The notes under the pieces: generated by a model
What the model was told of the DNA's origin: nothing
Databases searched by the model: none
What the model saw: the letters and a program-made list of their open reading frames with translations, nothing else
Program-made: the position numbers and the translations under genes
Assembly (NCBI GenBank): GCA_964524885.1
Contig: CAZGEJ010000026.1
Coordinates: forward strand, 1,302 to 65,301
Source of the DNA: an uncultured Candidatus Binatia bacterium
GTDB taxonomy: Bacteria > Desulfobacterota > Binatia > HRBIN30
Direction of reading: 5' to 3'
Length of the DNA stretch: 64,000 nucleotides
Shown: positions 1-64,000 of the stretch, piece after piece
Layout: each line of letters opens with the position of its first letter
Position numbering within the stretch: the stretch's first letter is position 1

Positions 1-807
1 CCGCGCCGTCTCCGCGATCCCGGCCGCCGCAACCGCCGCCTCGCCCTCGTCTACCACTCGCGCGCCACCGCCGTGCAGCAGCGCCAGCGCGTTCGCCCGG
101 CGCGCCAACGCCCGCACGAACTCCTCCGGCCGGATCTCCGCCCGAACCCGGCCGCCATGCTTCAACCGTAACGGCGTCCGCAACTCGACGACCACCGCCT
201 CCGGCGCCACCTCCTCCACGGGCGCCGGCACCACCGCCGCATGCACCTCGTCGGTGTCGCCGTCATAGATCAGCGCGCCGCTGGGAACCGTCTCAATGCG
301 CTCCAGCCGCATCGCTGCCGCCGCATCGCCGTCGCCGGCCGGATCGCACGTAGCCTGCCGCAATGCCGCGCCCAAACCGCGTCGCGCCACACCCTGCAGC
401 GCCACCACGAGCACCGGCAATTCCTCGATCGCAGCACCAAGCAGCGTCAGCCGCACCTCGACCGACGTCCCCGTCGGAATCTCCACGGGCGCGCCGTCGC
501 CACGCCAGAAGCGGCTCAGCGGCGCCAGCACCAGCCCACGCGGTGCCTGGTCCCGTACCCCGGGGATTGCTACCGTCGCTGGCGTCTCCATCAGCCGCGG
601 GTAAGCGCAACGCCCGAGCAGGACACACCCTTCGCAGGTTGTGCGCCGCGGGAACACACAGACCAGTCGGTAAAGACTACGTCCGAGCGCGCCGTGCGCC
701 GCCGAGCCCAGAAACGCCGGCAGGCGCCGCGGCGCCAGCAGCCGGAAACGCGCTCGCACCACCAGCGCCGGCGGAAGCGCCGCCGCATTCACGATCGGAT
801 CGTTCAC
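1..807 (-). CDS. Cas6-like RAMP endoribonuclease candidate with a Cys-rich insert (PRRTTCEGCVLLGRCAYP). The N-terminal 269 aa are in the window; the gene continues past the left edge.
   Basis: The minus-strand frame is open over all 807 nt; I checked every triplet for stops. It starts with GTG at 807-805, overlapping the TGA of the upstream csx1-like gene (GTGA). The translation begins VNDPIVNAAALPPALVVRARFRLLAPRRLPAFLGSAAHGALGRSLYRLVCVFPRRTTCEGC..., which resembles the Cas6 N-terminal ferredoxin-like motif. It is the last gene of the csm operon. It is not in the ORF track because it runs off the edge. Confidence 0.45.
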   Translation of the reverse strand, partial: MNDPIVNAAALPPALVVRARFRLLAPRRLPAFLGSAAHGALGRSLYRLVCVFPRRTTCEGCVLLGRCAYPRLMETPATVAIPGVRDQAPRGLVLAPLSRFWRGDGAPVEIPTGTSVEVRLTLLGAAIEELPVLVVALQGVARRGLGAALRQATCDPAGDGDAAAAMRLERIETVPSGALIYDGDTDEVHAAVVPAPVEEVAPEAVVVELRTPLRLKHGGRVRAEIRPEEFVRALARRANALALLHGGGARVVDEGEAAVAAAGIAETAR

Positions 808-2498
808 GCCGTCCCCTCGTCGGTCTTCCCGTCGTCGAGCCACACCAACTCACCGCGGGCCCAAGGATCGGCGCGTTGCTCCTCCGGCGTGCGCCGGTCG
901 ATCAAAAGACAGCGCCGCACCGGTACTCCCATCCGTGCCGCACTCGAGGCCAGCTTCTCAACCACGAACTGCATCGCACTCGTTCCACCGGTGAGGTTCG
1001 CCACCAGTTCACCGGCCGTGGCGAATGACAAGAGCAACTGCCGATCCGTCGCGAATCGCCCGGCGGCATCGAAGTCGCGGTAGGCATCGACGAGTCGCAA
1101 CACCCGATACTCGATGCCGCGCCTCCCCGACCGCTCGAGCGCGGCTTCGAGCCCGGACTCCGCCTCCGCCGAGGTCACCACCAACACCGCGTCCGGTTCG
1201 GCGCAGGCAAGCGCCGTCGCGACCGCGCCGGGCGACATACCCAGCCCGGTCAGCAGCAGCCGTCGGGGAGCGGGTGCGGCCGCGGCAAGCGCCTCCACCT
1301 CGGACCTGACATCGAGACATGTCTCGACATAACGCATGACGTCGATGCCCGCGTCGACGTCTTCCTTGCGCATCCCGGCGTGGGCGAAGCGGTTGCGGGC
1401 ATCGGCGATGTCCTTCCAGGCGCGCCCGACCTTTTTCTCTATGCCGTTGGCGACGCCTTGTTCGACGCGCTGCAGGAGGCTGCCGAAGAACCACTCCGCC
1501 GGACGCCTTGTATGGGAAAAATCGAGCCAGCGATCCGCCGCGCCGCGAGCGAGAACGGCGACGTTCACGAGCCACTCGCGCAGCAAGAGCAGGGCCCGGG
1601 GCGCGTCGCGGCGCTGAGCATACCATCGAACGAGGTCCATCTGGCGTTCCAGTTCCTTCTCGTTCAGCGCCAGCGATGCCTTCCCCGTCTCGCGATCGAC
1701 CGCGAATCCTTGCGCGAGGTCGCGCAGATCGGCAACGGCAATTCGCAGCACATCGGGAACTCCGGCACCGTCGATGCGCTTCGTCTCATTCACCAGGTGG
1801 AAAGCTGCGCGGCCGGCTTCGAGCGGCAGTCCCGCGGTCAGCGCGCGCGACAGTTTTTCGATGTGCGAAGCGGTGTTGCGCATCTCCCGGCCGTCCCAGC
1901 CGAGGCCCCGCAGCCGCTCACGCTCGTCCGCGAGGCGGCGTGCCAGCGCCGAGCCGTCGCCCGCCTCGCGGAACTGCTCCAGCGCTTGGTACCAACGCAG
2001 CAGTTCGAACAAGGAGGTGATGTCGAGGATCGGATGCGAGCCGTCCGCGTCAGCCACCTCGAAGGCGCCGTAGAAGATGCCGTCGACCACGACGGCGCGC
2101 TGGCCGACGAGATAGGCAAGCGACGCCAGATAGACGAACGGCAGATGACGCAGCGCGAACGTGACGTCGAGGGTAACACGGGCCCGCTCCGGCACGGCGG
2201 CGGCTATGCGGGCGAAGATGTCGAGAATCTCTCCGGCGGAGCGGCCGAGCGGCACGTCGAGGGCATCGACCTCGAGACCAGCTTCACGCATCTCGGCGCC
2301 GAACGCGCCGAGCCACTTCTCACGCGCCTCGGCGGTGACGAGCACGAGGCAGCGGGCGCCGGCGAGTCCGCCGAGCCGCGCCAGCGCCACCGGCGCGAAG
2401 CGCGTACACCACGTATCCGTCCCAAAGCGGTAGCTGGTTTCCTCGTATTTGCCGGCACCGATCGAGCAAAGCAGCAACCGTTCTCCCTGCGCCATCAT
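804..2498 (-). CDS. csx1: Csx1/Csm6-family cOA-activated RNase candidate with domain order CARF - HEPN(RNTASH) - HEPN(RNRFAH) - CARF (564 aa).
   Basis: N-terminal CARF-like segment: LLLCSIGAGKYEETSY ... LDVTFALRHLP. Two R-N-x3-H HEPN motifs at residues 207-212 and 368-373. The C-terminal ~150 aa carry CARF hallmarks: LLLTGLGMSPGAVATAL ... NLTGGTSAMQ. Its ATG overlaps the csm5 stop (ATGA). Confidence 0.8.
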   Translation of the reverse strand: MMAQGERLLLCSIGAGKYEETSYRFGTDTWCTRFAPVALARLGGLAGARCLVLVTAEAREKWLGAFGAEMREAGLEVDALDVPLGRSAGEILDIFARIAAAVPERARVTLDVTFALRHLPFVYLASLAYLVGQRAVVVDGIFYGAFEVADADGSHPILDITSLFELLRWYQALEQFREAGDGSALARRLADERERLRGLGWDGREMRNTASHIEKLSRALTAGLPLEAGRAAFHLVNETKRIDGAGVPDVLRIAVADLRDLAQGFAVDRETGKASLALNEKELERQMDLVRWYAQRRDAPRALLLLREWLVNVAVLARGAADRWLDFSHTRRPAEWFFGSLLQRVEQGVANGIEKKVGRAWKDIADARNRFAHAGMRKEDVDAGIDVMRYVETCLDVRSEVEALAAAAPAPRRLLLTGLGMSPGAVATALACAEPDAVLVVTSAEAESGLEAALERSGRRGIEYRVLRLVDAYRDFDAAGRFATDRQLLLSFATAGELVANLTGGTSAMQFVVEKLASSAARMGVPVRRCLLIDRRTPEEQRADPWARGELVWLDDGKTDEGTA

Positions 2499-3817
2499 CC
2501 GTCCGCCTTTTTCAGGAACGGCTTGAGCACAGCGAACTTCGTGCCGATCTCCTTCAGCTTCTTGCGGTCGAAGATGCCGGCGAGCCGCTCGCCGAGAGCC
2601 GCGAGGGCGGCTTCGCGCTTCGCGTGGCGCTCGGCCTCGCCGACGAGTTGATTGAGTTGGCCGAAGTCGCGCGCCTGAAACCGGCGCAGCCGGTTGAGGA
2701 ACACCTCGTCGAGATCGACGACCGGGGCGCTCGGCCGCTCGGCAACCAGCGGTGCGGCGACGGGGGCCGGCCGCGGCGCGTCCGGCATCAGGGTCCGGGC
2801 CGCGGCGGCGTCGACTGGCTCGAGCACGATCCAGCCGAAGAGGTCCGTCGGCTCGCTACGCTCGCTGTGTCCGCTCAGGGCCACCTTACGCGTCTTGCCA
2901 AGGCGCATCCGCAACTGACTGCGTTCCCGTTCGTCGAGGATATCACCCGTCATTCCCGTCCAGCCGATGCCCCAGCCGAGCCGCAGCACGATGGCCTGGG
3001 GTCCGAGCGCGTCCACGGTCTTCAAGAGGCGGTCGCAGCGATCCGTGAGAGCGGCGACGTCGTTGCGGCGAAAGTAGTCGCGGTCGCCACGCAGCAGGTG
3101 TGCGGCGTGCTGTTTCGACCACACCGACAGCTGTGCCAGGCCGGGAAGCTGCTGCGGGAAGGCCAGCCCGGGCAGTGCGCCCGGACGCTCGAGTGTGAGC
3201 CGCAGCGCCGAACGGGCATCGCTCGGCAGCACCTCGACCGCGTTGAGTGTGTTGCGCTTGGTGCCGATGGCTTTGGCGCTGCGGACCTCGACCGATTCCA
3301 CTGCGAAGTGGGCGTCGCCGACCTTGAGTCCACGTAGTATGTCCCCCTTCGGCTCGCGCAGTTCGGGGGCACAGAAGACAGCGCCTTCGATGTCGCGTGC
3401 GCGCAGTTGATTGAGGCTTTCGCGCCAAGGCGTCGCCAACGCTGATCGTCGCCTACCGTGTGGTTCATCCGCCGTCCAAGCGACGAGGAGCAACGTTCGC
3501 AGCGCGCCCTTGAGTGACGACCCGGGCAGCAAAGGTCGGCCGTCGCCGGCGCGGACCGCGAGCCTCAGCTTCGAGGCTTCGATGAATCCGGTACAACTCG
3601 ACGAAGAGACCTGCTGCGGGTCGATCCGGCGACGCCCGACGATCCTTTCGATCGACTCACCACGGGCGATCTCGTCGGCGAATGCGTCACCGACCCGCTC
3701 CGGGGAAACGAACCATGTTCGACCGCTGGCGGAGAAATAGTCGGTCCCCCGCACCCACTCCTCGCCCGAACCGACATGGACCGGCGAGAGAGTCCTGACC
3801 TGGAACCACTGGTTCAT
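2495..3817 (-). CDS. csm5: Csm5 (type III-A RAMP, Cas7 family).
   Basis: The real start is MNQWFQVRTLSPVHVGSGEE, 81 codons inside the track ORF. It carries the RAMP G-loop GSSLKGALRT. ATGA overlap with the csm4 stop. Size (440 aa) and operon position fit Csm5. Confidence 0.85.
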   Translation of the reverse strand: MNQWFQVRTLSPVHVGSGEEWVRGTDYFSASGRTWFVSPERVGDAFADEIARGESIERIVGRRRIDPQQVSSSSCTGFIEASKLRLAVRAGDGRPLLPGSSLKGALRTLLLVAWTADEPHGRRRSALATPWRESLNQLRARDIEGAVFCAPELREPKGDILRGLKVGDAHFAVESVEVRSAKAIGTKRNTLNAVEVLPSDARSALRLTLERPGALPGLAFPQQLPGLAQLSVWSKQHAAHLLRGDRDYFRRNDVAALTDRCDRLLKTVDALGPQAIVLRLGWGIGWTGMTGDILDERERSQLRMRLGKTRKVALSGHSERSEPTDLFGWIVLEPVDAAAARTLMPDAPRPAPVAAPLVAERPSAPVVDLDEVFLNRLRRFQARDFGQLNQLVGEAERHAKREAALAALGERLAGIFDRKKLKEIGTKFAVLKPFLKKADG

Positions 3818-4827
3818 ACAGCCCTCCCCGCGGCACCCGCAGGAACGGCGATCGGCACCGCGATCGCGACTCCCGAGCGGTAGACGTCGTGACCCAGGCC
3901 CAGTTCGGGGCACGCTTCGAGCACCCGCGGCGCGGCGCCGACCCGATCGGCACCGAGGTCGGCCACCAGTGCGCCCTCGGCCAGCATGCGCACATCGCGC
4001 TTGCGCAGCGAGTTCGCGCCGGGACTGGTGATCCAGCCGCCGCGCACGACCGTATCCCAACGCGCCGGCTCGGCGAGCAGGCCGCGCGCGATCTCGTCAT
4101 GCGTCGGCCGGCAGAGGGACAGACAGAGTCGCATGCCGCTGCCGAGCGCGGGGGCGAAGGAGTCAACGGCCTCGACCGCGAAACGGCCGTAGCCGGAGGA
4201 GCGATCGGCGCCGAGGCCCTCTTCTCCGAGCAGCGCCAAGGCAGCCTCGAAGGCGCGGCGGGTGCTTTCCTCGGCGAAGTCGGCGGCGATGCCGAGACGG
4301 ACACCGTCAGCGAAGCGCACGCCGCCGAACTCGTAGAGCAGGCCGGGAATCGGCCCGCCGCCGAGGCGGTTGACGGCGAGGCGGACGCGGCTCTCACGGT
4401 GCCAGAGCCCCTCGCCGTGGACCGCGGCCAGGGCGGTCGGCAGGAGCACGCCGTCGACGACGTCGGCATCGGGCGCGCGGCTGGCGATCAGGTCGCGCAG
4501 CAGAGCGGCCGGCGCGAAGCGGGCGCCCTTCCAGCGCTTGCGGTCGGCACCGGCAGCTGCCTCGGCGAGGCCTGTCGGCAGCGGCAGCGTCGGCAGCCAG
4601 GTGTCGCCGTTCTTCACCACGGGCAGCGCCGACGACACCGCGAACGGCGGTGCCGCGGCGAGCGCGCCGATGTCCGCGCCGGGCTGCACATGCCGCCAGA
4701 CGGAGCACAGCGCCGCGGCGAGCGTATCGGAGCGCGGCAACTCGTCGAGATCGGCGAGGTCGTCGGCGCGTCCGGTGCCGAGGTGCAGCGGTGCGAGGGG
4801 ACGCAGACGATAGAGGATCAAGCTCAT
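3814..4827 (-). CDS. csm4: Csm4 (type III-A RAMP, Cas5 family).
   Basis: The start MSLILYRLRPLAPLHLGTG is a typical Csm4 N-terminus. It lies inside a longer track ORF (3814..5343). ATGA overlaps on both sides. Length is 337 aa. Confidence 0.85.
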   Translation of the reverse strand: MSLILYRLRPLAPLHLGTGRADDLADLDELPRSDTLAAALCSVWRHVQPGADIGALAAAPPFAVSSALPVVKNGDTWLPTLPLPTGLAEAAAGADRKRWKGARFAPAALLRDLIASRAPDADVVDGVLLPTALAAVHGEGLWHRESRVRLAVNRLGGGPIPGLLYEFGGVRFADGVRLGIAADFAEESTRRAFEAALALLGEEGLGADRSSGYGRFAVEAVDSFAPALGSGMRLCLSLCRPTHDEIARGLLAEPARWDTVVRGGWITSPGANSLRKRDVRMLAEGALVADLGADRVGAAPRVLEACPELGLGHDVYRSGVAIAVPIAVPAGAAGRAV

Positions 4828-5612
4828 GCGGCGACGGTGTTGCGGGCGCCGAAGGCGATCGGCTGGGCGAGCCTGCCTTCGTCGGCAGCGGCGGTGGCGA
4901 GCCCGGCGGCATCGCGCCGCACGATGTGCGTCAGGGTGATCTCGACCTGTCCGTAACCGCGCGAGCCCTGACCGCCGATGGCGTCGTCGGCGACGAGTTG
5001 CAGGCCGCGCTGCAACAGCCCGAGCATCTCCTCCTCGTCGTCCTTGTCGTAGACGTTGAGCGCGACCTCGAAGCCGAAGCGGGCTCCGGCCGGGACGCGC
5101 TCGAACTGGCGCGGATTGGCCTTGCTCGTGAGGCGGTCGATCGCGACCTCGGTCTTCACCTCCGCGTAAGGAAGGTCGAGACCCGACCAGTTCGCCATTT
5201 CGGCCGCGCTTGCCGGCGTCATATGGGCGTCGCGGAAGAGAGCACGCGCGGCGCCGGCGTACGGTTTGTCGGGGTCGTAGGGGCGCGACTCGTCGGCGGG
5301 CACGCCGAAGACGAGGCACACCGCACAACCGCCACATTTGCAAGGAGCAAGTGTGATTCCTTGGACCGCGAAACCGTCGCAGCCTAGGCGGGCGCAGTCG
5401 ACCCGTTCGAGTAGGCTGCGCATCTTGCCCTTGAGGGAAGAGCCGGGGATGTACGGCCGGCGGGTCTTGGGATCGCGAACGACGACTTTATCGGCACCGC
5501 CGATGCCGAGGCCGGTGTCGTTGCCGCCGATGTGCATGCCGGTGAGCGCGGTGATCTCGCCGCGCACGAGGATCTTTTTCACCAATCGGGGAGGCTGGAT
5601 CGAAGTGCTCAT
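4824..5612 (-). CDS. csm3: Csm3 (Cas7 backbone subunit).
   Basis: Start MSTSIQPPRLVKKILVRGEITALTGMHIGG. It has the G-rich loop GSSLKGKMRS and the Csm3 zinc-knuckle-like CKCGGCAVCLVFG. There are 5 nt between the csm2 stop and its ATG, with a GAGG Shine-Dalgarno sequence inside csm2. Confidence 0.9.
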   Translation of the reverse strand: MSTSIQPPRLVKKILVRGEITALTGMHIGGNDTGLGIGGADKVVVRDPKTRRPYIPGSSLKGKMRSLLERVDCARLGCDGFAVQGITLAPCKCGGCAVCLVFGVPADESRPYDPDKPYAGAARALFRDAHMTPASAAEMANWSGLDLPYAEVKTEVAIDRLTSKANPRQFERVPAGARFGFEVALNVYDKDDEEEMLGLLQRGLQLVADDAIGGQGSRGYGQVEITLTHIVRRDAAGLATAAADEGRLAQPIAFGARNTVAA

Positions 5613-5617
5613 GGGTC

Positions 5618-6082
5618 TCACCCTCTGCGGTCGGCCTGACCGCTCTTCTCGTAGAACTTGTGGTACGCGACAACCGCTTCGGCGAAGTCGCAGAAGGCCG
5701 CAACCTGCGCCGGTTGCACTTCTTTCGTCAGCGGCCCGAACACAGCCCATAGGTGATTCGCGCTGTCCCGCTTTTTTTCGTTGGAGCGAGCGGTGAGATA
5801 GGCGAGACGCGAGCGCGTCATGCGGATCTGGGCGATCTGCCGCGCCGGGTCGGAGATATCACGGATCTTCGCGACCGATCCGTAGAAGTTGCGCACCTGA
5901 GAGGTCGTAAAGCCCGCTCGCGACAGGGCCTCGGCGAGTTTTTCTGCGCCTTCGTCGATTCCAGCCGGATCCCCGGCGAGCACGGCTTTCCGGATCGTCG
6001 CAACATCGAGCGTCGTCGGCGGCGGCGCGTTAGACCCGCGTCGAGCGTCAGGACTCCGTGTGTCCCTGAAATCGGCACTCAT
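5618..6082 (-). CDS. csm2: Csm2 (Cas11 small subunit).
   Basis: A 154-aa helical small protein sitting between cas10 and csm3. ATGA overlap with the cas10 stop. Position and size are typical of Csm2. Confidence 0.75.
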   Translation of the reverse strand: MSADFRDTRSPDARRGSNAPPPTTLDVATIRKAVLAGDPAGIDEGAEKLAEALSRAGFTTSQVRNFYGSVAKIRDISDPARQIAQIRMTRSRLAYLTARSNEKKRDSANHLWAVFGPLTKEVQPAQVAAFCDFAEAVVAYHKFYEKSGQADRRG

Positions 6083-8652
6083 CCTTCACTCCTTTTCTCT
6101 CGGCTGGCGAGGTCGGCCCATAGAGCAGCCGGCTGCAGCAGCCAGATCAGGTCGCGCGTCGCGCTCCAGCGGCGATCGCCCGACTCCCATTCCCTGCCGG
6201 GCAGGGCATGCATCAGTTTCTCCAGACGCGGTCGCAACTGGGGGTCGCTCATGCGGGCCAGTGCGTAGGCACGGTTCCAGGCCCAACGACCGCGGCGCAC
6301 CCGGTCCTCGACTTCACGTAGCGAGGCAGTGGGGCGTTCGCGGTGATCTCCTTCGAACGAGTCGCGGTAAAGACCAGCGATGCGCGCCAGACGGTGAATC
6401 CAACTGCGCGCGAGCGGCGAAACGACCGGCGCCGCCCGAGCATCCGTCGGAAGGTCGTCGGCGTCCCTGCCGCAGAGCGCCAGGATCTCGCGCGCAAGCG
6501 CCGCGACGACGTCGAGATCCTCCCAGCGCAGAGCATCCTCGAGGAAGGTCAGTCGGTCCTTGCCCTCGTGCTGCTTGGCGCGCTCTTCGAGTTCGCCTGC
6601 CGCCTTCGCCGCCGCCGCGATGGGCTGCCCTGAGCGCACCAGGGCCAGCCCGCCCGAGATGCCCCAGTTCGGGTTACCGGCGGTGAACTGGCTAAAGGCG
6701 CGTCGGATTTCTAGCGCCATCGCCGGCAGCACCGACCAAGCGCCGACGAGAAAGAGGTCGTCGCCGCCGGTGTAGATGATTTGGACTTTTCCGGCCCACG
6801 GCTCCCTTCCTGCCAGTACCGGCACGTGCCCACTGAAGTAGTAGGCCAGCAGCTTCGACAAGTTGGTGATGCGCGAGAAGGTGCGCTCACTCTCCGGCAG
6901 CCCCTCGCGAAAAATGCGGCCGAGCGAGTCGACGTCCATGCGCAGGACGCCGAGCCGTTCGATACCCTCGGACTCGTCGGCCAAGGTCTCGAAGTCCGGC
7001 GCTCGGCCGCTGCCGGCCGAGCCGAGGAAGAGTGCCACCGCACCGGTCGCCGCCGGCTGGAGGTTGGCTGGGGCGAAAACGTGGACCACGTGACGTGATC
7101 CGGCGTCTGCGAGGACGTCGGGGAGAGGCGCGCGTGAGACGAGGAATCCGCGGCGAAGACGCGGCGGTAGCGCGGTGTACCAGTTGCGCTCACGGCCGCC
7201 GAAGTGCTCGCGCAAGTTGTCGAGTTGAGCCCGCCAATCGTCACCGGCGGCAGCAACGAGGCACGTCGCATCGGGCAGCAGCCGGCCGAGTTGGATGAGT
7301 TCGCGACACTCCGGGCACGAAGTCCGCCCGTTCTCGGCGTCGTCGACGACATCGGCGTCGAGCTTACCGCAGGTGCCACAGAGGGTTCCCAGGCCCGGTT
7401 CGCCGAACGGAGCGAAGACCGCTTCGTAGTCCGCCTCGGCGGCACGAGCGAAGCGGCGGCGACGCTGATGCAACAGGTCGGCGGAGGCGGCCTCCCAGCG
7501 AGTCGCCACCCTGCCGGAGACGAAGTCCTCGCCGGACATCGCCGCGGCACCGACGGCAAAACCGAGCCGGCCGCCGTAGTGACGCTGGAGGTCGAGATCG
7601 ATTTCCGACGCGAGCGTGCGCAGCCGTTCCTCGGCGCGGCGCGGCAGCAGCAGCCAGATCTTGCCGCCACCGTTGTAAAGCGCGTTCACCGGCGGCAGGC
7701 CGAGTTCGTCGAGCAGGAACGACGCAATCCCCTCGGCGAGCAGCTGCAGCATGAACGAACGGCCGCGCAGGGCCCGCGCCGCGTTCTTCGAGGCGATGGT
7801 GTAGAGAAAGCGCTGGATCCCGGTCAGATCAGCGACGGCGAGCAGGTACCGCGTGTCGCCGCGGCGACGCACCTCCGCCTCGGCAAACCCGCCCGGTGAC
7901 CCTAGCAACTCGGCCGTCATGGCGGCGGCAATCGCGGCTGCGGCACGGCTGTGCTCGAAGAGCGAAACGTCGCGCGGCAAGGCGTTGGTAGCCGCCGGCA
8001 CACACCAAGCGTAGCGCTCGTACACAGCCAGAAAGGTCCGCAGGAAAACGCCGACGTCGCCGCGAGGAATCTTGCTCGTGTCCTGGCAGAGGGGATCGAA
8101 TAAGGAGCGGTACTCGCGCGCCGCCGCAGCAGCCGAGGGCTCGGCCGCGGAGATGGGAAACAGCGTCGGGCCGAAATCGAGCGCGGCGAACGGGACCGCG
8201 TAAGCGCCGGCATCGCCGCCGCTTACGCGGCCGAGAAGTGGCTCGAGGCGGCACGTCTGGACGAAATGCCAGCCTGCCTTGGCAGCGACCTCGTCGGGGT
8301 GACCGCGATCCATACCCGCGGAAAGACCGTCGGCCTCTGCGACGACGGCGTCGCCTACGTAAGTAGGCTTGTGGTGCCGCGCCGCCCAGCCGGCGACGCT
8401 GTCATCGTCGCCGCGACCGACGGCAGTGAGCCAGTCCGCGTGGTCGGCGATGAACTGCCATGTGTAGGCCGCGTGATGGTACTGCGCCCGCCCGTCCACC
8501 GTGCGAGTGAATAGGTGCTGGTTGGCGAGGCTCTTGTAGCGCTCGGGATCGGCCTCGGCGCGCTGGGCGAGTTTGCCGACGTCGTGGAGAAGGGCCGCCA
8601 AGGCGACCTGTTGCACCAACTCGCGCTGCTCTGCGGTCAACATCCGCTCCAC
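6079..8652 (-). CDS. cas10: Cas10/Csm1 with an intact HD nuclease motif and GGDD cyclase motif.
   Basis: N-terminal HD motif: ALLHDVGK. Treble-clef zinc-finger region: CGTCGKLDADVVDDAENGRTSCPECREL. Palm-domain GGDD: IIYTGGDDLFLVGAW. 857 aa. Shine-Dalgarno GGGAGGTGGAGCGG immediately 5' of the ATG at 8652. Confidence 0.92.
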   Translation of the reverse strand: MERMLTAEQRELVQQVALAALLHDVGKLAQRAEADPERYKSLANQHLFTRTVDGRAQYHHAAYTWQFIADHADWLTAVGRGDDDSVAGWAARHHKPTYVGDAVVAEADGLSAGMDRGHPDEVAAKAGWHFVQTCRLEPLLGRVSGGDAGAYAVPFAALDFGPTLFPISAAEPSAAAAAREYRSLFDPLCQDTSKIPRGDVGVFLRTFLAVYERYAWCVPAATNALPRDVSLFEHSRAAAAIAAAMTAELLGSPGGFAEAEVRRRGDTRYLLAVADLTGIQRFLYTIASKNAARALRGRSFMLQLLAEGIASFLLDELGLPPVNALYNGGGKIWLLLPRRAEERLRTLASEIDLDLQRHYGGRLGFAVGAAAMSGEDFVSGRVATRWEAASADLLHQRRRRFARAAEADYEAVFAPFGEPGLGTLCGTCGKLDADVVDDAENGRTSCPECRELIQLGRLLPDATCLVAAAGDDWRAQLDNLREHFGGRERNWYTALPPRLRRGFLVSRAPLPDVLADAGSRHVVHVFAPANLQPAATGAVALFLGSAGSGRAPDFETLADESEGIERLGVLRMDVDSLGRIFREGLPESERTFSRITNLSKLLAYYFSGHVPVLAGREPWAGKVQIIYTGGDDLFLVGAWSVLPAMALEIRRAFSQFTAGNPNWGISGGLALVRSGQPIAAAAKAAGELEERAKQHEGKDRLTFLEDALRWEDLDVVAALAREILALCGRDADDLPTDARAAPVVSPLARSWIHRLARIAGLYRDSFEGDHRERPTASLREVEDRVRRGRWAWNRAYALARMSDPQLRPRLEKLMHALPGREWESGDRRWSATRDLIWLLQPAALWADLASREKRSEG

Positions 8653-8786
8653 CTCCCTGCCACCGAAACCAATGCCGTCTCCGGTCGGATTAATCGCTTC
8701 GCGCTGCTCTCGTCAACACAGCTCGCCCAACTTGCGGCGCCGACGAAACACCTTGTCAGTAGCTCCGCCATCCGCCACCTCTTCCC

Positions 8787-9062
8787 TCAGTGCTCCGCCC
8801 CACCAAACGCCGCCGCGCCAACAACCGACCAAGCCGTCGGCGGCTCCGGGTAGCCAGCAAGGCAGAGCACCTGGGCATCCTGATGGAAGCAGACGGCCAC
8901 CACTTTTCCGTTCGTCATGCGCGAGGAGACGCTGGAGCGGGCGGATATCTGACAGCGATCCGCACTGAAATGAGCGAAGGACATCGCGAGCCCGCGACCT
9001 GTTCCCACTGCCTCCATTAGAAGCGGTGTGAGAATCGGCACCCTCGCATACGATTCCCACAC
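8787..9062 (-). CDS. Possible small ORF (91 aa) in the divergent leader between cas10 and the helicase; no recognisable domain.
   Basis: ATG-initiated ORF: MWESYARVPILTPLLMEAVGTGRG... The GC3 bias is weaker than in neighbouring genes. It could instead be a non-coding promoter/leader region. Confidence 0.2.
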   Translation of the reverse strand: MWESYARVPILTPLLMEAVGTGRGLAMSFAHFSADRCQISARSSVSSRMTNGKVVAVCFHQDAQVLCLAGYPEPPTAWSVVGAAAFGGAEH

Positions 9063-9122
9063 GGCCTGTCAGACGACAACGCTTGTCGCGTCTCTACGAG
9101 CAGCAACACCAAAGGAGACGCC

Positions 9123-11708
9123 ATGAACACCTCGACGATCCGCAAACACCCGCCCATCCTCGATCCAACACCGGTCAGTCCCGACCAGATCGCCGCTCTC
9201 GCCGACTCGCTCGGCCTGCCGATCGTCAACCGCGTCGCTCTGCCCGAGCGCAGCGCACACCACGCTCCGGTGCCGGCCACACTCGCCGCTCCGTTGCGCG
9301 ATACTCTGTCGAATCGCTTCCCGGCCGGGCTTTATGCCCACCAGTCGGCGGCGATCGAGGCTTCGATTGCCGGCAATGACCTGTGTGTCGCCACCTCGAC
9401 CGCCTCGGGCAAAAGCCTCATCTTCATGAGCGCTGCCGCCCATCGGCTGTGCGCCGACCCGAAGGCTCGCGTCCTCGCGCTCTATCCGGCCCGTGCCCTC
9501 ATGCAGGACCAGATCGAGAAATGGCGGACCTTCCTTGCGCCGCTCGGACTCTCCGTCGGGCTCATCGACGGCGGCGTCGACACGCGGCAGCGCGCCGAGA
9601 TCGTCGAGCACAACCACGTCGTCTTGATGACCCCGGACGTTGCTCACGCCTGGGCGCTGTCGCGCGCCGGGGAGCGGCCCGTGCGCCGGTTCCTCGAGCG
9701 GCTCGACCTCGTCGTGCTCGACGAGGCGCACGTCTACGAGGGCGTGTTCGGCACCAACATGTCGTACTTCATGCGCCGCCTGGACATCGTCGCCGGCGGC
9801 TTCGACCTGATCGCCGCCACCGCGACCATTGGCAGGCCCGGCGCGTTCATCGAGAAACTCACGGGCAGGCAGGTGCAGACCTTCGCCGCCGACAGCGACG
9901 CCTCGCCGGCGCCGGCCCGAACCCTGCTTCTCGCCGACGGCCGGGGCAAGAAGCGCTTCCAGCGCATCGCCGACCTGCTCAAGGGCATCGCCCAGCAGCG
10001 CCTCGGTCGCTTCATCGCCTTCGGCGATTCGCGCCGCCTGGTGGAGCGCATGGTGGCCGCCGCCCGCCGCCCGGCCGATGCCGACACGGGCGCGGACCCT
10101 GATGACGCGGTCGACAACGAGGCTGATCTCTCGTTGGACAGCGACGCCGGCGAGATTCTGCCTTACCGTGCCGGCTACGAGACCGAGGACCGCAACGACA
10201 TCCAGAAGGCGCTGGCGCAAGGCCAACTGCTCGGCGTCGTGTCGACCAGCGCGCTCGAGCTCGGACTCGACATCGGCGACATCGACGTCGTCGTCCTGCT
10301 CAATCCGCCGACGAGCACCAAGGCCCTGTGGCAGAGGCTCGGCCGCACCGGGCGTGCCCGTCCGGGGGTGTGTATCGTCATCGACGACCGCGGCACGCTG
10401 GTGGCGCGTCCGCACGGGCTCGAGAGCTACCTGGCCCGCGAGGTCGAGCCGAACTGGCTCTACCTCGACAATCGCTACATTCAGTACGGCAACGCGTTGT
10501 GCGCGGCACAGGAGGCGCGCGTCTGCGGCATCGAGGCGGGCGCAGCGAAGGCGCTGGCGACGTTGCCGGAGAAGTTCCGGGCGATGGTGGAGAACGAGCT
10601 TCACCCGACGGAGGTGGTGCCGGACGATCTCTATCCGTTGAAGCAGCGGGCACAGGCCGGGCCGCACTACGAGTTTCCCCTGCGCAGCAGCATGGAGATG
10701 AACTTCAAGGTGCAGGGTCCGTTCGGCCGCTCCCTGGGCGAGCTGACCTACGGCCAGGTGCTGCGCGAGGCGTATCCGGGAGCGGTCTACTATTACATGG
10801 CCAAACCGTTCCGGGTGATTGCCTTCCGCTACCGGCAGCGCGAGATCCAGACGCGGCGCGACAAGCACCTGACGACACACCCGCTGGCGCAGACGATGGT
10901 ATTCCCGCGCTTCGCCGGCGGCACGCTGGCGCTGCGGCGCAGTGCGGGGGCGTTCGTCGCCGAGGCCGAGGTGCAGGTGAGCGAGCGGGTGATCGGCTTC
11001 AAGGAGATCCGCGGCAGGAACGAGGAGGAGCACCTCTACGGGCCGGAGTCCCCGTGGTCCCAGCGCGACCTGACGCGGTTCTTCCCGACGACGGGGGTGT
11101 GCTGGTTCTCGCCGCGCAAGGCCTTTCTCGCCGAGCGGGTGGGGGACGCGATTCTCGAGGCGTATTGCTCGACCTTCGGAGTGCAGCCCCGGGATCTCGG
11201 TGTCGGATTGTTCCATGCCAACGTGTCGCCGCTCGGCGGGGAGAAGGTACAGGGGCTGTGCGTCTACGACGCGACGCACGGCAGTCTGCGGCTGACGCAG
11301 CGGCTGGCAGAGAACTTTTCCGAGGTGATCGAGGCGGCACGGGCAACGGCTGCGGCGGAGGGAGAGCGCGAGCTCGCGCTCGAGCTCGAGGCCTTCGCCG
11401 CGGAGGTCGCCGGCCTCGCGCCGGCGCCGGTGGAGCACGTAAAGCTGCCTCTCGGCGAGGCCGTTGCCGACGAGTGGGTGACGGTGGTGGCGGCCGGAGG
11501 GCCGGCGATGTTGGTGACCGACGCCCGGACGGCGGAGGTGGTGGTCAAGGATCACCGCTATACGCCACGCGGACTTCTCTACGAGCTCGAGCCGGAGCAG
11601 CCGGGCGTGCGGTGGCTGGTGGCGGCCCGCGACGTGCAGCCGATCTTCGGCCGCAGCCCGCTGGCCAAGCTCAACCTGGAGACGGGAGAGATCCGGGAGG
11701 TGGAGTGA
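9123..11708 (+). CDS. SF2 DEAD/DEAH-box helicase (861 aa) with a ~300-aa C-terminal domain of unknown function (MrfA/DUF1998-like architecture, but no CxxC cluster).
   Basis: Helicase motif Q (YAHQSAAI), motif I (TSTASGKSLIF), motif II (VLDEAHVYEGVFG), motif III (ATATIG) and motif VI (QRLGRTGRAR). Shine-Dalgarno AAAGGAGA 5 nt before the ATG. Divergent from cas10. Confidence 0.85.
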   Translation: MNTSTIRKHPPILDPTPVSPDQIAALADSLGLPIVNRVALPERSAHHAPVPATLAAPLRDTLSNRFPAGLYAHQSAAIEASIAGNDLCVATSTASGKSLIFMSAAAHRLCADPKARVLALYPARALMQDQIEKWRTFLAPLGLSVGLIDGGVDTRQRAEIVEHNHVVLMTPDVAHAWALSRAGERPVRRFLERLDLVVLDEAHVYEGVFGTNMSYFMRRLDIVAGGFDLIAATATIGRPGAFIEKLTGRQVQTFAADSDASPAPARTLLLADGRGKKRFQRIADLLKGIAQQRLGRFIAFGDSRRLVERMVAAARRPADADTGADPDDAVDNEADLSLDSDAGEILPYRAGYETEDRNDIQKALAQGQLLGVVSTSALELGLDIGDIDVVVLLNPPTSTKALWQRLGRTGRARPGVCIVIDDRGTLVARPHGLESYLAREVEPNWLYLDNRYIQYGNALCAAQEARVCGIEAGAAKALATLPEKFRAMVENELHPTEVVPDDLYPLKQRAQAGPHYEFPLRSSMEMNFKVQGPFGRSLGELTYGQVLREAYPGAVYYYMAKPFRVIAFRYRQREIQTRRDKHLTTHPLAQTMVFPRFAGGTLALRRSAGAFVAEAEVQVSERVIGFKEIRGRNEEEHLYGPESPWSQRDLTRFFPTTGVCWFSPRKAFLAERVGDAILEAYCSTFGVQPRDLGVGLFHANVSPLGGEKVQGLCVYDATHGSLRLTQRLAENFSEVIEAARATAAAEGERELALELEAFAAEVAGLAPAPVEHVKLPLGEAVADEWVTVVAAGGPAMLVTDARTAEVVVKDHRYTPRGLLYELEPEQPGVRWLVAARDVQPIFGRSPLAKLNLETGEIREVE

Positions 11709-11709
11709 G

Positions 11710-12249
11710 ATGGAGTTCCTTCATCCGACCTGTCCGCACGCAGGACGTAGATCCACCGACTCTCCAGAAACGCATCAGGAAAGGATAGAGGACATGCATC
11801 GACGTGGATCCACCTCAACATCGGAACCCCTCCAACGGGATGACATTCCACGCCAACTCGAGCCCGGATCGCACATCATGGTGAAGAGGACGCTGCAGTA
11901 CTCGCATCATGGAGTCTACATCGGCGACGGTCGGGTCATTCACTTCTCAGGCGAACCCTTCGACATGGCCAATGCGTCGATCTGCGAAACGACCATTGAG
12001 GATTTCCTGAACGGCGGCGTTCCGCGGGTGGTTCTGCACGGCGACGAGCAACTGGCCGCCGATGTCGTCGTCCAGAACGCGAGCAAGCGACTCGGCGAAA
12101 CCGGCTACCGTCTGACGGCGAACAATTGCGAACACTTCGCGACCGAATGCTGCACAGGAAAGCCGTCTTGCAAGCAGTTCCAGGCCTTCATCTGGGGTGG
12201 TCTGATTGGTCTGGGGTTGCACAACAACCTCAACGGAGAAAGGTCCTAG
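11710..12249 (+). CDS. LRAT / H-box-NC domain protein (NlpC/P60 superfamily acyltransferase/phospholipase-like).
   Basis: The segment LEPGSHIMVKRTLQYSHHGVYIGDGRVIHFSG aligns with the PLAAT/LRAT His box. The C-terminal NCEHFATECC matches the NCEHF catalytic-Cys motif. It starts 1 nt after the helicase stop. Confidence 0.7.
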   Translation: MEFLHPTCPHAGRRSTDSPETHQERIEDMHRRGSTSTSEPLQRDDIPRQLEPGSHIMVKRTLQYSHHGVYIGDGRVIHFSGEPFDMANASICETTIEDFLNGGVPRVVLHGDEQLAADVVVQNASKRLGETGYRLTANNCEHFATECCTGKPSCKQFQAFIWGGLIGLGLHNNLNGERS

Positions 12250-12251
12250 AA

Positions 12252-12446
12252 ATGAATGAACACGATGCGCAGGCGAAAGGTGCTGTTGCAGGCGGCGAGT
12301 CAGTCAAGCTGGTCGCTGCCACGGCGGCAGCGGGAGTCGCGGCCTTCATTGTAGGGGGAATCGTGCTGGCGGTTCCGGTGACCGCTGCCGTTGGGTGTGT
12401 CGCCTATCGACAAATCAAGAACAGCAGCCTTGGCACAACCGTATAG
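12252..12446 (+). CDS. Small membrane protein (64 aa, one Ala/Gly/Val-rich transmembrane helix).
   Basis: MNEHDAQAKGAVAGGESVKLVAATAAAGVAAFIVGGIVLAVPVTAAVGCVAYRQIKNSSLGTTV. Shine-Dalgarno GGAGAAAGG upstream. 2 nt after the LRAT-like stop. Confidence 0.45.
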   Translation: MNEHDAQAKGAVAGGESVKLVAATAAAGVAAFIVGGIVLAVPVTAAVGCVAYRQIKNSSLGTTV

Positions 12447-12547
12447 GACCGCCCGCTCCTCGGAGTCATTGCGGCGCATAGCTTCTCCCGCATCCTGGAG
12501 GACTCACCCGCCGCCGGGAGTCTGCTCTTGAACCTGCCACCGGGTCG

Positions 12548-13318
12548 GTGGCAGACAGCCTAGAGCATGGTCGTTCAGCCAGCCTTCGAGCTCGAGCAGG
12601 GGTTCCGATGAACCTCGGCGAGGCACTGCGGATTCTCGGGCCCGAGAAAGCGGCCGGCGACCGGGAGTTGGCCGCGGAGGTGCTGCGCGCCAAGATTGCA
12701 CAACTCGTGCGCGCCAAGGGAACCTATCCGGCGGGCCGCGACGACGCGGACGACGCCGTCCAGCGCGTCCTGCTGCGCATGCTGCGCCGGCTACGTCCTT
12801 TGCAAGGCGATGCGGAGGGCGTAGCCGCTTCGTACCTGCGGTCGGCCGTCGACCACGATTTCGCCGACCAGCTCAAGCGCAAGCGCACCCGCACTAAGGC
12901 GCGGCCGACGGCGGTCCACACGCCGACCGCGCTGGACGCAGACTCCGGCGAGGACCACCCCGATCCGGTCATCGTCGACCCGGTGTCTCCCGAAGAGATC
13001 GCCGCGGGCCGAGCCGAGGCCGAGCGGATCCAGAAGATCTTCCTCGACCAGATCGTTGCCGGGCTCGACGCCCGCAACCCCCAAGGCCGCGGAGCCGTAA
13101 TCGTCGCGCAACTGCAACGCATCGCGCGCGGCGAAACTACGGTCGAAGAAATCATCGAGGCCGAAGGCGGGGACTTCACGAAGGCACGCAACCGCTTTTA
13201 TCAAAACGTGCACCGACTCCGAGAGAGGATTGCGGCCGAGATCGACAGGTGCCACCCCGACGATCGGCCGGCCCTGTACGACGTGCTCGAGCGTCTGAAA
13301 ATCCAGAGGACCCGATGA
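12548..13318 (+). CDS. ECF-type sigma-70-like protein (putative). An alternative ATG start at 12608 is possible.
   Basis: Region-2-like DDAVQRVLLRMLRRLRPLQGDAEGVAASYLRSAVDHDFADQLKRKR. C-terminal region-4-like HTH EEIIEAEGGDFTKARNRFYQNVHRLRERI. The sigma assignment rests on motifs only. Confidence 0.45.
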   Translation: MADSLEHGRSASLRARAGVPMNLGEALRILGPEKAAGDRELAAEVLRAKIAQLVRAKGTYPAGRDDADDAVQRVLLRMLRRLRPLQGDAEGVAASYLRSAVDHDFADQLKRKRTRTKARPTAVHTPTALDADSGEDHPDPVIVDPVSPEEIAAGRAEAERIQKIFLDQIVAGLDARNPQGRGAVIVAQLQRIARGETTVEEIIEAEGGDFTKARNRFYQNVHRLRERIAAEIDRCHPDDRPALYDVLERLKIQRTR

Positions 13319-13541
13319 ACCGGAGGGACAACAACCGGTCGGTCGCCCGCTTCGACTCGCCCCCACGAAGTCGGCACGCCGCGGCAATCGCGGCGCGGGA
13401 AGATTCCGCGGCGGGCTGCGCCGCCCGCTTTGTCTCCCGGCGGGAGCGGGCCAGAACTTCGAGCTCGCATGTCAGACGCTCGGCCCTCGCGCGTCCGTAT
13501 CGCCATGCCATCTTGCTACGCCGCCCAGGAAAGCTCCCACG

Positions 13542-14633
13542 ATGACCCTCCGGCTGCCCCCCGAAGAGCGCGCCCGTCTTGGCCTTAGCGACACCGCCCC
13601 CGGTGATACCGAAGTTCTCGAGATCGCCGCCCCTGCCGCCGATCAGGGCCGTGGCACCCTCACCGCCTTCACGACGGTTGGAGTCATTGCCGGCGGCGCC
13701 CCGTCGCTGGTAAGCCTCGTGGCGGATCTCTTCGCTCAAAAGCAGCCGACCGCCGAGTTCGCGTCCGTCTCCTCTCGCATCGCGCGCAACGCAAACCTCG
13801 CCATCTCCCTGCACCGGCAGAACCACGGCCTGGTGCTGGTGGAGTCGCCGCGGCACCGCCTCCACGGACGCGGCGTCGTGCCTGACGCCGTCGTTCATCC
13901 CGACAGCGATCCCGCCGCCGTCGTCGCCGACCTCAACGCCGGCCCGGCGGCGATCGAGTTGTCCGACGGTAGCCGCATCGTCCTCCAATTCCGTCAAGGC
14001 AAGATCATGCTCGACTGGCTCCCAGCGCACTCGGACGCACCGCTTCCCACTACGATTTCCCCACCACTGCTCCGGCTGATGCACGACACACGAGACCCAT
14101 GGGCGCACGGACTGATCCACGCGGCGCTCACTGCCACCGACGCTTGGACCCAACTGGTCGCCGCCGGAACCTTTTGCCGCCTCTGGGAGCCCACCTCAGC
14201 CGACGAGATCCGTGACGCCGTGCAGCGCGCCATCGCCGGAACTCCGGAGCCGCACCAGACGGAACTACGAACCTGGGGGAGCACTCTGTCATCGGACGAC
14301 AAGGCGGCGCTCCGCCGCACCTGCCTGACCCGCATCGACGGCATGCATCGCCTCCTCGACGACCTCACACTCGAGATGGCGCCGGACGATACCGCGTGGA
14401 TTGCTCGCTTCGAGCAGGCTTGCCGCGAGCGCGATGACCTCGAGTCGGTGCGGGCCGACCTCGCTGCGGCCGGAGTTGTCGACGAAGTCGACATCGCACT
14501 CGAGGGGCTCGACGCGCGTGGGCGCTCTCTCGTGACGGCACTGCCGGTCGTGATCCGGATCGACGACGAGCGACTGCAACGGGCGGCACGCGTCGATCCG
14601 AACGCTTGGTGGGCCGAGCCGGCGCTCGCCTGA
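13542..14633 (+). CDS. Hypothetical protein (363 aa) between the sigma-like gene and the Lon-like protease; possible protease substrate, anti-sigma or sensor.
   Basis: Long ORF with good GC3 bias. Shine-Dalgarno AGGAAAG before the ATG. Mixed beta/alpha-looking sequence with no recognisable motif. It overlaps the next ORF start by 28 nt. Confidence 0.6.
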   Translation: MTLRLPPEERARLGLSDTAPGDTEVLEIAAPAADQGRGTLTAFTTVGVIAGGAPSLVSLVADLFAQKQPTAEFASVSSRIARNANLAISLHRQNHGLVLVESPRHRLHGRGVVPDAVVHPDSDPAAVVADLNAGPAAIELSDGSRIVLQFRQGKIMLDWLPAHSDAPLPTTISPPLLRLMHDTRDPWAHGLIHAALTATDAWTQLVAAGTFCRLWEPTSADEIRDAVQRAIAGTPEPHQTELRTWGSTLSSDDKAALRRTCLTRIDGMHRLLDDLTLEMAPDDTAWIARFEQACRERDDLESVRADLAAAGVVDEVDIALEGLDARGRSLVTALPVVIRIDDERLQRAARVDPNAWWAEPALA

Positions 14634-16483
14634 AGCCACCCGTGAATCTGACCCGATCCGAACGCGAACGCCGGACGCGGAGTCTGCGCGCGGCTCGATG
14701 GTGTTGGCCGCAAGCCGGCACTCATGAGTTTCGCGAGGCGCTCTCCCTCGTCTCCGAAGGCCCGCCCGCACTTTCTCCCGGCGAAGTGCCGCTGGTGACC
14801 GTCGACGCCCGCGGCTTCGCCGGCAGCCTGTGGTGCCTACGCATGGGAGCAGCGGATCACGAACCCGGACTCGCATCCTTCGAGGGTAGCGCCCGGCGCG
14901 CCTGGCAGAATGCCGCGCTCGCGGTGCCGCGCTCCCTACCGCTTCTCTGGTCCGACGTGCGGCGAGTCGCGCAACGCGACCTTCACGCCGAGCACCTCGC
15001 CCAACACCTCCTGCGTGACGGCGCCGCGCCGCCGGCCCAAGAACTCACCGGAACGTCATTCGGTCTATCCTTCGTGCTCGCGTTGACGTCTCTGGTGATC
15101 GATCGGCCGCTCCCCGACACGTGGGTGGCAACAGCGGAAGTCAGCGCCGACGGCGCCATCGGTCCGGTCGAAGGGCTCGAGGCGAAGATCGCGGTGATCG
15201 AGCGGCACGCGCCGCACCTCAGCCAACTACTCGTCGCCGCCGCCCAGGAAGAAGCAGCGCATAGTCTGGCTGGGCGCCTGGAAATCGTGCCCGTCCGCAG
15301 CGCGGCTCAGGCGATCCGGCGGGTCTTCGGAGACGACGCCTTCGCGGCCTGTCTCGGTGCCTATGCCGCCGACGCAACGCAGCGCTCCGAGGTCGTCGAC
15401 TTCTTCTTCCGCCAAGCGCTGGTCGGCAGCCGTCGGGTCTATGTCGACTGGGGACCCATCGCGCGGGCGGCAACCACGGCCCTCGAGACCTGGACCGGCC
15501 TCGACGCAAACGACCGCTGGCGGCTCGAGCTGGCGCGCGGCATCGCCGACCGCCATGCCGGCGGCCGGACGGCGATCAGCGCCCCCAGCGACAGCCAGCT
15601 ACGGCGTTTTCCACGTTCACTTCGAGTGTCGCTGGTGGCGCAGTTGGTCCAACACTGCCATGACGTAGGCACACCCAGTCCCAAGGAGATGGAGCCCTAC
15701 CTCGCGGACACGAGCATCTTCGTACCGCTCGAGGACGCGTTCGCGCAGCATCTCGCGGCATGGGGCACGCGGGCGCGACTTTTGGCATCGACGGGGAAAC
15801 CGGCGGAGGCACTGCGCCTCCAAGAGAACCTCGCCATGGCCTGGGTAGAGCGGCTGGAATACGCCCAGACGACCTTTCCACTCTCGGAGTGGTTTCGCCT
15901 GGGCGGCGCCCTCGCTACACTGCCGCACGGCTGTACCCGGGCGGAGGCGACCGCCGCTGTCGATCGCGCGGAGCGCCTTTACGGAGAGTTGGCCGCCCGC
16001 GTCGGCTTCGACCCGCAGAGCGCAGGGTACGTGGACCTTGCCCGCACACGCGCCAGGCTCGTGCGGCTCGGCGACAGTTCCGGACGAGCGGCACCAGCGG
16101 ACGACGCGGTCGCAGCTGCCGACACGGTTCTCGCGCGTCTCGCGGACGACGAAGTCTATGTACCGTGGCACGTGCGCTTCGCGGCCCTGCGGCTGCGGAT
16201 TGCCTTGTGCGAGAGCAGCGGCGACAGCCGAACGGCCGCGATTCTTGGTCGAATGCTCGCCGACGCTGATTCCGGCGAGAACAGCGAACGCACCCGCGCG
16301 GCACACCGGGCGGCGATTCTAGTCCGTCTCGACCGCGCGCTGCGCCATAACGACGACGAAGAAGCAGCGATCGCCGTCGACTTGCTGACGGCGGACGACC
16401 CGGGGCCGATGGGTCACCTACGCGCCGTCGCCGACCCTCCCCGCGGTAGGGCTGCGTACGTCGCGGCTTACTACCCGTACTGA
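14606..16483 (+). CDS. Lon-like (S16) Ser-Lys protease domain fused to a ~390-aa Ala/Leu/Arg-rich (probably helical) C-terminal domain.
   Basis: ELTGTSFGLSFVLALTSLV ... VATAEVSADGAIGPVEGLEAKIAVIERH. Putative Ser151 (GTSFG, like GPSAG) and Lys194 (GLEAK, like GGLKEK) are 43 residues apart, as in E. coli Lon S679/K722. The start is uncertain; an ATG at 14843 is also possible. Confidence 0.65.
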   Translation: MVGRAGARLKPPVNLTRSERERRTRSLRAARWCWPQAGTHEFREALSLVSEGPPALSPGEVPLVTVDARGFAGSLWCLRMGAADHEPGLASFEGSARRAWQNAALAVPRSLPLLWSDVRRVAQRDLHAEHLAQHLLRDGAAPPAQELTGTSFGLSFVLALTSLVIDRPLPDTWVATAEVSADGAIGPVEGLEAKIAVIERHAPHLSQLLVAAAQEEAAHSLAGRLEIVPVRSAAQAIRRVFGDDAFAACLGAYAADATQRSEVVDFFFRQALVGSRRVYVDWGPIARAATTALETWTGLDANDRWRLELARGIADRHAGGRTAISAPSDSQLRRFPRSLRVSLVAQLVQHCHDVGTPSPKEMEPYLADTSIFVPLEDAFAQHLAAWGTRARLLASTGKPAEALRLQENLAMAWVERLEYAQTTFPLSEWFRLGGALATLPHGCTRAEATAAVDRAERLYGELAARVGFDPQSAGYVDLARTRARLVRLGDSSGRAAPADDAVAAADTVLARLADDEVYVPWHVRFAALRLRIALCESSGDSRTAAILGRMLADADSGENSERTRAAHRAAILVRLDRALRHNDDEEAAIAVDLLTADDPGPMGHLRAVADPPRGRAAYVAAYYPY

Positions 16484-16560
16484 CTCCCGCCTTGGGTGTC
16501 AGACAGGAGCGACGCGCGCGTCTTTCCACCCGGCAGCAAACGCCGGAAAGGGAGGACGCC

Positions 16561-16782
16561 GTGAACGCTCATCATCGAAACCACAAGCGCCTGTGCCGCG
16601 GCTGCGGCGACCACTGGGCCCGCTACCAATACCGCGGGCGTGTGCGCTGGGACCGACGCCACGACGTCTGCTTCCGCTGCTGGCGGTCGCTGATGGATCG
16701 CCACAGGCCGGTCCGCTCGCGCTTCAACGTGCCGGCACCGATTCACGTGCCATGGCAATCGCCGCTACGCGAAGCTGCCTGA
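16561..16782 (+). CDS. Possible small basic zinc-ribbon protein (~73 aa) with two CxxC pairs.
   Basis: Shine-Dalgarno GGAAAGGGAGGA, 4 nt, then GTG. VNAHHRNHKRLCRGCGDHWARYQYRGRVRWDRRHDVCFRCWRSL... Lies in the gap after the Lon-like gene. Confidence 0.3.
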   Translation: MNAHHRNHKRLCRGCGDHWARYQYRGRVRWDRRHDVCFRCWRSLMDRHRPVRSRFNVPAPIHVPWQSPLREAA

Positions 16783-17106
16783 TGTCGGAGTTCGGTTCCG
16801 ACGTGCCTCGGCAAGCAAAACCGATGACGTTCCCCGAAGCTCTCTTCGTCGATCTTCTCAGAAAATTCCTGGGCCACCCGGAGTGTTTAGTTGCACTCGA
16901 AACCTCCCAGCGCCCGGCGTCGGGCGCGGCCCGCCACCCTTCTCTCCGCGAGGCGCAGGAGATCCCCTCAAAGCTCCGTGAGGGAATCCTGGCGACAGGT
17001 CTGCGTTCACCCGCAGCGGGCCCGCCGAGTACAACTCGGCGCTCCAGGGCGCTGCGCGCCCCTCTTCATCTGGCTTCAGCCGAGGCTACTGTTAACGGCG
17101 ACGTCT

Positions 17107-18666
17107 CTATCTCGGCGTCTCTGCGTCGCGGCGTTGGTCCGCATCGGCGCGCCGCTCCCACACTTGGAAACGAGCGCCGTCCCGATGCACGCGATAGTCG
17201 CGGCGCACCAGCGGCCACCAGCTCTTGGCCCGCGCCGTGAGATAGCGGCGATCGACGAAGATGAACCGCGCCTCACGCCGGATCGTTTGCCATGCTTCGT
17301 CACGCTCGGCCGGGGTGACGGATTCGTCCTCGAAGCGAATCAAGCGCGTCGGGTTGCGGCGTTGCGTCAGGTGCAACAGCCCAGCCGGCCAGCCGAAGAC
17401 CACCGTCGGACCGCCATCATCCGGCAAACTCCGCAGCTCTCGCTCCAATCGTCCGACCGTGCCGGCCCACTGCGGCTCGACGTAAATCGTGCCGCCATGT
17501 GGCAACTGGAACGGTACCGAACGAGTGAAGCGCAGCGCCGCCGTGCCCGTGTACTCCGCCGGCAAGCCGATGTCCCAACCGCGCCACAACCCCAGGGCCA
17601 GGGCCAACGGCGCCAGTACCCCGAACGCCGCCAGCACCCCGCCAAAGCGCGGCATCCGCCGCACGAACTCGGCAACCGCGGCGAACCACAACAAGAAGAT
17701 CACCGGACCGCCCTGCAGAAAGCGCGCGACCATCGAAATGCGCACCACCTGGTTCGCCGCCAGCAAGCTGAACACCGCCACCATCGCCAACACGCCGGCC
17801 CGCCGATCCCATGGCTCGCGCCAACCCTTCGCCACGAGATAGACCGGCCATCCCCCCGCGCTCGCGAAGGCGACCGACGGCAGCGCCAACGCCGGCCAAC
17901 CACCCGAAGCCGCGGCGACCCGCATCAGGTCGAGACGCCCATGCCCCTCCTGCATCGCCCGCAAGAACAACTGCTCGATCCACAGCCGAGGCTCGATGTC
18001 TCCGACCAAGTACCAACCCACGACGAACGCACCGGCCAACCCGCCGACGGCAACACACACCATGCGCTGCAACGCCTCGCCCCAAGCGCCGCGCCGGCTA
18101 CCGACTTCGTGCAACAGCGGCAGGAGTCCGGCGGCGCCCCAGGCGAACAACGCGACGTCGTGACGGAACCAAAAGCCGACACCGGCCAACACGCCGGACC
18201 ATACGAAACCCGCCATCTGCGCGCGCGCCAACGCTCGCGCCGCGGCCGACAACACCGCCAACGGCACGAGGGCATAAAAGGTCTTGTGCCACGGGCCCGG
18301 CATCAGCACGACGGCGATCGCCGCAGCAGCAGCCCAAGGCCACGGCATCAGGCGCCGCCCGAGCGCCAGGGTCAGCCCGACGACCACACCCCGCAGAAGG
18401 GCCCACATCCAGCGCACCGCACGCGCATCGCCCGCCGCTGCATCGAGGGTCGCCTGGGCCAAATGAAACTGGCCCGGCGGGTAGATCGAGACGAAATCAC
18501 GGTGGGCCACTTGCCCGGAACCGACCCGCGCCGCGCACTCCAGCAGCCACGCCTCGTCCTGGGTCAGATTGCCGTACGCCGCGTAGGCAAGGTGAAGGCC
18601 AGCCGCGGCAACGATGGCAGCCACGGTCACGACGGCGGCGAAGCGTGGTTCCTTTCCCGACGACAT
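17107..18666 (-). CDS. Polytopic membrane glycosyltransferase, GT-C fold (ArnT/PMT/GT39/GT83-like).
   Basis: 519 aa with many hydrophobic helices, Trp/Arg-rich loops and a C-terminal soluble domain. This is the typical dolichyl/undecaprenyl-phosphate-sugar transferase architecture. The 670-aa plus-strand ORF across the same region is Arg-rich shadow. Confidence 0.65.
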   Translation of the reverse strand: MSSGKEPRFAAVVTVAAIVAAAGLHLAYAAYGNLTQDEAWLLECAARVGSGQVAHRDFVSIYPPGQFHLAQATLDAAAGDARAVRWMWALLRGVVVGLTLALGRRLMPWPWAAAAAIAVVLMPGPWHKTFYALVPLAVLSAAARALARAQMAGFVWSGVLAGVGFWFRHDVALFAWGAAGLLPLLHEVGSRRGAWGEALQRMVCVAVGGLAGAFVVGWYLVGDIEPRLWIEQLFLRAMQEGHGRLDLMRVAAASGGWPALALPSVAFASAGGWPVYLVAKGWREPWDRRAGVLAMVAVFSLLAANQVVRISMVARFLQGGPVIFLLWFAAVAEFVRRMPRFGGVLAAFGVLAPLALALGLWRGWDIGLPAEYTGTAALRFTRSVPFQLPHGGTIYVEPQWAGTVGRLERELRSLPDDGGPTVVFGWPAGLLHLTQRRNPTRLIRFEDESVTPAERDEAWQTIRREARFIFVDRRYLTARAKSWWPLVRRDYRVHRDGARFQVWERRADADQRRDAETPR

Positions 18667-18695
18667 AGTGCTAGCTCGTTCGCCTTTCGCATCGC

Positions 18696-19619
18696 ATGGA
18701 CACCCCCCGGCTGCAAATTTCCGTCGGCGTCTTCGCCAGTAATGAGCAGGATTCGATCGTCGATTGCTTACGTTCGATCCAGCGCGCCCGCTTCGAGCGC
18801 ATCGAACTCGCCGAGCTGTTCGTCATTTCGTCAGGCTCGACCGACGCGACGAACCAGCGTGCGGCGGCGGCGATCGCCGGCATCCCCGGATGGCACCTGC
18901 TGACGCAACCGACACGCGAAGGCAAAGCGAGCGCCGTCAACCTCTTCCTACGGCAATCGCGGCATGCCGTATGTGTCTTGGCCAACGCCGACACGCTGCT
19001 GCACGAGGACGCCCTCGAATCCCTTTGTCGTCCATTGCTCGACGACGAGGTCGGCATGGTCGGCGGACATCCAATTCCGATCCCGTCGCGTCGCGGCCAT
19101 CTCGACTTCGCCATCCAAGTCTTCTGGGAATTGCATCACGAACTGTGCCTGCGCGCGCCGAAGATGGGCGAACTCGTTGCCTTCCGCCGCGTCTTCGCGC
19201 AGCTGCCGCTCGACGAAGCCGGCGCCGACGAGGACTGGATCCACAGCGAGGTGGAGAAACGCGGTCTGCACGCGGTGTACGCGCCCGACGCGATCCTCTT
19301 CAATCGCGGCCCTGGGCGGCTGTACGATTTCTTGACGCACCGGCGGCGGATGGCGCTGCAACACTTGGTGCTGGCGCGCCGCCGCGGCTTTCAGCCGGCG
19401 AGTCGCGACAGCGCGCCTATGCGTCGAGCGATCGCGGCCTATCTCGCGGCCAACCCGCGACGACTGCCGCAGGTCGTCGCCGCCGCCTGCCTCGAAGCCG
19501 CGGCAAGGGTGTGGGCGCACGCGGAATTCGCCCTGCTCGGCACGACCCAAACCAATTGGCGCCGCCTGGCCTCGAGCAAGGGATTGACCCAAGCCGACGT
19601 CGACCGCGAGCGCTCGTAA
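18696..19619 (+). CDS. Family 2 glycosyltransferase (GT-A).
   Basis: ISVGVFASNEQDSIVDCLRSI ... SSGSTDAT ... DAD/DxD-like region. Divergent from the GT-C gene with only ~29 bp between the starts. Confidence 0.75.
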   Translation: MDTPRLQISVGVFASNEQDSIVDCLRSIQRARFERIELAELFVISSGSTDATNQRAAAAIAGIPGWHLLTQPTREGKASAVNLFLRQSRHAVCVLANADTLLHEDALESLCRPLLDDEVGMVGGHPIPIPSRRGHLDFAIQVFWELHHELCLRAPKMGELVAFRRVFAQLPLDEAGADEDWIHSEVEKRGLHAVYAPDAILFNRGPGRLYDFLTHRRRMALQHLVLARRRGFQPASRDSAPMRRAIAAYLAANPRRLPQVVAAACLEAAARVWAHAEFALLGTTQTNWRRLASSKGLTQADVDRERS

Positions 19620-19679
19620 CCACGCCCCGACACCCTCCGGCGCTTGCCCCTCACCGGCGCCCGGGGGGATGATTGGAGC

Positions 19680-20966
19680 ATGACTCACGCGCTCGACTGG
19701 CCTTTTCGTATCGCCTGCGACTCCCTCGTGGCCCTCGGCAACAGCACTCATGACGGCAACACCCTATTCGCCAAGAACAGCGACCGCCCGGCGATGGAGG
19801 CGCAGCCGCTGACCCTCGTGCCGGCGGCACGGCATGCGCCTGGGGCCAGCGTCCGCTGCACCTACATCGAGATCCCACAGGTGGCGGCGACGGCACGTGT
19901 CCTCGGCTCGCGACCCTACTGGTGCTGGGGTTTCGAACACGGCCTCAACGAGCACGGCGTCGTCATCGGCAACCATACCATCTTCACCAAGGATCAGCCG
20001 GGCGGCGTAGGCCTCATCGGCATGGACCTGCTGCGCCTCGCCCTGGAACGCGCTGCCAGCGCCGAGGCAGCCGTCGAGGTCATCTGCGGACTCGTCGAGA
20101 CGTACGGCCAAGGAGGCTCCGGCTTCGCCGACAAGGACTGGGCCTACAACAACTCCTTTCTCATCGCCGACCGCACGCATGCCTTCGTGCTCGAGACGAG
20201 CGACCGCCATTGGGTGCGCCACCGCGTGCGCGATGTCGCCAGCTTGTCGAACCACGCCAGCGTCGGCACCGACTGGGACCGCACCTCGACCGGCCTGCTC
20301 GGACACGCCGTCGAGCAAGGGTGGTGGCCGGCGCAGGCGACACAGCGCTTCGACTTCGCCGCCGCCTACCGCGACACATCGCTGGTACCGGAAGCCATCT
20401 CCAGCGGCAGGTATGAACGCACGTGTGGGCTGCTCGGCAGCAACCGCGGCCACCTCGACGTGGCGACGTTGCGCGGCGCCCTGCGCGATCACTATGGAGA
20501 CCTGCTGCCGAGCCGCGACATCAGCGCCCTGCGGCCGATCGACGTCAGCGTCTGCATGCACGCCGAGCCCATCGGCACGACGACGGCGAGCGTGGTGGCG
20601 GCGTTGCCGCAAGACGACGAGGCGCCGCTGATCTACCGCGCCAGCATGGGTTCGCCCTGCAGCAGCCTGTTCGTCCCCCTGCTCCTCGACGCGGACTTGC
20701 CCGCCGTGTTCACGCGCGGCGGCGCCGAACCGAGCGCCGATTCCTTCTGGTGGCAGTGCAAACGCCTCGCGCAATGGGTGGAAGCCGACTGGGAAGCGCG
20801 CGCCGTCGACGCCCGCGACCTCCTCGACGCCGAGGAGCACCGCCTCGAACAAGAACTCGCCACGATGATCGAGTGCGGCGAAACCGACCGCGCCGGCGCC
20901 TGGGCCGCCGAAGCAGCACAACGGCTGATGGCGACGATGGAGGGGATACGAGAACGGAATCGGTAG
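19680..20966 (+). CDS. Peptidase family C69-like dipeptidase (Ntn-hydrolase); N-terminal region MTHALDWPFRIACDSL.
   Basis: RIACDSLVALGNSTHDGNTLFAKNSDRP resembles the C69/PepD N-terminal nucleophile region. The track ORF starts at TTG 19644; the ATG at 19680 is preferred. Confidence 0.65.
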   Translation: MTHALDWPFRIACDSLVALGNSTHDGNTLFAKNSDRPAMEAQPLTLVPAARHAPGASVRCTYIEIPQVAATARVLGSRPYWCWGFEHGLNEHGVVIGNHTIFTKDQPGGVGLIGMDLLRLALERAASAEAAVEVICGLVETYGQGGSGFADKDWAYNNSFLIADRTHAFVLETSDRHWVRHRVRDVASLSNHASVGTDWDRTSTGLLGHAVEQGWWPAQATQRFDFAAAYRDTSLVPEAISSGRYERTCGLLGSNRGHLDVATLRGALRDHYGDLLPSRDISALRPIDVSVCMHAEPIGTTTASVVAALPQDDEAPLIYRASMGSPCSSLFVPLLLDADLPAVFTRGGAEPSADSFWWQCKRLAQWVEADWEARAVDARDLLDAEEHRLEQELATMIECGETDRAGAWAAEAAQRLMATMEGIRERNR

Positions 20967-20990
20967 GGCCAAGGTTCAAGGGCCAAGGGC
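20942..20990. repeat. Direct-repeat copy A, GGGGATACGAGAACGGAATCGGTAGGGCCAAGGTTCAAGGGCCAAGGGCC; it overlaps the last codons of the C69 peptidase gene.
   Basis: 45/49 identical to copy B at 23880-23930 by eye alignment. Contains the GGGCCAA heptamer units. Confidence 0.8.
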
Positions 20991-21203
20991 CGCAAGCTCG
21001 CCGCCAGCGTGTGAGACGGAGCGGCGCTAGAAGCAGCACCCAGCCTGGGCTGCAGTCTCAGCCGTCGTTCGACGAAGTCGTCGCCTTATCGCTGTCTCGA
21101 ACGAATTTCCGATTGACAGCGGCCGCACCCGTCGTGGTAAGCGGGGTCAGCAGAACGGGGTGGGGGCCCCGCGCAGCATCCATCGTCGCACAGGAGGGGT
21201 ACG

Positions 21204-22493
21204 ATGCGATTCGCAACCATCGTGATCACACTTGGGCTGCACGTCGGCATCGCGGTCGCCGCGTCTACGCCGGAGCAGAAATGCGAGTCCGGCAAGCTCG
21301 ACACCGCTGGCAAGCTGTCGGCCTGCTTGGCTAAGGCGGAAAGCAAGATGATCAAGGGCGACGCCGCCGGCTACGGCGAAGCGATCGTCAAATGCACCGA
21401 CAAGTTCAGCGGTCAGTGGGCGAAGCTCGAGCAAGCCGCCATCGACGCGATGGCCAGCTGCCCGAGCACGATGGACGTCGCCGCCGTCGAGTCGTTCCTC
21501 ACCGCCTGCCACACCGCGCTGATCTCCAGTTTTGCCGGCGGCACGCTGGTCGACGATCCGATCAGTTGCGACGGCGACTACACCACTTGCGACACCGACC
21601 TCAACGACTGCACCACGGATGTCGATCTGTGCACCGCAGGCACCGCGGTCGCCGCCGACGTCGTCGCCGGAGCGACCTTCTCCAGCAGTGCCGGCATCGG
21701 ACTGACCGGCACGGCGGCGCTGCGCGACGACGTCATCGGCACGGAGGGCGCGCTCAGCTTCGCCCTGCCCGACGGCTACTACGAGGGAAAATCCTGCACT
21801 GCCGGCGACACCGACCTGCTGGCGGCCAACCTCAAATCGGGCGTCGAGATCTTCGACGTCTTCGGCAGCGCGCCGGATTACCAACCATTGAAATCGGCGC
21901 AGACGCTCTGCCACGACAGCAGCGGCTCAGCGGTCGCCTGCGGCGGCACCGGCCAAGACGGCGAACTGCAACGCGGCGCCGCCCGCCTCTACGTCACCAA
22001 TCCCGACGGCACAGTGAGCGATGTGCGCACCGGCCTGGTGTGGGAGAAGCTCAGCAACGACGGCGGCCTGCACGACAAAGACACGACCTTTACTTGGGCC
22101 AACGCCTTCAAGAAGGTGATGGTGCTCAACGGCGATGCCGCCGGCTGCATCGGCGCCGGCCACCCCGACGCCTGCTGCACCGGCGCCGGCACCGGCAGTT
22201 GCAGCTCGTTCGCAGGCGCCAGCGACTGGCGTCTTCCCAATCTCCAAGAGCTGCGCAGTCTGCTGGCCTACAGCTCGATCAATCCGGCGATCGACGCCGC
22301 CTTCAACTCCGGTTGCGTCGCCTCGTGTGCGGTGACCGCCTGCAGTTGCATCGTTCCGGGCCACCATTGGTCGTCGACCACCTACAGCGCCACGCCGGCG
22401 TCGGCCTGGTTCGTCGAGTTCAACCTGGGCGAGGCCAACCGCACCGCCAAGTCGGCCGCCTATCACGTGCGCGCCGTGCGCGGTGGCATCTGA
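21204..22493 (+). CDS. Secreted Cys-rich protein with a C-terminal DUF1566 (Lcl C-terminal) domain.
   Basis: Signal peptide MRFATIVITLGLHVGIAVAAS. C-terminal DWRLPNLQELRSL...WSSTTY...AWFVEFNLG...YHVRAVRGG. Shine-Dalgarno AGGAGG before the ATG. Confidence 0.8.
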   Translation: MRFATIVITLGLHVGIAVAASTPEQKCESGKLDTAGKLSACLAKAESKMIKGDAAGYGEAIVKCTDKFSGQWAKLEQAAIDAMASCPSTMDVAAVESFLTACHTALISSFAGGTLVDDPISCDGDYTTCDTDLNDCTTDVDLCTAGTAVAADVVAGATFSSSAGIGLTGTAALRDDVIGTEGALSFALPDGYYEGKSCTAGDTDLLAANLKSGVEIFDVFGSAPDYQPLKSAQTLCHDSSGSAVACGGTGQDGELQRGAARLYVTNPDGTVSDVRTGLVWEKLSNDGGLHDKDTTFTWANAFKKVMVLNGDAAGCIGAGHPDACCTGAGTGSCSSFAGASDWRLPNLQELRSLLAYSSINPAIDAAFNSGCVASCAVTACSCIVPGHHWSSTTYSATPASAWFVEFNLGEANRTAKSAAYHVRAVRGGI

Positions 22494-22516
22494 GCGTTCT
22501 CAGCATGGAGGGAGAC

Positions 22517-23815
22517 ATGATGAGAAAGTCGATCACACAGGTACTCGCACTGCTCGCCACCGCCAGCGTCGCCCTGGCGGTCACGCCGGAAGAAAAATGC
22601 GAGATCGGCAAACACGCCACCGCCGGCAAGCTCGCCGCCTGCCTAGCCAAAGCCGAAAAGAAGTTCGTCATCAGCGGCGATGCCGGCGCCTACGGCGAGG
22701 CACAACTCAAGTGCGCTGCAAAGTTCGAAACCAAGTGGCAGAAGCTCGAAGCCGCTGCCACCGCCGCGATGACCAGTTGTCCGAGCACCATGGATCAAAC
22801 CGCGGTCGCCGAGTTTCGTAACGCCTGCCACCAGGCAGTGGCCACCGCCCTCAGCGGTGGCACGCTGATCGCCGATCCAATCGCCTGCGCCGCCAGTTTG
22901 ACGAGCTGCACCACCGACCGCGATAGCTGCGCCAGCGACCTTGCCAGCTGCAACGGCGGTTCGGCGACAGCGGCCGACGTGTTGGCGGGCAAGACCTTCG
23001 CCAGTGCCGACGGATTGTCGATCACCGGCACCGTACCCGCTGGCGGCGCCGTCGTCGGCGCCGACGGCGAACTCGCCCCGGAGATTCCCGACGGCATCTA
23101 CAGCGGCAAAACCTGCACCGTCGCCGACTCCGATCTCGACGCCGCCAACGTCGTCGCCGGTGTCGATCTGTTCGGCGTCGCCGGCCAACACGCCATCGCC
23201 AAATTGCTGAGGTCCGGGCAGGCCGCCTGCCACGACAGCGCCGGCGGCAGCATCGCCTGCAGCGGCACCGGACAGGACGGCGAGGTGCAGGCCGGCGGCA
23301 CGCGCGCCTACACCGTCTCTGGCGACGGTACGCTCAGCGACGATCGCACCGGGCTGGTATGGGAGAAGCTCGGCGACAACGGCGGCATTCACGACAAAGA
23401 CTCCGTTTACTCGTGGCTGAACGCGTTCAACAAGATCCGCGTGCTCAACGGCGATGTTGCAGGCTGCCTTGCCACAGGCAATCCCTCGGCGTGCTGCACC
23501 GGCGCCGGCACCGGCAGCTGCACGCCTTTCGCCGGTTTCACCGATTGGCGGCTGCCCAACGTCGAGGAACTCGCCAGCCTGGTGCACTACGGCGCGGCCA
23601 ACCCGGCGATCGACGCCAGTTTCTCCGCTCCCTGCAGCGGCGGTTGCGCCAACACGAGCTGCAGCTGCGTCGCCACCGGCTCGGCCTATTGGACATCGAC
23701 GACCTTCCGCAACTCGCCGGCCTCGGCATGGTACGTGTCGTTCTTCGACGGCCAGATCTTCGGCTTCATCAAGGTGAATGGCCTGCACGTCCGCGCGGTA
23801 CGCGGCGGCGCGTAG
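22517..23815 (+). CDS. Secreted Cys-rich DUF1566 protein, paralogue of the preceding gene.
   Basis: MMRKSITQVLALLATASVALA signal peptide. The same CESGK...ACLAKAE N-terminal module and a DWRLPNVEELASL...YWTSTT...LHVRAVRGGA C-terminus. It sits in-frame inside the track ORF 21392..23815. Confidence 0.8.
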   Translation: MMRKSITQVLALLATASVALAVTPEEKCEIGKHATAGKLAACLAKAEKKFVISGDAGAYGEAQLKCAAKFETKWQKLEAAATAAMTSCPSTMDQTAVAEFRNACHQAVATALSGGTLIADPIACAASLTSCTTDRDSCASDLASCNGGSATAADVLAGKTFASADGLSITGTVPAGGAVVGADGELAPEIPDGIYSGKTCTVADSDLDAANVVAGVDLFGVAGQHAIAKLLRSGQAACHDSAGGSIACSGTGQDGEVQAGGTRAYTVSGDGTLSDDRTGLVWEKLGDNGGIHDKDSVYSWLNAFNKIRVLNGDVAGCLATGNPSACCTGAGTGSCTPFAGFTDWRLPNVEELASLVHYGAANPAIDASFSAPCSGGCANTSCSCVATGSAYWTSTTFRNSPASAWYVSFFDGQIFGFIKVNGLHVRAVRGGA

Positions 23816-23879
23816 ACCACGCCAGCCGCAAGGGCGCCGCACACCAGGTTGGGAGTGGTGTCTCCCGGGCAAGTAGGGA

Positions 23880-24002
23880 GGGGATACGAGAAGGGAACAG
23901 GTAGGGCCAAGGTTCAGGGGCCAAGGGCCAAGCACTCCATGACGTCACGCCTTGCGGTCGGCACGCGGTTCTGACCCCCAAACTGCCTTGGCCCTTGGCC
24001 CC
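23880..24002. repeat. Direct-repeat copy B (23880-23930) plus a downstream inverted partner CTTGGCCCTTGGCCCC (23987-24002) forming a long hairpin; 3' of the DUF1566 pair.
   Basis: GGGGCCAAGGGCCAAG at 23917-23932 is reverse-complementary to 23987-24002. Read directly from the sequence. Confidence 0.75.
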
Positions 24003-24011
24003 GTGACCGTC

Positions 24012-24039
24012 TTGATTCTTCGAGTAATTACTCTAAGAG
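24012..24039 (+). promoter_or_regulatory. Candidate promoter with an embedded 12-bp palindrome GAGTAATTACTC for the merR/men operon.
   Basis: TTGATT, then 16 nt containing GAGTAATTACTC, then TAAGAG. The merR ATG is 9 nt further on, implying a near-leaderless transcript. An operator palindrome inside the spacer is the MerR style. Confidence 0.35.
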
Positions 24040-24048
24040 TCAAAACGC

Positions 24049-24801
24049 ATGGAATACACGGTCCTCGAACTGGGACGGGCCACCGGCGCCAGCGTCGACA
24101 CCATCCGCTACTACCAGACCCTCGGCCTGCTGCCGGCACCGCGCCACGTCGGCCGTAACGCCGTCTACGACGACGCCCACGTCGAACGCCTCGAACGCAT
24201 CCAAGCCCTCTCCCAACGCGGCTTCTCCCTGAAGGCCATCCAAGCTGTCCTCGAAGCCGGCGACGGCCCCAGCTCCGATCGCGCCCTGCTCGCCGCCATC
24301 GCCGACAGCTCCGCCGAACCGCACTTCTCCAGCGCCGAACTCGCCGAGCAGCTCGACCTGCCGCGCTCCCTCGTCGCCATGATCGAGAAGTCCGGCCTCG
24401 TCGACGACACCCTCGCCGAGGAGCCCGACAAGAAATTCTCCAAGAGCGACGTCGACGTCGCCCGCGGCGCCCTGCGGCTGCTGCGCTACGGCTTCCCCAT
24501 CACCCGGCTCCTCGGCCTGGCGGTGAAACACGATCGCGCCGTGCGCCGCGTCGTCGACGAGGCCATCGACCTCTTCGACGAACACGTGCGCAAGGCCGCC
24601 GGTGGCGATGAAGACCCCGAAGCCGTGGCCGAAGCCTTCCGCGAATTGCTTCCCGTCGTCACCGCGCTGGTCGGCCACCACTTCCAGCGCGTGCTCGTCC
24701 ATCGCGCCATCAAACGTCTGAAAAAGAGCGGCAGCAAAGGCGCGCTCGAAACCGCCGTGCGCGAAAGCAAGCGCACGCGCATCGGATTCCGCTGGAAATG
24801 A
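24049..24801 (+). CDS. MerR-family transcriptional regulator.
   Basis: N-terminal HTH: YTVLELGRATGASVDTIRYYQTLGLLPAP (MerR signature). It overlaps the ubiE start by 4 nt. Confidence 0.85.
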   Translation: MEYTVLELGRATGASVDTIRYYQTLGLLPAPRHVGRNAVYDDAHVERLERIQALSQRGFSLKAIQAVLEAGDGPSSDRALLAAIADSSAEPHFSSAELAEQLDLPRSLVAMIEKSGLVDDTLAEEPDKKFSKSDVDVARGALRLLRYGFPITRLLGLAVKHDRAVRRVVDEAIDLFDEHVRKAAGGDEDPEAVAEAFRELLPVVTALVGHHFQRVLVHRAIKRLKKSGSKGALETAVRESKRTRIGFRWK

Positions 24802-25532
24802 GCCTCCCCGCACCCCAGGAAAAGCGCCAGTTCGTCGAGCAGATGTTCGACGAGATCGCGCCGCGCTACGATCTCATCAACCGCATCATGACGTTCGGCA
24901 TCGACCGCGCCTGGCGTCGACGTGCCGTGCGCGCCCTGCACGTCGGACCCGGCAGCCGCGTCGTCGACCTCGGTTGCGGCACCGGTGACCTGATCGCCGA
25001 CGTCGAACGCACCGGTGCTGCCGTCGTCGGCATCGACCTCTCGGCCGAGATGATGGCCTACGGGCAAAAGCGCCTCGCCGGCCGCGCCTTCGTGCGCGGC
25101 GACGCGCAATGTCTGCCGTTCGCCGACGCCACCTTCGACGGCGTCGTCTCCGGCTTCGCCTTGCGCAACTTCACCGCCATCCCGACCGCCATGGCCGAGG
25201 CGGCGCGCGTCCTCAAGCCCGGTGGGCGCTTCGCCTTGCTCGAGGTCAATGTCCCGCAAGCGACGCTGTTGCGCACGCTGTTCTCGTTCTACTTCACCCG
25301 CGTCGTGCCGCTGATCGGCGGCCTGCTGTCGCGCGGCTTCGCCTACAGTTATCTCGCCGCCTCCCTGGAGTATCTGCCCGATTTCCCGCGCTATCGCGCC
25401 ATCCTCAGCGAGGCCGGCTTCGTCGACGTCGAGCAGCACATCCTCTTCGCCGGAGCGGCACAGCTGGTGACCGCCGTGCGTGATCCAGGAGCACGCCGCG
25501 CCGCCGACATTCCTCTCGCCGCGGCCTCATGA
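24798..25532 (+). CDS. ubiE: Demethylmenaquinone/ubiquinone C-methyltransferase UbiE/MenG.
   Basis: EQMFDEIAPRYDLINRIMTFG start. SAM motif VVDLGCGTGD. First gene of the men operon. Confidence 0.85.
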   Translation: MSLPAPQEKRQFVEQMFDEIAPRYDLINRIMTFGIDRAWRRRAVRALHVGPGSRVVDLGCGTGDLIADVERTGAAVVGIDLSAEMMAYGQKRLAGRAFVRGDAQCLPFADATFDGVVSGFALRNFTAIPTAMAEAARVLKPGGRFALLEVNVPQATLLRTLFSFYFTRVVPLIGGLLSRGFAYSYLAASLEYLPDFPRYRAILSEAGFVDVEQHILFAGAAQLVTAVRDPGARRAADIPLAAAS

Positions 25533-26797
25533 ACTCGCCACGAACCAACCCGAGCGGTGCCGTCCACCTGCGCCACGAGAGCTTCGCCGACACCGGCGAC
25601 CTGCTCGCCTGCGCCGACGCCGCGGCGCTCGATGACGACGGCAGCGACGCCACTTTCTTCTGGCATGACCCGAGCACCGGCCGCTCCCTGCTCGCGGTCG
25701 GCGCGGTGCAGCACTTCATCGCCGATGGACCGAGCCAGCTCGCAGCGGTCGCGGCCCACGTGCGTGCCGCCCTCGGCGACGCCGACAGCCTAGGTTGCGG
25801 CGGCCTCGCCGCCGTCGGCGGCTTCGCTTTTGCCGACCCGTCGTCGAACCACGGCGGGCCACTGCCGGGTTGTTGGTTCTTCTTGCCACGACGTTTGTGG
25901 CGACAGGAGCACGGTACGACCCATGTCGTCGAGATCGACGCGCCGGCCGCACCTCTCCCACCGCTGCATCCGGCCGAGGTCTGCTCGCGCGAGGATGTCT
26001 GGGAGCCGCGGGTCGCCTCCGCCCTGGATCACATTCGCCGCGGCGACCTCGACAAGGTCGTGCTCTCGCGCCGGCGCCGCCTCCCCCTTCCCCAAGCTTC
26101 GCTGCGCCGCATGCTGCGGAGCTTCCGCGCGGCGCGTCCGGCCTGTGTCACCTTCGCCGTGCGACTCGGCGCGACGGCGTTTTTCGGTTCGACCCCCGAA
26201 TGGATGGTGCGGCTCGATGCGCGCGGCCTGCACGCCCCGGCACTCGCCGGCACCTACCCACGCGGCGACGACGCGTCGGCCGACGACGCCAACGCCGCCG
26301 CCTTGCTCGCCTGCATCAAGAATCGCCGCGAGCACCGCGCCGTCGTCGATGGCATCGTCCGCTCGCTCAAGAGCGTCGGTGTCCAGCCCGAAGTCGACGA
26401 CACGCGCGTCCTCCGCTTGCCCGAAGCGATGCACCTGCGCACCGAGATCACCGGGCGGGTGCCCAACGGCATCGATGCGCTGCGCCTGGCCGCCGCCTTG
26501 CACCCGACGCCCGCCGTGTGCGGCACCCCGCGCAGCACGGCCGCGGCGTTCCTCCGCGAGCATGAGGCCGAACGCGGCTGGTACACCGGCGGTGTCGGTT
26601 GGATGGACGGTCGCGGTCACGGCGAAGTGGTCGTCGGCCTGCGCAGCGCCTTGCGCGACGCCACGGGCCTGACGGTGTTCGCCGGGGCCGGCATCGTCGC
26701 CGGCTCCGACGCCGGTAGCGAACTCGCCGAGACGGAAATCAAGATGAACGCGTTACTGGCGCCGCTACGCACCCTCGAGGCGGAATCGGGCGACTGA
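25529..26797 (+). CDS. menF: Isochorismate synthase MenF.
   Basis: Chorismate-binding C-terminal core: FFGSTPE...GTYPRG...PTPAVCGTP...GWYTGGVGW...RSA. ATGA overlap with ubiE. Confidence 0.8.
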   Translation: MNSPRTNPSGAVHLRHESFADTGDLLACADAAALDDDGSDATFFWHDPSTGRSLLAVGAVQHFIADGPSQLAAVAAHVRAALGDADSLGCGGLAAVGGFAFADPSSNHGGPLPGCWFFLPRRLWRQEHGTTHVVEIDAPAAPLPPLHPAEVCSREDVWEPRVASALDHIRRGDLDKVVLSRRRRLPLPQASLRRMLRSFRAARPACVTFAVRLGATAFFGSTPEWMVRLDARGLHAPALAGTYPRGDDASADDANAAALLACIKNRREHRAVVDGIVRSLKSVGVQPEVDDTRVLRLPEAMHLRTEITGRVPNGIDALRLAAALHPTPAVCGTPRSTAAAFLREHEAERGWYTGGVGWMDGRGHGEVVVGLRSALRDATGLTVFAGAGIVAGSDAGSELAETEIKMNALLAPLRTLEAESGD

Positions 26798-28596
26798 TGG
26801 ACCTCGGGCGGCTCAACTACGAGGCGGCGGCCTTGCTGTTCGACGAATTCGCGCGCTGCGGCGTGCGCCACGTCTGCATCTCTCCCGGCGGTCGCTCGAC
26901 CCCGTTGGCCGCAGCCCTGGCCCGCTCTTCGTTGCGCCCTTGGGTGATCACCGACGAACGCGCCGCCGCCTTCTTCGCCCTCGGCTTGGCCCAAGCCGGC
27001 GGCGCGCCGGTCGTGCTGGTGTGCACCTCGGGCACGGCAGTCGCCAACTACGCCCCGGCCATCGCCGAAGCCGCCTTCGCCGAAGTGCCGTTGCTGGTGC
27101 TGACGGCCGATCGACCCGCGGAACTGCGCGACTGCGGCGCGGCTCAGACCATTCGCCAAGACGGCATCTTCGGACAGCACTGCAAATGGTCGCACGAAGC
27201 AGCGACGCCCGCCGACGGGGTCGATCTGCACGACTACTGGCGCAGTCTCGCCTGCCGCGCCCATGCCCGCGCCAGCGAAGGCCCCGCCGGCCCGGTGCAC
27301 CTCAATCTGCCGTTTCGCGAGCCGCTGGTGGCGGAGGATCCCGCACCGTCGTTGCCGCCAGGGCGCGCGGACGGACAACCCTGGGTCCGCATTCGCACCG
27401 GGACGCATCGAGCGAGCGGCGGCGATGTCGAGGCGTTGGCCGACATCCTACGGCACCGGCGCGGCTGCATCGTCGCCGGGCCACGCACGTCGGCGGCAAG
27501 TGTCGACGCCATCGCACGCTTGGCCGACCACCTCGGCTGGCCGATCCTCGCCGACCCGCTGTCCGGGCTGCGTCACGGCACCCACGCCGGCGCAGACTGG
27601 ATCATCGACAGCTACGACGTCTTCCTGCGCGACGCCGGCTGTGCCGAGTCCTTTGCGCCCGAGGTGGTACTGCGTTTCGGAGCTTTGCCAACGTCGAAGG
27701 CGCTGCAACGATGGCTGGCGGCGACGCCGGCGACGCAAGTCCTCGCCGGCGCCAGTCACAGCTGGGGGGATCCGTCCTTCCGGGTTGCCGAAGTGGTGTA
27801 CGGCGACGCCGGCGTCCTCTGTGACGACCTGCGCCGGAACCTTCCGGCCCACGCAACGACCGGCGGCTGGGCAAGCGCGTGGATCGAACGAGCGCGAGAG
27901 ACACGCCGCGCCATCGACGACCTATTGCTAGACGTTAAGGGGACAGTCCCCTTAACGGGACTGTCCCCTTCTCTGTGCCGAGGCGAGACACTCTTCGAAG
28001 GAGCCATCGCCGTGCATCTGCTGCGCGCCATGCCCGAGGGGGCGGCGCTCGTCGTCGGCAGCAGCATGCCCGTGCGCGACATCGACACCTTCGGCGGCGC
28101 GCAACCGCGCGCCCTGCGTCTCTTTTCCAACCGCGGCGCCAACGGCATCGACGGCGTCGTCGCCACCGCCCTCGGGGTCGCCGCGGCGCTCGACGCGCCC
28201 ACCTACTTGCTCATCGGCGACCTCAGCTTCCTGCACGACATCGGCGCCTTGCAAATCGCCGCGCGGCACCGGCTCGACCTGTGCATCGTCGTCCCCAACA
28301 ACGACGGCGGCGGTATCTTCTCGTACCTGCCCCAGGCTCGACTGACCGACGCATTCGAACCCTTCTTCGGCACCCCGCACGGGCTGAGCCTCGAACCCGC
28401 CGTGCGCATGTGCGGCGGTACGCATGTCACCGTCGACCATCTCGACGGCCTCGATGCGACGCTGCGGTCGTTCGATCGCGGCAGCGGCTTGCGTGTCATC
28501 GAGCTACCGACCGATCGGGCCTACAACGTCGAGCGCCATCGCCGCATCGTCAGCGATGTCGCGGCTAGGCTGCAACCGTTGCGCGAGGTCGCGTGA
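26797..28596 (+). CDS. menD: SEPHCHC synthase MenD (ThDP-dependent), carrying an in-frame palindromic insertion.
   Basis: MenD N-terminus: YEAAALLFDEFARCGVRHVCISPGGRSTPL. ThDP motif: GDLSFLHD...NNDGGGIF. 599 aa. Confidence 0.88.
   Translation: MDLGRLNYEAAALLFDEFARCGVRHVCISPGGRSTPLAAALARSSLRPWVITDERAAAFFALGLAQAGGAPVVLVCTSGTAVANYAPAIAEAAFAEVPLLVLTADRPAELRDCGAAQTIRQDGIFGQHCKWSHEAATPADGVDLHDYWRSLACRAHARASEGPAGPVHLNLPFREPLVAEDPAPSLPPGRADGQPWVRIRTGTHRASGGDVEALADILRHRRGCIVAGPRTSAASVDAIARLADHLGWPILADPLSGLRHGTHAGADWIIDSYDVFLRDAGCAESFAPEVVLRFGALPTSKALQRWLAATPATQVLAGASHSWGDPSFRVAEVVYGDAGVLCDDLRRNLPAHATTGGWASAWIERARETRRAIDDLLLDVKGTVPLTGLSPSLCRGETLFEGAIAVHLLRAMPEGAALVVGSSMPVRDIDTFGGAQPRALRLFSNRGANGIDGVVATALGVAAALDAPTYLLIGDLSFLHDIGALQIAARHRLDLCIVVPNNDGGGIFSYLPQARLTDAFEPFFGTPHGLSLEPAVRMCGGTHVTVDHLDGLDATLRSFDRGSGLRVIELPTDRAYNVERHRRIVSDVAARLQPLREVA
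27935..27970. repeat. Perfect 21-bp palindrome TTAAGGGGACAGTCCCCTTAA followed by CGGGACTGTCCCCTT, located inside the menD coding sequence.
   Basis: Read directly. It encodes ...VKGTVPLTGLSPS... in the menD frame, with AT-ending codons (CTA TTG CTA GAC GTT AAG) that are atypical for this genome. Confidence 0.85.
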
Positions 28597-29515
28597 TGCA
28601 TCCTTGGCGCGAGCATGCGCTCGAAAACGCCGCCGGCAGCCTCGTCGTCTTCGAGCGCCCTGGGCCGACACCGACGGCGCCGACGGTACTCCTCCTGCAC
28701 GGCTTCACCGGCTGTCACCTGGGCTGGCGGCGCGTGAGCGAATACCTGCCCGAGGCGCGCGTGTTGGCGCCCGACCTACCAGGACACGGCGCCTCGCGCT
28801 TCGCCGACGAAGAGCGAGCGTGTCGCATGGACGAAGCGACGCGTCGTCTCGCCATGGCCCTCGATCGACTCGACGTGCACCGCTGCGCGCTCGCCGGTTA
28901 CTCGATGGGCGGACGGCTTGCTCTGTACTTCGCCCTGACGCAGCCTTGGCGCTTCGACGCCTTGCTGCTCGAGAGCGCCAGTCCCGGCCTGGCGAGCGAG
29001 AAGGAACGCGCCGAACGCCGCCGGGCGGACGAAGCGTTGGCAGGCGCGATCGAACGCGATGGTGTCGCCGCTTTCCTGGCGCGCTGGCAGCAAACACCGG
29101 TGCTCGCCTCGCAACGAGAACTCCCCGTCCCACTCCAACTCGAGGCGGATGCGGAGCGGCAAGGCAACCGTGCCGCGGGCTTGGCGGCGAGCCTGCGCGG
29201 CATGGGCACGGGAGCCCAGCCGTGGCTCGGTGACCGACTACACGCATTGAACCTGCCGGTGACCTGTGTCGCCGGCAGCTTGGACGCCAAGTTCACGGCC
29301 ATCGCCACGCACATGGCGGAACGCATCCCCGGAGCGCGGCTGGAGATCATTCGCGCCGGGCACAACGTCCACCTCGAACACCCCAAGCTCATCGCATCGC
29401 TCATCTTCTCCAACGCAGAGTCACAGAGACGCCGAGTCGGTCGAGCCATGGACTCGCATACGGAAGACGGACGCCACGTCTCTGCGTTGCAACCCACACG
29501 AACGGAAAGGCACGC

Positions 29516-29519
<4 letters not shown>
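28593..29519 (+). CDS. menH: SHCHC synthase MenH (alpha/beta hydrolase).
   Basis: LLLHGFTG...[10 protein letters not shown] (GxSxG) ... GHNVHLEHP. Operon position between menD and menB. Confidence 0.7.
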
Positions 29520-30334
<815 letters not shown>

Positions 30335-30335
30335 C

Positions 30336-31217
30336 ATGCGACCGACGAGCCCCGCGCGGGCGTGGTGGATGGCGCTGCGCCCGCGCACGCTCGGCGCGAG
30401 CCTGATGCCGGTCTTGCTCGGCGTGACCTATGCCGGGCGCACGGTGGAGGTCGACCTGGCGATCGCCGGGCTGACGGCGATCGCGGCTTTGGCCCTGCAG
30501 ATCGCGACGAACCTGGCGAACGACTACTACGACCATGCGCGCGGCATCGACACTGCCGAGCGCCTCGGACCGACGCGTGTCGTGCAAGCCGGGCTGTTGC
30601 ATCCGGCGGCCGTGCGCCGCGCCGCGTTCGCGGCGGTCGGCCTGGCGCTCGTGGTCGGCGTGATCCTGGTGATGCATGGCGGCTGGCCGATCGTCGCCAT
30701 CGGCGCCAGCGCCGCGGCGTTTGCTTTGGCCTACAGTTCCGGGCCGGCGCCGTTGGCGGCCTTGGGCTGCGGCGAAGTGCTCGCCTTCCTCTATTTCGGG
30801 CTGATCGCGGTCGCCGGCACGGCGTGGCTGCAGGGAATCGCCCCGAGCCGCGAGCTTCTGCTCGTCGCCACCCCCCTCGCAATGCTAGTGACGGCGATCA
30901 TGGTGGTGAACAACCTGCGCGACATCCCGACCGACCGCGCCGCGGGGAAGCGGACGCTGGCGGTACACCTCGGCGATGCCGCGACCCGCCGCCTCTACGC
31001 CGTGCTCGTGTTGGGCGCCTTCGTCATCCCCGTTCTGTTGCAGGCCAGCCTCGGGCTGGCCTGCCTGGTGCCGCTGCTGCTGCTGCCGCTGGCGTGGCGT
31101 GAAGTGGCGCACCTACGCCAACGCAGCGGCGCGGCGCTCAACCAATCCCTCGCCGGCACGGCTCGGTTGCACCTTCTCTTTGGCCTACTGTTCAGCCTGG
31201 GAACGGCGATGACATGA
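30336..31217 (+). CDS. menA: 1,4-dihydroxy-2-naphthoate polyprenyltransferase MenA.
   Basis: UbiA-family membrane prenyltransferase with NDYYD and DxxxD motifs. The start MRPTSPARAWWMALRPRTL lies inside the track ORF 30255..31217, 1 nt after the menB stop. Confidence 0.85.
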   Translation: MRPTSPARAWWMALRPRTLGASLMPVLLGVTYAGRTVEVDLAIAGLTAIAALALQIATNLANDYYDHARGIDTAERLGPTRVVQAGLLHPAAVRRAAFAAVGLALVVGVILVMHGGWPIVAIGASAAAFALAYSSGPAPLAALGCGEVLAFLYFGLIAVAGTAWLQGIAPSRELLLVATPLAMLVTAIMVVNNLRDIPTDRAAGKRTLAVHLGDAATRRLYAVLVLGAFVIPVLLQASLGLACLVPLLLLPLAWREVAHLRQRSGAALNQSLAGTARLHLLFGLLFSLGTAMT

Positions 31218-32236
31218 GCTGGACGATCACGCGCTTCGCGACGCCGCTGCGGCAGCCGGGAGGGCTCGGCGTGACGACGTTGGCCGAGCGCGTCGGTTTC
31301 CACGTCAGCCTGCGCGACGATCACGGGCGCGTCGGTCGAGGCGAAGCCAGTCCGGCCTATTGGATCGATGGCTGCGATCTCGAGGCGCTCGGCGCCGAAC
31401 TCGCTGGTTTCGCGGCACAGGGCGCGCCGGAACAGTGGCTCGCCGCCAGCGAGAACGATGCCTTGGTGCACCTGTCGCCGGCGGCGCGCTGCGGCATCGA
31501 GACCGCCATCCTCGACTTGGTAGCTCAGCAACGGGAATGCAGCGTCGCCGAGCTGCTCGGCGCCAGGTTGCCGGTGACGATCGAACTCAGTGCCCTCGTC
31601 GGCGGTGCCGAGCCGGCCGACGTCTACGAACAAAGCCTCGCCCGGTTACGACAAGGCTACCGCGTCTTGAAGCTCAAGGTGGGGGGTCGCATCGCCGAGG
31701 ACGACATCGCGCGTATCCAAGCGATGCGCGAAGCGACACGCGGCGCGGCGTTGATTCGCCTCGATGCCAACCGCGCCTGGGACGCGACGACGGCGTTCGC
31801 CGTGCTCATCGCCGTCGCCAACCCCGACATCGAACTCGTCGAGGAACCGTTGCGCGGCAGCCACCCCCTCGAGTTGGCGCGCCTGCGTCGCGCCACCGGC
31901 GTGCCGATCGCCCTCGACGAATCGATCGTCAACCCAGCCGGGCTGACGACCTATGCCGAATGTGGCGCGTGCGACACCGTGGTGCTCAAGTTGGCGCGCG
32001 TCGGCGGACCGCGTGCGGCACTGCACCTGGCACAAGATGCACGGGAGCTCGGGCTGGGAGTCGTCTGGACCGACTCGATCGAGACGCGCGTCGGCCGACA
32101 GGCGACGCTGCACACGGCGGCCGCCGCACCCGGACCCTGCCAAGCGGTCGGTCTGGGAGGCGTCGTCGTGCTGCAGGAAGCCGACGGCGAAGAAGCTCGA
32201 CCACGCGTCGCCGTGAGCGGCCCCGGCTTGGGATGA
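31214..32236 (+). CDS. menC: o-Succinylbenzoate synthase MenC (enolase superfamily).
   Basis: Enolase-superfamily metal ligands: LKLKVGG...IRLDANRAW...LVEEP...ALDES. Operon context. Confidence 0.8.
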   Translation: MSWTITRFATPLRQPGGLGVTTLAERVGFHVSLRDDHGRVGRGEASPAYWIDGCDLEALGAELAGFAAQGAPEQWLAASENDALVHLSPAARCGIETAILDLVAQQRECSVAELLGARLPVTIELSALVGGAEPADVYEQSLARLRQGYRVLKLKVGGRIAEDDIARIQAMREATRGAALIRLDANRAWDATTAFAVLIAVANPDIELVEEPLRGSHPLELARLRRATGVPIALDESIVNPAGLTTYAECGACDTVVLKLARVGGPRAALHLAQDARELGLGVVWTDSIETRVGRQATLHTAAAAPGPCQAVGLGGVVVLQEADGEEARPRVAVSGPGLG

Positions 32237-33708
32237 CTTGGCCGGGCCAGGCCTGGGTGGAGGTGCAGGCGGCGCTCCGCCCGCGGGGTGAAGCAGTCGT
32301 CTGGCAAGACGCCTCCATCGACTGGCAAGAACTGGCGCAGCGGGTCGAAGTGTTGGCCCGGCGCCTGCACTACCTAATCGGCACACGTCCCAGGGTAGTG
32401 GCCGTGTTGGCCGCGCCCAGCTTACGCTTTCTCGAACTGATGCATGCGGCGCAGCGCGCCGGCATCACCCTGGCACCATTGGCACCACGCGGCAGCGAAG
32501 ACGATTGGCGGCGCGTGCTGCGACGCGTCGCCCCGAGCCTGCTCCTCTGGGGCACAGCGTGGGGCGAATCGGGCCCGCGGTTGGCCGACGAGTTCGACTG
32601 TGTTGGGCTGAACGTCGACTCCGGACTGGACGAGGCGCCGACGTACTCCGGCGCGCTGGCGACCGTCGCGCCGGATCACACCTGGCTCTTGGTGCACACC
32701 TCGGGAACGACCGGCGACCCCAAGGGCGTCGGGCTGCGCAACGATCAGTTGCTGGCAGCGGCGACGGCGGTGCTCGAGCGGCTCGACGCTCGCCCCGGCG
32801 AACGGTGGCTGGCGGCGATGCCGATGCACCACGTCGGCGGACTCAGCGTGCCGGTGCGGGCCGCGGTCGGGGGGTTGTCGGTCGTGCTGCACTCCGGCTT
32901 CGACGTCGCGGCGGTGCGCCGCAGTCTCCATGAGCAGTCGATCGCCTGGGTCTCGCTGGTGCCGACGATGCTCGCCAGCCTGCTCGAGGCCGAGTGCGCG
33001 GCGCCGCCGGCGTTACGCGCGGCGATTCTCGGCGGCGGCCGCTTGCCGCCGCGTCTGGTCGAACGCGCCGCACGCCAAGGCTGGCCGCTCGTCGCCACCT
33101 ACGGCATGACGGAAACGGCCGCTCAAGTGACCACGAGTCACACGGGCGATGCCACGCAGCACCCCGGCTCGGCAGGCCATCCGCTGCGTGGGGTCGAGCT
33201 GCGCATCGATGCGCCGGACGATGACGGCGTCGGCGAGATCGTCGTGCGCGGAGCCCAGGTGTTCCGAGGTTACCGTGACGACCCGAGGCGCAGCGCGACG
33301 GTGTTGCGGGACGGCTGGCTGCATACCGGCGATCTCGGCCGTCTCGACGCGGACAGGCGGTTGTGGGTCGAGACGCGGCGCACCGACCTCATCGTCAGCG
33401 GTGGCGAAAACGTGCGGCCGGAGGAGGTCGAAGACGTCTTGGCTGCACATCCGGCGATCGTCGACTGCGGGGTTTTCGGTGTCGACGACGAACATTGGGG
33501 GCAAGTCGTCACGGCGGCGTTGGTCGTTTCGACAGGTGCACCGAGCGATGACGAACTGCGGGCGTGGTGCGGCGCGCGGCTGGCGCGCTTCAAGGTGCCG
33601 CGGCGCTGGCTGCGCCTCGACCGGTTGCCGCGTAACGCCGCCGGCAAGCTCGAGCGGCACCGCCTACGCCAACTCGCCGGCGGCGATGGCGAGACGACGG
33701 CGACGTAG
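32233..33708 (+). CDS. menE: o-Succinylbenzoate-CoA ligase MenE.
   Basis: AMP-binding motifs: LVHTSGTTGDPKGV, YGMTE, GWLHTGDLG. ATGA overlap with menC. The real start is MTWPGQAW inside track ORF 31360..33708. Confidence 0.85.
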   Translation: MTWPGQAWVEVQAALRPRGEAVVWQDASIDWQELAQRVEVLARRLHYLIGTRPRVVAVLAAPSLRFLELMHAAQRAGITLAPLAPRGSEDDWRRVLRRVAPSLLLWGTAWGESGPRLADEFDCVGLNVDSGLDEAPTYSGALATVAPDHTWLLVHTSGTTGDPKGVGLRNDQLLAAATAVLERLDARPGERWLAAMPMHHVGGLSVPVRAAVGGLSVVLHSGFDVAAVRRSLHEQSIAWVSLVPTMLASLLEAECAAPPALRAAILGGGRLPPRLVERAARQGWPLVATYGMTETAAQVTTSHTGDATQHPGSAGHPLRGVELRIDAPDDDGVGEIVVRGAQVFRGYRDDPRRSATVLRDGWLHTGDLGRLDADRRLWVETRRTDLIVSGGENVRPEEVEDVLAAHPAIVDCGVFGVDDEHWGQVVTAALVVSTGAPSDDELRAWCGARLARFKVPRRWLRLDRLPRNAAGKLERHRLRQLAGGDGETTAT

Positions 33709-33778
33709 AGGAACTACCCTGAGCCGCCATGGTCCGGCGGACATTGACGTCGCGCGCAACCTCGGCGAGGTTGACGGC

Positions 33779-34021
33779 ATGGACCAGGACGACACGCAGC
33801 CGATCGAGGTGCCGCACACGGCACTCAGCCCCGAGGCCCTGCGCGGGCTCGTCGAGGAATTCGTCACGCGCGACGGCACCGACTACGGCGAACGCGAACG
33901 GACGCTGGAGGAGCGGGTGCGCGACGTGTTGCGGCAACTCGAACGCGGCGAAGTGAAGATCGTCTTCGACCCGGACAGCGAAACCACCAACCTGGTCGTC
34001 GCGCGTCCCGGGCGCCGCTGA
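33779..34021 (+). CDS. YheU-family (UPF0270) small protein.
   Basis: The 80-aa tail of track ORF 33149..34021: MDQDDTQPIEVPHTALSPEALRGLVEEFVTRDGTDYGERERTLEERV... This matches E. coli YheU (ESFVLREGTDYGEHERTL). Confidence 0.6.
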   Translation: MDQDDTQPIEVPHTALSPEALRGLVEEFVTRDGTDYGERERTLEERVRDVLRQLERGEVKIVFDPDSETTNLVVARPGRR

Positions 34022-34029
34022 ATCGCGGC

Positions 34030-34470
34030 TCAAGCCGGCCGCGTTTGGCGCCAGAGCAGCCAAGTCGGTACGGCGGTCGTGGCGATGGCGATGCTCGCGT
34101 AGCCTACCATGCCGGCGATGCCCCACCACCACAAGGTGTTCGGATCGCTGGCGCTCGAGAGCATGCCGCCGACGCGGTAGAACTCGTCGCTCTGCACGAC
34201 ACTCCAGACGAGCATGTTGAGCAGCACGTAGACGGAGTAGATCGCCAACAGCGGCAGCGCCCAGCGCGCCCCGGCGAGTATCGCGACGGCCGTCACCAGC
34301 ATGAACGAGCCGACCACCAGGGCCGGCAGGAACAAGGCGTCGCCCCGCAGGATCGAACCGAAGAACACCATGACGGCGTCGTCGTTGGTCAACTTGCCGA
34401 AGTTGGTCAGCGAGCGCAGACCGACCAGGATCGCGCAGACTCGGATGTAATTCTTCGCCATGGAAGCCAC
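34030..34470 (-). CDS. Integral membrane protein (4 predicted transmembrane helices), unknown function.
   Basis: 146-aa hydrophobic ORF: MASMAKNYIRVCAILVGLRSL ... LLAIYSVYVLLNMLVWSVV. Confidence 0.5.
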   Translation of the reverse strand: MASMAKNYIRVCAILVGLRSLTNFGKLTNDDAVMVFFGSILRGDALFLPALVVGSFMLVTAVAILAGARWALPLLAIYSVYVLLNMLVWSVVQSDEFYRVGGMLSSASDPNTLWWWGIAGMVGYASIAIATTAVPTWLLWRQTRPA

Positions 34471-34564
34471 CTCTGCGCTCGTCCGTAGGGAGGATCGGCC
34501 TGCAGGTCAAACGGAGGCGGCGTCGCCGGCGGACGCCGGGCACCGGCGACGCTGCGCCTCGAAG

Positions 34565-35092
34565 TCACTTGCTGCAGGGAACGACTTCGCCCGCGGCGTT
34601 GGTGCAGGTGCTGGTGTGGCTGAAGCCCGTACCCTTGTCGAACTCCGAATTGCCCTCGTAGGTGGCGCCGGAGTTGGCTTGTGCCGTGGTGTTGCGTGAG
34701 CCGCTGGCGCTGCCATCGGCGCCCCGCACCATGGAGCCGGAGGTGGTGGCGGTGCCGGCGGCACCGGTGGCCGAGCCGCCGCTTTCGTGCGCGACGCTGC
34801 CGTCGGCCGAACGACTCCACTGTCCCTTGCGCGCCGCCATGGCGCCGTTGGGACCGTTCACGGCCTGACCGCTGCCGCCGGCGGCGTTGCCCTGCCCGTC
34901 GGTGGCATAACCACGCGCGCCGGCGAAGCCGCCGTTGGCGCCCTTGACGGCACGACCGGCACCAGCGGTGACACCGCCGGCTTCGTTCTGACGCTTGAAC
35001 TTGGCACTCCCCATGCCCTGGGCCGAGGCGGCGACGGGCAGCAGCAAAGTCAACGCGAGTGCGGTCAACGAAGACTTGGGAAACGAGTTCAT
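34565..35092 (-). CDS. Secreted Gly/Ala/Ser-rich low-complexity protein (175 aa) with a C-terminal Cys pair.
   Basis: Signal peptide MNSFPKSSLTALALTLLLPVAASAQG. It is the in-frame tail of track ORF 34565..35845. The start coordinate is derived from the track frame (±1 nt). Confidence 0.5.
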   Translation of the reverse strand: MNSFPKSSLTALALTLLLPVAASAQGMGSAKFKRQNEAGGVTAGAGRAVKGANGGFAGARGYATDGQGNAAGGSGQAVNGPNGAMAARKGQWSRSADGSVAHESGGSATGAAGTATTSGSMVRGADGSASGSRNTTAQANSGATYEGNSEFDKGTGFSHTSTCTNAAGEVVPCSK

Positions 35093-35201
35093 GATCGATT
35101 CTCCTCGAGAAAGTTGTGGGAACGGTGGGTGGAAGGAATGCAGGCCTCGAAGTGTCGTGGGGAACGAGGTGGAGAGCGCACGACGGCGTGAGGGGCCATG
35201 G

Positions 35202-35855
35202 TCATCGACCTCGGCGCCGCGGCGTCTCCGCGGGTCGCGGCAGCAGGCCGTTGAGAAAGACATCGACGATGGTGTCGGTGATGCGCGCGTCGCCGACTCC
35301 GTCATCGAGATGCTTGCCGCCCCAGATCTGGCGCGACAGGAACATGGACAAAACCATACCGACGAGGGTGCGGCCGGCGACGACGCCGTCGGTGGGGCGC
35401 AGCCGGCCGCGTTCGGCCTCGACGTTGAAGAAGGTGCTGAACAGCGCGTCGCCCCGCTGGACGACCCGCTCTTGGAACTCGCGTGCCCGCTCGGGCTGAC
35501 GCTGCAGCTCGGCCATGAGCAGGCGAACGACGGCCTCACGTTCGTGCAGGAGGCGCCAGATTTCCTCGACGATGACGCGGATGGTCGTCGCGGGAGGCAC
35601 GTCGCCGAGGGCCAGGACACGTTCGGCGACGTCTTCGAGGAGGCTGTACTCGTCGAAGATGGCGTCGCGCAGGGCATCCTTGGTGGGGAAGTAGAGGTAG
35701 AGGGTGCCTTTGGCGACGCCGGCGGCGGCGGCGAGGGAGTCCATGGAGGTGGCCTCGAAGCCGCGTTCGGAGAAGAGCCGCAGGGCGGCTTCGAGGATTT
35801 GGCTGCGACGCTCTTGGGTGAGCGCCTGACGACGTTCCGCGGCAAGTCGAACCAT
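35202..35855 (-). CDS. TetR/AcrR-family transcriptional regulator.
   Basis: N-terminal HTH: [50 protein letters not shown] at 35855-35853. Confidence 0.85.
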
Positions 35856-35865
35856 GCCTCTTTAC

Positions 35866-35883
35866 TGACTGACTAGTCAGTCA
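35866..35883. promoter_or_regulatory. 18-bp perfect palindrome TGACTGACTAGTCAGTCA, 11 bp upstream of the tetR ATG; candidate TetR operator.
   Basis: A perfect inverted repeat read directly from the sequence, in the classic TetR autoregulatory position. Confidence 0.5.
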
Positions 35884-35890
35884 CATGCAA

Positions 35891-35921
35891 GGGAAAAATT
35901 GCCGGGCGCGAAAATTTTCCC
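35891..35921 (-). terminator. AT-rich hairpin GGGAAAAATTgccgggcgcgAAAATTTTCCC just 3' of the cytochrome gene stop.
   Basis: 9-10 bp stem with an A/T-rich stem/flank inside a GC-rich genome. It sits 9 nt after the minus-strand stop at 35930. Confidence 0.4.
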
Positions 35922-35929
35922 TTCCTGCC

Positions 35930-37786
35930 TCAATTCGCGCCGCAGCCGCGCAACGCCGTGTCGATCGCCCGCACCAGCTCGTCCACGGTCACCGCCCCGT
36001 CGCCGCCACCGTCGAATGCCGGACAGACACCCAATTCGAACGTACCCAAGGCGATCGACACCCCGGTCACGATCTCGTCCACCGTCACCTCGCCGTCGCC
36101 GTTGCAGTCGCCGCCACACGTCGCCTCGCCCACCTCGGACGCCGTCAGCTCCCACGCCCGCTCCAAGTTGGCCACCTCGATCTCGATCGGCCCGCCGTCC
36201 GCCGCCGTCGTCCACCCCTTGGTCACCATCAGTGCACGGAAGGCACGCCGATACAGCAGCCGCGCCGACACCCGCAGCGTCGCGCCGGCCCGCGTGCCCT
36301 CGGGCAAGCGCCACTCGTACTCCGCCGTGCTGGTCGCGCCGGACGGAATCGTCGTATCCGAAAGCACGCGCTCAGCGTCGACGAACAACACCGGACTCAC
36401 CGTCTCCCCTTGCCCATTGATGCGGCCCTCGGAAATCTTGGCGTAACCCTGCCCCGGCCGCCCGCCGTAGTCGCCCTCCTGGAGGCCCTCCACGTCGTCG
36501 TTGGCCCAATCCGGCACGATCGGCCCCGCCACTTGCGTCGCGGCGGTGCCATCGACCTCGGTGTCCAACACCAACAGCACATTGCGAATCGACACACCCG
36601 TCGGAAACGCGTGGCCGGCGCCGGCATTGTGCACACGCGTCGTCGCCAGCACGCGTCCATCTTCCGCCCTCACGTCGAGTTCGACCTCGACCGCCTCACG
36701 CAGCCGCTCGGCCGTCGAGCCGGGGAAGTCGTGCGCATGCCGCTGGTTCGAGGGACGAATCACCTCCACCCCTTCGAACGGCGGCGGCGGATCGGCGATG
36801 GTGCCGATGCCGAGTTCAGGCATGTGGCAATCCTGACAGGTGCGATACTCGGCTCCAGGCACGGCAAAACGCGATGCCAGCCACTCGCTGTAGGTCTTCT
36901 GGCCCGGCGCGCCGGTCTCGACGTTGATGTACTCGTGGCAGCTGGCGCAGAAGCGCGACTCGCGAAAGATCGGCGCATACGCGGGGCGCATGAAGGCGTA
37001 GCTCACGTCGTCGAGCGGCCCCCAAACGTATTCGTGCGTCGCGCTACCGCCGACCCCCGCGAGCGGGAAACGCATCGTCGCGTTGCCTTGCAAATGCAGC
37101 AGCTGGGTCTCGTGGTTGACGTCGTCGATGGTGTGGCACGCCGAACAATTGATGCCCTCCAGCTCCGACGTCCCGGTCACTTCATCGAGGAACAACGTGC
37201 CCGGCGCCCGTGCTTCGGCCACCGGCGTGTGGCAGGTGGCGCAGGAGCCCGTATCGTCGGCATCGTGCGTGTCGCGGAAGACGTAGCCGGCGCTGCCACC
37301 GGCAGTGCCGTTGCCGCTGTACACGTCGAGCACCCACGGATTCACCGCGGCCCGCGCATGCGCGCTGCCGCGCCACGCCAGGTAATGCTCGCTGTGGCAG
37401 TCGCCACAGGCATTTGGCGGCTTCGCCTTGATCGGCACGTACGCGTCATTGTCCTCCTCCGGCATCGGTTCGAGTTCGATGAGCACATCGCTCGCGCCGT
37501 TGCGGGCGAACACGCCGTTGGTCGTGTAGTTGACGGCGGCGGCACAATCGTAGGCGACGCCGGCGGTGATCACCGCGGTGCCGCCGAACTCGACCGGCAA
37601 CGTGAACCGCCCGTCCGCGTCACTGAGCGCCAGCGGATCGTCCTGTGCCTGCAAGCGCACCCGCGCGCCGGCGATCGGCGCCCGGCTACCGGCGGCGACG
37701 ACCCGCCCGGCGACCGCACCCCACGCTGGGCCGCCGCAACACACGATCCATCCGAAGACGAGGGCCACCGACTTCGACCGAGTCAT
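35930..37786 (-). CDS. Secreted multihaem c-type cytochrome (at least 5 CxxCH) with two C-terminal dockerin-like (EF-hand-type) repeats.
   Basis: CGDCH, CATCH, CSACH, CASCH and CQDCH motifs. C-terminal CNGDGEVTVDEIVTGVSIALG and DGGGDGAVTVDELVRAIDTAL. Signal peptide MTRSKSVALVFGWIVCCGGPAWGAVAG. Confidence 0.8.
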   Translation of the reverse strand: MTRSKSVALVFGWIVCCGGPAWGAVAGRVVAAGSRAPIAGARVRLQAQDDPLALSDADGRFTLPVEFGGTAVITAGVAYDCAAAVNYTTNGVFARNGASDVLIELEPMPEEDNDAYVPIKAKPPNACGDCHSEHYLAWRGSAHARAAVNPWVLDVYSGNGTAGGSAGYVFRDTHDADDTGSCATCHTPVAEARAPGTLFLDEVTGTSELEGINCSACHTIDDVNHETQLLHLQGNATMRFPLAGVGGSATHEYVWGPLDDVSYAFMRPAYAPIFRESRFCASCHEYINVETGAPGQKTYSEWLASRFAVPGAEYRTCQDCHMPELGIGTIADPPPPFEGVEVIRPSNQRHAHDFPGSTAERLREAVEVELDVRAEDGRVLATTRVHNAGAGHAFPTGVSIRNVLLVLDTEVDGTAATQVAGPIVPDWANDDVEGLQEGDYGGRPGQGYAKISEGRINGQGETVSPVLFVDAERVLSDTTIPSGATSTAEYEWRLPEGTRAGATLRVSARLLYRRAFRALMVTKGWTTAADGGPIEIEVANLERAWELTASEVGEATCGGDCNGDGEVTVDEIVTGVSIALGTFELGVCPAFDGGGDGAVTVDELVRAIDTALRGCGAN

Positions 37787-37985
37787 GCCCCTCTCGTACT
37801 CCGTCGCCGATGCCCAGGCGAATCCTGATCGCCGCATCGTCCCAACTTCGTGACTGACCGGTCGCCGCGGCCAGCCGAACGTCCCGGCCGGCCCACGATC
37901 TCGCCCCAAGATCACGTTCACCTGCGAAAAGCGCTTGCACCGGAACCGATGCTTGGGTGAGCTTAGGGAGCACGCAAGGAGAGCC

Positions 37986-40226
37986 ATGCAGACCGCCGTC
38001 GCCTACCGCACCCACCATGACCGAACCGCACCGACCTCGCCGACCCGCCGTCGGTGGCAGCGAAGGATGGCGGGCCTCGTAGGTCTGATCGCCCTCACGC
38101 TCGCCGGCTGTGGCGACAGCGACGGCGGCAGCGGCAACGGCGATACCGCCGACGGCTTCGTCGCTGCGAGCTACCAAAGCGCGCGCAACCTCGAGTACCT
38201 GCGCTATGCGACGCAAAGCTTCTCGGCTAGCAGTTCCCTCAACATCCTCGCCCACCTCGAACGCGAGCGCGTCGACCCGCCCTACAAGGCGCCGCTCGGG
38301 GCGGTGGCGGACTCCGTCTTCGACGCCGACTTCGAGTTCATGGATGCCTTGCAGGACACGCGCGACTTCCGCGCCCTCTACTTCCTCAACCTGCTGCTCG
38401 GTTACCGCGGGCACGCGGCGCTGTCACCGACCCTGTGGCAGAAGATCGAAGACGCGCTGGCGCGCTTCAAGACGTGGTATACCCACCCGACGCCCGAAGG
38501 ACGGCGCGACGACAGCTACTACTGGACGGAAAACCATCAGGCCATCTTCTGGACCATCCAGTACCTGATGGGACAGGAGTTTCCGGACCGTCCTCTCAGC
38601 ACCGACGGGCGCCCCGGCCGCGAGCATCTCGCCGAGGCGCGTGCCAGCCTGCTGCGCTGGTTCGAACATCGCGCCCGCTGGGGCTTCTTCGAGTGGCACT
38701 CGAACGTCTACTACCAGAAGGACCTGACGCCGCTGCTCACCCTCGTCGAGTTCGCCGACGACGAGGAGATCCGCACCAAGGCCGCTGCCGTGCTCGACAT
38801 CTTGTTGTTCGACACGGCCATGCACACCCATCGCGGCGCCTTCGGCAGCACCCATGGCCGCTCCTACAAGAAGGACAAGATGACGTCGCTCGACGACGAC
38901 ACCTGGAACGGCGTCAAGCTCCTCTTCGACGAGTCGACCTACCCGTACAACTCGACCAGCGCCGCCGACGCGGTGCTCCTGTCGCGCGCCCAACGCTACC
39001 GCATGCCCGAGGCGATCTTGCGCGTCGCCAAGTCGAAGGAACCGATCCTCGACCGTGAACGCATGAGCCTGCCGATCAAGCTGACCGGCCCGGTCGAGTC
39101 GTCGCCGGTGGGCCCGTTCGGGCTCAGCTTCGGCGAGGAGAACCTCGACATCTGGTGGGGCATGAGCGGACTGTTGGCGTGGCCGGTCGTGCCGATGACG
39201 ATCGACGTCTTCAACCGTTACAACCTCTGGGAGTCGGCCTCGTTCTCGGGCATCGCCGCCGACCTCCAACCGCTGGCCTCCAACGTGCTGGTGGCGCAGA
39301 ACCTCGCCGCCAATCGCTCGACCTTGCTCTCCTTCGCCGTCCTCAAAGAGGTCAACACCTACACCTATCGAACGGCCGACTACATGCTTTCGAGCGCGCT
39401 CGACTACCGCAAAGGCTCGTTCGCCAGCCAGGTGCATGCGTGGCAGGCGACCCTCGACGCCAACGCCCTCGTTTTCACCACTCATCCGTTCCGCCCGCCG
39501 TTGCAGTCGACCAACTGGCGCGACGACGAGGAAACCGGCAGTTACTGGACGGGCGAGGCCTCGATGCCGCGCACGGCGCAGCACGAGAACGTCGCCGTGC
39601 ACATCTACACGCCGCAATACGCCGCCTCGAATCCGGCGCCGTTCACCTTCTTCCGCTACCAGCTCTACACGCACGCCTATTTCCCGCAGGACCACTTCGA
39701 CGAAGTGATCCAAGTGCCCGCCAACCCGGAAGGCACCTGGACCATCGGCCGCTTGGATGACGGCTACGTCGCCCTGTACTCGTACCGACCGGTCGAGTGG
39801 CTCGTGTACGACCCGGCGGTCATCGCCACCAACGGCATGATCAAGCCCTTCGACCTGCGTGCCAACGGCGGGCCTAACAACGTATGGATCGCCGAATGTG
39901 GGCGAGAGGCGGATTGGGGCTCGTTCGCCGCCTTCCGCGATGCCATCGCGGCGGCGCGCGTCGACGTCACGCCGCTCGGGTCGCTGTCGTCGGTCAACAC
40001 CTCGTTCGACGTCGCCTACCAATCGCCCAGCCAAGGAGCGATGTCCTTCGGCTGGGAGAAGCCGCTGACGGTCGACGGCGCAACCATCCCGCAGAGCGAC
40101 TTCCCGCGCTTCGACAACCCGTTTGCGCAGACCGAGTACAATACCCAGCAAGCGACGATCATCGCCGACGGCTACGGCGTCGACCTCGACCTCGAAGCCG
40201 GCACGCGCACGGTCTACGCCCCTTGA
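37986..40226 (+). CDS. Large lipoprotein of unknown function (lipobox LTLAGC).
   Basis: Shine-Dalgarno AGGAGAGCC before the ATG at 37986. ...RRMAGLVGLIALTLAGCGDSDGG. ~745 aa and Trp/Tyr-rich. An alternative start at 38067 is possible. Confidence 0.6.
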   Translation: MQTAVAYRTHHDRTAPTSPTRRRWQRRMAGLVGLIALTLAGCGDSDGGSGNGDTADGFVAASYQSARNLEYLRYATQSFSASSSLNILAHLERERVDPPYKAPLGAVADSVFDADFEFMDALQDTRDFRALYFLNLLLGYRGHAALSPTLWQKIEDALARFKTWYTHPTPEGRRDDSYYWTENHQAIFWTIQYLMGQEFPDRPLSTDGRPGREHLAEARASLLRWFEHRARWGFFEWHSNVYYQKDLTPLLTLVEFADDEEIRTKAAAVLDILLFDTAMHTHRGAFGSTHGRSYKKDKMTSLDDDTWNGVKLLFDESTYPYNSTSAADAVLLSRAQRYRMPEAILRVAKSKEPILDRERMSLPIKLTGPVESSPVGPFGLSFGEENLDIWWGMSGLLAWPVVPMTIDVFNRYNLWESASFSGIAADLQPLASNVLVAQNLAANRSTLLSFAVLKEVNTYTYRTADYMLSSALDYRKGSFASQVHAWQATLDANALVFTTHPFRPPLQSTNWRDDEETGSYWTGEASMPRTAQHENVAVHIYTPQYAASNPAPFTFFRYQLYTHAYFPQDHFDEVIQVPANPEGTWTIGRLDDGYVALYSYRPVEWLVYDPAVIATNGMIKPFDLRANGGPNNVWIAECGREADWGSFAAFRDAIAAARVDVTPLGSLSSVNTSFDVAYQSPSQGAMSFGWEKPLTVDGATIPQSDFPRFDNPFAQTEYNTQQATIIADGYGVDLDLEAGTRTVYAP

Positions 40227-40633
40227 GTCGAGGCCTCGTTCATTGCGGCATCGAGACACGTCCAGGCTTGTGGATCGACCACGACGATGGTTTCGATGGT
40301 GGCCAACAGCAGCACGCGACTTCCCAGCAGGGCATAGTCGCGCCGGTCTTTGGGAAGCAGTATGCGTCCGCGGCGATCGAGTTGGCCGGCATGGGCCGAT
40401 GCGATCTGGAAACGACGATACGCCACCGCCGCTGCATCGGTAGCCTTGGTGTCGGCAGCGAAGGTTGCGAATGCGGATGCCGTCCTGATCTCGAGACAAG
40501 GCAGGTCGCCAACGAGGCCGCGTGTGATCACGATACGGCCGTGATCGACTTCCGGCAAGGCATTCCGGAAGACTGCAGGTAGGAAAACGTGTCCGCTGAC
40601 CGAGACGGACCTTTCGTACGACGCGCGAAACAT
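40214..40633 (-). CDS. MraZ-like (tandem SpoVT/AbrB-type) DNA-binding protein, not in a dcw cluster.
   Basis: Two DxxGR-type repeats: EVDHGRIVITRG and QLDRRGRILLPKDRR. 139 aa. Confidence 0.5.
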   Translation of the reverse strand: MFRASYERSVSVSGHVFLPAVFRNALPEVDHGRIVITRGLVGDLPCLEIRTASAFATFAADTKATDAAAVAYRRFQIASAHAGQLDRRGRILLPKDRRDYALLGSRVLLLATIETIVVVDPQAWTCLDAAMNEASTQGA

Positions 40634-40669
40634 TCTAGATCTCTCACACGCAACGGCTGACCAATCCGA

Positions 40670-41032
40670 TCAGCCATTGACCAACGGCGCGGAGGAGTCG
40701 TGGTCGTCCAGCCCCTTTTCCGATGCGCGGCAATAGAACTCCTTGCCCACGCTGTCGATGTGTTGCCGCAGAGCAGCGTCGTCGATCTGCTCGAGCACGG
40801 AGACGTCGATCATGTAGGGAAGCAGAAGATCGTCGAGTTCGTCCATGATCTGAAGTCGTTCGCGGAGGTCGACCTCGCCGATCAAGGCGAGGTCGATATC
40901 GGACGCCTCCGTGAAGTTGCCCCTGGCGCGCGAACCGTAGAGAACGGCACGCGCCACGCGTGGGTGCCGTCCCAGCACGCCGAGGATTCGCGCCGTCGTT
41001 ACCACGGACAGGCCGAAAGGCGTACTCGTCAT
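40670..41032 (-). CDS. Minimal nucleotidyltransferase (MntA / HI0073-like) of an NTase-HEPN toxin-antitoxin pair.
   Basis: LGRHPRVARAVLYGSRARGNFTEASDIDLAL (GS...DxD NTase motif). The start is inside track ORF 40670..41101. ATGA overlap with the upstream gene. Confidence 0.75.
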   Translation of the reverse strand: MTSTPFGLSVVTTARILGVLGRHPRVARAVLYGSRARGNFTEASDIDLALIGEVDLRERLQIMDELDDLLLPYMIDVSVLEQIDDAALRQHIDSVGKEFYCRASEKGLDDHDSSAPLVNG

Positions 41033-41451
41033 GAGCCTTCCTGCAGAAAGGCCCCGAGACGCGATTCCAGTGCGACGTAGGCGGGCTGAAATCGCGTACA
41101 AATATCACGCCCGATCGCGGCGACGACGGCCTCGTCGTAGGTGTGCGACGTGAGATTGCGGACGGCAATCATGTCCATCCACACGTCACCATCGACGACA
41201 AGTCCGTTGCGGAAAGCCAGTCGCGTCGCGTCGTTGGAGCCGATGACGTCGACGAACCCCTTTTCCTGTAGGAAATCCTTCAACACGTTCCACGCCAGCT
41301 CGTGCGTGAACTCGAACGCCTGCACCAAGCCTTGCTGTTCGAGTTCGGAGAGCGGTCGTCGTGCCGCCAATTCCACCGCCGCCGTCAGCCGGGCAAGCGC
41401 CCTACGAAAGCTATGGAAGCGCTGTACCCAGCGCACGTCGGGACCGTCCAT
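41029..41451 (-). CDS. HI0074-family nucleotidyltransferase substrate-binding protein, partner of the preceding NTase gene.
   Basis: WMDMIAVRNLTSHTY motif (Rx4HxY-like). 140 aa. Immediately upstream of the NTase gene and translationally coupled to it. Confidence 0.7.
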   Translation of the reverse strand: MDGPDVRWVQRFHSFRRALARLTAAVELAARRPLSELEQQGLVQAFEFTHELAWNVLKDFLQEKGFVDVIGSNDATRLAFRNGLVVDGDVWMDMIAVRNLTSHTYDEAVVAAIGRDICTRFQPAYVALESRLGAFLQEGS

Positions 41452-41882
41452 GGGAAAAATCTACTGGAGTCGCCTCCCCGAGGGAAACGGAATCCCTGGG
41501 CACACTTGACGGAAATTCGTATCGTCACGGCGGGCCGAAACGCGCCTCGCCGCGGTCGACCGACTCGACCCCATTCGTTGGCTCGAGACGGCACAGCGCG
41601 AGAGTCGGCGCTGGCGGCAGCGCTTTCACGCCCTCCGGGTCGACGTGCAGCGCTGGCAGGAGCACCTATTGCGCGTGGCACGTGCGGAGCGCGGGGAGAC
41701 CGATGCGACGGACGAAAGTCATCACCGCTTTCGGCTTCTGTTCGACCTACCCGCGGAAATTCTCGCAGCGCCAGATCCCTTAGCCGCCATCCTCGATGCG
41801 CATCCGCCGATCGAGGAACCCTGAGAATCTGCCGCAGGACGGCCGAGACACGTAACGGCCGTCCTGCACACTCTTCCGTGCC

Positions 41883-42365
41883 CTACTCCAGACGCGTCTT
41901 CGTCGCCGCCGGGCGTTTACGGCCTGGGCTCTTCTTTTTGACTGGCGCCGTGTTGTCGACGCCATGGGCAGCGAGGATCTTGCGCGGCGCGGTCATGCGC
42001 CATGCGTCTCGCAGCAAGTGAGCGAGTTCCTCCCAATCGACGTCCTCGACGTCGAGGAAGACACCGATCCAGCCATTCACCCCGACATAGGGAGGGCGGA
42101 AGAATCGCTCCGACGCCGCGTGTACGAGAATCTCCTGCAACCCCGGCGCCGCTTTGCACCACAGGGAGATTCGATCATCACCGTGGTGATCGTCGTTGAA
42201 CATGGCGAACATCTTCTGCGTCGGGCCAACCCGAAAGGTCGGACACCCCCAGGCAACCTTCTCCGAGGTCTCAGGCAAGGCCGCGACGAGAGCGCGGACA
42301 CGTTGCAGCAGATCCGGGCGCCGCACCGGGTGGAGCGGGTGCTTCGACTCAGTCTGGACACTCAT
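41883..42365 (-). CDS. MmcQ/YjbR-family protein.
   Basis: 160 aa: KVAWGCPTFRVGPTQKMFAMFNDDHHGDDRISLWCKAAPG..., typical of the YjbR family. Confidence 0.65.
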   Translation of the reverse strand: MSVQTESKHPLHPVRRPDLLQRVRALVAALPETSEKVAWGCPTFRVGPTQKMFAMFNDDHHGDDRISLWCKAAPGLQEILVHAASERFFRPPYVGVNGWIGVFLDVEDVDWEELAHLLRDAWRMTAPRKILAAHGVDNTAPVKKKSPGRKRPAATKTRLE

Positions 42366-42893
42366 TCAGGAATCCTCCGGCGCCTTGCCCTAGCCCGCCT
42401 CGCCAACACCGATCAAACGGCCGGTGCAGGTTCACGTCGCGTCCGACTGGACACCTCGCCGTCCATTGCGGTTCGGGGGTAACTCCGCAGCAGGGATTGG
42501 GAAGCAGGTAGGGTTTCGCAGCAAGAAAACGGCACGGCTCAGCGCGCGGCGTGTTCGGCGACGAAGGTGCGGATGCGGGTCAGCGAAACGCATCCGCACG
42601 GTTCGGCCGCCGCGCGAAGGCAAGTGCGCCGTCAGGGCAGCGTAGTTGCGTTTTCCGCGGCGGGCTTTAGCCGGAGGGGGGGGCCGGCGTCCGTTCTTCC
42701 TGCTGCGATGCATCGTCGAGTGCCCACACGGGAGCGTCACGGATGCGACCCGAGTCGTTTCCAATGGAGTGCCGCGGCACGTCTCGAGCATGGGGTGAGC
42801 GGGGAGGTTCCTTCCGCGGCGGCTTTGCTCTATGAAGCGGGGTCTTCCGGCAGCCGTCGGCACCGGAGCCGAATTCAATCGAGGAGTCTCGCC

Positions 42894-44057
42894 ATGAGAG
42901 AAGTGGTCATCGTCGAAGCCGTCCGTAGCCCCATCGGCAAGCGCAAAGGCGCCCTCGCCGGCCTGCACCCGGCCGACCTGCTCGGCGCCGTGCAGCGCGC
43001 CGCCATCGAACGCAGCGGCATCGACCCCGCCGCCATCGGCCAGCTCGTCGGCGGCTGCGTCTCCCAGGTCGGCGAGCAGTCCTACAACATCGCCCGCACC
43101 GCCTGGCTCGCCCAAGGCTTCCCCTTGGAAGTCGCCGCCACGACGGTCGACTCCCAGTGCGGCTCCAGCCAGCAGGCCACCAGCCTCGCCGCCGGCCTCG
43201 TCGGCGCCGGCATCGAGGACCTCGTTCTCGCCTGCGGTGTCGAAATGATGACTCGCGTCCCCCTCGGCGCCAACATGAAGGGCGGCTCGCCGCTCTCCCC
43301 CGGCTACGGCGAGCACTACGCCTACGCCTCGCAATTCCAAGGTGCCGAGATGATCGCCGAGGAATACGGCATCACCCGCGAAGACACCGACCGCTTCGGC
43401 CTCGCCAGCCAGCAGAAGGCCATCCGTGCCTGGCAGGAGGGCCGCTTCGACCGTGAGGTCGTGCCGGTGACCGCACCGGTGCTCGCCGAGGACGGCCAGC
43501 CGACCGGCGAAAAGCAGGAAGTGAAGCGCGACCAGGGCCTGCGCGAGACCTCGCTCGAAAAGCTCGCCACCCTCAACCCGGTGCAGCCCGGCGGCGTGCA
43601 CACCGCCGGCACCTCGTCGCAGGTTTCCGACGGCGCCTCCGCCGTCATCCTCGCCTCGCCCGAACGCGCCGCCCAGCTCGGCCTCAAGCCGCGCGCCCGC
43701 ATCGTCACCACCACCCTCGTCGGCGTCGACCCGGTCACCATGCTCAAGGGCCCGATCCCGGCAACCGAAAAGGTCCTGCGCCAGTCGGGTTTGAAGATCG
43801 ACGACATCGCCACCTTCGAGGTCAACGAGGCCTTCGCCTCCGTCGTGCTGGCCTGGCAGAAGGCCTGCGGCGTCGACCCCGAGCGGGTCAACCCGAACGG
43901 CGGCGCCATCGCCCTCGGCCACCCGACCGGCTGTACCGGTGCCCGCTTGATCACCACGGCGCTGCACGAGCTGGAACGCACCCAGTCGCGCTACGCCCTC
44001 ATCGCCATGTGCTGCGGCGGCGGCCTCGGCACCGGCACCATCATCGAAAGGCTGTAA
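42894..44057 (+). CDS. Acetyl-CoA C-acetyltransferase (thiolase).
   Basis: MREVVIVEAVRSPIGKRKGAL ... VDSQCGSSQQA ... NPNGGAIALGHPTGCTGARL ... CGGGLGTG. Shine-Dalgarno GAGGAG before the ATG. Confidence 0.9.
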   Translation: MREVVIVEAVRSPIGKRKGALAGLHPADLLGAVQRAAIERSGIDPAAIGQLVGGCVSQVGEQSYNIARTAWLAQGFPLEVAATTVDSQCGSSQQATSLAAGLVGAGIEDLVLACGVEMMTRVPLGANMKGGSPLSPGYGEHYAYASQFQGAEMIAEEYGITREDTDRFGLASQQKAIRAWQEGRFDREVVPVTAPVLAEDGQPTGEKQEVKRDQGLRETSLEKLATLNPVQPGGVHTAGTSSQVSDGASAVILASPERAAQLGLKPRARIVTTTLVGVDPVTMLKGPIPATEKVLRQSGLKIDDIATFEVNEAFASVVLAWQKACGVDPERVNPNGGAIALGHPTGCTGARLITTALHELERTQSRYALIAMCCGGGLGTGTIIERL

Positions 44058-44062
44058 GAACG

Positions 44063-45730
44063 ATGCCGGCGCAGGATTCGCCCGCGCTCGACGTGCAGGC
44101 CTACGGTCGTATCGCCACCCGCTTCCACGACGCGCTGACCGCCACCCGCAAGGCCTTGGCGGCGCACGCCAAGCTGCTGCCCGACGGTCGCCTGTCGCGC
44201 TTCGACGCGCTCATCGGCGACTTCGAGCGGCGGCGCGTGCGCATCGGCATTTACGGCGAGGTCAAGGCGGGCAAGTCGTCCCTGCTCAACGCCATCGCCG
44301 GCGCTCCCCTGTCGCCGGCATCGTTCGGCCCTCTCACCTCGGTGCCGATCCGCGTCACCTGGGGCCAACAGAACACCTGGACCGCCGGTGGTTTCACCTT
44401 CAACTCGAGCGAAGAACTGGCCGCGGCGATGCGGGAGTCGATCGATGTCGACGAGGTCACCGTCACCACCTACCTCGACCTGCTCCAACTCGGCGGACAG
44501 GTCGACCTCGTCGACATGCCGGGAGTCGGCAGCGAGGATCGCTACGACGAGATCACCGCCAAGGCGCTGTCGCACCTCGACGCGGTGATCCTCGTGGTGC
44601 GCTACCCAGCGCTGTTCACGCGCTTCTCGCGCCACCTGCTGCGTGCTCTCGAAGGCGACGTCAGCAAGCTGTTCGTGGTCTGGAACTTCGATGCATCCTG
44701 CGCCGAGCTTTCGCCCGAGGCGCGAGCTGAGCAGGTCGAAGTCCTGCGGCGTAACCTCGCCGGGGCGCACGAGCTCTTCACGGTCGACGCGCGAACTGCT
44801 TTCGAAGCGGCACGCAACGTCGATCTCGCCGCCCTCGAACGCAGCGGCATGACCGAATTCGTGGAGGGCCTGGCCGCCTTCGCCATTTCGACCAAGCGCG
44901 GCACCGTCGCCTTACGCGAAGCCGCCAAGCGGGTCGACAAGTGGATGCGGCAGGCCGACGAAGCGCTGCACAAGCGCAAGACGACGTTGGCGAGTTCGAT
45001 CGCCCAAACCCACGCCGACATCGACGCCATCGGCGTGCGCGCCACGGCCGACGCCGAAACCGCTCGCGCCGGCTTCGAAGCCTTCCGCACCGCCGTGCAA
45101 AATGCCGGCGCTCGCCGCGCCGAACAGGCCGAGGCCGCCGCCAAGGTGCTGCGCAAGGAACTCGCCCGCGCCCGCCGCTCGTGGATGTGGAGCGGCGACG
45201 AAGATGAATTGAGCGAGAAAGCCGCCGCCGCCAGCCGTGCCTACGCCGACGAAATCGACGCGGCCCTGCGTGCCGCCACCGACACCATGCACGAAGCGGC
45301 CCACACCTTCGGCACCGTCATCACCGCGGCGCCGCGCGAACGCCAGGAACCACACGTCGACGAGGTCGGCCCGGAAGAACGTCTGCAACGCGCCAACAAC
45401 GGCAGGCTGCAACGCACCCGTCGCTGGCTGCGCGCCGGTTGGTATCTCCCCGGCATGACCCAATGGATGGGGGCCAGCATCGACGCCGACCTGCAATCAC
45501 AGGCCGAATGGTTCGAGTCGACCGCGCGTGCCGCCGAAGGCGCGGCGCAAGCGACGCTCGACGCCAAGCTCGCCGCCATCGAACGCGAGGCGACGGAGTC
45601 GACGTCGGAACTACGCATCCGTCGCAACCTCGAAGCCGAGGAGGCGGAACTGGCCACCCTCGAGCGCGACGCTCCGATCGTCGCCCGCCAACGCGCCACG
45701 ATCACCGCCCTTTCCGCCGAAGCCCGGTGA
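44063..45730 (+). CDS. Dynamin-family large GTPase (bacterial dynamin-like protein).
   Basis: P-loop GEVKAGKSSLLNAIAG. DMPG (DxxG). Long coiled-coil/helical C-terminal half. Confidence 0.7.
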   Translation: MPAQDSPALDVQAYGRIATRFHDALTATRKALAAHAKLLPDGRLSRFDALIGDFERRRVRIGIYGEVKAGKSSLLNAIAGAPLSPASFGPLTSVPIRVTWGQQNTWTAGGFTFNSSEELAAAMRESIDVDEVTVTTYLDLLQLGGQVDLVDMPGVGSEDRYDEITAKALSHLDAVILVVRYPALFTRFSRHLLRALEGDVSKLFVVWNFDASCAELSPEARAEQVEVLRRNLAGAHELFTVDARTAFEAARNVDLAALERSGMTEFVEGLAAFAISTKRGTVALREAAKRVDKWMRQADEALHKRKTTLASSIAQTHADIDAIGVRATADAETARAGFEAFRTAVQNAGARRAEQAEAAAKVLRKELARARRSWMWSGDEDELSEKAAAASRAYADEIDAALRAATDTMHEAAHTFGTVITAAPRERQEPHVDEVGPEERLQRANNGRLQRTRRWLRAGWYLPGMTQWMGASIDADLQSQAEWFESTARAAEGAAQATLDAKLAAIEREATESTSELRIRRNLEAEEAELATLERDAPIVARQRATITALSAEAR

Positions 45731-45775
45731 GCGCGCGACGCCACGACGTGCCGAACGTTGCCGGCGTCGACCGAC

Positions 45776-46666
45776 ATGACCGGGTCATCCGAGACGCTGC
45801 GTGGCCGGTATGTGCTGCTGACCGGCGCCAGTGAAGGGCTCGGCGCGGCGATCACCCAAACCCTCGTCGCTGCCGGCGCATCGCTCGCGGTGTGTGCCCG
45901 CCGCGAGGCACCCTTGGCGGCGTTGGTCGAACGACTCGCCCCCTCCCTCGGTCCGGAGCAACGTGTGCTGGCGTCCACCTGCGACGTCAGCCGCGCAGCG
46001 GACGTCGAGGCCTGGGTGACGCAGGCGCGCGATGCCTTTCCGCACATCGATGCCCTCATCAACAACGCCGCCGTGCTCGGCCCCATCGGCAACGTCGAAG
46101 ACAACGATGCCGCCCAGTGGCAGGAAACCTTCGCCGTCAATCTGTACGGCACCGTGACCACCTGCCGGGCCGTGCTCGGGCACTTCAAGGCGCGCGGCTA
46201 CGGCAAGATCGTCAACCTCGCCGGCGGCGGCGCCACCGCGCCGTTGCCGAACGGCAGCGCCTACGGCACCTCCAAGGCCGCCGTCGCCCACTTCAGCGAG
46301 ACACTCGCCGCCGAGGTGCGGGGCAGCGGCATCGACGTCAACGCCGTCAGCCCGGGCACCATGAACACACGCATGACCCGGACCGTACTCGCCGCGGGCC
46401 CGGCACGGGTGGGCGGCGAGCAGCACGCCCGCCTGCTCGAGGCCGTGACGCAAGGAGAGGCGACGATGCAGCGGGCTGCGTCTCTGTGCGCTTGGCTCTG
46501 CTCCGCCGCCAGCGACGGCATCAGCGGCCGCTTACTGGCCGCCGCATGGGATCCGTGGGAGAGCCTGGCGGCGCGGCGCGAGGAACTCGCCGGCACCGAC
46601 ATCTACACTTTGCGCCGCATTCTGCCGGGCGACCGCGGTCGGCAGTGGAATGGGAGAGAAGGCTAA
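45776..46666 (+). CDS. Short-chain dehydrogenase/reductase (SDR).
   Basis: LLTGASEGLGAAI (TGxxxGxG). NNAAV. YGTSKAAV (YxxxK). Confidence 0.8.
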   Translation: MTGSSETLRGRYVLLTGASEGLGAAITQTLVAAGASLAVCARREAPLAALVERLAPSLGPEQRVLASTCDVSRAADVEAWVTQARDAFPHIDALINNAAVLGPIGNVEDNDAAQWQETFAVNLYGTVTTCRAVLGHFKARGYGKIVNLAGGGATAPLPNGSAYGTSKAAVAHFSETLAAEVRGSGIDVNAVSPGTMNTRMTRTVLAAGPARVGGEQHARLLEAVTQGEATMQRAASLCAWLCSAASDGISGRLLAAAWDPWESLAARREELAGTDIYTLRRILPGDRGRQWNGREG

Positions 46667-46691
46667 GGCTAAGGCTTAGGCTGAGGCTCAG
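46658..46691. repeat. AGGCTNA heptamer array GAAGGCTAAGGCTAAGGCTTAGGCTGAGGCTCAG overlapping the SDR stop codon.
   Basis: Tandem 6-7-nt units seen directly. Same family as 48936-49047 and 50499-50571. Confidence 0.75.
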
Positions 46692-46850
46692 ACGCGCCGA
46701 GATGCTTGCTTGGGGCGTGCATTGAGGTGGTGCGCGGCTTGGGAAGGGTCACCTACCCTGGGTCTGGAGTTTGGCCACTTTCATGAATATCTGACCCCTC
46801 TGCCCTGCGGTGCGAGGGTAGGGGTGAGGGGACGTCTAGGAGAAGGGGAC

Positions 46851-46867
46851 AGTCCCCTTTGCTGTCG
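46851..46867. repeat. Intergenic copy of the 17-bp palindrome AAGGGGACAGTCCCCTT.
   Basis: Identical core to the menD-internal copy. Located 185 nt after the SDR stop. Confidence 0.8.
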
Positions 46868-47138
46868 ACCAGCAGCACCGGCACCTTGTCGCGCCGCCCG
46901 TTGGCCCGCACGATCAGCCGCACACCTTACGCGCACCCTCCCGCAGATCCGTCCCGAGTCCGAACTTGTGGTACCGACAGAAATTCCGCAGGAACTGTTC
47001 GAAGTTGAGACAGAGATCGTCGGCCGCTTTGTCGAGCGGCAAATGTTCCGTCTGCGCCAGGATGCACGGAATCTGGGGAGCTCCCGCCCCCCAGACCCCC
47101 GAAAAAATCAGCAAATCGACACATGACCGAATGTGCGA

Positions 47139-48350
47139 TCACGAGCCGCCGCGAACTGCGCGGACGTAGCTTTCGCCGGTCTTGACGTACACGCTCACGA
47201 CGCCGTCGAGGAAGGTGACGACCGACGCGTTGGCTGGACCCGTCCCATAGGTAGAGGCCGACCAGTAACCGTCGGGCTTGGTGCACGAGCACGCCGGGTC
47301 GTTCACGTCGGTGCACGCTGCCCCACACGACGCGCCCAGGAACGCAGCGTCGACGACGGGAGAAGTCGTACTCGCCAGGTCGAGAATCCCCTCCAACTCG
47401 AACCGCGTCGGCACCCGCCAATCATTGTGCCCCCCGTAGTTGGCCGCGTTCAGGGCTGCCACCAGCTGCCATATGGTTCCGTTCGGCGTCACCGTACACG
47501 TGCCCTCGCCACCGGTGCACTGCGCACATCCCGCCGGATCGCCTTCGACGCCGGCCAAACAGGCCGCTTCCGATGCCGCATCCGGCTGACAAAGTTTGCG
47601 CGTGGTCACAGAACAGCTCCCGGACCAACGGTAGGAATTATCCGCGTCCTGGCGGTTGGCGAGGTCAAGCGTAAAGTCCATCTCGACCTTCTTCTCCCAC
47701 GTCAGCCCCGTGTCGTTGTCGGTGATCGTGCCGTTGGCGTTGTCGACGAAGCGGGCGGCGTAACACTTGCTCGTGTCGTAGACGCAGCCGGCGCCGCAGC
47801 CCAGCACTCCGCCGGCGAAACCCTCTCCGGCGCAGGTGCCGCCGGCGAGGTTGCCTTGGTCGCAATCCTCGCCTGCATCGACGACTGCGTCACCGCAGCC
47901 GCTCAACCCCTCGCCCGCCAGCCCAGCGGCGACGTTGGCGACATGCTCGTCGACCGCGTCCTGGATGTCGCTCGACGCCAAACCGTCCGGACACGGATCA
48001 CCGGCATCGACAGCCTTCTGGGTCAACGAGTCCCACTTGCCGTTGAACTTACTCAGACACTTGCCGACCGTCGCGGTGTACTTGTCGGTATCTCCCTGAC
48101 TCTTGGCGCAGGTCTCGCTGATGGGGCAATCGCCGTCGGCGTAACACTCCGTCGCCGTCGTCAGCGAGCAGGTGCCCGCCGCTTTCAGCAGCTTGGCCTC
48201 GGCCTTGGACAAGCAGGAGGCATATTTGCCCGCCTCCTGATTCTTCGCCGACTGACATTTGCGCCCCGGCGACGGCGCCGCCGCCGCCGCACTCGCCCCG
48301 AGCAGGAGCAACATGCCCCCCAGTACAGCCGCACGCATTCCATCTCGCAT
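47139..48350 (-). CDS. Secreted Cys-rich DUF1566 protein, third paralogue.
   Basis: Shine-Dalgarno GGAGGA embedded before the ATG (MRDGMRAAVLGGMLLLLGASAAAAA signal). C-terminal DWRVPTRFELEGIL...YWSASTY...YVRAVRGGS. Same CQSAK...ASCLSKAEAK N-terminal module as the 21-24 kb pair. Confidence 0.75.
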   Translation of the reverse strand: MRDGMRAAVLGGMLLLLGASAAAAAPSPGRKCQSAKNQEAGKYASCLSKAEAKLLKAAGTCSLTTATECYADGDCPISETCAKSQGDTDKYTATVGKCLSKFNGKWDSLTQKAVDAGDPCPDGLASSDIQDAVDEHVANVAAGLAGEGLSGCGDAVVDAGEDCDQGNLAGGTCAGEGFAGGVLGCGAGCVYDTSKCYAARFVDNANGTITDNDTGLTWEKKVEMDFTLDLANRQDADNSYRWSGSCSVTTRKLCQPDAASEAACLAGVEGDPAGCAQCTGGEGTCTVTPNGTIWQLVAALNAANYGGHNDWRVPTRFELEGILDLASTTSPVVDAAFLGASCGAACTDVNDPACSCTKPDGYWSASTYGTGPANASVVTFLDGVVSVYVKTGESYVRAVRGGS

Positions 48351-48935
48351 GAATCGATCCTCCATCGAAGTGAGTTGTGGGACGTAGAAAACCAAGCCGC
48401 TGCCGCAGGGCCGGCGAGCCCTAGCGAGACGGTCCGCACATGGACCATCCCACCCGCGCCATCCCGCCGGACGCTGCAGGGACTTGCATTGAAGAGAAAG
48501 AGCGCGCGCGCAAAACGTGCACCGGGCGAGCGGCGCGGATCGGCGTGAGGCTCGCCGCACCGGCTGGCGCAGGCATGACGATCGCGTCGACGCCGACGAA
48601 CAGGCGCTCGAACCGGTCCAGGCCCAGGCTTCCCCAGGTAACGCCCTCTTTCATATTACTGTTGACTAACCCACCCGTCAGGCCGGCGTCAACGAAGTCG
48701 TCCGCTCGACAGCTGCCGTCTCCGCCAAGGAGGATGGTCGCCCTCCACAGAGCTGTCCTTGGTTTTGGCCATGTTTCCCAGGGCGTTGCCCTTGGCTGTC
48801 ATGGCGCTGCCCCGTTGGTGCGTCTGCACCAGGGATGTTCGTATCCGGGTTGCAGCGCCGGCGCTGGCGCAACGGGCTCAGCCTCGCGCAAACGGCCGCA
48901 GCCCTCGGCACCTGGAGGCGCCATGCTGACGGCAC

Positions 48936-49047
48936 AAGGCTAAAGGCTAGAGGCTAGAGGCTGAAGGCCTATTCCTCATGCCCTGACGTTCGAGCGTTGA
49001 GCCTTTCGCCTTGAGCTTTGAGCTTTGAGCTTTGAGCTTTGAGCCTC
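48936..49047. repeat. Imperfect long hairpin element: AAGGCTAAAGGCTAGAGGCTAGAGGCTGAAGGCC ... (GAGCTTT)x4 GAGCCTC, immediately 3' of the LLM gene.
   Basis: The left arm holds AGGCTNA units. The right arm holds four tandem CTTTGAG units (the reverse-complement class). It ends 10 nt before the LLM stop at 49057. Confidence 0.75.
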
Positions 49048-49056
49048 CAACCCGCC

Positions 49057-49962
49057 TCACTCGAACACCGCCATCACCTCGGCCACGGCGTCGAGCTGGC
49101 CGCCGCGGGTCGAGGACGGCACCAGGATGGGGGTCTTCAGGCCGGTGGCGTACCAGGCCTCGACGCCGTCGCGCACTTCCTTGGCCGAGCCGAAGAGGGT
49201 GCAGTCGGCCAGCCAGCGGTCGCTCATCAAACCCGGCAGGCTGTCGTAATCGCGCTTGGCGATGGCGGCCTGCATGGCGCGCATCTCTTCCTCGTAGCCG
49301 GCCTCGATCCAGTAGTTCTGGTAGTTGGGGAGAATGACGTAACCCGTCAGCGTCTTGCGCATGACGGCCGCCGCCGCGGCGCGGTCGTCGTCGACACAGG
49401 TCGGGATCATGTTGCCGGTGAAGAAGCCGTCGCGACGCCCCGCCTCGCCGAGGAACCCGAGCGAAGTCGGCATGTGCGAGCGCGCCGCGTTGGCCCACAC
49501 CGCGCCGTCGCCGATTTCGGCGGCCAGTTCCGCCATCTTGCGGCGCAGCGTCGCCAACACCACCGGCGGCAGATCCCCCCAACGGTTGGCTCCTTCGCGC
49601 AATTGCGTGACGAAGCTGCGCACGTCCGCCAGCGGCTTGCCGGTGTTGAGGCCGAGACGGCGATTCACCGGGTCGTGGCTGATGCCGATGCCTAAACGGA
49701 AACGTCCGCCCGACACTTCGTGCAGAAAGGTTGCCGTCAGGGCGTAGTCGTGTGGATGGCGGGTGTAGATGTTGGCGATCGCCGTGCCTACGTGCAGGGT
49801 CTGGGTGCGCAGCGCCATCGCCTCGCACAAGCCGATGCCGTCGCCGAAGCTCGGACAGTACACACCGGAAAAACCGCGCCGCTCGATCTCGGCGGAAAGT
49901 TGGATGGTGGCGAGACGACGGCCGCGCATGGCGGCGAGGCTGAGGGCGGGTTTGCTTTGCAT
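49057..49962 (-). CDS. LLM-class (luciferase-like) flavin/F420-dependent oxidoreductase.
   Basis: 301-aa TIM-barrel LLM-like sequence: FRLGIGISHDP...LGFLGEAG. Confidence 0.7.
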   Translation of the reverse strand: MQSKPALSLAAMRGRRLATIQLSAEIERRGFSGVYCPSFGDGIGLCEAMALRTQTLHVGTAIANIYTRHPHDYALTATFLHEVSGGRFRLGIGISHDPVNRRLGLNTGKPLADVRSFVTQLREGANRWGDLPPVVLATLRRKMAELAAEIGDGAVWANAARSHMPTSLGFLGEAGRRDGFFTGNMIPTCVDDDRAAAAAVMRKTLTGYVILPNYQNYWIEAGYEEEMRAMQAAIAKRDYDSLPGLMSDRWLADCTLFGSAKEVRDGVEAWYATGLKTPILVPSSTRGGQLDAVAEVMAVFE

Positions 49963-50498
49963 CGGCGCTCTCTACGGCGCCCGCCGCAGCGAGGCAAGCC
50001 CGCGCGAATGTCGCAGCCGCGCCAGTGTGCCAGGCACGAACTTGCAACTCGGTCATGGTTCGGCCCGAGCGCGCTGCCAGCTGTAAGCGCGACGGCGCGA
50101 AGAAATTGGCACGCGGCGTGCTTTTGATCTGAGTCGAAACGAGGATCGAGACAGCGACGGCCAAGGCGGTCGCCGCCAACTCGGTCCCCCACGCCCAGGG
50201 TGTGCGGCGCGAAAGGAGGAATCTTCTTTCCTATGAGGAGTATCCACGTTTCGAGCTGACGGACGCGGCCTTCCCTGCGTCCGTGAAATCAGGTGCGACG
50301 CGGACTCGCCCGCTTCGCCCGCCCTCCCCCCCACGGTGTCCCGGCGGGCGAGTCCGGCGTCCCATCTGATCTGCCTGCGTCGTCCCCCCTCACGCAGGTC
50401 TGTCGAAGAGGCCCTCGGTCGGCACACACACCCGCCCTCCCCCCCACGGTGTCCGGTGTGCCGCCCCGAGGGCTTCGTCGTGTCCAGCGCTGCGCGCT

Positions 50499-50571
50499 GG
50501 TAGGCTGAGGCTCAGGCTAAGGCTGAGGCTTAGCCTGAGCCTTTGCCTCAGACTTAGCCTTCTTCCCTACC
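50499..50571. repeat. Palindromic heptamer element GGTAGGCTGAGGCTCAGGCTAAGGCTGAGGCTTAGCCTGAGCCTTTGCCTCAGACTTAGCCTTCTTCCCTACC upstream of the cbbQ-like gene.
   Basis: AGGCTCAGGCTAA at 50508-50520 versus TTAGCCTGAGCCT at 50529-50541, and GGTAGG versus CCTACC at the ends, are reverse complements. Confidence 0.75.
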
Positions 50572-50582
50572 TTGACTCGACA

Positions 50583-51458
50583 GTGGAATTCTCGCAGCGT
50601 CAGGCGATCCGTCGCGGCCCGCCGCAATCCCGGATCAGGAGCCGAACCGTGCCCGCATCGCCCTATTACCTCCCCGTCGGCGACGAGGTCGAGGTCTTCA
50701 CCGCCGCCTACAACTGCCGCCTTCCCATCCTACTCAAAGGCCCGACCGGCTGCGGCAAGACGCGCTTCGTCGAGCACATGGCCCACCGCCTCCTGCACGG
50801 CGACGCCCCCAGCAGCGACGACGCCACCGACGTCATCACCGTCGCCTGCCACGAGGACCTCACCGGCAGCGACCTCGTCGGCCGCTACCTCATCAAGGGC
50901 GACGAGACCGTGTGGATGGACGGCCCGCTGACCCAGGCCGTGCGCAACGGCCGCATCTGCTACCTCGACGAGATCGTCGAAGCGCGTAAGGACACCATCG
51001 TCCTCATCCACCCGCTCACCGACCACCGCCGCATCCTGCCGATCGACAAGAAGGGCGAGATCATCGAAGCCCACCCCGACTTCCTCCTCGTGATCTCCTA
51101 CAACCCCGGCTACCAAAGCGTGCTCAAGGACCTGAAACACTCGACCCGCCAACGCTTCGTCACCATCGACTTCGACTACCCGCCGCGCGACAAAGAAGCC
51201 CAGATCGTCGCCCACGAGAGCGGCGTCGACATGGAGACCGCCCTCAGCCTGGCCAAGCTCGGCGAGCGGGTACGTCACCTCAAGGCGAACGGGCTCGAGG
51301 AGGGGGTCAGCACCCGTCTGCTCATCTATGCCGGCCAGCTGGTGAAGCAGGGCCTGGCACCGCGCCGCGCCTGTCGCGTCGCCGTCAGCACCTCGCTCAC
51401 CGATGACGCCGAGGCGCAAAACGCCATCGACGCCATGGTCGCGTCGGTCTTCGCCTGA
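50583..51458 (+). CDS. CbbQ/NorQ/NirQ-family MoxR AAA+ ATPase.
   Basis: YYLPVGDEVEVFTAAYNCRLPILLKGPTGCGKTRFVEHMAHRL ... ICYLDEIVEARKDT ... near-canonical CbbQ. The true start may be a non-ATG codon upstream of the listed M. Confidence 0.85.
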   Translation: MEFSQRQAIRRGPPQSRIRSRTVPASPYYLPVGDEVEVFTAAYNCRLPILLKGPTGCGKTRFVEHMAHRLLHGDAPSSDDATDVITVACHEDLTGSDLVGRYLIKGDETVWMDGPLTQAVRNGRICYLDEIVEARKDTIVLIHPLTDHRRILPIDKKGEIIEAHPDFLLVISYNPGYQSVLKDLKHSTRQRFVTIDFDYPPRDKEAQIVAHESGVDMETALSLAKLGERVRHLKANGLEEGVSTRLLIYAGQLVKQGLAPRRACRVAVSTSLTDDAEAQNAIDAMVASVFA

Positions 51459-51481
51459 GTGCTGCTCGGCTCGCGAACGGC

Positions 51482-54400
51482 ATGGTGACGCGACAGCTTT
51501 GGTTCGATTCGCACCTGCTCGGCGAGCGCGCCGGCAAGCAGGCGAAAGCGGCCGCCGAACAGCTCGGCGTCGAGGCGCACGAGGCGATCCTGCGCCTTGG
51601 CGACGCCATCGCCGAGGTTTCGGCCGCAGTGGCGCAGCGCTACTACCTGCGCGCCGCCGCCGTCTGGGAGGGCCTCGGCGAGGCCGCCTTCCGGCGTTGG
51701 GCCGACGACGGCTACGAGTTTCTCGGCGGCGATGCGCCGCAGCGCGAATCGGCGCTCGCCTACTTCTCCTTGCCGGCGAAGATCGCCGTCGCGGTCGGCG
51801 GCGACACGATCGCCCACTGGTGTCGGCTCGGTCGCGAACTGAGCGCGCTGGGGCGCAAACTCGGTGCCGGCTTCCTCGAAGGCACGGCGCCGTTGCTCGA
51901 TCGGGTCGATCTCGCCCATCTTCAAGCGTGGGCCGACACCGGGCGTGAGCTGAATCGCCACGACGGGTGGCGCGGCGAATTGGCGGCGCGAGCTTTCTTC
52001 GGTGCTGCGCCCGTCGCCCTGCCCGTGCTCGCCGTCGACGAACTCGCCGCGTGGGGCGGGTTGGCGCGCCGCCTTCACCCCGCGGCGCGCGAGAGCGACG
52101 TCTTCGGCGCCTTGCCCGATGGCTTCCATTTGCTGCGCGGCGACGATCGGCAGCACCTCTTCGCCATCACCTATGCCGCCGCCGCGATCAGCCCGAAAGA
52201 CGGCTGGTTCGTCTATCGCGAGTTGCCCGCCGCCGTGCGCCGCTTGCATCCTCCCATCCGCAGCAAGCTGTTGGCGCTGCTGGCGCAAGCGGCCCGCGGC
52301 GCCGCCGCCGAGTTGCGCGACATCGTGGCGGTATCGGCGGCGTTGACGCAGGACATTCCGCGCGCCCATCGGCAAGCGGCTCTCGATCTCGGCATCCGGG
52401 CCGCGACGGCCTTCCCGCTCGGCGGCATCGCCTTGTTGCGGTCGTTGCCGACGGCCTACGAGGATGCCGCGCCCGACGCGGTCGAACGCTGGGTCGAACG
52501 CGGCCTGCAGATCGCCGCCGACAACAGCGAGGCCGGCAAGGCGTATTTCGCGCTCGAATCGCGCACCAGCGTGCAGGTGCTGCACGCGTCGTCGACCGCC
52601 GCCGTGCTCAACGACGTCCAGGGCCTGCTGCGCAAGTACGTGCAGATGATCAGCGGCCGCCCCGCCTCGATCCGCGGCGTCAGCGGCAGCCGCTTGCGCC
52701 CGGAACTCGAGGAGTTCCCGCTCGAAGACGAGATCGCCCTGCCGCTCAAAGTCGATCGTTTCGCCACCCACGAGGACAACTGCCGCCTCTATCGTTTCCT
52801 CGCGGCCCAGGTCGCCGGGCGGCGCGTGCATGCCACCTACGCCGCCAAGCGGCCGGCCGAGGAAGGGCGCAGCCTCTACGACTTTCTCATCGACCCCGAG
52901 AAACCGATGGTGCTCGAGGATCTCTTCTTGCTGGCCGAGGGCTACCGCGTCGCCCACGCCCTCGGGCGCGAGTTCCCCGGCCTCGCCTTCGAGCAGGTCG
53001 ACCTGGCCCACGCCGTCCTCGACCGCGTCGACCCGAACGACCCGCCGCCGCCGGCCATCCTGTTCGACCTCGCCTTGGCCGCGGCGCTCGCCCAACGTCC
53101 GGTGGCCCGCTTGCCGCGCTGGCTCCAGCCCTTCGTCAGCGTCACCGGACCTCTGCTCGTACCGCTGTCGCTGCCCAGCGCCACCGTCGACGACGCGCTC
53201 ACGGTGGCCGAGGCCCTCACCGAGGAACTCGCCAAACGCGGCGAGGTGCGCGGCGAGGCGACGCCCAACGAACTCGCCTTCGAACGCCTCACCGGCGAAG
53301 CGATCTACGACATGTTCACCGACGACGACGGCCCGAGCGTGCAAGGCTCCGGGCCATCGGCCAAGGCGGACACGCCCACGCCGGCGGAACGCGAAGCCCT
53401 CGACATGCCGATGCAACTCGACGACGAGGTCGAGGAAGAACCGAGCGGCACCGGCGCGCCGATGTCCCCCGAGGAGTTGCAGGCGCTCATCGATGCGGGC
53501 GCCGACCTGCGCCTCAAACAAGGGCGCGGCGAAGAGGCGGAAGGCCTCGGCCTCTACATCAGCGACCTCATCGGCAAGCTACCGCAAGATCAGATCCAAC
53601 AGATGCAGCGCCTGCTCGGCGACACCAGCCGCGGCGACAAGGCGACGGCCCGGCGCTGGCTCGATCGGCGCGCCGAGGGCGCGACCTTCTATTACGACGA
53701 ATGGGACTACCACATCGGCGATTACCGCGAGCGCTGGTGTCGCTTGCTCGAAATCCCGGTGAGCGGCGACTCCGGCGAGTTCTTTCAACAGACCCTCGTC
53801 GATCACGCCGAACTCATCCCCGAGGTCCGCCGTCAGTTTCAGAAAATCCGCCCGGAGATGTATCGCGTCGTCCGCGGCCTCGAGGACGGTGAAGACTTCG
53901 ACCTCAACGCCGTGATCGACGCGCGGGTCGACCGGCGCGCCGGCCGTTCACCGTCGCCGCGCCTCTACACCGCGCGTCAACGTGAAGAGCGCGACGTCGC
54001 CACCCTCTTCCTCATCGACCTGAGCGCCTCCACCGACGAACCCTTCGAGAAGGTGCATCCGGAGGAAGTCGAGGAAGACACCCTGAGCGCCTTTCGCGCG
54101 CCCATGGGCGCGCCGCGCAAGAAGCAGCGGCGCATCATCGACGTCACCAAGGAGGCACTCGTCATCATGGCGGCGGCGCTGGAGGAAATCGGCGACGCCT
54201 ACGCCATCTACGGCTTCTCCGGACATGGGCGGAAGAACGTCGAGTTCTACATGGTGAAGGGCTTCAACGAGGGACTCTCGGGCGTCGTGCGCGGCCGCAT
54301 CGGCGCCATGGAGCCCAAGCGCAGCACGCGTATGGGAGCGGCGTTACGGCACGCGACGGAAAAGCTGGCGGCGGTGACCGCCCGATCGCGCCACATGATC

Positions 54401-54658
54401 CTGCTGAGCGACGGCTTCCCGCAGGACTTCGACTACGGCCAAGACCGTCGCAGCAACGTCTACGGCCTGCGCGACACGACGGTGGCCCTGCGCGAGGCCG
54501 AGGCGTCCGGCGTGCAGCCCTTCTGCATCACGGTCGACAAGGCCGGGCACGACTACCTGCGCGAGATGTGCGACACCACCCGCTACATGGTGATCGACGA
54601 CATCGCCTCGCTGCCGCGCGAATTGCCGAAGATCTACCAGCGGGTGGTCACTACCTGA
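51482..54658 (+). CDS. CbbO/NorD-like von Willebrand factor A domain protein (1058 aa), partner of the preceding AAA+ gene.
   Basis: C-terminal VWA: LFLIDLSASTDE (MIDAS DxSxS) ... MILLSDGFPQD. Position immediately after a CbbQ-like gene. Confidence 0.7.
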   Translation: MVTRQLWFDSHLLGERAGKQAKAAAEQLGVEAHEAILRLGDAIAEVSAAVAQRYYLRAAAVWEGLGEAAFRRWADDGYEFLGGDAPQRESALAYFSLPAKIAVAVGGDTIAHWCRLGRELSALGRKLGAGFLEGTAPLLDRVDLAHLQAWADTGRELNRHDGWRGELAARAFFGAAPVALPVLAVDELAAWGGLARRLHPAARESDVFGALPDGFHLLRGDDRQHLFAITYAAAAISPKDGWFVYRELPAAVRRLHPPIRSKLLALLAQAARGAAAELRDIVAVSAALTQDIPRAHRQAALDLGIRAATAFPLGGIALLRSLPTAYEDAAPDAVERWVERGLQIAADNSEAGKAYFALESRTSVQVLHASSTAAVLNDVQGLLRKYVQMISGRPASIRGVSGSRLRPELEEFPLEDEIALPLKVDRFATHEDNCRLYRFLAAQVAGRRVHATYAAKRPAEEGRSLYDFLIDPEKPMVLEDLFLLAEGYRVAHALGREFPGLAFEQVDLAHAVLDRVDPNDPPPPAILFDLALAAALAQRPVARLPRWLQPFVSVTGPLLVPLSLPSATVDDALTVAEALTEELAKRGEVRGEATPNELAFERLTGEAIYDMFTDDDGPSVQGSGPSAKADTPTPAEREALDMPMQLDDEVEEEPSGTGAPMSPEELQALIDAGADLRLKQGRGEEAEGLGLYISDLIGKLPQDQIQQMQRLLGDTSRGDKATARRWLDRRAEGATFYYDEWDYHIGDYRERWCRLLEIPVSGDSGEFFQQTLVDHAELIPEVRRQFQKIRPEMYRVVRGLEDGEDFDLNAVIDARVDRRAGRSPSPRLYTARQREERDVATLFLIDLSASTDEPFEKVHPEEVEEDTLSAFRAPMGAPRKKQRRIIDVTKEALVIMAAALEEIGDAYAIYGFSGHGRKNVEFYMVKGFNEGLSGVVRGRIGAMEPKRSTRMGAALRHATEKLAAVTARSRHMILLSDGFPQDFDYGQDRRSNVYGLRDTTVALREAEASGVQPFCITVDKAGHDYLREMCDTTRYMVIDDIASLPRELPKIYQRVVTT

Positions 54659-54682
54659 GCGAGCGTGCGCTGGCGCTCGCTC
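54657..54682 (+). terminator. GC-rich hairpin GAGCGAGCG-tgcgctgg-CGCTCGCTC overlapping the cbbO-like stop; candidate terminator.
   Basis: 9-bp perfect stem read from the sequence. There is no U-tract, so this is not a canonical intrinsic terminator. It is followed by the GGGCCAA repeat array. Confidence 0.3.
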
Positions 54683-54684
54683 GC

Positions 54685-54721
54685 AGGGCCAAGGGCCAAG
54701 GGGCAAGGGGCAAGGGCCAAG
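54685..54721. repeat. GGGCCAA/GGGGCAA heptamer array AGGGCCAAGGGCCAAGGGGCAAGGGGCAAGGGCCAAG between the convergent cbbO-like and hydroxylase genes.
   Basis: Five tandem 7-nt units seen directly. Confidence 0.8.
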
Positions 54722-54732
54722 AATGAGCGCGC

Positions 54733-55464
54733 TCAGCGGGCTTTTTCGAAGGTGCCGAAGAGTCGGTCGCAGACCGACAGCATGACCGAGATGTTGCGCG
54801 GTTCGCGGCGCGCGTGATGCAGGTCGTGCTCGCGTGAGGTCGCGAAGATCCAGTCGTAGACCGGCAGGCGATAGCCGCAGTGGGTGATCATGTTGACGGC
54901 GGTGACGAGGAACGCCCCCAGCGCGAACGTGAGCGGGTGGATGGGGAAGAGAATCCCGTAGATGTGGAAGCAAGTGAACACCGTAACGCCTTCGACCGGA
55001 TGCACGACCATGGCCGTCCATATCGTCAGGGGCGGCGTGTCGACGTGATGATAGTAGTGCACGTCCCGCATGTACCGCGGATGGTAGTGCTCGAGGCGAT
55101 GCCAGAAGTAGGAGACGAAGTCGCCGAGTAGGAAGTAAAGCAGCAGGTCGCGGCAAAACTCGAGCATCGTCGGTGCGGCGGTCGGGATGTTCGACAGCAG
55201 CGTCAGGGGAACGAGCCAAAGGAAAAGCATCGCCACGACGTAGAACGAGCCGTACCACTTCATGGCGCGCCAGTAGACGGCCCAGCATTGGGCGAGCGTC
55301 AGGCGCTTGCTGACGAAGACGTCGACAAAAGAGAAGACGATACCGGGCAAGTAGACGCCGGCCACCACCGCCGTGAGCAGAAACGCGGGGGAAGCGATGC
55401 CGGCGACGCCGAGGTGGCGCAGGCACCAGTCCCAAAGCGCTTGCAGCAGGCTGTCGGCTCCCAT
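54733..55464 (-). CDS. Fatty-acid hydroxylase / sterol desaturase superfamily membrane enzyme.
   Basis: His boxes HRLEHYH, HYYHH and HDLHH in a hydrophobic protein. The ATG at 55464 lies inside the track ORF. Confidence 0.75.
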   Translation of the reverse strand: MGADSLLQALWDWCLRHLGVAGIASPAFLLTAVVAGVYLPGIVFSFVDVFVSKRLTLAQCWAVYWRAMKWYGSFYVVAMLFLWLVPLTLLSNIPTAAPTMLEFCRDLLLYFLLGDFVSYFWHRLEHYHPRYMRDVHYYHHVDTPPLTIWTAMVVHPVEGVTVFTCFHIYGILFPIHPLTFALGAFLVTAVNMITHCGYRLPVYDWIFATSREHDLHHARREPRNISVMLSVCDRLFGTFEKAR

Positions 55465-55660
55465 GATTCCCTCCGTCCCCGACGTCGTCCGCGACTCCGC
55501 GACGCCGGAACCATACATGGACGCCCAGGAGGTACCTGGTCAACAGAAAACCGGTGGCGGGAACGAAGGGGGATCGATGGATTCCGGGCGGGAGGCGACG
55601 CCTGCGGATCGTGGGTGCATTCGATCCGCAGGCGTCGTCGGTGCTGGAAACGGGCTTGGC

Positions 55661-58600
55661 TCAACGGGCAGAGAATTTCGTATCGCTGTTCTTCGACACC
55701 AAGCCCGGATCGAAGGCATGGGTGAAGCAGAGATCCGCGTCGCTGACGAATTGCATCGTCACGCCTTGTCCCAAGGGCATACGGGCGGGGGCAGCGACGT
55801 TGCTCCCCTTGGCTTTCGCGGAAACCAGGGTCTTGGTGGCGGACTTGAGCGACACGGCGGTAATGCCACCGCTGCTGCCGACCTTGTCCTTGAACTTGAA
55901 TTTACCTGCCCCGGAGCTCGTCCACGCGGCGCTCAGAGGGCCCTCCGTCAACGCAGGCGGTATGGGAAAATCCAGTGCCAATCCCTGGTCATCGTAGACA
56001 CAGAGGGCATAGCTGGTGTGCGTCAGTGGGTTGCCTAGGTTGGCTGCCGGACCGGCCAGCTTGAACTTCATGGAGTTGCGTGTGCTGTCGGTCGGATCAC
56101 GCGCGATGGACAGGCTTCCCTTCGTCGCAACGCAATCTTGGCGCGCGGTGTCGCTGCACAGCGACCGCGGCAGAGTGGCGACGAACGGCGACAGGTGCTC
56201 GACCTGGCCGCAGACGACGTTGTCGTCCAAGTCCTGGCTCGTCGTGACATCCACGAAAGCGCCGTCCCCTCCGTGAAGGAACTTGAGGTCCGCTTCCGAG
56301 ATCTGGCTGCCGTCGACGATGCCGTCGTTGTCGGTGTCGGGGTAGCGTGTGCAGACGGTGACTGGTCCCGTAAACTGCGCCGTGGTCGTGATGTCGAGGA
56401 ACGAGGGCTGAAATCCGCTCTGGCCCAGGGAAAAGCCGCCCAGGGAGTTCGAGTGGTTCGACTGTACGACCACCATGGTTCGCCCCGCCTGCGTGACCTG
56501 ACTGAAGGTCACATCGACGGTGATGGGAACCTGAACCGTAGTGATCGGGTTCAGGAACCCCGTGCGTGACGAGACCGTCACGTTCGATCCGGCATCGGTA
56601 TACTGGTCGACGAAGGCGTTGACCGCGAGGCGGTAGTTGCTGTGCTGCCATACCCCACCGTTCCAAGGGCATCCCGGAATGCGCTTCGGACAGCCGTTCA
56701 CGCAGAACGACCTACCGCTCTCCATGCCGTCCAGTGTGTAGACGACCGTGCTCTCGGGCGGCAAGTTGGTCATGACCTGGTCCTGCAGCAGGCCGGTCGC
56801 TTCCGCCCGACCGATCAACGACCACTTGGTGCACGTCGGCGGGTTGGCACACGTATCCTGGGTGTCGCCGTCGTCGCCACCGCTCAAGGTCGTATCGAAT
56901 AGTCCGTTCTCGACAAGCGTGTCCGGATCGACGCTCTTACAAACATTCGGACCGGACACACCGTTGACCGTCTCCCGCACACATAGAATCGGACCGGTAG
57001 CCACCGGCGTACCGAAGACATCCCATGGCTCCGAACCCGGCACGGGAGCGCCGAAGATGCAGGTTGTGTTGAATTGGTGGGGATAAACGGGGTCGAAGCC
57101 GGTGTCGATGATTCCTCTATAGGAACCGACGATCGCGCCACCCTCGAGGTCGCCCTGGTCGCAATCTTCCCCGGGCGAATGGATGCCGTTGCCACAGCCC
57201 GTCAGGGTGCAGTTGCGATCGCAGCCGTCGCCGTCTTGGTAATTGCCGTCGTCGCAGACTTCGCCGCTGGACACGATGCCGTTGGGGCAGCCGGTCTCGA
57301 CGCAGGTATGGTCGCAGCCGTCGCCGTCGAGATCATTGCCGTCGTCGCAGATCTCGCCGCTCGTCAGGATGCCGTTGCCGCAGCCGGTCGGCGAGCAGTT
57401 GCCGTCGCAACCGTCGCCGTCGGACAGGTTGCCATCGTCGCAGCTCTCGGTCCCGGTCTGGACGCCGTTGCCGCAAGCCGTCACCCGGCAGTTGCTGTCG
57501 CACCCATCGCCGTCGAGGAGGTTACCGTCCTCGCAGTTCTCGACCCCCGTGCGGATGATCCCGTCGCCGCACGTGCTGGCGACGCAGTTGGAACGACATG
57601 CATCGGTTTCGATGAGATTCCCGTCGTCGCATTCCTCTCCGGGCGACACTGCCCCATTGCCACAGCCGGACGCCGTGCAGTTGACATCGCAGCCGTCTCC
57701 GTTGACGGCGTTGCCGTCATCGCAGGCCTCGACACCCTCGCGGATGATTCCATCTCCACAGGCATTGAACCTACATGTCGAGAGGCAGGCATCGGTTTCG
57801 ACGGCGTTCCCGTCCTCGCATTGCTCGTCGATGCTCAGGACGCCGTTGCCGCAGCACGGCGGTCTGGTGGCGCCGAACATGTTCGAGCCCCAGCATGAGA
57901 TTGTCCCATCGGTCTTTAGGCCACAAGTTGTGTCGAAGAATCCGCCGGAGATTTGCGTGAACGTTCCGGCCGGCGGCGTGGCCTGACCGCTGTTGTTCCG
58001 TCCCCAACAGACAACGGACCCGTCCTCGCTGATGGCACAGTTGTGCTCGGAGCCGGCACCGATTCGGGTGAAGACTCCGGCAGGCGGAGTCGACTGCCCC
58101 TGGCTGTTCGAGCCCCAGCACTCGATCGAGCCGTCCGCTCGGATGCCACAAGTGTGCGCGCTGCCGGCAGCGAGTTGCGTGTAGACCCCGGTCGGCGGCG
58201 CTGCCTGGCCCTCGCTGTTCGAGCCCCAGCAGGCGACGGACCCGTCCGTCTTATCGATCCCGCACGTATGGCCTTGCCCGGCCGCGAGCAATCCAAACGC
58301 TTGCGTAGGTGGTGTCGCCTGTCCACTGCTGTTCAAGCCCCAACACTCGGCGGAATCGTCGGCTCGGATGCCGCAGGTGTGGGCCCATCCGGCTGCAAGG
58401 TGTGTGAACGATCCCGTAGGCGGCATGGCCTGTCCGACGTAAGTGGTACCATTGCTGGGGCTCGCGTTGGATCCCCAGCAGGTGACCGTTCCGCTCCCGG
58501 CGGCAATCGCGCAGACGTGCATGCCTCCCGCTGCGACCGTGGTGTAGATTCCGTCGGGAAGGCTGCTCGAATATCCCCAGAGTACGAGGTGCCCATCGGC

Positions 58601-58762
58601 ATAAAGGCCTCCGGTACCATAGAAGCCCGTCGTCGCGACTTCCTTGAATGTCGCGCCGCAAGACTCGAAGCCCGCCGCCGGCGGCGCGGGCAAAAGGAGA
58701 GCAAAGGCCCACAGCAGAAGGGTTAGACTTACCTGGCGTGGAGCCAGGGTGGCGAGATTCAT
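55661..58762 (-). CDS. Large secreted protein: N-terminal RCC1-like beta-propeller repeats, then ~7 Myxococcus-type cysteine-rich repeats, then a C-terminal domain.
   Basis: Signal peptide MNLATLAPRQVSLTLLLWAFALLLPA. Repeated AAGxxHTCGI...CWGSN..GQ (RCC1 blades). Repeated CGNGxxxxGExCDDGNxxDGDGCxxNC units (myxo disulfide repeat). Confidence 0.75.
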   Translation of the reverse strand: MNLATLAPRQVSLTLLLWAFALLLPAPPAAGFESCGATFKEVATTGFYGTGGLYADGHLVLWGYSSSLPDGIYTTVAAGGMHVCAIAAGSGTVTCWGSNASPSNGTTYVGQAMPPTGSFTHLAAGWAHTCGIRADDSAECWGLNSSGQATPPTQAFGLLAAGQGHTCGIDKTDGSVACWGSNSEGQAAPPTGVYTQLAAGSAHTCGIRADGSIECWGSNSQGQSTPPAGVFTRIGAGSEHNCAISEDGSVVCWGRNNSGQATPPAGTFTQISGGFFDTTCGLKTDGTISCWGSNMFGATRPPCCGNGVLSIDEQCEDGNAVETDACLSTCRFNACGDGIIREGVEACDDGNAVNGDGCDVNCTASGCGNGAVSPGEECDDGNLIETDACRSNCVASTCGDGIIRTGVENCEDGNLLDGDGCDSNCRVTACGNGVQTGTESCDDGNLSDGDGCDGNCSPTGCGNGILTSGEICDDGNDLDGDGCDHTCVETGCPNGIVSSGEVCDDGNYQDGDGCDRNCTLTGCGNGIHSPGEDCDQGDLEGGAIVGSYRGIIDTGFDPVYPHQFNTTCIFGAPVPGSEPWDVFGTPVATGPILCVRETVNGVSGPNVCKSVDPDTLVENGLFDTTLSGGDDGDTQDTCANPPTCTKWSLIGRAEATGLLQDQVMTNLPPESTVVYTLDGMESGRSFCVNGCPKRIPGCPWNGGVWQHSNYRLAVNAFVDQYTDAGSNVTVSSRTGFLNPITTVQVPITVDVTFSQVTQAGRTMVVVQSNHSNSLGGFSLGQSGFQPSFLDITTTAQFTGPVTVCTRYPDTDNDGIVDGSQISEADLKFLHGGDGAFVDVTTSQDLDDNVVCGQVEHLSPFVATLPRSLCSDTARQDCVATKGSLSIARDPTDSTRNSMKFKLAGPAANLGNPLTHTSYALCVYDDQGLALDFPIPPALTEGPLSAAWTSSGAGKFKFKDKVGSSGGITAVSLKSATKTLVSAKAKGSNVAAPARMPLGQGVTMQFVSDADLCFTHAFDPGLVSKNSDTKFSAR

Positions 58763-59277
58763 GAGGGCACCCCTTCCCGCGAGGAGCCGTAGAATCCCTC
58801 GCGCCGCATTCGTTGAGAAAAGATGGTCGCCGGCCGGCAGGTTGTTCAGGGATTGCGCCGCACGGAAACCCGACCTTGATAGGCATCGACACAGCAATCG
58901 CTGTGCCATGACAAGGCTTCATACCGGGATGCTTCGTCGACCTGGGGTTTCCGACGACCAGTTCCAAGCCGGGCCGAAATCAAGAGAAACTCCGAGATCT
59001 CGGAGCCAAGCTGCCGACAAGCGCCACGCGGATCGTCGAGACGACGGCGGTGGATACACGGGGATCGTGGCAACCGACGATGGGATGTGCGGCGTCAGTG
59101 CCCGTTCCTCGTTCGTACGCGCCTGCGACGCATGGAAACCTTCCGCCAGCGTCGGCGACGACGATCCGGGGCGCCGGAACCGTCTCGCGCGGGTGGATCG
59201 GAGCGATTTCAGCTCGCAACTGTGGTGACTCGGTGGGCGTGTGAGTGTTGGTGGGGTCCGTGGTGTCGGCTGGGGTG

Positions 59278-62151
59278 CTACGTCCTTGCGTCGGCCAGGC
59301 GCTTGCGGGCGCGACTCAGTAGTTCGAGGTCGGCGCCTTCGTGCCATGTGGCGAGGAGCGGTTCGAATGCGGCGTGCAGCTCGGACGGCGCCGGATCACA
59401 CAGGCGAGCCCACGAGTCGAGGGCGCGCAATTCCCACCATCGTGCTTGCTGGTGGCGCGCCGTGTCGATGGCACGTCGAAGGTGCGACTCCACGTCCGCC
59501 TTGGGTCCGGCCTTGGATTGGGCCGCCAGCTCGGCGCGTAAGCGCCAGAGTTCGGGCTCGACCATGCGGTCGCCGTTCGACTCGACCAAGCGCAGCGCCT
59601 CATCGACGGCCGCGTCGCCTTCCTCGATCCGGCCGGCCGTGAGGAGACAGCCCGCGAAGTGCAGCAGGCTGATGCTGTATTGCATCGCCAACTCGTGGCC
59701 GCGGCACAGCTCGGCTCCCTGGCGCGCCGCCGCCAGCCCGCGATCGATGGCGCCGTCGTTGATCTCGGCCCAGCCGATGATGCCGCCGGCCGCCGTAGCC
59801 CAGAACGGGAAGCCGTGTCGTTCGGCGAGTTCGGCCGCGGCCCGGGCCTGGCGCCATGCCGGCTCGCGCTGTTCGAGGTACATCGCCAATTCGGCGCTCT
59901 GGAACAGGGCCCAAATGCGATCATAGACGAAGCCACTGGCTTCGGCCCGTTCGACGGCGTCGCGAGCGACACGCCGCGCCTGGTCCGGATAGCCCAACAA
60001 CATCAGGGTCTGGGCGAAGGCGCCCAGGCTGGCGGTTCGCATGTCGGGTCGCATCTCGCGCAACAGCACGCCCTCCACCGCGAGGGCGCGTTCGAATCGT
60101 TCCCGCGCTTCGGCAAGGGCGCCCGTGCGGCGCAAGACGGTGGCGAGGCTCGCTTCGGCGTGGAAGATCGCCAGGGGCAGCTGTATCGGTGCCGCCAGGG
60201 CCAGGGCCCGCCGGCAGAGTGTTTCGGCCTGGGCGAAGCGCGCCCGCATGAAGTGAAGGTGCGCGCATCCACCCGCCGCGAGCGCCAGAAACGGGGATTC
60301 CGGGGCGAGGTCGGTAAGACGGCAGGCGGTGGCCACGGCGGCTTCGACGTCGGGGTGGCCGATGCCCTTCGCTTCCTGCAGGGCGCGGGCGTATTCGATG
60401 TGAACGAGAATCACTTCGAGGTCGGCTTCGAGGCGACCGCTCGATCGCAACAGCCGCAGGGCGCGGGCCAGCAGTTCCGCCGCGTTCGCCGGGGCGCTGC
60501 GTTCGATCGAACGCGCCGCCGCCGAACGCAAGTACGTCACCGCCTCGGCGGGACTACCTCCGAGTTCGTAGTGCAGGGCCAGTTGCTCGGCGACCGCATC
60601 AGGTCGCGCGGCGTGCATGTGCGCCAACCACTTTGCCTGGCGCAGATGGAGGCGTGCCGCTTCGGCTCGCGGAATCTGCTGGTAGATCACCTCACGATAG
60701 ACGGCGTGGACGAAGTCGTATGCCGACGCCACCGTACCGTCGGGCAGTCCCAGATCCTCGCGGCGGCACAAGAAGTCGCCGCGCGCGGCCAGAGCCGAAG
60801 CCCGACGTTCGACGGCGATGAGGTCGGCGTCGAGGGTCGCGGCGATCGCCGCCGCCGAGGCCTCGCGGTCGAGGATGCTGGCGGCCATCAGAAGGCCTTG
60901 ATCCTCGCCACCCAGACGGCCGAAGTGTTCGCGAACCAGCAGCTGATTCGTCTCGGGAATGGCGCGGGCTTCGAGGTCGGCATCGAGCCGCCAACCATCA
61001 CCATGCCGGCTGACCACGCCCTCCTGAACGATGTCTTCGAGCAGGTTGAACAGGAACAACGGGTGTCCGCCGCCACGGTCCTGCAGCCAACGGGTCAGTT
61101 CCAACTCGAACGGGGCATCGGGGAAGCGCCGGCGCACGAGTTGGCGAATCGCCGGCGGCGCGAGCAGCGGCAAGGTGATCTCTTCCGCCAGACGGCGGGC
61201 CCGCAGCGATTGGATACGTTCGCGCATGGGATGGCCGCGGATGATCGCTTCGATCGGGCGATAGGTGCAGAGGAGCAACAAGCGCGCGACGCCGCTGCGT
61301 TGCGCCATGAGGGCAAGCAAGTCGACGGTCGAGGGATCCGCCCAGTGGACGTCTTCGAGGACGATCAACACGGGAGCCTGACGGCTTGCCGCTTCGAGCG
61401 CCTCGGCGACCAGACGCAGCGACTGTTCGGCGCGCATGCCGGCCGTGTCCCGCCAGAGGCCTTCGCGCGTTCCGGCATCGAGCGCGGACGGAATGCGCGC
61501 CAGCCAGCCGGGGGCATGGCGCTGCAGAATTTCGACGAAGGCAGGGCGCTCACACATCGACGTCAGCGCTTCGAGGACGGGCAAGAAGGCCTCGCTGCTG
61601 CCGCTCTGGGAGACCGAATGGCCGCGGCCGACCAGCGTTGAGGCCACGCCGGTTTCCGGTAGGGATTCGATGAACGCCGTGGCCAGGGTGGTCTTGCCGA
61701 TGCCCGCATCGCCGCTGAGGAACACGACCTGGCGGCGACCGCCGAGGGCCAGGTTCCACTTCTCCTGGAGCAGCGTCAGCTCGCGCTCACGGCCGACGAC
61801 CGGTGCATCGTCGAAGGTCGGGGCGGCAAGCAACGCGGCGATCCAGCGAAAGCCGCGGCGATGCACCGTCTCGACGAAGCGCGGCTCGCGGGCGTCGTCG
61901 CCGAGAGCCTTGCGTAATTCGTTGATCGAAATCTGCACCATGTGATCGCTGACGGTCACATCGCCCCAGACCGCCGCGAGCAGTTCGTCCTTGCTGACGA
62001 CCAGTTCCGGACGGGCGATGAGGTAGCACAGCACTTCCCACGTCTTGCGGCGCAGGTGGACGGCCGTCGTGCCGCGCCAAAGGATCTGGCGCAGGCGATC
62101 GAGACGAAAGCCGTCGAAGACGAGATCGGTCGGGTGCAAGCTCTGGGTCAT
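59278..62151 (-). CDS. Transcriptional regulator: N-terminal OmpR/CadC-type winged helix, then a P-loop NTPase (AAA/NB-ARC-like), then TPR-like repeats (AfsR/SARP-like architecture).
   Basis: LVFDGFRLDRLRQILWRG...RRGFRWIA (trans_reg_C). FLSGDAGIGKTTLA (Walker A). Long helical repeat region. Start MTQSLHP at 62151. Confidence 0.75.
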   Translation of the reverse strand: MTQSLHPTDLVFDGFRLDRLRQILWRGTTAVHLRRKTWEVLCYLIARPELVVSKDELLAAVWGDVTVSDHMVQISINELRKALGDDAREPRFVETVHRRGFRWIAALLAAPTFDDAPVVGRERELTLLQEKWNLALGGRRQVVFLSGDAGIGKTTLATAFIESLPETGVASTLVGRGHSVSQSGSSEAFLPVLEALTSMCERPAFVEILQRHAPGWLARIPSALDAGTREGLWRDTAGMRAEQSLRLVAEALEAASRQAPVLIVLEDVHWADPSTVDLLALMAQRSGVARLLLLCTYRPIEAIIRGHPMRERIQSLRARRLAEEITLPLLAPPAIRQLVRRRFPDAPFELELTRWLQDRGGGHPLFLFNLLEDIVQEGVVSRHGDGWRLDADLEARAIPETNQLLVREHFGRLGGEDQGLLMAASILDREASAAAIAATLDADLIAVERRASALAARGDFLCRREDLGLPDGTVASAYDFVHAVYREVIYQQIPRAEAARLHLRQAKWLAHMHAARPDAVAEQLALHYELGGSPAEAVTYLRSAAARSIERSAPANAAELLARALRLLRSSGRLEADLEVILVHIEYARALQEAKGIGHPDVEAAVATACRLTDLAPESPFLALAAGGCAHLHFMRARFAQAETLCRRALALAAPIQLPLAIFHAEASLATVLRRTGALAEARERFERALAVEGVLLREMRPDMRTASLGAFAQTLMLLGYPDQARRVARDAVERAEASGFVYDRIWALFQSAELAMYLEQREPAWRQARAAAELAERHGFPFWATAAGGIIGWAEINDGAIDRGLAAARQGAELCRGHELAMQYSISLLHFAGCLLTAGRIEEGDAAVDEALRLVESNGDRMVEPELWRLRAELAAQSKAGPKADVESHLRRAIDTARHQQARWWELRALDSWARLCDPAPSELHAAFEPLLATWHEGADLELLSRARKRLADART

Positions 62152-62404
62152 CCGGATTCGCGGCCGATTATTCCCCGAACGGCACCCGATTATCCAGAAA
62201 TTATCCGTCGCTTGGAGCACTCAACCGGGGCACGTCAGGACGCTCGCTGCGGAAACTACAACCTTCCCTTGCATCCATGGAACTTCGAGGGTGCCGTCTT
62301 CCTCGACCAGGTCGTGACCCCAAGCGGGCTGCCCGACCAGAGCGTCTTCACGTTGCCCGAACCTTGGTTACTGCTACCCGAACCTCTTTGACTCTTCGGG
62401 GACT

Positions 62405-62500
62405 GAGCCAAGGGCGCAGGGCCAAGGGCCAAGAAGTGGACCGGCTCGCGTCCCGCGAGCCGGATGCTTTGTGCCTTATGCCTTGTGCTTTGTGCCTTGC
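62405..62500. repeat. Composite element: GAGCCAAGGGCGCAGGGCCAAGGGCCAAG, then the palindrome CCGGCTCGCGtccCGCGAGCCGG, then CTTTGTGCCTTATGCCTTGTGCTTTGTGCCTTG; 3' of the transglutaminase-like gene.
   Basis: Heptamer units on both arms with a central perfect 10-bp inverted repeat. Confidence 0.7.
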
Positions 62501-62514
62501 GGGTTGGCCCCGCC

Positions 62515-63384
62515 TCAAGCCGCGGCTTCGACGTCGACGGCGACGCGCACCGAATGCTGGCCGCCGCCCAAAGTGACGCCGCGTACGGGCGGGACGTCGG
62601 AGTAGTCGCGGCCCCATCCGACGGTGACGTGATCCGTCGCCGGGATGCAGTCGTTCGTCGGGTCGAGGTCGACCCAGCCGCCTTCGCCGCAATACACCGC
62701 GGCCCACGCGTGCGATTCGTCGCTGCCCGCCAGCTTGACCTGCCCGGGGCGCGGCAACGTGCGCACGTAGCCGCTGACGTAGCGCGCCGGCAACCCGATG
62801 GCGCGCAGACAGCCGACCAACACGTGCGCGAAATCCTGACAAACCCCGCGTCGCAGTTCGAACGCCTCGGCGACGGACGTACGCACGTCGGTCGCCTGCG
62901 GGTCGTAGGTGAAGTCGGCATGGATCCGTTGCCGCAGTTCGACCGCCGCCTCCAAGATCGGGCGGCCCGCCCCAAACGACTCGGCGGCGTATCGCCCAAG
63001 TTCCCCCGATAGCTGGACGTAGGGCGAGGCGTACACGAACTGCTCCACCTCGACGTCGTAGGCCAGCCCACCCAACTCATGGCGGAGCGTCTCCCACGCC
63101 GGCGTGCTCGCCGGCACGATCGGCTCGACGACCTCGACCTCACTCTCCGCCCGCAGCACGAGGCGTCGGTGCGGCGCGTGCACCGCGAAGTACACCACCC
63201 GGTTGCCGAAATAGTCCGTCCGCTGCACCAAGATCTCGGCCTCGGGATCGACTTCGACCGTATGCTTCAACACCGCCTGACGCGGCAGCACACGCGGCTC
63301 GAGGCGTGCCTCACTGTGGCATATCGAGGCATCGTCGCCGTAAACGTACTCGGTCGCATGCACCACGCGCAGACGCATGTTCAC
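62515..63384 (-). CDS. Transglutaminase-like family protein (Bact_transglu_N plus TGase core).
   Basis: MNMRLRVVHATEYVY start. Core GVCQDFAHVLVGCLRAIGLPARYVSGY...SHAWAAVY...DPTND (Cys-His-Asp). Confidence 0.8.
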   Translation of the reverse strand: MNMRLRVVHATEYVYGDDASICHSEARLEPRVLPRQAVLKHTVEVDPEAEILVQRTDYFGNRVVYFAVHAPHRRLVLRAESEVEVVEPIVPASTPAWETLRHELGGLAYDVEVEQFVYASPYVQLSGELGRYAAESFGAGRPILEAAVELRQRIHADFTYDPQATDVRTSVAEAFELRRGVCQDFAHVLVGCLRAIGLPARYVSGYVRTLPRPGQVKLAGSDESHAWAAVYCGEGGWVDLDPTNDCIPATDHVTVGWGRDYSDVPPVRGVTLGGGQHSVRVAVDVEAAA

Positions 63385-63385
63385 C

Positions 63386-64000
63386 TCAGATCGTCACCAT
63401 CGGCACGGCGTGGGTCAGGTATTGGCGCGTCAGCGTATCGCCGACCGCCGTCAGGTCGCCGGCGATCGAATCGAACGCCTGTGCCAACGCCATGCGGCGC
63501 CCCGACACATCCCCCGCCGCCATCAACTCGAGATCCGCCAACTGCAGTCGCGCCAACGGTCGCGCACAGGTCTTGAGCAACGGCTCGCGCGATTCCGACG
63601 CCGGCGGCGGCAAGTGGCCGATGTATTCGGCAATGCGCTGCAGCTGAAACGCCAGCGAGCGCGGGTTGGACTCGTCCAGCACCAACAAGTCCAACACCAG
63701 TCGCGGCGCGAGGGTCGTCTGGTAACGCGAGCGGTAGGTCATGGTGCTGTCGGCGATGTCGAGGGTCGCCTCGAGCACACGCGCTTCGTCGGCGTGGACT
63801 TGCGTCAGCGTCGCGCGCAACAGGCCGATCGTGGCGAAGGCGCGCTCCAGGCGCCGGCCGATGCCGAGAAAGTACCAGCCGTAACCACGCGTCATGCTCT
63901 CCTTCACCAAGCCGGAGAAGGCCGAGATGGCGAAAATCGCCCGGTCGAGACGCCCGATCACGGCGGGCAAGCGGAGTCGGACGCGCGTGTCGACTTGTCC
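63386..64000 (-). CDS. Alpha-E domain protein, C-terminal part (commonly paired with transglutaminase-like and ATP-grasp genes); continues beyond the right edge.
   Basis: GYGWYFLGIGRRLERAFATIGLLRATL ... The open frame reaches the window end. Its stop at 63386 overlaps the start of the transglutaminase-like gene. Confidence 0.6.
   Translation of the reverse strand, partial: GQVDTRVRLRLPAVIGRLDRAIFAISAFSGLVKESMTRGYGWYFLGIGRRLERAFATIGLLRATLTQVHADEARVLEATLDIADSTMTYRSRYQTTLAPRLVLDLLVLDESNPRSLAFQLQRIAEYIGHLPPPASESREPLLKTCARPLARLQLADLELMAAGDVSGRRMALAQAFDSIAGDLTAVGDTLTRQYLTHAVPMVTI

What the first reader, a model, noticed from the sequence alone, without database searches (positions are those of the whole stretch)
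804..2498. Csx1/Csm6-like effector looks like a single-chain pseudo-dimer: CARF - HEPN - HEPN - CARF, with two R-N-x3-H motifs.
Seen: an N-terminal CARF-like region, two separate HEPN-type motifs (EMRNTASHIEK at residues 207-212 and ADARNRFAHAG at 368-373), and a C-terminal ~150-aa region carrying the CARF signature NLTGGTSAMQ. The chance of a second R-N-x3-H in 564 aa is roughly 3% by composition. Known: Csm6/Csx1 are CARF-HEPN proteins that act as homodimers, with two CARF domains binding one cOA and two HEPN domains forming one composite RNase site. Inference: this protein may have internalised the dimer, with the second half circularly permuted. Alternatively the C-terminal CARF may be a fused ring-nuclease (Crn1-like) off-switch. 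Either would be an unusual architecture.
Basis: partly seen in the sequence, partly recalled or inferred. Interest (0 to 1): 0.6.

Follow-up and report, generated by a model that had tools for sequence, protein, structure and literature searches.

The report
Csx1 RNase with extra C-terminal CARF
This gene encodes an ordinary signal-activated CRISPR RNase (Csx1) with one nuclease domain, not two, plus an extra signal-binding domain at its tail that probably acts as a built-in off-switch; the domain layout is already catalogued.

Summary
The ORF is real. It lies on the minus strand at 804-2498 (564 aa), inside a type III-A operon: cas10-csm2-csm3-csm4-csm5-csx1-cas6.

The "second HEPN" does not hold.
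- RNTASH (207-212) occurs only in the query and its two closest relatives, and in none of 34 other homologues.
- It sits in the least conserved part of the protein, the helical "HTH" domain of Csx1.
- That region shows no HEPN similarity by hhalign, Pfam or PDB profile search.
- Residues 8-380 align collinearly with a standard 376-position single CARF-HEPN profile.

R368/N369/H373 are (near-)invariant and align with the proven catalytic R401/N402/H406 of Marinitoga Csx1-Crn2.

The C-terminal 150 aa is a genuine CARF domain (pLDDT 92; every top fold match is a CARF domain). The whole protein matches the PADLOC model "CARF2--CARF_HEPN_CARF" end to end (E = 8e-114). The domain also exists as stand-alone proteins of about 145 aa, encoded in other type III loci beside Can2-, Csm6-, Cad1- and Csx1-type effectors.

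Most likely this is a self-limiting Csx1, analogous to Csx1-Crn2. Ring-nuclease activity of the tail domain is inferred, not shown. The domain is not Crn1-family and lacks the motif-II lysine.

The parts
804..2498 (-). csx1 gene, 564 aa plus stop. CARF2-clade Csx1 with architecture CARF - helical/HTH - HEPN - CARF.
   Evidence: ORF. TIGR02221 cas_TM1812 E=8.8e-22, above cutoff. PADLOC CARF2--CARF_HEPN_CARF E=8e-114, query 9-553 on profile 3-516/518. AF2 pLDDT 92. Best fold match is Marinitoga Csx1-Crn2 8y6z, E=1e-19.
1959..2498 (-). N-terminal sensor CARF domain (residues 1-180) with the DxTxxxRH motif D111-V-T113-F-A-L-R117-H118 (nt 2145-2168).
   Evidence: D111, T113, R117 and H118 are invariant in 37 sequences. 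R117 aligns with R132 and T113 with T128 of Marinitoga Csx1-Crn2. R132 contacts cA4 and R132A abolishes RNase activity (PMC11317161).
1674..1958 (-). Helical middle ('HTH') domain, residues 181-275. It contains the non-conserved RNTASH string (residues 207-212, nt 1863-1880).
   Evidence: Least conserved domain: 26% identity, 5 of 95 columns at 90% or more. hhalign against the HEPN domain gives probability 0.5%. No HEPN hit in Pfam or PDB for residues 150-300. The motif is absent in 34 of 36 homologues.
1278..1673 (-). The single HEPN RNase domain, residues 276-407. Catalytic R368-N369-x3-H373 at nt 1380-1397.
   Evidence: R368 and H373 invariant, N369 at 90% or more. They align with R401/N402/H406 of Marinitoga Csx1-Crn2, whose alanine mutants lose RNase activity (PMC11317161). 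Weak Pfam HEPN_Apea hit at 340-389.
807..1277 (-). Additional C-terminal CARF domain, residues 408-564 (ordered to ~556). Conserved motifs: L-G-x3-G (415-424), T442-S443, N501-x-T-G-G-T-S/T-x2-Q510 (nt 969-998), D534-R535-R536 (nt 891-899), Q541, P545, G549-E550.
   Evidence: AF2 pLDDT 91.9, with alternating strands and helices. Every one of the top 38 Foldseek PDB matches is a CARF domain or CARF-family protein: Cam1 E=8.5e-7, TtCsm6 TMq 0.69, EiCsm6, Can2, Cad1, Can1. The profile hits the second CARF of Can1 and the CARF of Can2. The same residues are conserved in the 19 stand-alone homologues aligned.
1..807 (-). cas6, N-terminal 269 codons. The gene runs off the left end of the window. Its GTG start overlaps the csx1 stop (GTGA).
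   Evidence: Translation. The full 335-aa gene on the identical contig L078 carries PF10040 CRISPR_Cas6. Overlap sequence.
2495..3817 (-). csm5. Its stop overlaps the csx1 start (ATGA).
   Evidence: TIGR01899 Csm5 E=1.9e-15. Overlap sequence. Called as 440 aa in L078.
3814..4839 (-). csm4
   Evidence: TIGR01903 cas5_csm4 E=1.3e-38.
4824..5615 (-). csm3
   Evidence: TIGR02582 Csm3 E=2e-61.
5618..6082 (-). csm2
   Evidence: TIGR01870 Csm2 E=5.2e-14.
6079..8652 (-). cas10/csm1, with an HD motif (residue 23) and the GGDD cyclase motif (residue 629). The locus should therefore make cyclic oligoadenylate.
   Evidence: TIGR02578 Cas10/Csm1 E=6.8e-156. Motifs read directly from the sequence.

Best explanation
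The gene encodes a Csx1-family, cyclic-oligoadenylate (cOA)-activated HEPN ribonuclease. It is the ancillary effector of the type III-A system it sits in (cas10-csm2-csm3-csm4-csm5-csx1-cas6, with start and stop codons overlapping on both sides of csx1).

Shown by homology:
- The protein has an N-terminal sensor CARF domain, a poorly conserved helical 'HTH' domain, one HEPN domain (R368/N369/H373) and an extra C-terminal CARF domain.

Inferred mechanism:
- Cas10 (GGDD intact) makes cOA, probably cA4, on target-RNA binding.
- Two chains dimerise. Their N-CARFs clamp one cOA (T113/R117), which brings the two HEPN R-x4-H motifs together into one composite RNase site.
- The C-terminal CARF is a separately mobile module that also occurs as a ~145-aa stand-alone gene in other type III loci. 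It pairs with the C-CARF of another chain to form a second cOA pocket.
- That pocket removes the signal, most likely by cleaving it (ring-nuclease activity), less likely by merely sequestering it. The enzyme would then be self-limiting, as Crn2 makes Marinitoga Csx1-Crn2.
- By the same analogy the tail domain probably also drives assembly of dimers into tetramers or higher oligomers.

The RNTASH string at 207-212 is a lineage-specific coincidence in the linker domain.
For: Identity and architecture:
- full-length match to 'CARF2--CARF_HEPN_CARF', E=8e-114.
- AF2 pLDDT 92; best fold match is Csx1-Crn2 8y6z, E=1e-19; SisCsx1 6qzt E=4e-9.

One HEPN only:
- motif conservation.
- hhalign of the middle region against HEPN, probability 0.5%.
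- no HEPN hit for residues 150-300.
- the middle region is the least conserved.

Catalytic and sensor residues map onto experimentally tested residues of Marinitoga Csx1-Crn2 (PMC11317161).

Operon membership and an active cyclase.

The C-terminal domain is a CARF domain.

The C-terminal domain is a functional, mobile module:
- It is as conserved as the sensor CARF.
- Stand-alone homologues of 142-166 aa carry the same invariant polar residues.
- They are encoded in type III loci next to unrelated effectors. L049 and L064 have a Can2-like protein followed by the stand-alone gene, with overlapping stop and start in L049. L050 has a Csm6-like protein, the stand-alone gene and Cad1. L043 has a CARF-RelE protein.
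- L048 carries a plain CARF2 Csx1 and the stand-alone CARF as separate genes in one locus, a split version of the fusion seen here.

Off-switch analogy:
- Sibling PADLOC architectures in the same CARF2 clade carry Csx3/Crn3, Csx16 or Csx20 at this position.
- Crn2, Crn3, Csx16 and Csx20 are all confirmed ring nucleases (PMC12409355, PMC7293037).
- Such fusions are regarded as indicators of regulatory function (PMC8284326).

Structural parallel:
- The closest structural neighbour by TM-score, the TtCsm6 CARF (TMq 0.69), is itself a cA4 ring nuclease (PMC10897365).
- T442/S443 after strand 2 and the R535-R536...E/Q loop after strand 5 parallel its T81 and its R172/R173/E179 mobile loop. This rests on motif position only and is an inference.
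Against: - No activity data exist for this subfamily. A full-text search found no paper on a Csx1 with the CARF-HEPN-CARF architecture; the only hit for that string was the CARF-HEPN-CARF-HEPN protein Csm6-2.
- The C-CARF lacks the motif-II basic residue, having T-G-G-T-[T/S] where Crn1 and TtCsm6 have T-x-G-x-K. TtCsm6 K137A loses cA4 binding and cleavage (PMC10897365).
- The motif-I Ser (S422) is Ala in several homologues.
- Its nearest sequence relatives are the CARFs of Can1 and Can2. I recall these as not being reported to cleave cA4, but I did not check this.
- At least one CARF-like accessory protein, Csx15, showed no ring-nuclease activity in vitro (PMC12409355).
- Abditibacteriota stand-alone homologues lie outside CRISPR loci, next to rtcB. 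That is not what a dedicated cOA off-switch predicts.
- Quaternary structure could not be modelled: only monomer predictions were available and no coordinates were returned.
Confidence: 0.6

Rival explanations
1. The C-terminal CARF binds cOA but does not cleave it. It would act as a buffer that sets an activation threshold, or as a second allosteric or oligomerisation site. cOA-dependent pairing of C-CARFs between Csx1 dimers would then give tetramers or filaments that stabilise the HEPN site.
For: - The motif-II Lys/Arg is absent and the motif-I Ser is not invariant.
- The nearest sequence relatives are the sensor CARFs of Can1 and Can2.
- The best Foldseek E-value is to the Cam1 sensor CARF.
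- In Marinitoga Csx1-Crn2 the C-terminal domain is needed for tetramerisation and HEPN integrity (PMC11317161).
- Csx15, another CARF-like accessory protein, lacks ring-nuclease activity and serves as a cA4 sensor in Cash (PMC12409355, PMC13462974).
Against: - The characterised domains found at this position in sibling Csx1 fusions are ring nucleases: Crn2, Crn3, Csx16 and Csx20 (PMC12409355). The 'Unk_f1' partner is uncharacterised.
- A stand-alone 145-aa CARF with no effector domain has little to do as a pure sensor.
- Invariant D534/R536/Q541 and the Thr/Ser cluster exceed what simple binding usually requires, although this is weak evidence.
Confidence: 0.28
2. The chain is an internalised dimer, CARF-HEPN-HEPN-CARF, in which R207/H212 and R368/H373 form one composite RNase site and the two CARFs bind one cOA within a monomer.
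For: - Two exact R-N-x3-H strings and two CARF domains are present in one chain.
- The strict motif is expected only about 0.01 times by composition.
- True single-chain pseudo-dimers exist elsewhere: Csm6-2 (CARF-HEPN-CARF-HEPN; PMC11229360, PMC13187428) and Can1.
Against: - The first motif is absent in 34 of 36 homologues that keep the same architecture.
- Its region is the least conserved in the family.
- There is no HEPN signal by hhalign (probability 0.5%), Pfam or PDB profile search.
- Residues 8-380 align collinearly with a single CARF-HEPN profile of normal length.
- They also align with the CARF-HTH-HEPN of a solved Csx1.
- N-CARF and C-CARF are only remotely similar (hhalign P=0.0024), so they are not a duplication.
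Confidence: 0.02
3. The C-CARF pairs intramolecularly with the N-CARF, as the two CARFs of Can1 do, giving an asymmetric sensor pocket in each chain, while HEPN still dimerises between chains.
For: - The best sequence match of the C-CARF is to the second CARF of Can1 (6sce residues 303-387).
- Motif II (N-L-T-G-G-T-T-A-M) resembles that of Can1 CARF2 (NLNSGTTAM).
Against: - The stand-alone homologues must form their pocket by homodimerising.
- The N-CARF keeps every residue of a symmetric Csx1 homodimer pocket.
- In the solved Csx1-Crn2 the C-terminal domain lies at the opposite end of the molecule from the CARF (PMC11317161).
- Interdomain geometry of the AF2 model could not be inspected.
Confidence: 0.05
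4. The C-CARF family senses something other than cOA, for example RNA or oligoadenylate ends carrying a 2',3'-cyclic phosphate. That would couple RNase activity to its own products or to RNA repair.
For: - In 12 Abditibacteriota loci the stand-alone homologue lies within a few kilobases of rtcB, the RNA 2',3'-cyclic-phosphate ligase, and outside any CRISPR locus.
- From memory, the rtcBA regulator RtcR also uses a CARF domain.
Against: - The other stand-alone copies and all the fusions are in type III loci beside cOA-dependent effectors.
- The fold neighbours are all cOA-binding CARFs.
- The rtcB link is synteny in one phylum only.
Confidence: 0.05

Closest known systems
PADLOC-DB models 'CARF2--CARF_HEPN_CARF' (PDLC01839/01840/01838). 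From memory, the names follow the CARF classification of Makarova et al. 2020, which I could not read.
   Same: Full-length, collinear match (E=8e-114, query 9-553 on profile 3-516/518). Same four-part layout and the same C-terminal CARF.
   Different: Nothing architectural. The window protein is a divergent member: its closest relatives are 82% and 73% identical, all others 45% or less, and no species-representative genome holds a close copy.
Marinitoga sp. Csx1-Crn2 fusion (PDB 8Y6Z/8Y7G; PMC11317161, PMC7293037)
   Same: Best structural match. Same order of CARF, HTH and HEPN. R117/T113 and R368/N369/H373 align with its functional R132/T128 and R401/N402/H406. An extra cOA-related domain follows the HEPN domain, and overall length is similar (563 vs 564 aa).
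   Different: The tail domain is a CARF (Rossmann-like) fold, not the DUF1874/AcrIII-1 fold of Crn2. Its ring-nuclease activity and a tetramer are shown for Marinitoga only.
Crn1 ring nucleases (Sso2081, Sis0811; CARF7 clade)
   Same: A CARF fold that would bind cOA as a dimer. Small stand-alone relatives exist in type III loci.
   Different: No CARF7/Crn1 profile hit and no Crn1 structure among the top 50 fold matches. The motif-II Lys is replaced by Thr/Ser.
TtCsm6 CARF domain (PDB 5FSH/8JBB), a self-limiting cA4 sensor and ring nuclease
   Same: Highest TM-score neighbour of the C-domain (TMq 0.69, ~22% identity). Thr/Ser after strand 2 and an Arg-Arg loop after strand 5 sit in comparable places.
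   Different: TtCsm6 uses its only CARF for both sensing and cleavage and needs K137 (PMC10897365). Here sensing and the presumed cleavage are split between two CARFs, and the Lys is missing.
Csm6-2 (Actinomyces procaprae; CARF-HEPN-CARF-HEPN) and Can1 (CARF-nuclease-like-CARF-nuclease)
   Same: Two CARF domains in one chain.
   Different: Csm6-2 has two HEPN domains in tandem CARF-HEPN units that form an intramolecular dimer (PMC11229360, PMC13187428). The window protein has one HEPN, and its two CARFs are unrelated subfamilies.

Membership tests
Csx1 (TIGR02221 / TM1812, CARF2 clade) | Family HMM match above the curated cutoff | tested here: met
   TIGR02221 scores 78.1 bits against a cutoff of 76.25. 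PADLOC Csx1/Csm6 E=3e-64 and CARF2--CARF_HEPN E=2.4e-61.
Csx1 (TIGR02221 / TM1812, CARF2 clade) | N-terminal CARF with the DxT(H)GxRH motif II that contacts cA4 | tested here: met
   D111-V-T113-F-A-L-R117-H118. D111, T113, R117 and H118 are invariant. R117 aligns with R132 of 8Y7G.
Csx1 (TIGR02221 / TM1812, CARF2 clade) | C-terminal HEPN domain with a conserved R-x4-6-H motif | tested here: met
   R368-N-R-F-A-H373. R and H are invariant in 37 sequences and align with R401/H406 of Marinitoga Csx1-Crn2.
Csx1 (TIGR02221 / TM1812, CARF2 clade) | [quoted passage not shown] | tested here: met
   The cas10-csm2-5-csx1-cas6 operon. GGDD at Cas10 residue 629.
Csx1 (TIGR02221 / TM1812, CARF2 clade) | cOA-stimulated ssRNA cleavage | not testable with these tools
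   Needs biochemistry.
CARF2 CARF_HEPN_CARF sub-architecture | End-to-end match to the subfamily profile, including the C-terminal CARF | tested here: met
   PDLC01839: query 9-553 on profile 3-516/518, E=8e-114. The tail alone gives E=1.1e-33 on profile 380-516.
CARF domain (C-terminal 408-556) | Rossmann-like alternating strand-helix fold matching solved CARF domains | tested here: met
   pLDDT 91.9, alternating strands and helices. 38 CARF-domain or CARF-family matches at E<1e-3.
CARF domain (C-terminal 408-556) | [DN]-x-[ST]-x3-[RK] signature after strand 4 (as recalled from Makarova 2014) | tested here: inconclusive
   N501-L-T503-G-G-T-S507: the D/N and S/T positions are met, but the final basic residue is Ser (Thr in the family).
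Crn1-type CARF ring nuclease | Membership of the Crn1/CARF7 sequence family | tested here: not met
   No CARF7 or Crn1 model among the PADLOC hits for the tail or for the stand-alone homologues. No Crn1 structure in the top 50 fold matches.
Crn1-type CARF ring nuclease | Motif-I Ser/Thr after strand 1 and motif-II Lys after strand 4 (S11/K168 in Sso2081, from memory; T59-S60/K137 in TtCsm6) | tested here: not met
   Lys position is S507 in the query and Thr in >90% of the family. S422 is present in the query but is Ala in several homologues.
Crn1-type CARF ring nuclease | Cleavage of cA4 to A2>P | not testable with these tools
   Needs HPLC/MS assays.
Single-chain HEPN pseudo-dimer (Csm6-2-like) | Two HEPN domains in one polypeptide | tested here: not met
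   Only residues 276-407 are HEPN. For residues 181-275: hhalign probability 0.5% against HEPN, no HEPN family in Pfam for 26 members, and the motif is absent in 34 of 36 homologues.

The most novel reading that the evidence does not exclude
The C-terminal CARF and its ~145-aa stand-alone homologues form a so-far unnamed family of CARF-type cOA regulators, probably ring nucleases. The family signature is L-G-x3-G, V-T-S, N-x-T-G-G-T-T-x2-Q and D-R-R-x4-Q-x3-P. These proteins would work without the canonical motif-II lysine, using the invariant Arg pair after strand 5 instead. The family serves several effector types (Csx1, Csm6, Can2, Cad1, CARF-RelE). In Abditibacteriota it has been recruited next to the RNA ligase RtcB, outside CRISPR loci.
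Probability: 0.4. Interest if true: 0.5.

Novelty: new member of a known kind. Interest (0 to 1): 0.3.

Why it matters
For the scan itself it matters little. This is a normal type III-A ancillary RNase of a catalogued subfamily, and the eye-catching 'second HEPN motif' is a coincidence.

The useful residue is the C-terminal domain.
- No paper in the searchable library characterises a Csx1 with this CARF-HEPN-CARF architecture.
- Ring-nuclease surveys that rely on known-family HMMs and a 250-aa length cutoff (PMC12409355) would miss both the fusion and its stand-alone relatives.
- If the domain degrades cOA, it adds another ring-nuclease family with a variant active site. It would also raise the fraction of type III loci known to carry an off-switch.
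- If it only binds cOA, it would be an example of a host-encoded buffer or an oligomerisation switch.
- Either outcome can be tested directly with one purified protein.

Tried and rejected
- The CARF classification paper (Makarova et al. 2020, PMC7498327) is not held. The link to that catalogue therefore rests on my recollection that PADLOC model names follow it, and on a review's summary (PMC8284326).
- Pfam gave nothing for the whole protein except a sub-threshold HEPN_Apea hit at the true HEPN motif. It gave nothing for the tail.
- I looked for viral copies of the tail domain, as possible anti-CRISPR ring nucleases. None was found in IMG/VR by pattern scan plus tblastn, and there was no significant BFVD fold match.
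- I looked for a CRISPR array. None is present in the 64-kb window or in the 300 bp beyond cas6 on contig L078.
- No Rfam or tRNA hits in the window.
- I asked whether intermediate-length proteins carrying the domain (200-460 aa) are fusions to other effectors. All 20 inspected contain the Csx1 HEPN motif upstream and appear to be N-terminally truncated or deleted copies of the same architecture.
- I considered the tail being Csx15, Csx16, Csx20 or Crn4. No profile hits to the Csx16 or Csx20 tails, and Crn4 has an unrelated fold (PMC12830947).
- Interdomain geometry and oligomer state could not be examined, because the structure tool returns no coordinates and makes no multimers.


Full report
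WHAT IS THERE

The coordinates 804-2498 delimit a real ORF, but it is on the minus strand (564 aa, ATG start). It is the sixth gene of a seven-gene type III-A operon, all on the minus strand.
- cas10/csm1 at 6079-8652 (TIGR02578, E=7e-156).
- csm2 at 5618-6082.
- csm3 at 4824-5615.
- csm4 at 3814-4839.
- csm5 at 2495-3817.
- This gene.
- A cas6 that runs off the left edge of the window (1-807). The complete 335-aa gene, with Pfam CRISPR_Cas6, is visible on an identical metagenomic contig, L078.

The csm5 stop overlaps this gene's start (ATGA). This gene's stop overlaps the cas6 start (GTGA). Cas10 keeps both the HD motif and the GGDD cyclase motif, so the locus should signal with cyclic oligoadenylate (cOA). 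No CRISPR array lies within the window.

CHECKING THE OBSERVATION

Asn and His are rare in this protein (1.2% and 1.1%). An exact R-N-x3-H is therefore expected only 0.008 times, and it appeared in 0.98% of 20,000 shuffles. The general HEPN definition R-x4-6-H is expected about twice by chance.

IS THERE A SECOND HEPN? NO.

1. I collected 36 homologues at 34-82% identity, nearly all 550-600 aa with the same layout, and aligned them. R368 and H373 are invariant and N369 is nearly so. The RNTASH string is found only in the query and its two closest relatives (82% and 73% identical). The other 34 have unrelated residues there, for example LSRLQTPTEQ.
2. The segment carrying it (residues 181-275) is the least conserved part of the family. 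It shows 26% identity to the query among distant homologues and only 5 of 95 columns at 90% or more. The N-CARF shows 49%, the HEPN domain 36% and the C-terminal domain 42%.
3. Profile-profile comparison of 181-275 against 276-407 gives 0.5% probability.
4. A profile of residues 150-300 finds nothing in the PDB except the collinear stretch of Marinitoga Csx1-Crn2, at E=0.36. No HEPN family is hit in Pfam for any of the 26 members scanned.
5. Residues 8-380 align in one piece with positions 3-354 of a 376-position profile of ordinary single CARF-HEPN Csx1 proteins (PDLC01824, E=2e-61). This leaves no room for an extra domain.
6. The AlphaFold model (pLDDT 92, pTM 0.83) is most similar to Marinitoga Csx1-Crn2 (8Y6Z, E=1e-19) and to S. 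islandicus Csx1 (6QZT). In the Marinitoga structure the domains are CARF 1-181, HTH 182-305, HEPN 306-444 and Crn2 445-563 (PMC11317161). By the sequence alignment, R368/N369/H373 correspond to R401/N402/H406, whose alanine mutants lose RNase activity. R117/T113 correspond to the cA4-contacting R132/T128.

The first motif therefore lies in the helical 'HTH' domain that every Csx1 has. The protein has one HEPN domain and must dimerise to build the composite RNase site. Genuine single-chain pseudo-dimers do exist: Csm6-2 is CARF-HEPN-CARF-HEPN (PMC11229360, PMC13187428). This protein is not one of them.

THE C-TERMINAL DOMAIN

Modelled on its own with 36 homologues (pLDDT 91.9), residues 408-556 form an alternating strand-helix sandwich. 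Every one of the top 38 Foldseek matches in the PDB is a CARF domain or CARF-family protein.
- Cam1 (E=8.5e-7).
- T. thermophilus Csm6 (TMq 0.69).
- E. italicus and S. thermophilus Csm6.
- Can2, Cad1 and Can1.

No Crn1 structure appears among the top 50. By sequence, the profile weakly hits the second CARF of Can1 and the CARF of Can2. PADLOC hits beyond its own family go to Can1, CARF1, CARF3 and CARF4 models, not to CARF7/Crn1, Csx16 or Csx20. It is only remotely related to the protein's own N-CARF (hhalign P=0.0024, with motif II in register). It is therefore not an internal duplication.

IS THE ARCHITECTURE KNOWN? YES.

The whole protein matches the PADLOC model named 'CARF2--CARF_HEPN_CARF' end to end (E=8e-114; two further models of the same name also hit). 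Sibling models in the same clade are named CARF_HEPN_CSX3, _CSX16, _CSX20 and _Unk_f1.

A profile of the tail domain, searched against 1.8 billion cluster representatives, finds 555 clusters at E<=1e-3 and 327 at E<=1e-30. Most of the listed hits are full-length 550-630-aa fusions. In species-representative genomes the fusion occurs in the following groups.
- Binatia, Chloroflexota and Obscuribacterales.
- Planctomycetota and Riflebacteria.
- Many Firmicutes, including Anoxybacillus.
- One Heimdallarchaeota MAG.

The window's own organism is not in that collection; the best match is 44% identical. I found no paper in the searchable library that characterises this sub-architecture.

WHAT THE TAIL DOMAIN PROBABLY DOES

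Two new pieces of context came from following the domain elsewhere.

First, about 25 genomic loci and at least 10 database proteins encode the domain alone, as a 142-166-aa protein. These keep exactly the residues that are invariant in the fusions.
- L415, G420 and G424.
- P435 and T442-S443.
- N501-x-T-G-G-T-T-x-x-Q510.
- D534-R535-R536.
- Q541, P545 and G549-E550.

Second, several of these stand-alone genes sit in type III loci directly beside unrelated cOA-dependent effectors.
- L049 and L064: a Can2-like CARF-PD-D/ExK nuclease, then the stand-alone CARF (overlapping stop and start in L049), then cmr genes and cas10.
- L050: csm3-5, a Csm6-like CARF1-HEPN protein, the stand-alone CARF, then a Cad1-type CARF-deaminase.
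- L043: the stand-alone CARF at the head of a cmr operon that also encodes a CARF-RelE protein.
- L048: the stand-alone CARF, a DUF1848 protein, a plain CARF2 Csx1, then cas10. This is a split version of the fusion seen in the window.

A small, effector-less cOA-binding module that accompanies many different effectors and is sometimes fused to the C-terminus of Csx1 matches the distribution of ring nucleases. Crn2, Crn3, Csx16 and Csx20 are all confirmed enzymes, and all are found fused to Csx1 at this position (PMC7293037, PMC12409355, PMC8284326). The tail is also as well conserved as the sensor CARF. This echoes the remark that Crn2 is the best conserved part of Csx1-Crn2 (PMC11317161).

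My best reading is therefore a self-limiting RNase.
- Shown by homology: the N-CARF pair senses cOA and switches on the HEPN pair.
- Inferred: the C-CARFs pair between chains, form a second pocket, and destroy the signal.
- By analogy with Crn2, the tail probably also mediates assembly of dimers into higher oligomers.

WHY THIS REMAINS AN INFERENCE

- The domain departs from the catalytic signature of CARF ring nucleases. Where Crn1 and TtCsm6 have T-x-G-x-K (K137A abolishes cA4 binding and cleavage; PMC10897365), this family has T-G-G-T-T (Ser in the query).
- The motif-I Ser is not invariant.
- The invariant Arg pair after strand 5, followed by E-E-Q-R, might replace the Lys. It would resemble the R172/R173/E179 mobile loop of TtCsm6. 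This rests on motif position only.
- One CARF-like accessory family, Csx15, lacks ring-nuclease activity in vitro and acts as a sensor (PMC12409355, PMC13462974).
- In Abditibacteriota the stand-alone gene is not in a CRISPR locus. It lies near rtcB in 12 loci.

A non-catalytic role (buffer, second allosteric site or oligomerisation switch) therefore stays a serious rival. I give it about 0.28, and about 0.6 to the self-limiting model.

VERDICT

- The gene is a new, divergent member of a catalogued Csx1 subfamily (CARF-HTH-HEPN-CARF).
- The pseudo-dimer idea is refuted at the family level.
- The fallback idea of a fused off-switch is plausible, but the domain is not Crn1-like and its activity is untested.
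- Interest is modest (0.3). The part worth a bench experiment is the tail domain and its stand-alone relatives, which could be an unrecognised ring-nuclease or cOA-buffer family.

Noticed in passing
window 1-807 (minus strand); L078 6835-7842: A cas6 gene follows csx1 with a GTGA start/stop overlap and runs off the left end of the window, so the ORF lister does not show it. The full 335-aa product on an identical metagenomic contig carries Pfam CRISPR_Cas6 and AF_1859_N. No CRISPR array lies in the 64-kb window or in the 300 bp beyond cas6.
   Followed up: partly
L053, L056, L057, L059, L060, L062, L063, L065, L068, L071, L072, L074 (e.g. L062 8255-9715 rtcB, 9995-10429 CARF): In Abditibacteriota, ~144-aa stand-alone homologues of the C-terminal CARF lie outside any recognisable CRISPR locus. 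They sit 0.3-4.5 kb from an rtcB RNA-ligase gene, divergently transcribed in L062. This synteny holds in 12 loci and recalls the CARF-containing regulator RtcR. In L056, L065 and L068 the rtcB match is split into pieces, possibly by an intein or a frameshift.
   Followed up: partly
L049 176-1767; L064 6541-8224; L050 2429-6655; L048 5860-8717; L043 9878-15311: Stand-alone copies of the tail domain are encoded next to Can2-like, Csm6-like, Cad1-like, plain Csx1 and CARF-RelE effectors in type III loci. No model in PADLOC, Pfam or NCBIfam names these small proteins. Their best hit is the tail of the CARF_HEPN_CARF profile.
   Followed up: partly
P0170 (261 aa, from the representative library): A stand-alone-type CARF (residues 24-176) continues into what looks like the N-terminus of a RAMP protein (…GFKGVLRYWWRAL…). 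This is either a real CARF-Cmr fusion or a read-through of the L043-like gene pair.
   Followed up: no
L030 8096-11126: A full CARF-HEPN-CARF gene is followed 26 bp later by a second Csx1-like gene, so two Csx1 paralogues sit in tandem next to cas10-csm3-csm4.
   Followed up: no
window 9123-11708 (+) and 11710-12249 (+): An 861-aa DEAD/DEAH-box helicase and a 179-aa LRAT/NlpC-P60-like protein are transcribed divergently from cas10 and are almost abutting each other. The helicase has weak similarity to DECH-type and Cas3-like helicases. The pair may be another defence-island gene pair.
   Followed up: no
window 55661-58909 (minus), repeats at 57152-57523: Four tandem 93-nt repeats (66-71% identical) encode Cys-rich DUF4215 ('Myxococcus cysteine-rich repeat') units inside a 1082-aa protein that also has RCC1 repeats. 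Together with 67.5% GC this hints at a Myxococcota-like host.
   Followed up: no
window 1-64000: There are no tRNA genes and no Rfam matches at gathering threshold in the 64 kb. The exact Csx1 protein is found only on three short Logan contigs from the runs ERR3494953, ERR3494954 and ERR3494959.
   Followed up: no

Follow-up and report, generated by a model that had tools for sequence, protein, structure and literature searches.

The three plus-strand open reading frames at positions 9123-12446 of the analysed window (the whole 64-kb stretch of DNA) form a composite and not a conserved three-gene defence system. They encode an 861-aa helicase (9123..11708), a 179-aa LRAT/PLAAT protein (11710..12249) and a 64-aa hydrophobic protein (12252..12446), exactly the genes described in the original prediction. 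The reading preferred here, with slightly better than even confidence, is that a promoter motif defines a small regulon, that a sigma/anti-sigma/Lon circuit controls it with the helicase as an output, and that the LRAT gene is hitch-hiking cargo.

Gene content and genomic surroundings

The gap between the LRAT gene and the 64-aa gene is 2 nt, as proposed. The 1-nt spacer proposed between the helicase and LRAT genes holds if translation of the latter starts at M1 (11710, 179 aa), an ATG preceded by a Shine-Dalgarno-like GGAGG inside the 3' end of the helicase gene. It does not hold for a start at M29 (11794, 151 aa) or at M57 (11878, 123 aa, the NCBI call). M29 is favoured because homologues of the protein are 141-146 aa long.

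The suggestion of a defence-related neighbourhood is supported by the adjacent csm operon and by the loci of relatives. The type III-A cas10/csm1 gene (6079..8652, minus strand; NCBIfam TIGR02578 Cas10/Csm1, 6.8e-156) has kept both HD (residues 22-23) and GGDD (residue 629). Downstream of it, on the same strand, lie csm2 (5618-6082), csm3 (4824-5750) and csm5 (2495-4060). The final accessory gene visible in the operon (804..2498, minus strand) encodes a cOA-activated CARF-HEPN-CARF RNase of the Csx1/Csm6 family, which matches the PADLOC model CARF2--CARF_HEPN_CARF over its full length (8e-114) as well as NCBIfam TIGR02221. A 42-aa ORF (8787..8915, minus strand), the first after the motif copy P1 described below, is an internal-deletion remnant of a conserved protein of ~129 aa beginning MTN.K, because the N- and C-terminal ends of the full-length versions are joined in the window. 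These versions, of 129 and 128 aa, occupy the equivalent position in the related loci L087 and L091.

The combination had not been recognised as a named defence system, and PADLOC agrees: only partial helicase-core matches were returned, the best being BrxHI (109 bits, residues 68-316), and neither the LRAT protein nor the 64-aa protein was matched. The SF2 core is shared with the defence helicases of PADLOC (BrxHI/BrxHII, SngC, DrmA, DruE, DpdF/J, HamB), but the matches are restricted to that core and none of the partner genes of these helicases is present in the window.

A shared putative promoter motif and the sigma/363-aa/Lon module

The sequence TGTCAGA-N15/16-CGTC occurs as four exact matches in the 64 kb, compared with 0.09 expected; none of 100 shuffles reached four, and allowing one mismatch adds no site in the window. 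All copies lie inside one 7.6-kb locus, each with a start codon 12-46 nt beyond it, and no copy was found ahead of the other window genes. P1 (8928..8954, minus strand, N16) faces the remnant ORF and cas10, while P2 (9067..9092, plus strand, N15) ends 30 nt ahead of the helicase ATG. P3 (13470..13495, plus strand) ends 46 nt ahead of the gene for a 363-aa protein, and P4 (16497..16522, plus strand) ends 38 nt ahead of a small gene (16561..16782, plus strand). The translation of this gene is a basic, zinc-ribbon-like CxxC...CxxC protein of 73 aa, a putative regulon member with a 71-aa homologue after the Lon gene in L205. The motif is found at orthologous positions in 7-8 related loci: for P1 on the minus strand of L087 (9742-9717) and L091 (1286-1261), for P2 ahead of the helicase gene in L087, L088 (two copies), L089, L091 and L093, for P3 in L089 (14612), L092 (6042) and L205 (2377), and for P4 in L205 (5413-5438). 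The boxes and their spacing are constant across loci, and the spacer sequence varies.

These features suggest an ECF-type promoter. The ECF41 promoter, TGTCACA-n16-CGTC (Wecke et al. 2012, PMC3426412), has the same bipartite -35/-10 design with a CGTC -10 box and 15-16 nt spacing, and ECF41 promoters also stand shortly upstream of target genes adjoining the sigma gene. However, the -35 box is invariably TGTCAGA, one base off TGTCACA, and the sigma factor of the window (236 aa) is compared with ECF41 at the level of the promoter.

This sigma factor is divergent and ECF-like (12608..13318, plus strand, in a frame open from 12548; NCBIfam sigma70-ECF 2.6e-5, under the cut-off). Four of five family members independently match sigma70-ECF at sub-threshold scores, the family alignment contains conserved region-2-like and region-4-like blocks, and the weak matches of the local protein are all to sigma-70/ECF families; comparing profiles against E. 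coli RpoE gave no significant result. From the helicase to the end of the sigma gene neither a terminator-like site nor a motif copy was found. A terminator-like hairpin after the sigma gene (13410..13425, plus strand) is the sole one on that strand between the helicase promoter and P3.

The 363-aa protein (13542..14633, plus strand) is always encoded between the sigma and Lon genes, with homologues in the same position in L089, L092, L205 and L206. It has no match in Pfam, PDB or PADLOC and no recognisable anti-sigma domain, and is regarded as a candidate anti-sigma factor or protease substrate. The next gene (14642..16483, plus strand) encodes a Lon-type (S16) serine protease with a TPR-like helical C-terminal half. 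Its family profile matches Lon proteolytic domains at about 2e-11, with Ser139 and Lys182 invariant, and several family members have TPR matches in Pfam. The best PADLOC matches of the Lon domain are CRISPR-Lon/SAVED-Lon models, at a weak E of about 4e-4 across some 60 aa. The protein has neither a SAVED nor a CARF domain, and the family profile did not retrieve CalpL from the PDB. The protease of the proposed protease/sigma module is Lon plus a TPR-like region and not a SAVED-Lon.

Like CalpL-CalpT-CalpS, the module adjoins a type III locus with a GGDD-bearing Cas10 and combines an ECF-like sigma factor and a Lon-family protease with a third protein of unknown fold. In contrast to that system, the protease carries the TPR-like half and no SAVED/CARF sensor, and modules of the window type also occur in L092 and L206, with no cas genes in the sequence fetched. 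Furthermore, no target promoter or regulon is defined in the CalpLTS papers examined, whereas a candidate motif is visible in the window. The order helicase, sigma, 363-aa gene, Lon is the same in the window, L089 and L092, at identities of 63-66% for the helicase, 28-29% for the sigma factor, 29% for the 363-aa protein and 43-46% for Lon. Recent shared synteny of these three loci is unlikely because the identities are too unequal. The sigma/363-aa/Lon core is also present in L205 and L206, and is linked to the helicase in three of the five loci.

We infer that the local sigma factor reads the motif. An alternative to be reckoned with, if an unlikely one, accepts the promoter as real but assigns its recognition to a host ECF sigma factor encoded elsewhere, such as an ECF41-like one, within a general stress response; the local protein would then have another task. 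The single-base distance from the ECF41 consensus and the sub-threshold sigma homology are in keeping with such a reader. So is the evolution of the sigma factor, the fastest-evolving component: the window and L205 versions are 33% identical, compared with 74% for Lon, and the motif is unchanged, a divergence that is unexpected if the local protein reads the motif. In L087, L088, L091 and L093, whose contigs are short, the motif precedes the helicase and no sigma gene is seen. Further points against the preferred reading are that the sigma gene of L205 has no copy immediately ahead of it, and that L206 has the three-gene core with neither helicase nor motif. An unlinked reader fits poorly, however, with the confinement of all four copies to the one locus, with the flanking of the sigma/363-aa/Lon genes by motif copies at matching positions in L089, L092 and L205, and with the exclusively sigma-70/ECF character of the local protein's matches.

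The LRAT enzyme and its membrane partner in a compositionally foreign insert

The LRAT/PLAAT His box and the NCEHF catalytic-Cys motif claimed for the second protein are borne out. The Pfam LRAT match (3.9e-25) exceeds the gathering score, and the His, His and NCEHF residues (His66/67, His78 and Cys140 in the 179-aa numbering) align with PLAAT3/4 structures in the PDB, at about 3e-7. With PLAAT/HRASLS and LRAT proteins, which are tail-anchored phospholipase A / acyltransferases of eukaryotes, and with the bacterial permuted NlpC/P60 lipid enzymes LnsA/LnsB and Tox-Act1, it shares the Pfam LRAT domain, the His-His-Cys residues and the permuted order of the NlpC/P60 fold. It is predicted to be a phospholipid acyltransferase or phospholipase A. 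Neither a signal peptide nor an association with a secretion system was found. The T6SS toxin Tox-Act1 provides a precedent for lipid-targeting toxicity (PMC12994826), and LnsA/LnsB one for an LRAT-like enzyme paired with a membrane protein (PMC13559823), although the 64-aa protein is unrelated to the CPBP family of LnsB.

PLAATs and homologues of the window protein have a C-terminal membrane anchor, fused as a TM tail in 51 of 90 distinct homologues, whereas the putative anchor in the window is a separate 64-aa polypeptide. The LRAT protein itself ends in a truncated hydrophobic tail with a hydropathy maximum of only 0.76. The Gly/Ala-rich 64-aa protein reaches a Kyte-Doolittle 19-residue maximum of 2.46 and is hydrophobic over about residues 16-55. 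From their sequences, the two genes look like a split copy of the common single-gene proteins composed of an LRAT domain and a membrane tail, and the 64-aa protein is most likely the tail, detached by gene fission; its similarity to the TM tails of LRAT homologues is compositional only (E 0.03-0.06). In L134, a fused LRAT/Gly-Ala-TM protein is encoded beside a type III cas10.

Both genes lie in a compositionally foreign insert (11700..12550). Its GC content is 0.56-0.62, against 0.68-0.73 in both flanks, and GC3 is 0.62-0.72 in the two genes, against 0.78-0.89 in their neighbours. Those related loci that were examined for it (L087, L089, L092 and L205) lack the insert. Using tblastn, the LRAT and 64-aa proteins were found in none of about 95 helicase-family loci, the window's own copies excepted, and no helicase was found in 110 LRAT loci. 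The proposal of a functional unit, with the helicase gating an LRAT effector, does not survive this lack of co-localisation. Relatives with 63-72% helicase identity retain the helicase together with the csm operon and/or the sigma/363-aa/Lon genes, and at the LRAT position they have other genes or nothing; in L092 this slot is taken by a gene for a ParD-like antitoxin, and in L087 by an antitoxin-like gene. The LRAT-TM homologues also stand alone in unrelated contexts, including the head modules of phage genomes, and no conserved neighbour of the LRAT family was found among the loci examined.

A narrower version of the proposal is restricted to this lineage: the two would be an abortive-infection pair of recent assembly, with the MrfA-like helicase as a sensor of phage nucleic acid that activates or recruits the LRAT protein and its membrane partner to damage the membrane. 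The tight packing, the possible 1-nt gap and the GGAGG would permit translational coupling compatible with a newly evolved partnership, and the defence-island setting and intact catalytic residues also suit it. Nevertheless, the pair is improbable in view of the absent co-occurrence, the unrelated or missing cargo in the nearest relatives, the solitary LRAT-TM homologues and an uncertain LRAT start that may lie 85-170 nt further downstream.

An MrfA-like helicase in defence-type neighbourhoods

The MrfA/DUF1998-like character suggested for the helicase is confirmed. Pfam identifies DEAD (9.3e-27) and Helicase_C (4.8e-14), with a weak MZB/DUF1998 match (E 0.006) under the gathering score. Walker A (TASGKS), DEAH (residues 200-203), TAT and QRxGRxGR are invariant columns of the family alignment, and the family profile matches 6ZNP at 8e-70 over residues 20-459. 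The best Foldseek match of the AlphaFold model (pLDDT 80.6) is 6ZNP_A, with E 1.3e-40 over 759 columns, compared with about 1e-16 for other helicases. Judged by this model, the protein is a full-length structural relative of MrfA/YprA of Bacillus subtilis (PDB 6ZNP, 6ZNQ, 6ZNS) with a degenerate MZB region. Both have the DEAH SF2 core, and their sequences can be aligned over the N-terminal region and the two RecA domains. However, they share about 21% identity, their C-terminal halves are unalignable by sequence, and the window helicase adds a beta-rich C-terminal domain of about 80 aa (about residues 785-861). The statement that it lacks the four-Cys cluster needs correction. As in MrfA, the family has four near-invariant Cys in the MZB-like region, at window positions 660, 682, 709 and 713; three are retained in the window, with Val at 709.

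Helicase-family neighbourhoods are variable and often defence-like, with type III-A csm, BREX, ARPP/Macro, toxin-antitoxin and restriction-modification genes; no conserved neighbour gene was found among the loci examined. In L090 and L016 a family member lies directly upstream of BrxA/BrxB/BrxC-like genes. MrfA, the closest relative with a solved structure, is annotated as a DUF1998 helicase and has a role in mitomycin C repair. A housekeeping repair helicase of this type, combined with a membrane-lipid or lipoprotein-modifying LRAT enzyme (LnsA-like) and an incidental CRISPR adjacency, would imply no defence function at all. Distant family members (31-36% identity) do lie among metabolic genes, and lipid or lipoprotein substrates have been described for LRAT-like enzymes of bacteria (PMC13559823). 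This explanation is nonetheless quite improbable: relatives with at least 59% identity adjoin csm, BREX BrxA/B, ARPP/Macro conflict genes, a type I restriction subunit or MazE/PIN. Moreover, the genomic context is one of defence islands and not of a repair operon, no MrfB-like exonuclease was seen near the family's loci, the csm side and the protease module carry the same locus-specific promoter motif as the helicase, and the LRAT insert is foreign in composition. It is very improbable that the helicase is instead a direct type III-A Csm accessory outside the sigma circuit, for example one that clears or unwinds targets or assists in interference or adaptation. A divergent cas10-helicase layout is kept in two loci (cas10 genes 79% identical), but it may be plain synteny of related genomes. 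Most members of the family lack csm genes in their vicinity, including some at 59-72% identity, and Pfam finds no CARF or SAVED domain in the protein.

Proposed regulatory circuit and its implications

In the preferred reading, the helicase would be the lead gene of a transcription unit under the ECF-type promoter. The four motif copies would define a small local regulon comprising the helicase, the cas10/csm side, the 363-aa/Lon-TPR pair and the zinc-ribbon gene. Its most likely reader is the divergent ECF-like sigma factor, whose gene stands after the LRAT insert and ahead of the 363-aa gene. If the circuit works as in CalpL/CalpT/CalpS, the Lon-TPR protease would destroy the 363-aa anti-sigma candidate upon a trigger. 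The freed sigma factor would then turn on the helicase operon and the csm side, and also its own inhibitor and the protease, which would provide a reset. The LRAT and 64-aa genes would have come by horizontal transfer, as a low-GC version of a widespread and mobile gene for a lipid enzyme anchored by a membrane tail. In the window this copy would be split into enzyme and tail, and would have entered the variable position that follows the helicase gene. There, the LRAT gene is probably co-transcribed with the helicase. An antiviral role of the locus is putative; should the LRAT enzyme contribute to defence, its part would be that of an induced membrane-lipid effector.

The three-gene segment

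The window has a GC content of about 68%, and the three plus-strand ORFs described in the original prediction are present in it: ORF 1, the helicase (9123-11708, 861 aa), ORF 2, the LRAT protein (11710-12249, 179 aa), and ORF 3, a hydrophobic protein (12252-12446, 64 aa). The 2-nt gap claimed between the LRAT and 64-aa genes stands, as the small ORF starts 2 nt after the LRAT stop codon. The 1-nt gap claimed between the helicase and LRAT genes is insecure because the start of the latter is uncertain: besides the 179-aa version, the NCBI call begins at M57 (123 aa) and another call at M29 (151 aa), and homologues measure 141-146 aa.

The combination had been proposed to form a defence system in which a helicase gates a lipid effector. 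This is not borne out; the trio is an isolated juxtaposition. In a tblastn search of 87 helicase loci, the LRAT and 64-aa proteins turned up solely in two additional assemblies of the window sequence itself, and helicase loci added later, searched in the same way, again contained neither of them. Conversely, the helicase was found in none of 110 LRAT loci from metagenome and viral contigs. These loci were recovered by metagenome and viral scans, where a word-index search gave 6 matches; a locus scan with the single helicase sequence recovered no loci, and a scan with the helicase-family alignment (A1) did. The closest relatives of the LRAT protein (42-49% identity) lie in unrelated contexts free of helicases, and when neighbouring genes were clustered, neither the helicase family (31 loci) nor the LRAT family (110 loci) showed a conserved partner.

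The helicase

Assignment of ORF 1 to the SF2 DEAD/DEAH helicases is upheld by Pfam matches to DEAD (9.3e-27) and Helicase_C (4.8e-14), and the GKS, DEAH, TAT and QRxGRxGR motifs are invariant across A1. The proposed resemblance to MrfA is also borne out. A search with the family profile gave a match of 8e-70 to B. subtilis YprA/MrfA (6ZNP), covering residues 20-459, beyond which the alignment does not extend. An AlphaFold model built from 29 sequences (pLDDT 80.6, pTM 0.72) was compared with known structures using Foldseek and aligned with 6ZNP_A over 759 columns (E 1.3e-40, TM(target) 0.68), while all other helicases scored about 1e-16. The profile match and this gap over other helicases indicate that the modelled protein has the MrfA architecture, in which the MZB region has diverged and a predicted beta-rich C-terminal domain (approximately residues 785-861) is added. 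The MZB/DUF1998 profile (PF09369) matches the helicase weakly, below its gathering score (E 0.0063, 17.6 bits against 24.2). The accompanying claim that the four-Cys cluster is lacking is true only in part: C660, C682, C709 and C713 are kept in 27-29 of the 29 family sequences, and the window protein, with Val at 709, retains three of the four, leaving the zinc cluster incomplete.

In the B. subtilis mrfAB operon, the partner of MrfA is an MrfB-type exonuclease, whereas in the 31 close loci of the window helicase family no such exonuclease appears among the frequent neighbour families, nor does any other conserved neighbour. A PADLOC run agreed with the expectation that no named defence system would be recognized, giving partial core matches for the helicase and none for the LRAT and 64-aa proteins. 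The best helicase match was to BrxHI (109 bits, residues 68-316); since the matches are partial, identification as BrxHI/II, SngC, DrmA or DruE was ruled out. The family itself is large and well conserved, with 1668 matches of about 850 aa and about 50% identity spanning several phyla. The single helicase match in a plasmid search lay on the Thermomicrobium roseum megaplasmid, where the surroundings were uninformative.

Pfam families adjoining 24 helicase loci are mixed and include transposases, Cas1/Cas4, BrxA/BrxC, AAA_21 and PLD as well as metabolic enzymes. Most is learned from the nearest helicase relatives. ARPP-1 (PF20208) and a Macro-domain protein adjoin these relatives in loci L088 (1441-2367) and L090 (7141-8127), and BrxA/BrxB/BrxC-like genes follow directly 3' of the helicase in L090 (10956-14213) and L016 (5244-8859). 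In L087, a helicase with 72% identity faces a divergent csm operon as in the window, with a cas10 gene 79% identical and no LRAT gene. In L089 and L092 (helicase identity 63% and 66%), genes for sigma-like, 363-aa-like and Lon-like proteins come after the helicase, and the position occupied here by LRAT is either empty or filled by a ParD-like antitoxin gene and other genes. The L092 helicase (1263-3524) aligns only from window residue 103 onward, which leaves out the Walker A region, and an aldo-keto reductase gene lies immediately beside it. This copy has probably lost its 5' end and is decaying. The sigma, 364-aa and Lon genes 3' of it look intact. The L087 and L205 contigs, which come from the same sample, were tested for an end overlap that would connect the helicase locus to the sigma locus; none was found.

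The LRAT protein and the 64-aa ORF

The identity of ORF 2 was confirmed by the Pfam LRAT profile (PF04970), which matches over positions 2-119 of 120 (88.9 bits, cut-off 24.3, E 3.9e-25). The His...His...Cys residues, in permuted order and including the predicted NCEHF motif, are invariant in the LRAT homologue alignment (A2) and align with those of the PLAAT3/4 structures. Other bacterial permuted NlpC/P60 enzymes acting on lipid substrates include LnsA, which works with the membrane partner LnsB (PMC13559823), and the T6SS toxin Tox-Act1 (PMC12994826). The 64-aa protein, predicted to be a small membrane protein, is indeed strongly hydrophobic (Kyte-Doolittle 19-residue maximum 2.46) and Gly/Ala-rich, and has no Pfam match.

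Among PLAAT/LRAT-family homologues, 51 of 90 distinct sequences carry the LRAT domain and a hydrophobic C-terminal membrane anchor in a single protein, the anchor consisting of one TM segment with basic residues or of a long Gly/Ala-rich region. The window enzyme, in contrast, lacks it: the tail after NCEHF is too short, reaches a hydropathy maximum of 0.76 and contains no TM segment, and the hydrophobic 64-aa ORF lies next to it. We infer that the two genes arose by fission of a common LRAT-TM gene; the similarity between the 64-aa protein and fused LRAT tails is compositional only (E 0.03-0.06).

The GC content falls to 0.56-0.62 precisely across 11700-12550, compared with about 0.70 on either side, and GC3 is 0.62-0.72 in the LRAT and 64-aa genes and 0.78-0.89 in their neighbours. 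This compositional dip indicates that the segment is an insert acquired horizontally. A search for insertion scars flanking the low-GC segment gave only short repeats. A 13-nt perfect inverted repeat (11819-11831, CATCGGAACCCCT; 12598-12610, AGGGGTTCCGATG) brackets most of the insert and may reflect chance or an insertion scar.

The LRAT family is mobile. In L174-L180 and L182, PHROGs annotation places LRAT-TM homologues as inserts within phage head-morphogenesis or terminase modules; the order in L178 is terminase, portal, head morphogenesis, LRAT-TM (5989-6696), scaffold and major head protein. Small LRAT-domain proteins with membrane tails form a widespread family in bacteria and phages. 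In L134, a fused LRAT/Gly-Ala-rich multi-TM protein is encoded at 3014-3652, with an in-frame stop just 5' of the domain, and Cas6-like and cas10 genes (4398-8103) follow some 750 nt downstream. This second juxtaposition of LRAT with a type III system is suggestive, though it is one case among 110 LRAT loci.

The type III-A operon and the putative protease/sigma module

The locus is best classed as a putative protease/sigma signalling module beside a type III CRISPR system, together with an MrfA-like helicase. On the minus strand, cas10/csm1 (6079-8652; TIGR02578, 6.8e-156), with both HD and GGDD present, is followed by csm2, csm3 and csm5 in a type III-A operon, and a Csx1/Csm6-family CARF-HEPN-CARF protein is encoded at 804-2498 (minus strand; PADLOC 8e-114). 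No CRISPR array was detected across window positions 1-64000, although the csm operon is complete; the array presumably lies beyond position 1. An Rfam search of positions 1-20000 gave no match. At 57152-57523, a 93-nt unit occurs four times in tandem (66-71% identity), probably as a repeat inside a coding region and unrelated to the trio.

Downstream of the low-GC segment, three plus-strand genes encode a divergent, putative ECF-like sigma factor (12608-13318), a 363-aa protein of conserved position (13542-14633) and a 613-aa Lon-TPR protease (14642-16483). The sigma matches are sub-threshold: TIGR02937 is reached below its cut-off (E 2.6e-5), four of five homologues match it, and Pfam Sigma70_r2 gives E 0.03. 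An hhalign comparison of the family with E. coli RpoE was not significant. Conserved blocks resembling regions 2 and 4 are present in the family. The 363-aa protein has no detectable homology. For the protease, the family profile matches Lon S16 proteolytic domains (about 2e-11) with invariant Ser139 and Lys182, and the C-terminal half is TPR-like. At 50% identity, this family numbers no fewer than 612 representatives, and it had no match in the plasmid search. PADLOC-DB 2.0 contained no match for the sigma, the 363-aa protein or the zinc-ribbon protein encoded downstream.

The closest described parallel is CalpL/CalpT/CalpS, a type III CRISPR protease/anti-sigma/sigma system (bioRxiv 10.1101/2024.05.08.593097; PMC11229360). 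In both modules the protease domain belongs to the Lon family and has a Ser-Lys dyad. However, in CalpL a cA4-binding SAVED sensor is fused to the Lon protease, whereas the window protein has a TPR-like half instead, with no SAVED or CARF domain found in Pfam, PADLOC or PDB searches. Identification of the 613-aa protein as CalpL (SAVED-Lon) was rejected, as it has no SAVED domain and no CalpL match by phmmer or profile. CalpLTS also has an ECF-like sigma partner, while its window counterpart is matched only below threshold.

A conserved promoter-like motif

Comparison of the regions upstream of the helicases yielded the motif TGTCAGA-N15/16-CGTC. The 64-kb window contains four exact copies against 0.09 expected, a number reached in none of 100 shuffles, and no more sites appear when one mismatch is tolerated. 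All four fall within 7.6 kb, each a short distance 5' of a gene. P1 (8954-8928, minus strand) lies 12 nt from a small 42-aa ORF, beyond which comes cas10. On the plus strand, P2 (9067-9092) ends 30 nt 5' of the helicase ATG, P3 (13470-13495) ends 46 nt 5' of the 363-aa gene, and P4 (16497-16522) ends 38 nt 5' of a 73-aa CxxC...CxxC gene. The product of this last gene (16561-16782, plus strand) is a basic zinc-ribbon-like protein, with a 71-aa homologue in the same place in L205 (5478-5693). The 42-aa ORF after P1 (8787-8915, minus strand) is an internal-deletion remnant of a conserved protein of about 129 aa that has no known domain and follows the pattern MTN.KND... / ...GGTQVHCL.GWP.PP; in L087 (9318-9707) and L091 (862-1248), the full-length gene and the helicase gene are divergent.

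The motif recurs at orthologous positions, with 19 instances in the window and seven related loci (eight related loci in another count), all with 15-16 nt spacing. It lies 5' of the helicase in L087, L088 (twice), L089, L091 and L093; 5' of the 363-aa homologue in L089, L092 and L205; between the Lon gene and the zinc-ribbon homologue in L205; and on the divergent strand before the 129-aa protein in L087 and L091. In L088, it is also found 5' of ARPP-1 (2447-2422, minus strand). The boxes and their spacing are fixed while the spacer sequence varies, which is the signature of a promoter. The motif differs by one base from the ECF41 promoter, TGTCACA-n16-CGTC, in which CGTC is a typical ECF -10 box (PMC3426412). 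On this sequence evidence, it is most probably an ECF-type promoter. A scan for sigma-70 promoters across 8500-13700 found none.

The stretch from the helicase to the sigma stop codon holds neither a terminator-like site nor a further motif copy, and a hairpin follows the sigma gene at 13410-13425. The helicase, LRAT, 64-aa and sigma genes are therefore plausibly carried on one transcript, and the LRAT gene would be co-transcribed with the helicase.

A possible regulatory circuit

The strongest candidate for reading the motif is the local ECF-like sigma, because four of five homologues give sub-threshold sigma70-ECF matches and the family has the region-2- and region-4-like blocks. By analogy with CalpL/T/S, the 363-aa protein is a candidate anti-sigma factor, which would be removed by the Lon-TPR protease. 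Once released, the sigma would turn on the helicase operon together with the csm side, the 363-aa/Lon pair and the zinc-ribbon gene. The effectors behind the helicase would be exchangeable cargo, here a split, predicted LRAT-type membrane lipid enzyme. The circuit may have an antiviral role. Taken together, a SAVED-less cousin of CalpLTS and an MrfA-like helicase could constitute an undescribed transcriptional immune circuit, whose regulon is readable from DNA through the motif and comprises csm feed-forward, a reset arm (anti-sigma and protease), the helicase and exchangeable cargo. This full reading is offered tentatively and is more doubtful than probable.

A serious rival, though an unlikely one, is that the motif is read by an unlinked host ECF sigma. 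It draws on the poor conservation of the local sigma, which is the least conserved component between the window and L205 (33% identity, compared with 63% for the 363-aa protein and 74% for Lon-TPR) where the promoter motif is identical. Several short motif-bearing contigs also have no visible sigma gene, and in L206 the three-gene sigma/363-aa/Lon core occurs with neither helicase nor motif.

The main value of the locus lies in its putative promoter-defined regulon rather than in the LRAT trio. A sharply defined, positionally conserved, probable ECF-type promoter marks a few genes, including the csm side and the MrfA-like helicase. The CalpLTS literature searched defines no promoter, regulon or target gene of the released sigma. 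The genes marked by the motif supply concrete reporters and candidate outputs for experiments, and if the circuit driven by the local sigma is real, they would represent the first defined output regulon of a CRISPR-linked protease-sigma pathway.

Follow-up and report, generated by a model that had tools for sequence, protein, structure and literature searches.

A Lon-like protease with a TPR-type superhelix, a sigma-like protein and a partner of no recognised family: a candidate transcription switch in bacterial defence islands

Does a three-gene cassette located 4 kb from cas10 serve the neighbouring type III CRISPR system, or does it form a transcription switch of its own? The cassette lies in a window of 64,000 nucleotides (the whole stretch of DNA that was analysed) from an uncultured Candidatus Binatia bacterium, and it encodes a divergent ECF-sigma-like protein, a 363-aa partner (A2) and a Lon-like Ser/Lys protease. 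A precedent for such a protease/anti-sigma/sigma logic is CalpL/T/S (Rouillon et al. 2023, as cited in PMC11229360). An earlier note on this DNA had proposed a possible variant of this logic for signalling downstream of type III CRISPR, with the sensor of cyclic oligoadenylates (cOA) unrecognisable or relocated, possibly into A2 or into the helical tail of the protease. The parts list of that proposal (a Ser/Lys protease of the Lon type lacking SAVED and CARF domains, an ECF-like sigma factor and a partner of no recognised family) is borne out by the analysis described here; the relocated sensor and the dedicated role in type III signalling are not.

Results

Organization of the cassette

The three open reading frames are present on the forward strand, and their GC1/GC2/GC3 values (approximately 0.76/0.5/0.78) have the codon-position pattern typical of real genes. 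The gene order, being sigma-like, A2 and protease, is strictly kept in all related loci with sufficient sequence, which belong to Acidobacteriota, Planctomycetota and Myxococcota. The sigma-like gene is almost always present, taking the first position in at least 24 of the related loci, and A2 and the protease also occur as a natural fusion. This synteny, together with the fusion, supports the notion that the three proteins function as a unit. The cassette is widespread and uncharacterised, and is located in bacterial defence islands; its protease family comprises at least 584 clusters at 50% identity, every one of them unnamed.

The longest open reading frame of the sigma-like gene starts at GTG 12548 (256 aa), and the true start is probably ATG 12608 (12608..13318, 236 aa), as called in the related loci L001 and L002. 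Similarly, the longest reading frame of the protease gene starts at TTG 14606 (625 aa), and GTG 14642 (14642..16483, 613 aa) is the more likely start when considering the database gene call and the N-termini of the homologues. The 28-nt overlap between A2 (13542..14633) and the protease gene, as described in the earlier note, requires the TTG start; with the favoured GTG start it becomes a gap of 8 nt. In related loci these two genes are also separated by short gaps or overlap by 4 nt, and therefore the coupled expression of A2 and protease is still plausible.

Directly 3' of the protease gene there is a small forward-strand reading frame (16492..16782) encoding an Arg/Cys-rich protein with a zinc-ribbon-like CxxC...CxxC spacing. 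It is conserved at the same position in L049 (phmmer E = 2e-40), and in L001, L002 and L004 the gene calls include its counterpart, with 85 aa, whereas it is not found in the more distant loci. It is possible that this is a clade-specific fourth gene of the cassette.

The protease has a Lon-type catalytic site and a TPR-type superhelix

The protease (in the 625-aa numbering, which is also used below) has a Lon domain (residues ~30-250), followed by a TPR-like domain (residues ~255-625), and the usual C-terminal end in the family is [FY]PY. From the alignment and the profile, the catalytic residues are assigned as Ser151 in GTSFG (codon TCA, 15056..15058, forward strand) and Lys194 in GLEAK (codon AAG, 15185..15187, forward strand), having the spacing of 43 residues that had been read from the sequence before. 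Both are invariant in an alignment of 10 protease sequences, and each is kept in at least 90% of 97 family members. The profile of these 97 sequences matches the Lon proteolytic domains in the PDB (E = 5.5e-13) with the dyad aligned, such that dGrSfGL is placed on DGPSAGI and LeaKi on LKEKL, and the two residues are found at positions homologous to S679 and K722 of E. coli Lon. The protein thus has a genuine Lon proteolytic-domain fold and is predicted to be a MEROPS S16-type Ser/Lys peptidase, in agreement with the earlier assignment.

The AAA+ ATPase module, a feature of canonical LonA and LonB, is absent from the protease when searched for with Pfam and in the structure model, which suggests an ATP-independent Lon-like protease, as is the case for CalpL. 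In the model, the protein is all-helical after residue ~235, and its C-terminal 370 residues form a TPR-type superhelix. This domain matches TPR proteins, the closest being the Rap/NprR-type RRNPP peptide receptors and domain III of MalT. The claim that this tail is neither SAVED nor CARF is therefore upheld; the PADLOC SAVED-Lon matches on the protease span only residues 145-204.

A2 matches no recognised family

The C-terminal half of A2 (residues ~170-363) is modelled with confidence as a helical bundle; it contains the conserved motifs RDDLE, DDERL and AWW, and is the best conserved part of the protein. The N-terminal part is beta-rich and the least conserved; its model (the first 160 residues) is of low confidence, with pLDDT values below 50 for residues 30-54. 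A2 finds no match in Pfam, NCBIfam or the PDB (in the latter case none at E <= 10 with the A2 profile) and nothing significant in PADLOC, where a single sub-threshold match has E = 0.038, so that the earlier impression of a protein without a nameable motif holds. Rossmann-like CARF or SAVED domains are found in none of the three cassette proteins by Pfam, NCBIfam and PADLOC, and in neither the protease nor the A2 model, the N-terminal 160 residues of the latter being of low confidence. A cOA-sensor fold, relocated or not, is thus seen in none of the three proteins.

The sigma-like protein and its upstream region

The sigma-like protein of the window aligns with the TIGR02937 sigma70-ECF model at E = 3e-5, a match that falls short of the cut-off of the model. 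This model is matched by 11 of 15 members of the sigma-like family (best E = 2.5e-6), and Pfam Sigma70_r2 by 8 of the 15 (best E = 1.4e-5). The top PDB matches of the 15-sequence profile are SigL (4.5e-4), a SigH/SigE chimera (1.1e-3) and 5uxx (8.6e-3). Sigma region 2, singly sub-threshold, is consistent across the members and in this way supported. Of the two regions proposed in the earlier note, region 2 thus stands at the profile level, whereas the Pfam model of region 4 is matched by none of the 15 members. When the window protein is aligned with TIGR02937, the alignment does extend to model position 159 of 165, and a conserved RNR.YQ..R.R motif resembles, by eye, the end of the 4.2 helix. 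Since region 4 escapes Pfam, the 236-aa protein may be an incomplete sigma factor.

Approximately 50-80 nt 5' of the start codon of the sigma-like gene there is a conserved non-coding block on the forward strand (12527..12560), with the pattern CTTGAACCTG..N..TCGGTGGCAGACA. In the alignment with L049, the closest relative (74% identity), it is the sole well-conserved island in a diverged intergenic region, and it is a candidate promoter or operator of the cassette. It occurs once, a second copy not being found within the window, and consequently no regulon is identified by it.

Genomic neighbourhood and the link to type III CRISPR

The window encodes a type III-A set consisting of Cas10, Csm2, Csm3, Csm4, Csm5, Cas6 (1-849) and the CARF effector Csx1 (CARF-HEPN-CARF, 804-2498, E = 8e-114); a CRISPR array is not found inside the window. 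Cas10 (6079-8652, reverse strand) has the HD motif and, as noted before, an intact GGDD motif, at residue 629. The cassette had been described as divergent from cas10. The strands are indeed opposite, but the adjacency is loose, as three forward-strand genes intervene, encoding a DEAH helicase (9123-11708), an LRAT/NlpC-P60-family protein (11710-12249, Pfam LRAT E = 4e-25) and a 64-aa hydrophobic protein (12252-12446). Homologues of the LRAT-family gene also adjoin the cassette in L021 and L035, being recurrent though not universal, and this gene is a candidate output gene of the cassette.

Among approximately 18 loci with usable flanks, sampled from a family with over 580 clusters, three cassettes adjoin type III genes or arrays, and these belong to different clades of the protease tree. 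Besides the window, these are L020, where csx1 and cas6 are located at a distance of 5.5 kb, and L021, where a CRISPR array flanks the cassette on one side and csm6, a CARF7 gene and type III-D cas7 genes on the other. Each of the three loci encodes CARF-family protein of its own, being Csx1 in the window, a CARF-HEPN-Csx20 protein in L020, and a Csm6-HEPN protein and a CARF7-DUF2103 protein in L021. In approximately 15 of the 18 loci no cas gene or array is within reach, and in L049 the cassette is found beside hsdM, the methylase gene of a type I R-M system. Enrichment near type III loci had been set beforehand as the test of a dedicated type III module, and it is largely lacking.

The neighbourhoods of the 74%-identical relatives differ completely. 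The variable neighbours include mad3/LmuB-like ABC ATPases (8 matches), mad8/HerA-like ATPases (6 matches), MkoA (2 matches), SbcCD, an Eco57I-type methylase, NACHT, VapBC and an unspecified protein 'X'; many others are unannotated.

Discussion

Comparison with known systems

The cassette protease is no CalpL orthologue. CalpL has a C-terminal SAVED4 domain, which binds cA4, whereas the cassette protease has a C-terminal TPR superhelix. At the sequence level canonical Lon is nearer to this protease than CalpL, which does not appear among the PDB matches at E <= 1, and no homologue of CalpT or CalpS is detected in the PDB with the profiles of A2 and the sigma-like family, such that only the gene logic is common. 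CalpL is also consistently associated with type III systems, unlike most members of the cassette family.

The other precedent is Craspase-Csx30-sigma of type III-E, a system that also comprises Csx31 and in which a protease-TPR protein acts on a substrate controlling an ECF-like (RpoE-like) sigma factor (PMC10028731, PMC9825189). The cassette shares with it the protease-TPR fusion, a substrate with this (here proposed) role and the occasional type III embedding. However, the Craspase protease is of the CHAT type (Cys/His) and bound to Cas7-11, its TPR domain (in TPR-CHAT/Csx29) is N-terminal, and most cassette loci are without CRISPR; gRAMP/Cas7-11 is found neither in the window nor in the related loci. 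The A2 profile has no PDB sequence match, and hence no detectable similarity to Csx30.

The RRNPP receptors (Rap, NprR, PlcR, AimR) and domain III of MalT share only 5-13% identity with the TPR-like domain, and in the receptors the TPR is combined with an HTH or phosphatase module instead of a protease. TPR folds are prone to convergence, so the domain resembles these proteins without being counted among them; a signalling-peptide gene has not been identified for the cassette. BrxL differs by its AAA+ module, its inactive or atypical protease site and its place in BREX, of which no genes are present here.

For the role of island regulator, the best precedent is DdvS/DdvA of Myxococcus xanthus, an ECF sigma/anti-sigma pair controlling an island with CBASS and type III-B CRISPR (PMC6061681, PMC11506125). 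Common to both is an ECF-type sigma module beside defence genes, which in Myxococcus it switches on; a sequence relationship has not been seen. The anti-sigma factor DdvA is, however, a transmembrane protein, and the Ddv system has no dedicated Lon-TPR protease.

A proposed mechanism and its alternatives

On the best reading, which is by analogy, the cassette would work like CalpL/T/S and Craspase-Csx30-sigma while belonging to neither. We give an even chance to the proposal that it is a self-contained, horizontally mobile, cytoplasmic sigma/anti-sigma/protease switch in defence islands. A2, as the putative anti-sigma factor and protease substrate, would keep the sigma-like protein inactive. 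The Ser151/Lys194 protease, lacking AAA+, would carry its TPR superhelix as sensor or adaptor, and on engagement of a cue by this superhelix, probably a peptide or protein and not a cyclic nucleotide, it would cleave A2, as in CalpL-CalpT and Craspase-Csx30. The released sigma-like protein would then steer RNA polymerase to the promoter of the cassette itself and to neighbouring genes, which would vary by genome (LRAT-family enzymes, the 'X' protein, ABC- or HerA-type ATPases, type III CRISPR-Cas).

It could instead be that the cassette is a true type III ancillary module without CARF or SAVED, its TPR domain docking on Csm/Cmr (like TPR-CHAT on Cas7-11) or its helical domain sensing a Cas10 product, such that cutting of A2 frees the sigma-like factor. 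The three type III-adjacent loci on different branches of the protease tree, their short distances to type III genes and the parallel of TPR-protease, partner and sigma with Craspase-Csx30-RpoE (PMC10028731, PMC9825189) agree with this. The binomial P for 3 of 18 is 0.005 at an assumed base rate of 2%, but 0.06, not significant, at an assumed 5%; the count is thus above the expectation for a random gene and borderline for a defence-island gene, leaving room for a facultative type III link. The loci without cas genes, the R-M setting of the closest relative, the CARF-family proteins already present in all three CRISPR-adjacent loci and the models without a nucleotide-binding fold make this explanation unlikely. 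The link to CRISPR is weak, a role as cOA-activated effector is unlikely, and in the window the cassette is most likely, by analogy with DdvS/DdvA, a co-resident or island regulator next to the type III system.

Protease-activated effectors beside repeat-domain proteases are common in defence systems, and A2 may accordingly be a latent toxin activated by Lon-TPR cleavage (compare the gasdermins and the N-terminal fragment of Csx30), the sigma-like protein only regulating the operon. The genes of A2 and the protease show tight coupling and in some cases fusion, and the two domains of A2 are joined by a variable segment of low confidence (residues 30-54), which is a plausible cleavage region. 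Yet the helical bundle lacks any enzymatic or pore-forming signature, transmembrane or amphipathic signatures are not noted in A2, low conservation of the beta-rich N-terminal part is unusual in an effector domain, and the near-constant presence of the sigma-like gene suggests more than an accessory regulator; we consider this explanation improbable. There is similarly little chance that the cassette is a stress-response sigma/anti-sigma pair of the ordinary kind, served by its own protease and unrelated to defence, having coincidental defence neighbours from variable genomic regions. Modules with ECF sigma factors abound in the three phyla concerned, plasmids and viral contigs yield no member of the family, and the many unannotated neighbours are compatible with such a pair. 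Against it are the wholly different neighbourhoods even of 74%-identical relatives, the recurrence of CRISPR, R-M, ABC/HerA ATPase, MkoA, NACHT and toxin-antitoxin neighbours, and a patchy spread across phyla, as in mobile defence cassettes.

Rather improbable is that the Lon-TPR cassette provides a third, undescribed route from type III target recognition to transcription, without a cyclic-nucleotide sensor. The protease would dock via its TPR domain on Csm/Cmr, as TPR-CHAT does on Cas7-11, or bind a phage- or Cas-derived peptide, and the many cassettes without CRISPR nearby would respond to other defence sensors or work in trans, together with a type III system encoded at another place in the genome. 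The self-contained switch remains the preferred reading: being located in defence islands, with a type III CRISPR system adjacent in only some cases, the cassette looks like a protease-operated transcription switch in its own right rather than a CRISPR second-messenger effector.

Conservation of the three-gene cassette

The sigma-like gene (12608-13318), the gene of the 363-aa protein (13542-14633) and the gene of the Lon-type protease (14642-16483), which follow each other in this order on the + strand, are one unit. In all three ORFs the GC content varies with codon position as it does in genuine genes, the G+C content of the window being 68%. The order of the three genes is constant across the related loci, as seen when about 45 such loci were collected from genomes and metagenomes and their ORFs were screened with family profiles. 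The protease is found in 42 of these loci; in 37 the 363-aa family immediately precedes it, and in at least 24 the sigma-like family precedes the latter in turn. The absences are almost entirely accounted for by contig ends. The 363-aa protein and the protease also occur as a natural fusion of 939 aa, represented by the protein cluster P0140, whose six members come from independent sources.

Homology searches by word index recovered only a small part of the families (10, 3 and 4 matches); the exhaustive profile search with the protease finds 4,164 proteins at E <= 1e-3, and at E <= 1e-30 the protease family comprises at least 584 clusters (50% identity), nearly all of which are full-length (~600 aa). 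Wherever the source name of a family member was checked it is "hypothetical protein", and no published description of the cassette family was found in the literature searched. The related loci come from Acidobacteriota (Vicinamibacteria among others), Planctomycetota and Myxococcota, and searches for the cassette in plasmids (tblastn) and viral contigs found nothing.

The protease has a Lon-type active site and a TPR-type tail

The Ser/Lys pair that the earlier note recognized in the protease is borne out by the family. Ser151 and Lys194 (numbering of the 625-aa ORF) are 43 residues apart, are invariant in the alignment of 10 sequences used here and are conserved in at least 90% of 97 family members. 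When the single sequence is used, the matches to Lon models are below threshold (Pfam Lon_C, E = 0.008), as is the PADLOC SAVED-Lon match, which covers residues 145-204 only (4e-4). The profile of 97 protease sequences matches the Lon proteolytic domains of the PDB with E = 5.5e-13, and in this profile alignment the family motif dGrSfGL is placed over DGPSAGI of Lon, and LeaKi over LKEKL. The protease gene more probably starts at the GTG codon at 14642, giving the 613-aa protein of database entry P0001, and the 28-nt overlap with the 363-aa gene described earlier is therefore to be regarded as an artefact of longest-ORF calling.

The region following the catalytic segment is a TPR-type superhelix, because its closest likenesses among the known structures are NprR (13.8), RapI and RapH (both 13.0) and domain III of MalT (12.2), followed by lower values for PlcR (11.3) and AimR (10.6). 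This is in agreement with the earlier statement that the tail does not resemble a SAVED or CARF domain. The nearest structural relatives of this TPR domain are peptide binders, and it is likely that the domain is the sensor or the substrate adaptor of the protease. The C-terminus is also conserved: the last two residues are Pro-Tyr in 128 of the 155 family members, usually as part of [FY]PY or [FY]-[YF]-P-Y (window 16472-16480), and this C-terminal tripeptide could serve in docking or in autoinhibition. A divergent homologue of the protease is found in the related locus L036 (1131-6512), where a single ORF of 1,139 aa replaces the sigma-like and 363-aa genes upstream, which may be an alternative architecture.

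The sigma-like protein and the 363-aa protein

The sigma-like protein had been described as having segments resembling regions 2 and 4 of ECF sigma factors, and these two assignments fare differently. The matches of the protein alone are below threshold (Pfam Sigma70_r2, E = 0.03; TIGR02937, E = 3e-5), and a PDB search with a profile of four sequences matched no sigma factor. When the profile is built from 15 family members, drawn from the related loci, its top PDB matches are ECF sigmas, namely SigL (4.5e-4) and the SigH/SigE chimera (1.1e-3), followed by 5uxx (8.6e-3), SigE and CnrH. Of these 15 proteins, 11 match TIGR02937 and eight match Sigma70_r2 (best 1.4e-5), and none matches a region-4 model. 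The evidence thus supports region 2 and leaves region 4 unproven.

For the 363-aa protein, in which the earlier reading could name no motif, no sequence relative was found in Pfam, NCBIfam or the PDB, and its single PADLOC match is below threshold (E = 0.038). The conservation is in its C-terminal half, with the motifs RDDLE, DDERL and AWW. No support was found for the proposal that a sensor of cyclic oligoadenylate (cOA) has been relocated into this protein or into the helical tail of the protease.

Two non-coding blocks near these genes are conserved with the locus L049, which has the closest relative of the window protease (74% identity), and the spacer around both blocks is diverged. The 34-nt block at 12527-12560 (CTTGAACCTG...TCGGTGGCAGACA) precedes the sigma-like gene, and the second one, at ~13470-13510 (TGTCAGA...GCCCTCGCGCGTCC), precedes the 363-aa gene. 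Both are candidate promoters or operators. Extra copies of the 12527-12560 block, sought as the signature of a sigma regulon, were not found, this block occurring once in the window. A terminator-like hairpin is present at 13410-13425, between the sigma-like and 363-aa genes.

The type III locus and the genes adjoining the cassette

The left end of the window (1-8652, - strand) is occupied by a complete type III-A-like operon, consisting of cas6 (1-849), a Csx1/Csm6-type CARF-HEPN-CARF gene (804-2498; PADLOC E = 8e-114), csm5, csm4, csm3 and csm2, and cas10 (6079-8652). Cas10 has the GGDD motif at residue 629, and an HD motif is also present. The 64 kb of the window contain no CRISPR array, which is presumably located past the left edge. 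Between cas10 and the cassette there are three tightly packed + strand genes, coding for a DEAH helicase with an MrfA zinc-binding domain (9123-11708; TIGR03817-like, E = 2e-68; PADLOC BrxHI-like, 4e-32), an LRAT/NlpC-P60-family protein (11710-12249) and a hydrophobic protein of 64 aa (12252-12446). This trio (9123-12446) may be the cassette's output, or it may form a defence module of its own. In the related locus L020, an SNF2 helicase is found in the position matching that of the helicase trio, and LRAT-family genes flank the cassette in the window, L021 and L035.

Directly 3' of the protease gene there is a small Arg-rich and Cys-rich ORF (16492-16782, + strand) with CxxC...CxxC spacing, which is kept in L049 (phmmer E = 2e-40) and corresponds to an 85-aa gene call in L001, L002 and L004; none was seen in the distant loci. 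Further downstream, the window region 21204-23815 (+ strand) has a 429-aa ORF with a C-terminal Lcl_C (DUF1566) domain, followed at ~22550-23815 by what appears, as judged from the sequence, to be a second Cys-rich copy. Tandem arrays are seen at 57152-57523 and 57965-58248, with units of 93 nt and 111 nt (66-75% identity).

The cassette is not confined to CRISPR loci

The earlier note proposed the cassette as a candidate CRISPR-linked signalling module, and a dedicated link of this kind is not upheld by the related loci. Among the approximately 18 loci with at least 5 kb of flank, type III CRISPR-Cas adjoins the cassette in just three, being the window, L020 and L021. In L020 (Myxococcales), a CARF-HEPN-Csx20 gene and cas6 are located 5.5 kb upstream of the cassette, and in L021 (Planctomycetia) there is a CRISPR array on one side and csm6 (HEPN), a CARF7-DUF2103 gene and type III-D cas7 genes on the other side. 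All three of these type III loci encode CARF-family proteins of their own. In the neighbour-joining tree the window belongs to one clade, and L020 and L021 are separate branches of another deep clade. The closest relative, L049, adjoins a type I R-M methylase gene. The adjacency of 3/18 has P = 0.005 when a base rate of 2% is assumed and P = 0.06 when 5% is assumed, which suggests that the cassette clusters in defence islands or has a facultative link rather than being a dedicated ancillary module. In a PADLOC scan of 90 neighbour proteins from 14 other loci, no Cas family is present among the 25 most frequent families, which include mad3/LmuB/PtuA-like ABC ATPases (8 matches), mad8/HerA-like ATPases (6) and MkoA (2). 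SbcCD, an Eco57I-type methylase, a NACHT protein and VapBC are further neighbours.

The mad3 and mad8 matches of the neighbours raise the possibility that the cassette belongs to MADS. This was rejected, because the three cassette proteins match no mad model, because the mad3, LmuB, PtuA and GajA matches reflect a generic ABC-ATPase neighbour, and because the portion of the MADS preprint text that was searched has no mention of a protease, sigma or Lon. The neighbour in question is an ABC/SMC-type ATPase of ~840 aa with the Walker A motif GRNGSGKS, having PADLOC cross-matches to mad3, LmuB, PtuA and GajA. It is found 3' of the cassette, together with a protein of ~125-150 aa, in the Vicinamibacteria clade (L009, L010, L012 (e.g. 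11690-14335), L014, L017, L025 and L026), where a HerA/mad8-like ATPase is often present upstream. The cassette and these neighbours may together make up a larger system that is conserved in this clade.

An unannotated protein of ~370-440 aa, referred to as X, is encoded directly 5' of the sigma-like gene in seven loci that belong to one deep clade (L020, 6885-7961; L021, 3961-5292; L007, L008, L018, L019 and L039); in L007 it occupies the place of that gene. The X family has no Pfam or PADLOC match. Both other CRISPR-adjacent loci have X, and the window is without it.

Comparison with known protease-sigma systems

The anatomy of the cassette fits a cytoplasmic protease/anti-sigma/sigma switch; the steps past domain identity and gene linkage are those we infer. 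To our knowledge, the only routes from immune sensing to a transcriptional programme are the protease-released sigmas of CalpL/T/S (SAVED-Lon protease, anti-sigma and ECF-like sigma) and of Craspase-Csx30-sigma (Cas7-11 with TPR-CHAT, and its substrate Csx30), both of which are tied to type III CRISPR. The three-part logic of the cassette is like that of these two systems. However, the cassette has no SAVED domain, unlike CalpL/T/S, and its protease is not CHAT, unlike that of Craspase. When compared with both systems, the partner has no detectable homology, the likely sensor domain is different, being a TPR superhelix of the peptide-binding kind, and the association with CRISPR is not consistent, the cassette being located mostly outside CRISPR loci and beside many different defence genes. 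The regulation of adjacent defence genes by an ECF module has a precedent in the DdvS/DdvA pair of Myxococcus, which controls an island comprising CBASS and type III-B CRISPR (PMC6061681, PMC11506125). If the mechanism is true, there would be a new ligand-gated protease to characterize, and the release of a sigma by a protease, far from being special to CRISPR, would be a means of control that is general to defence islands and portable between them.
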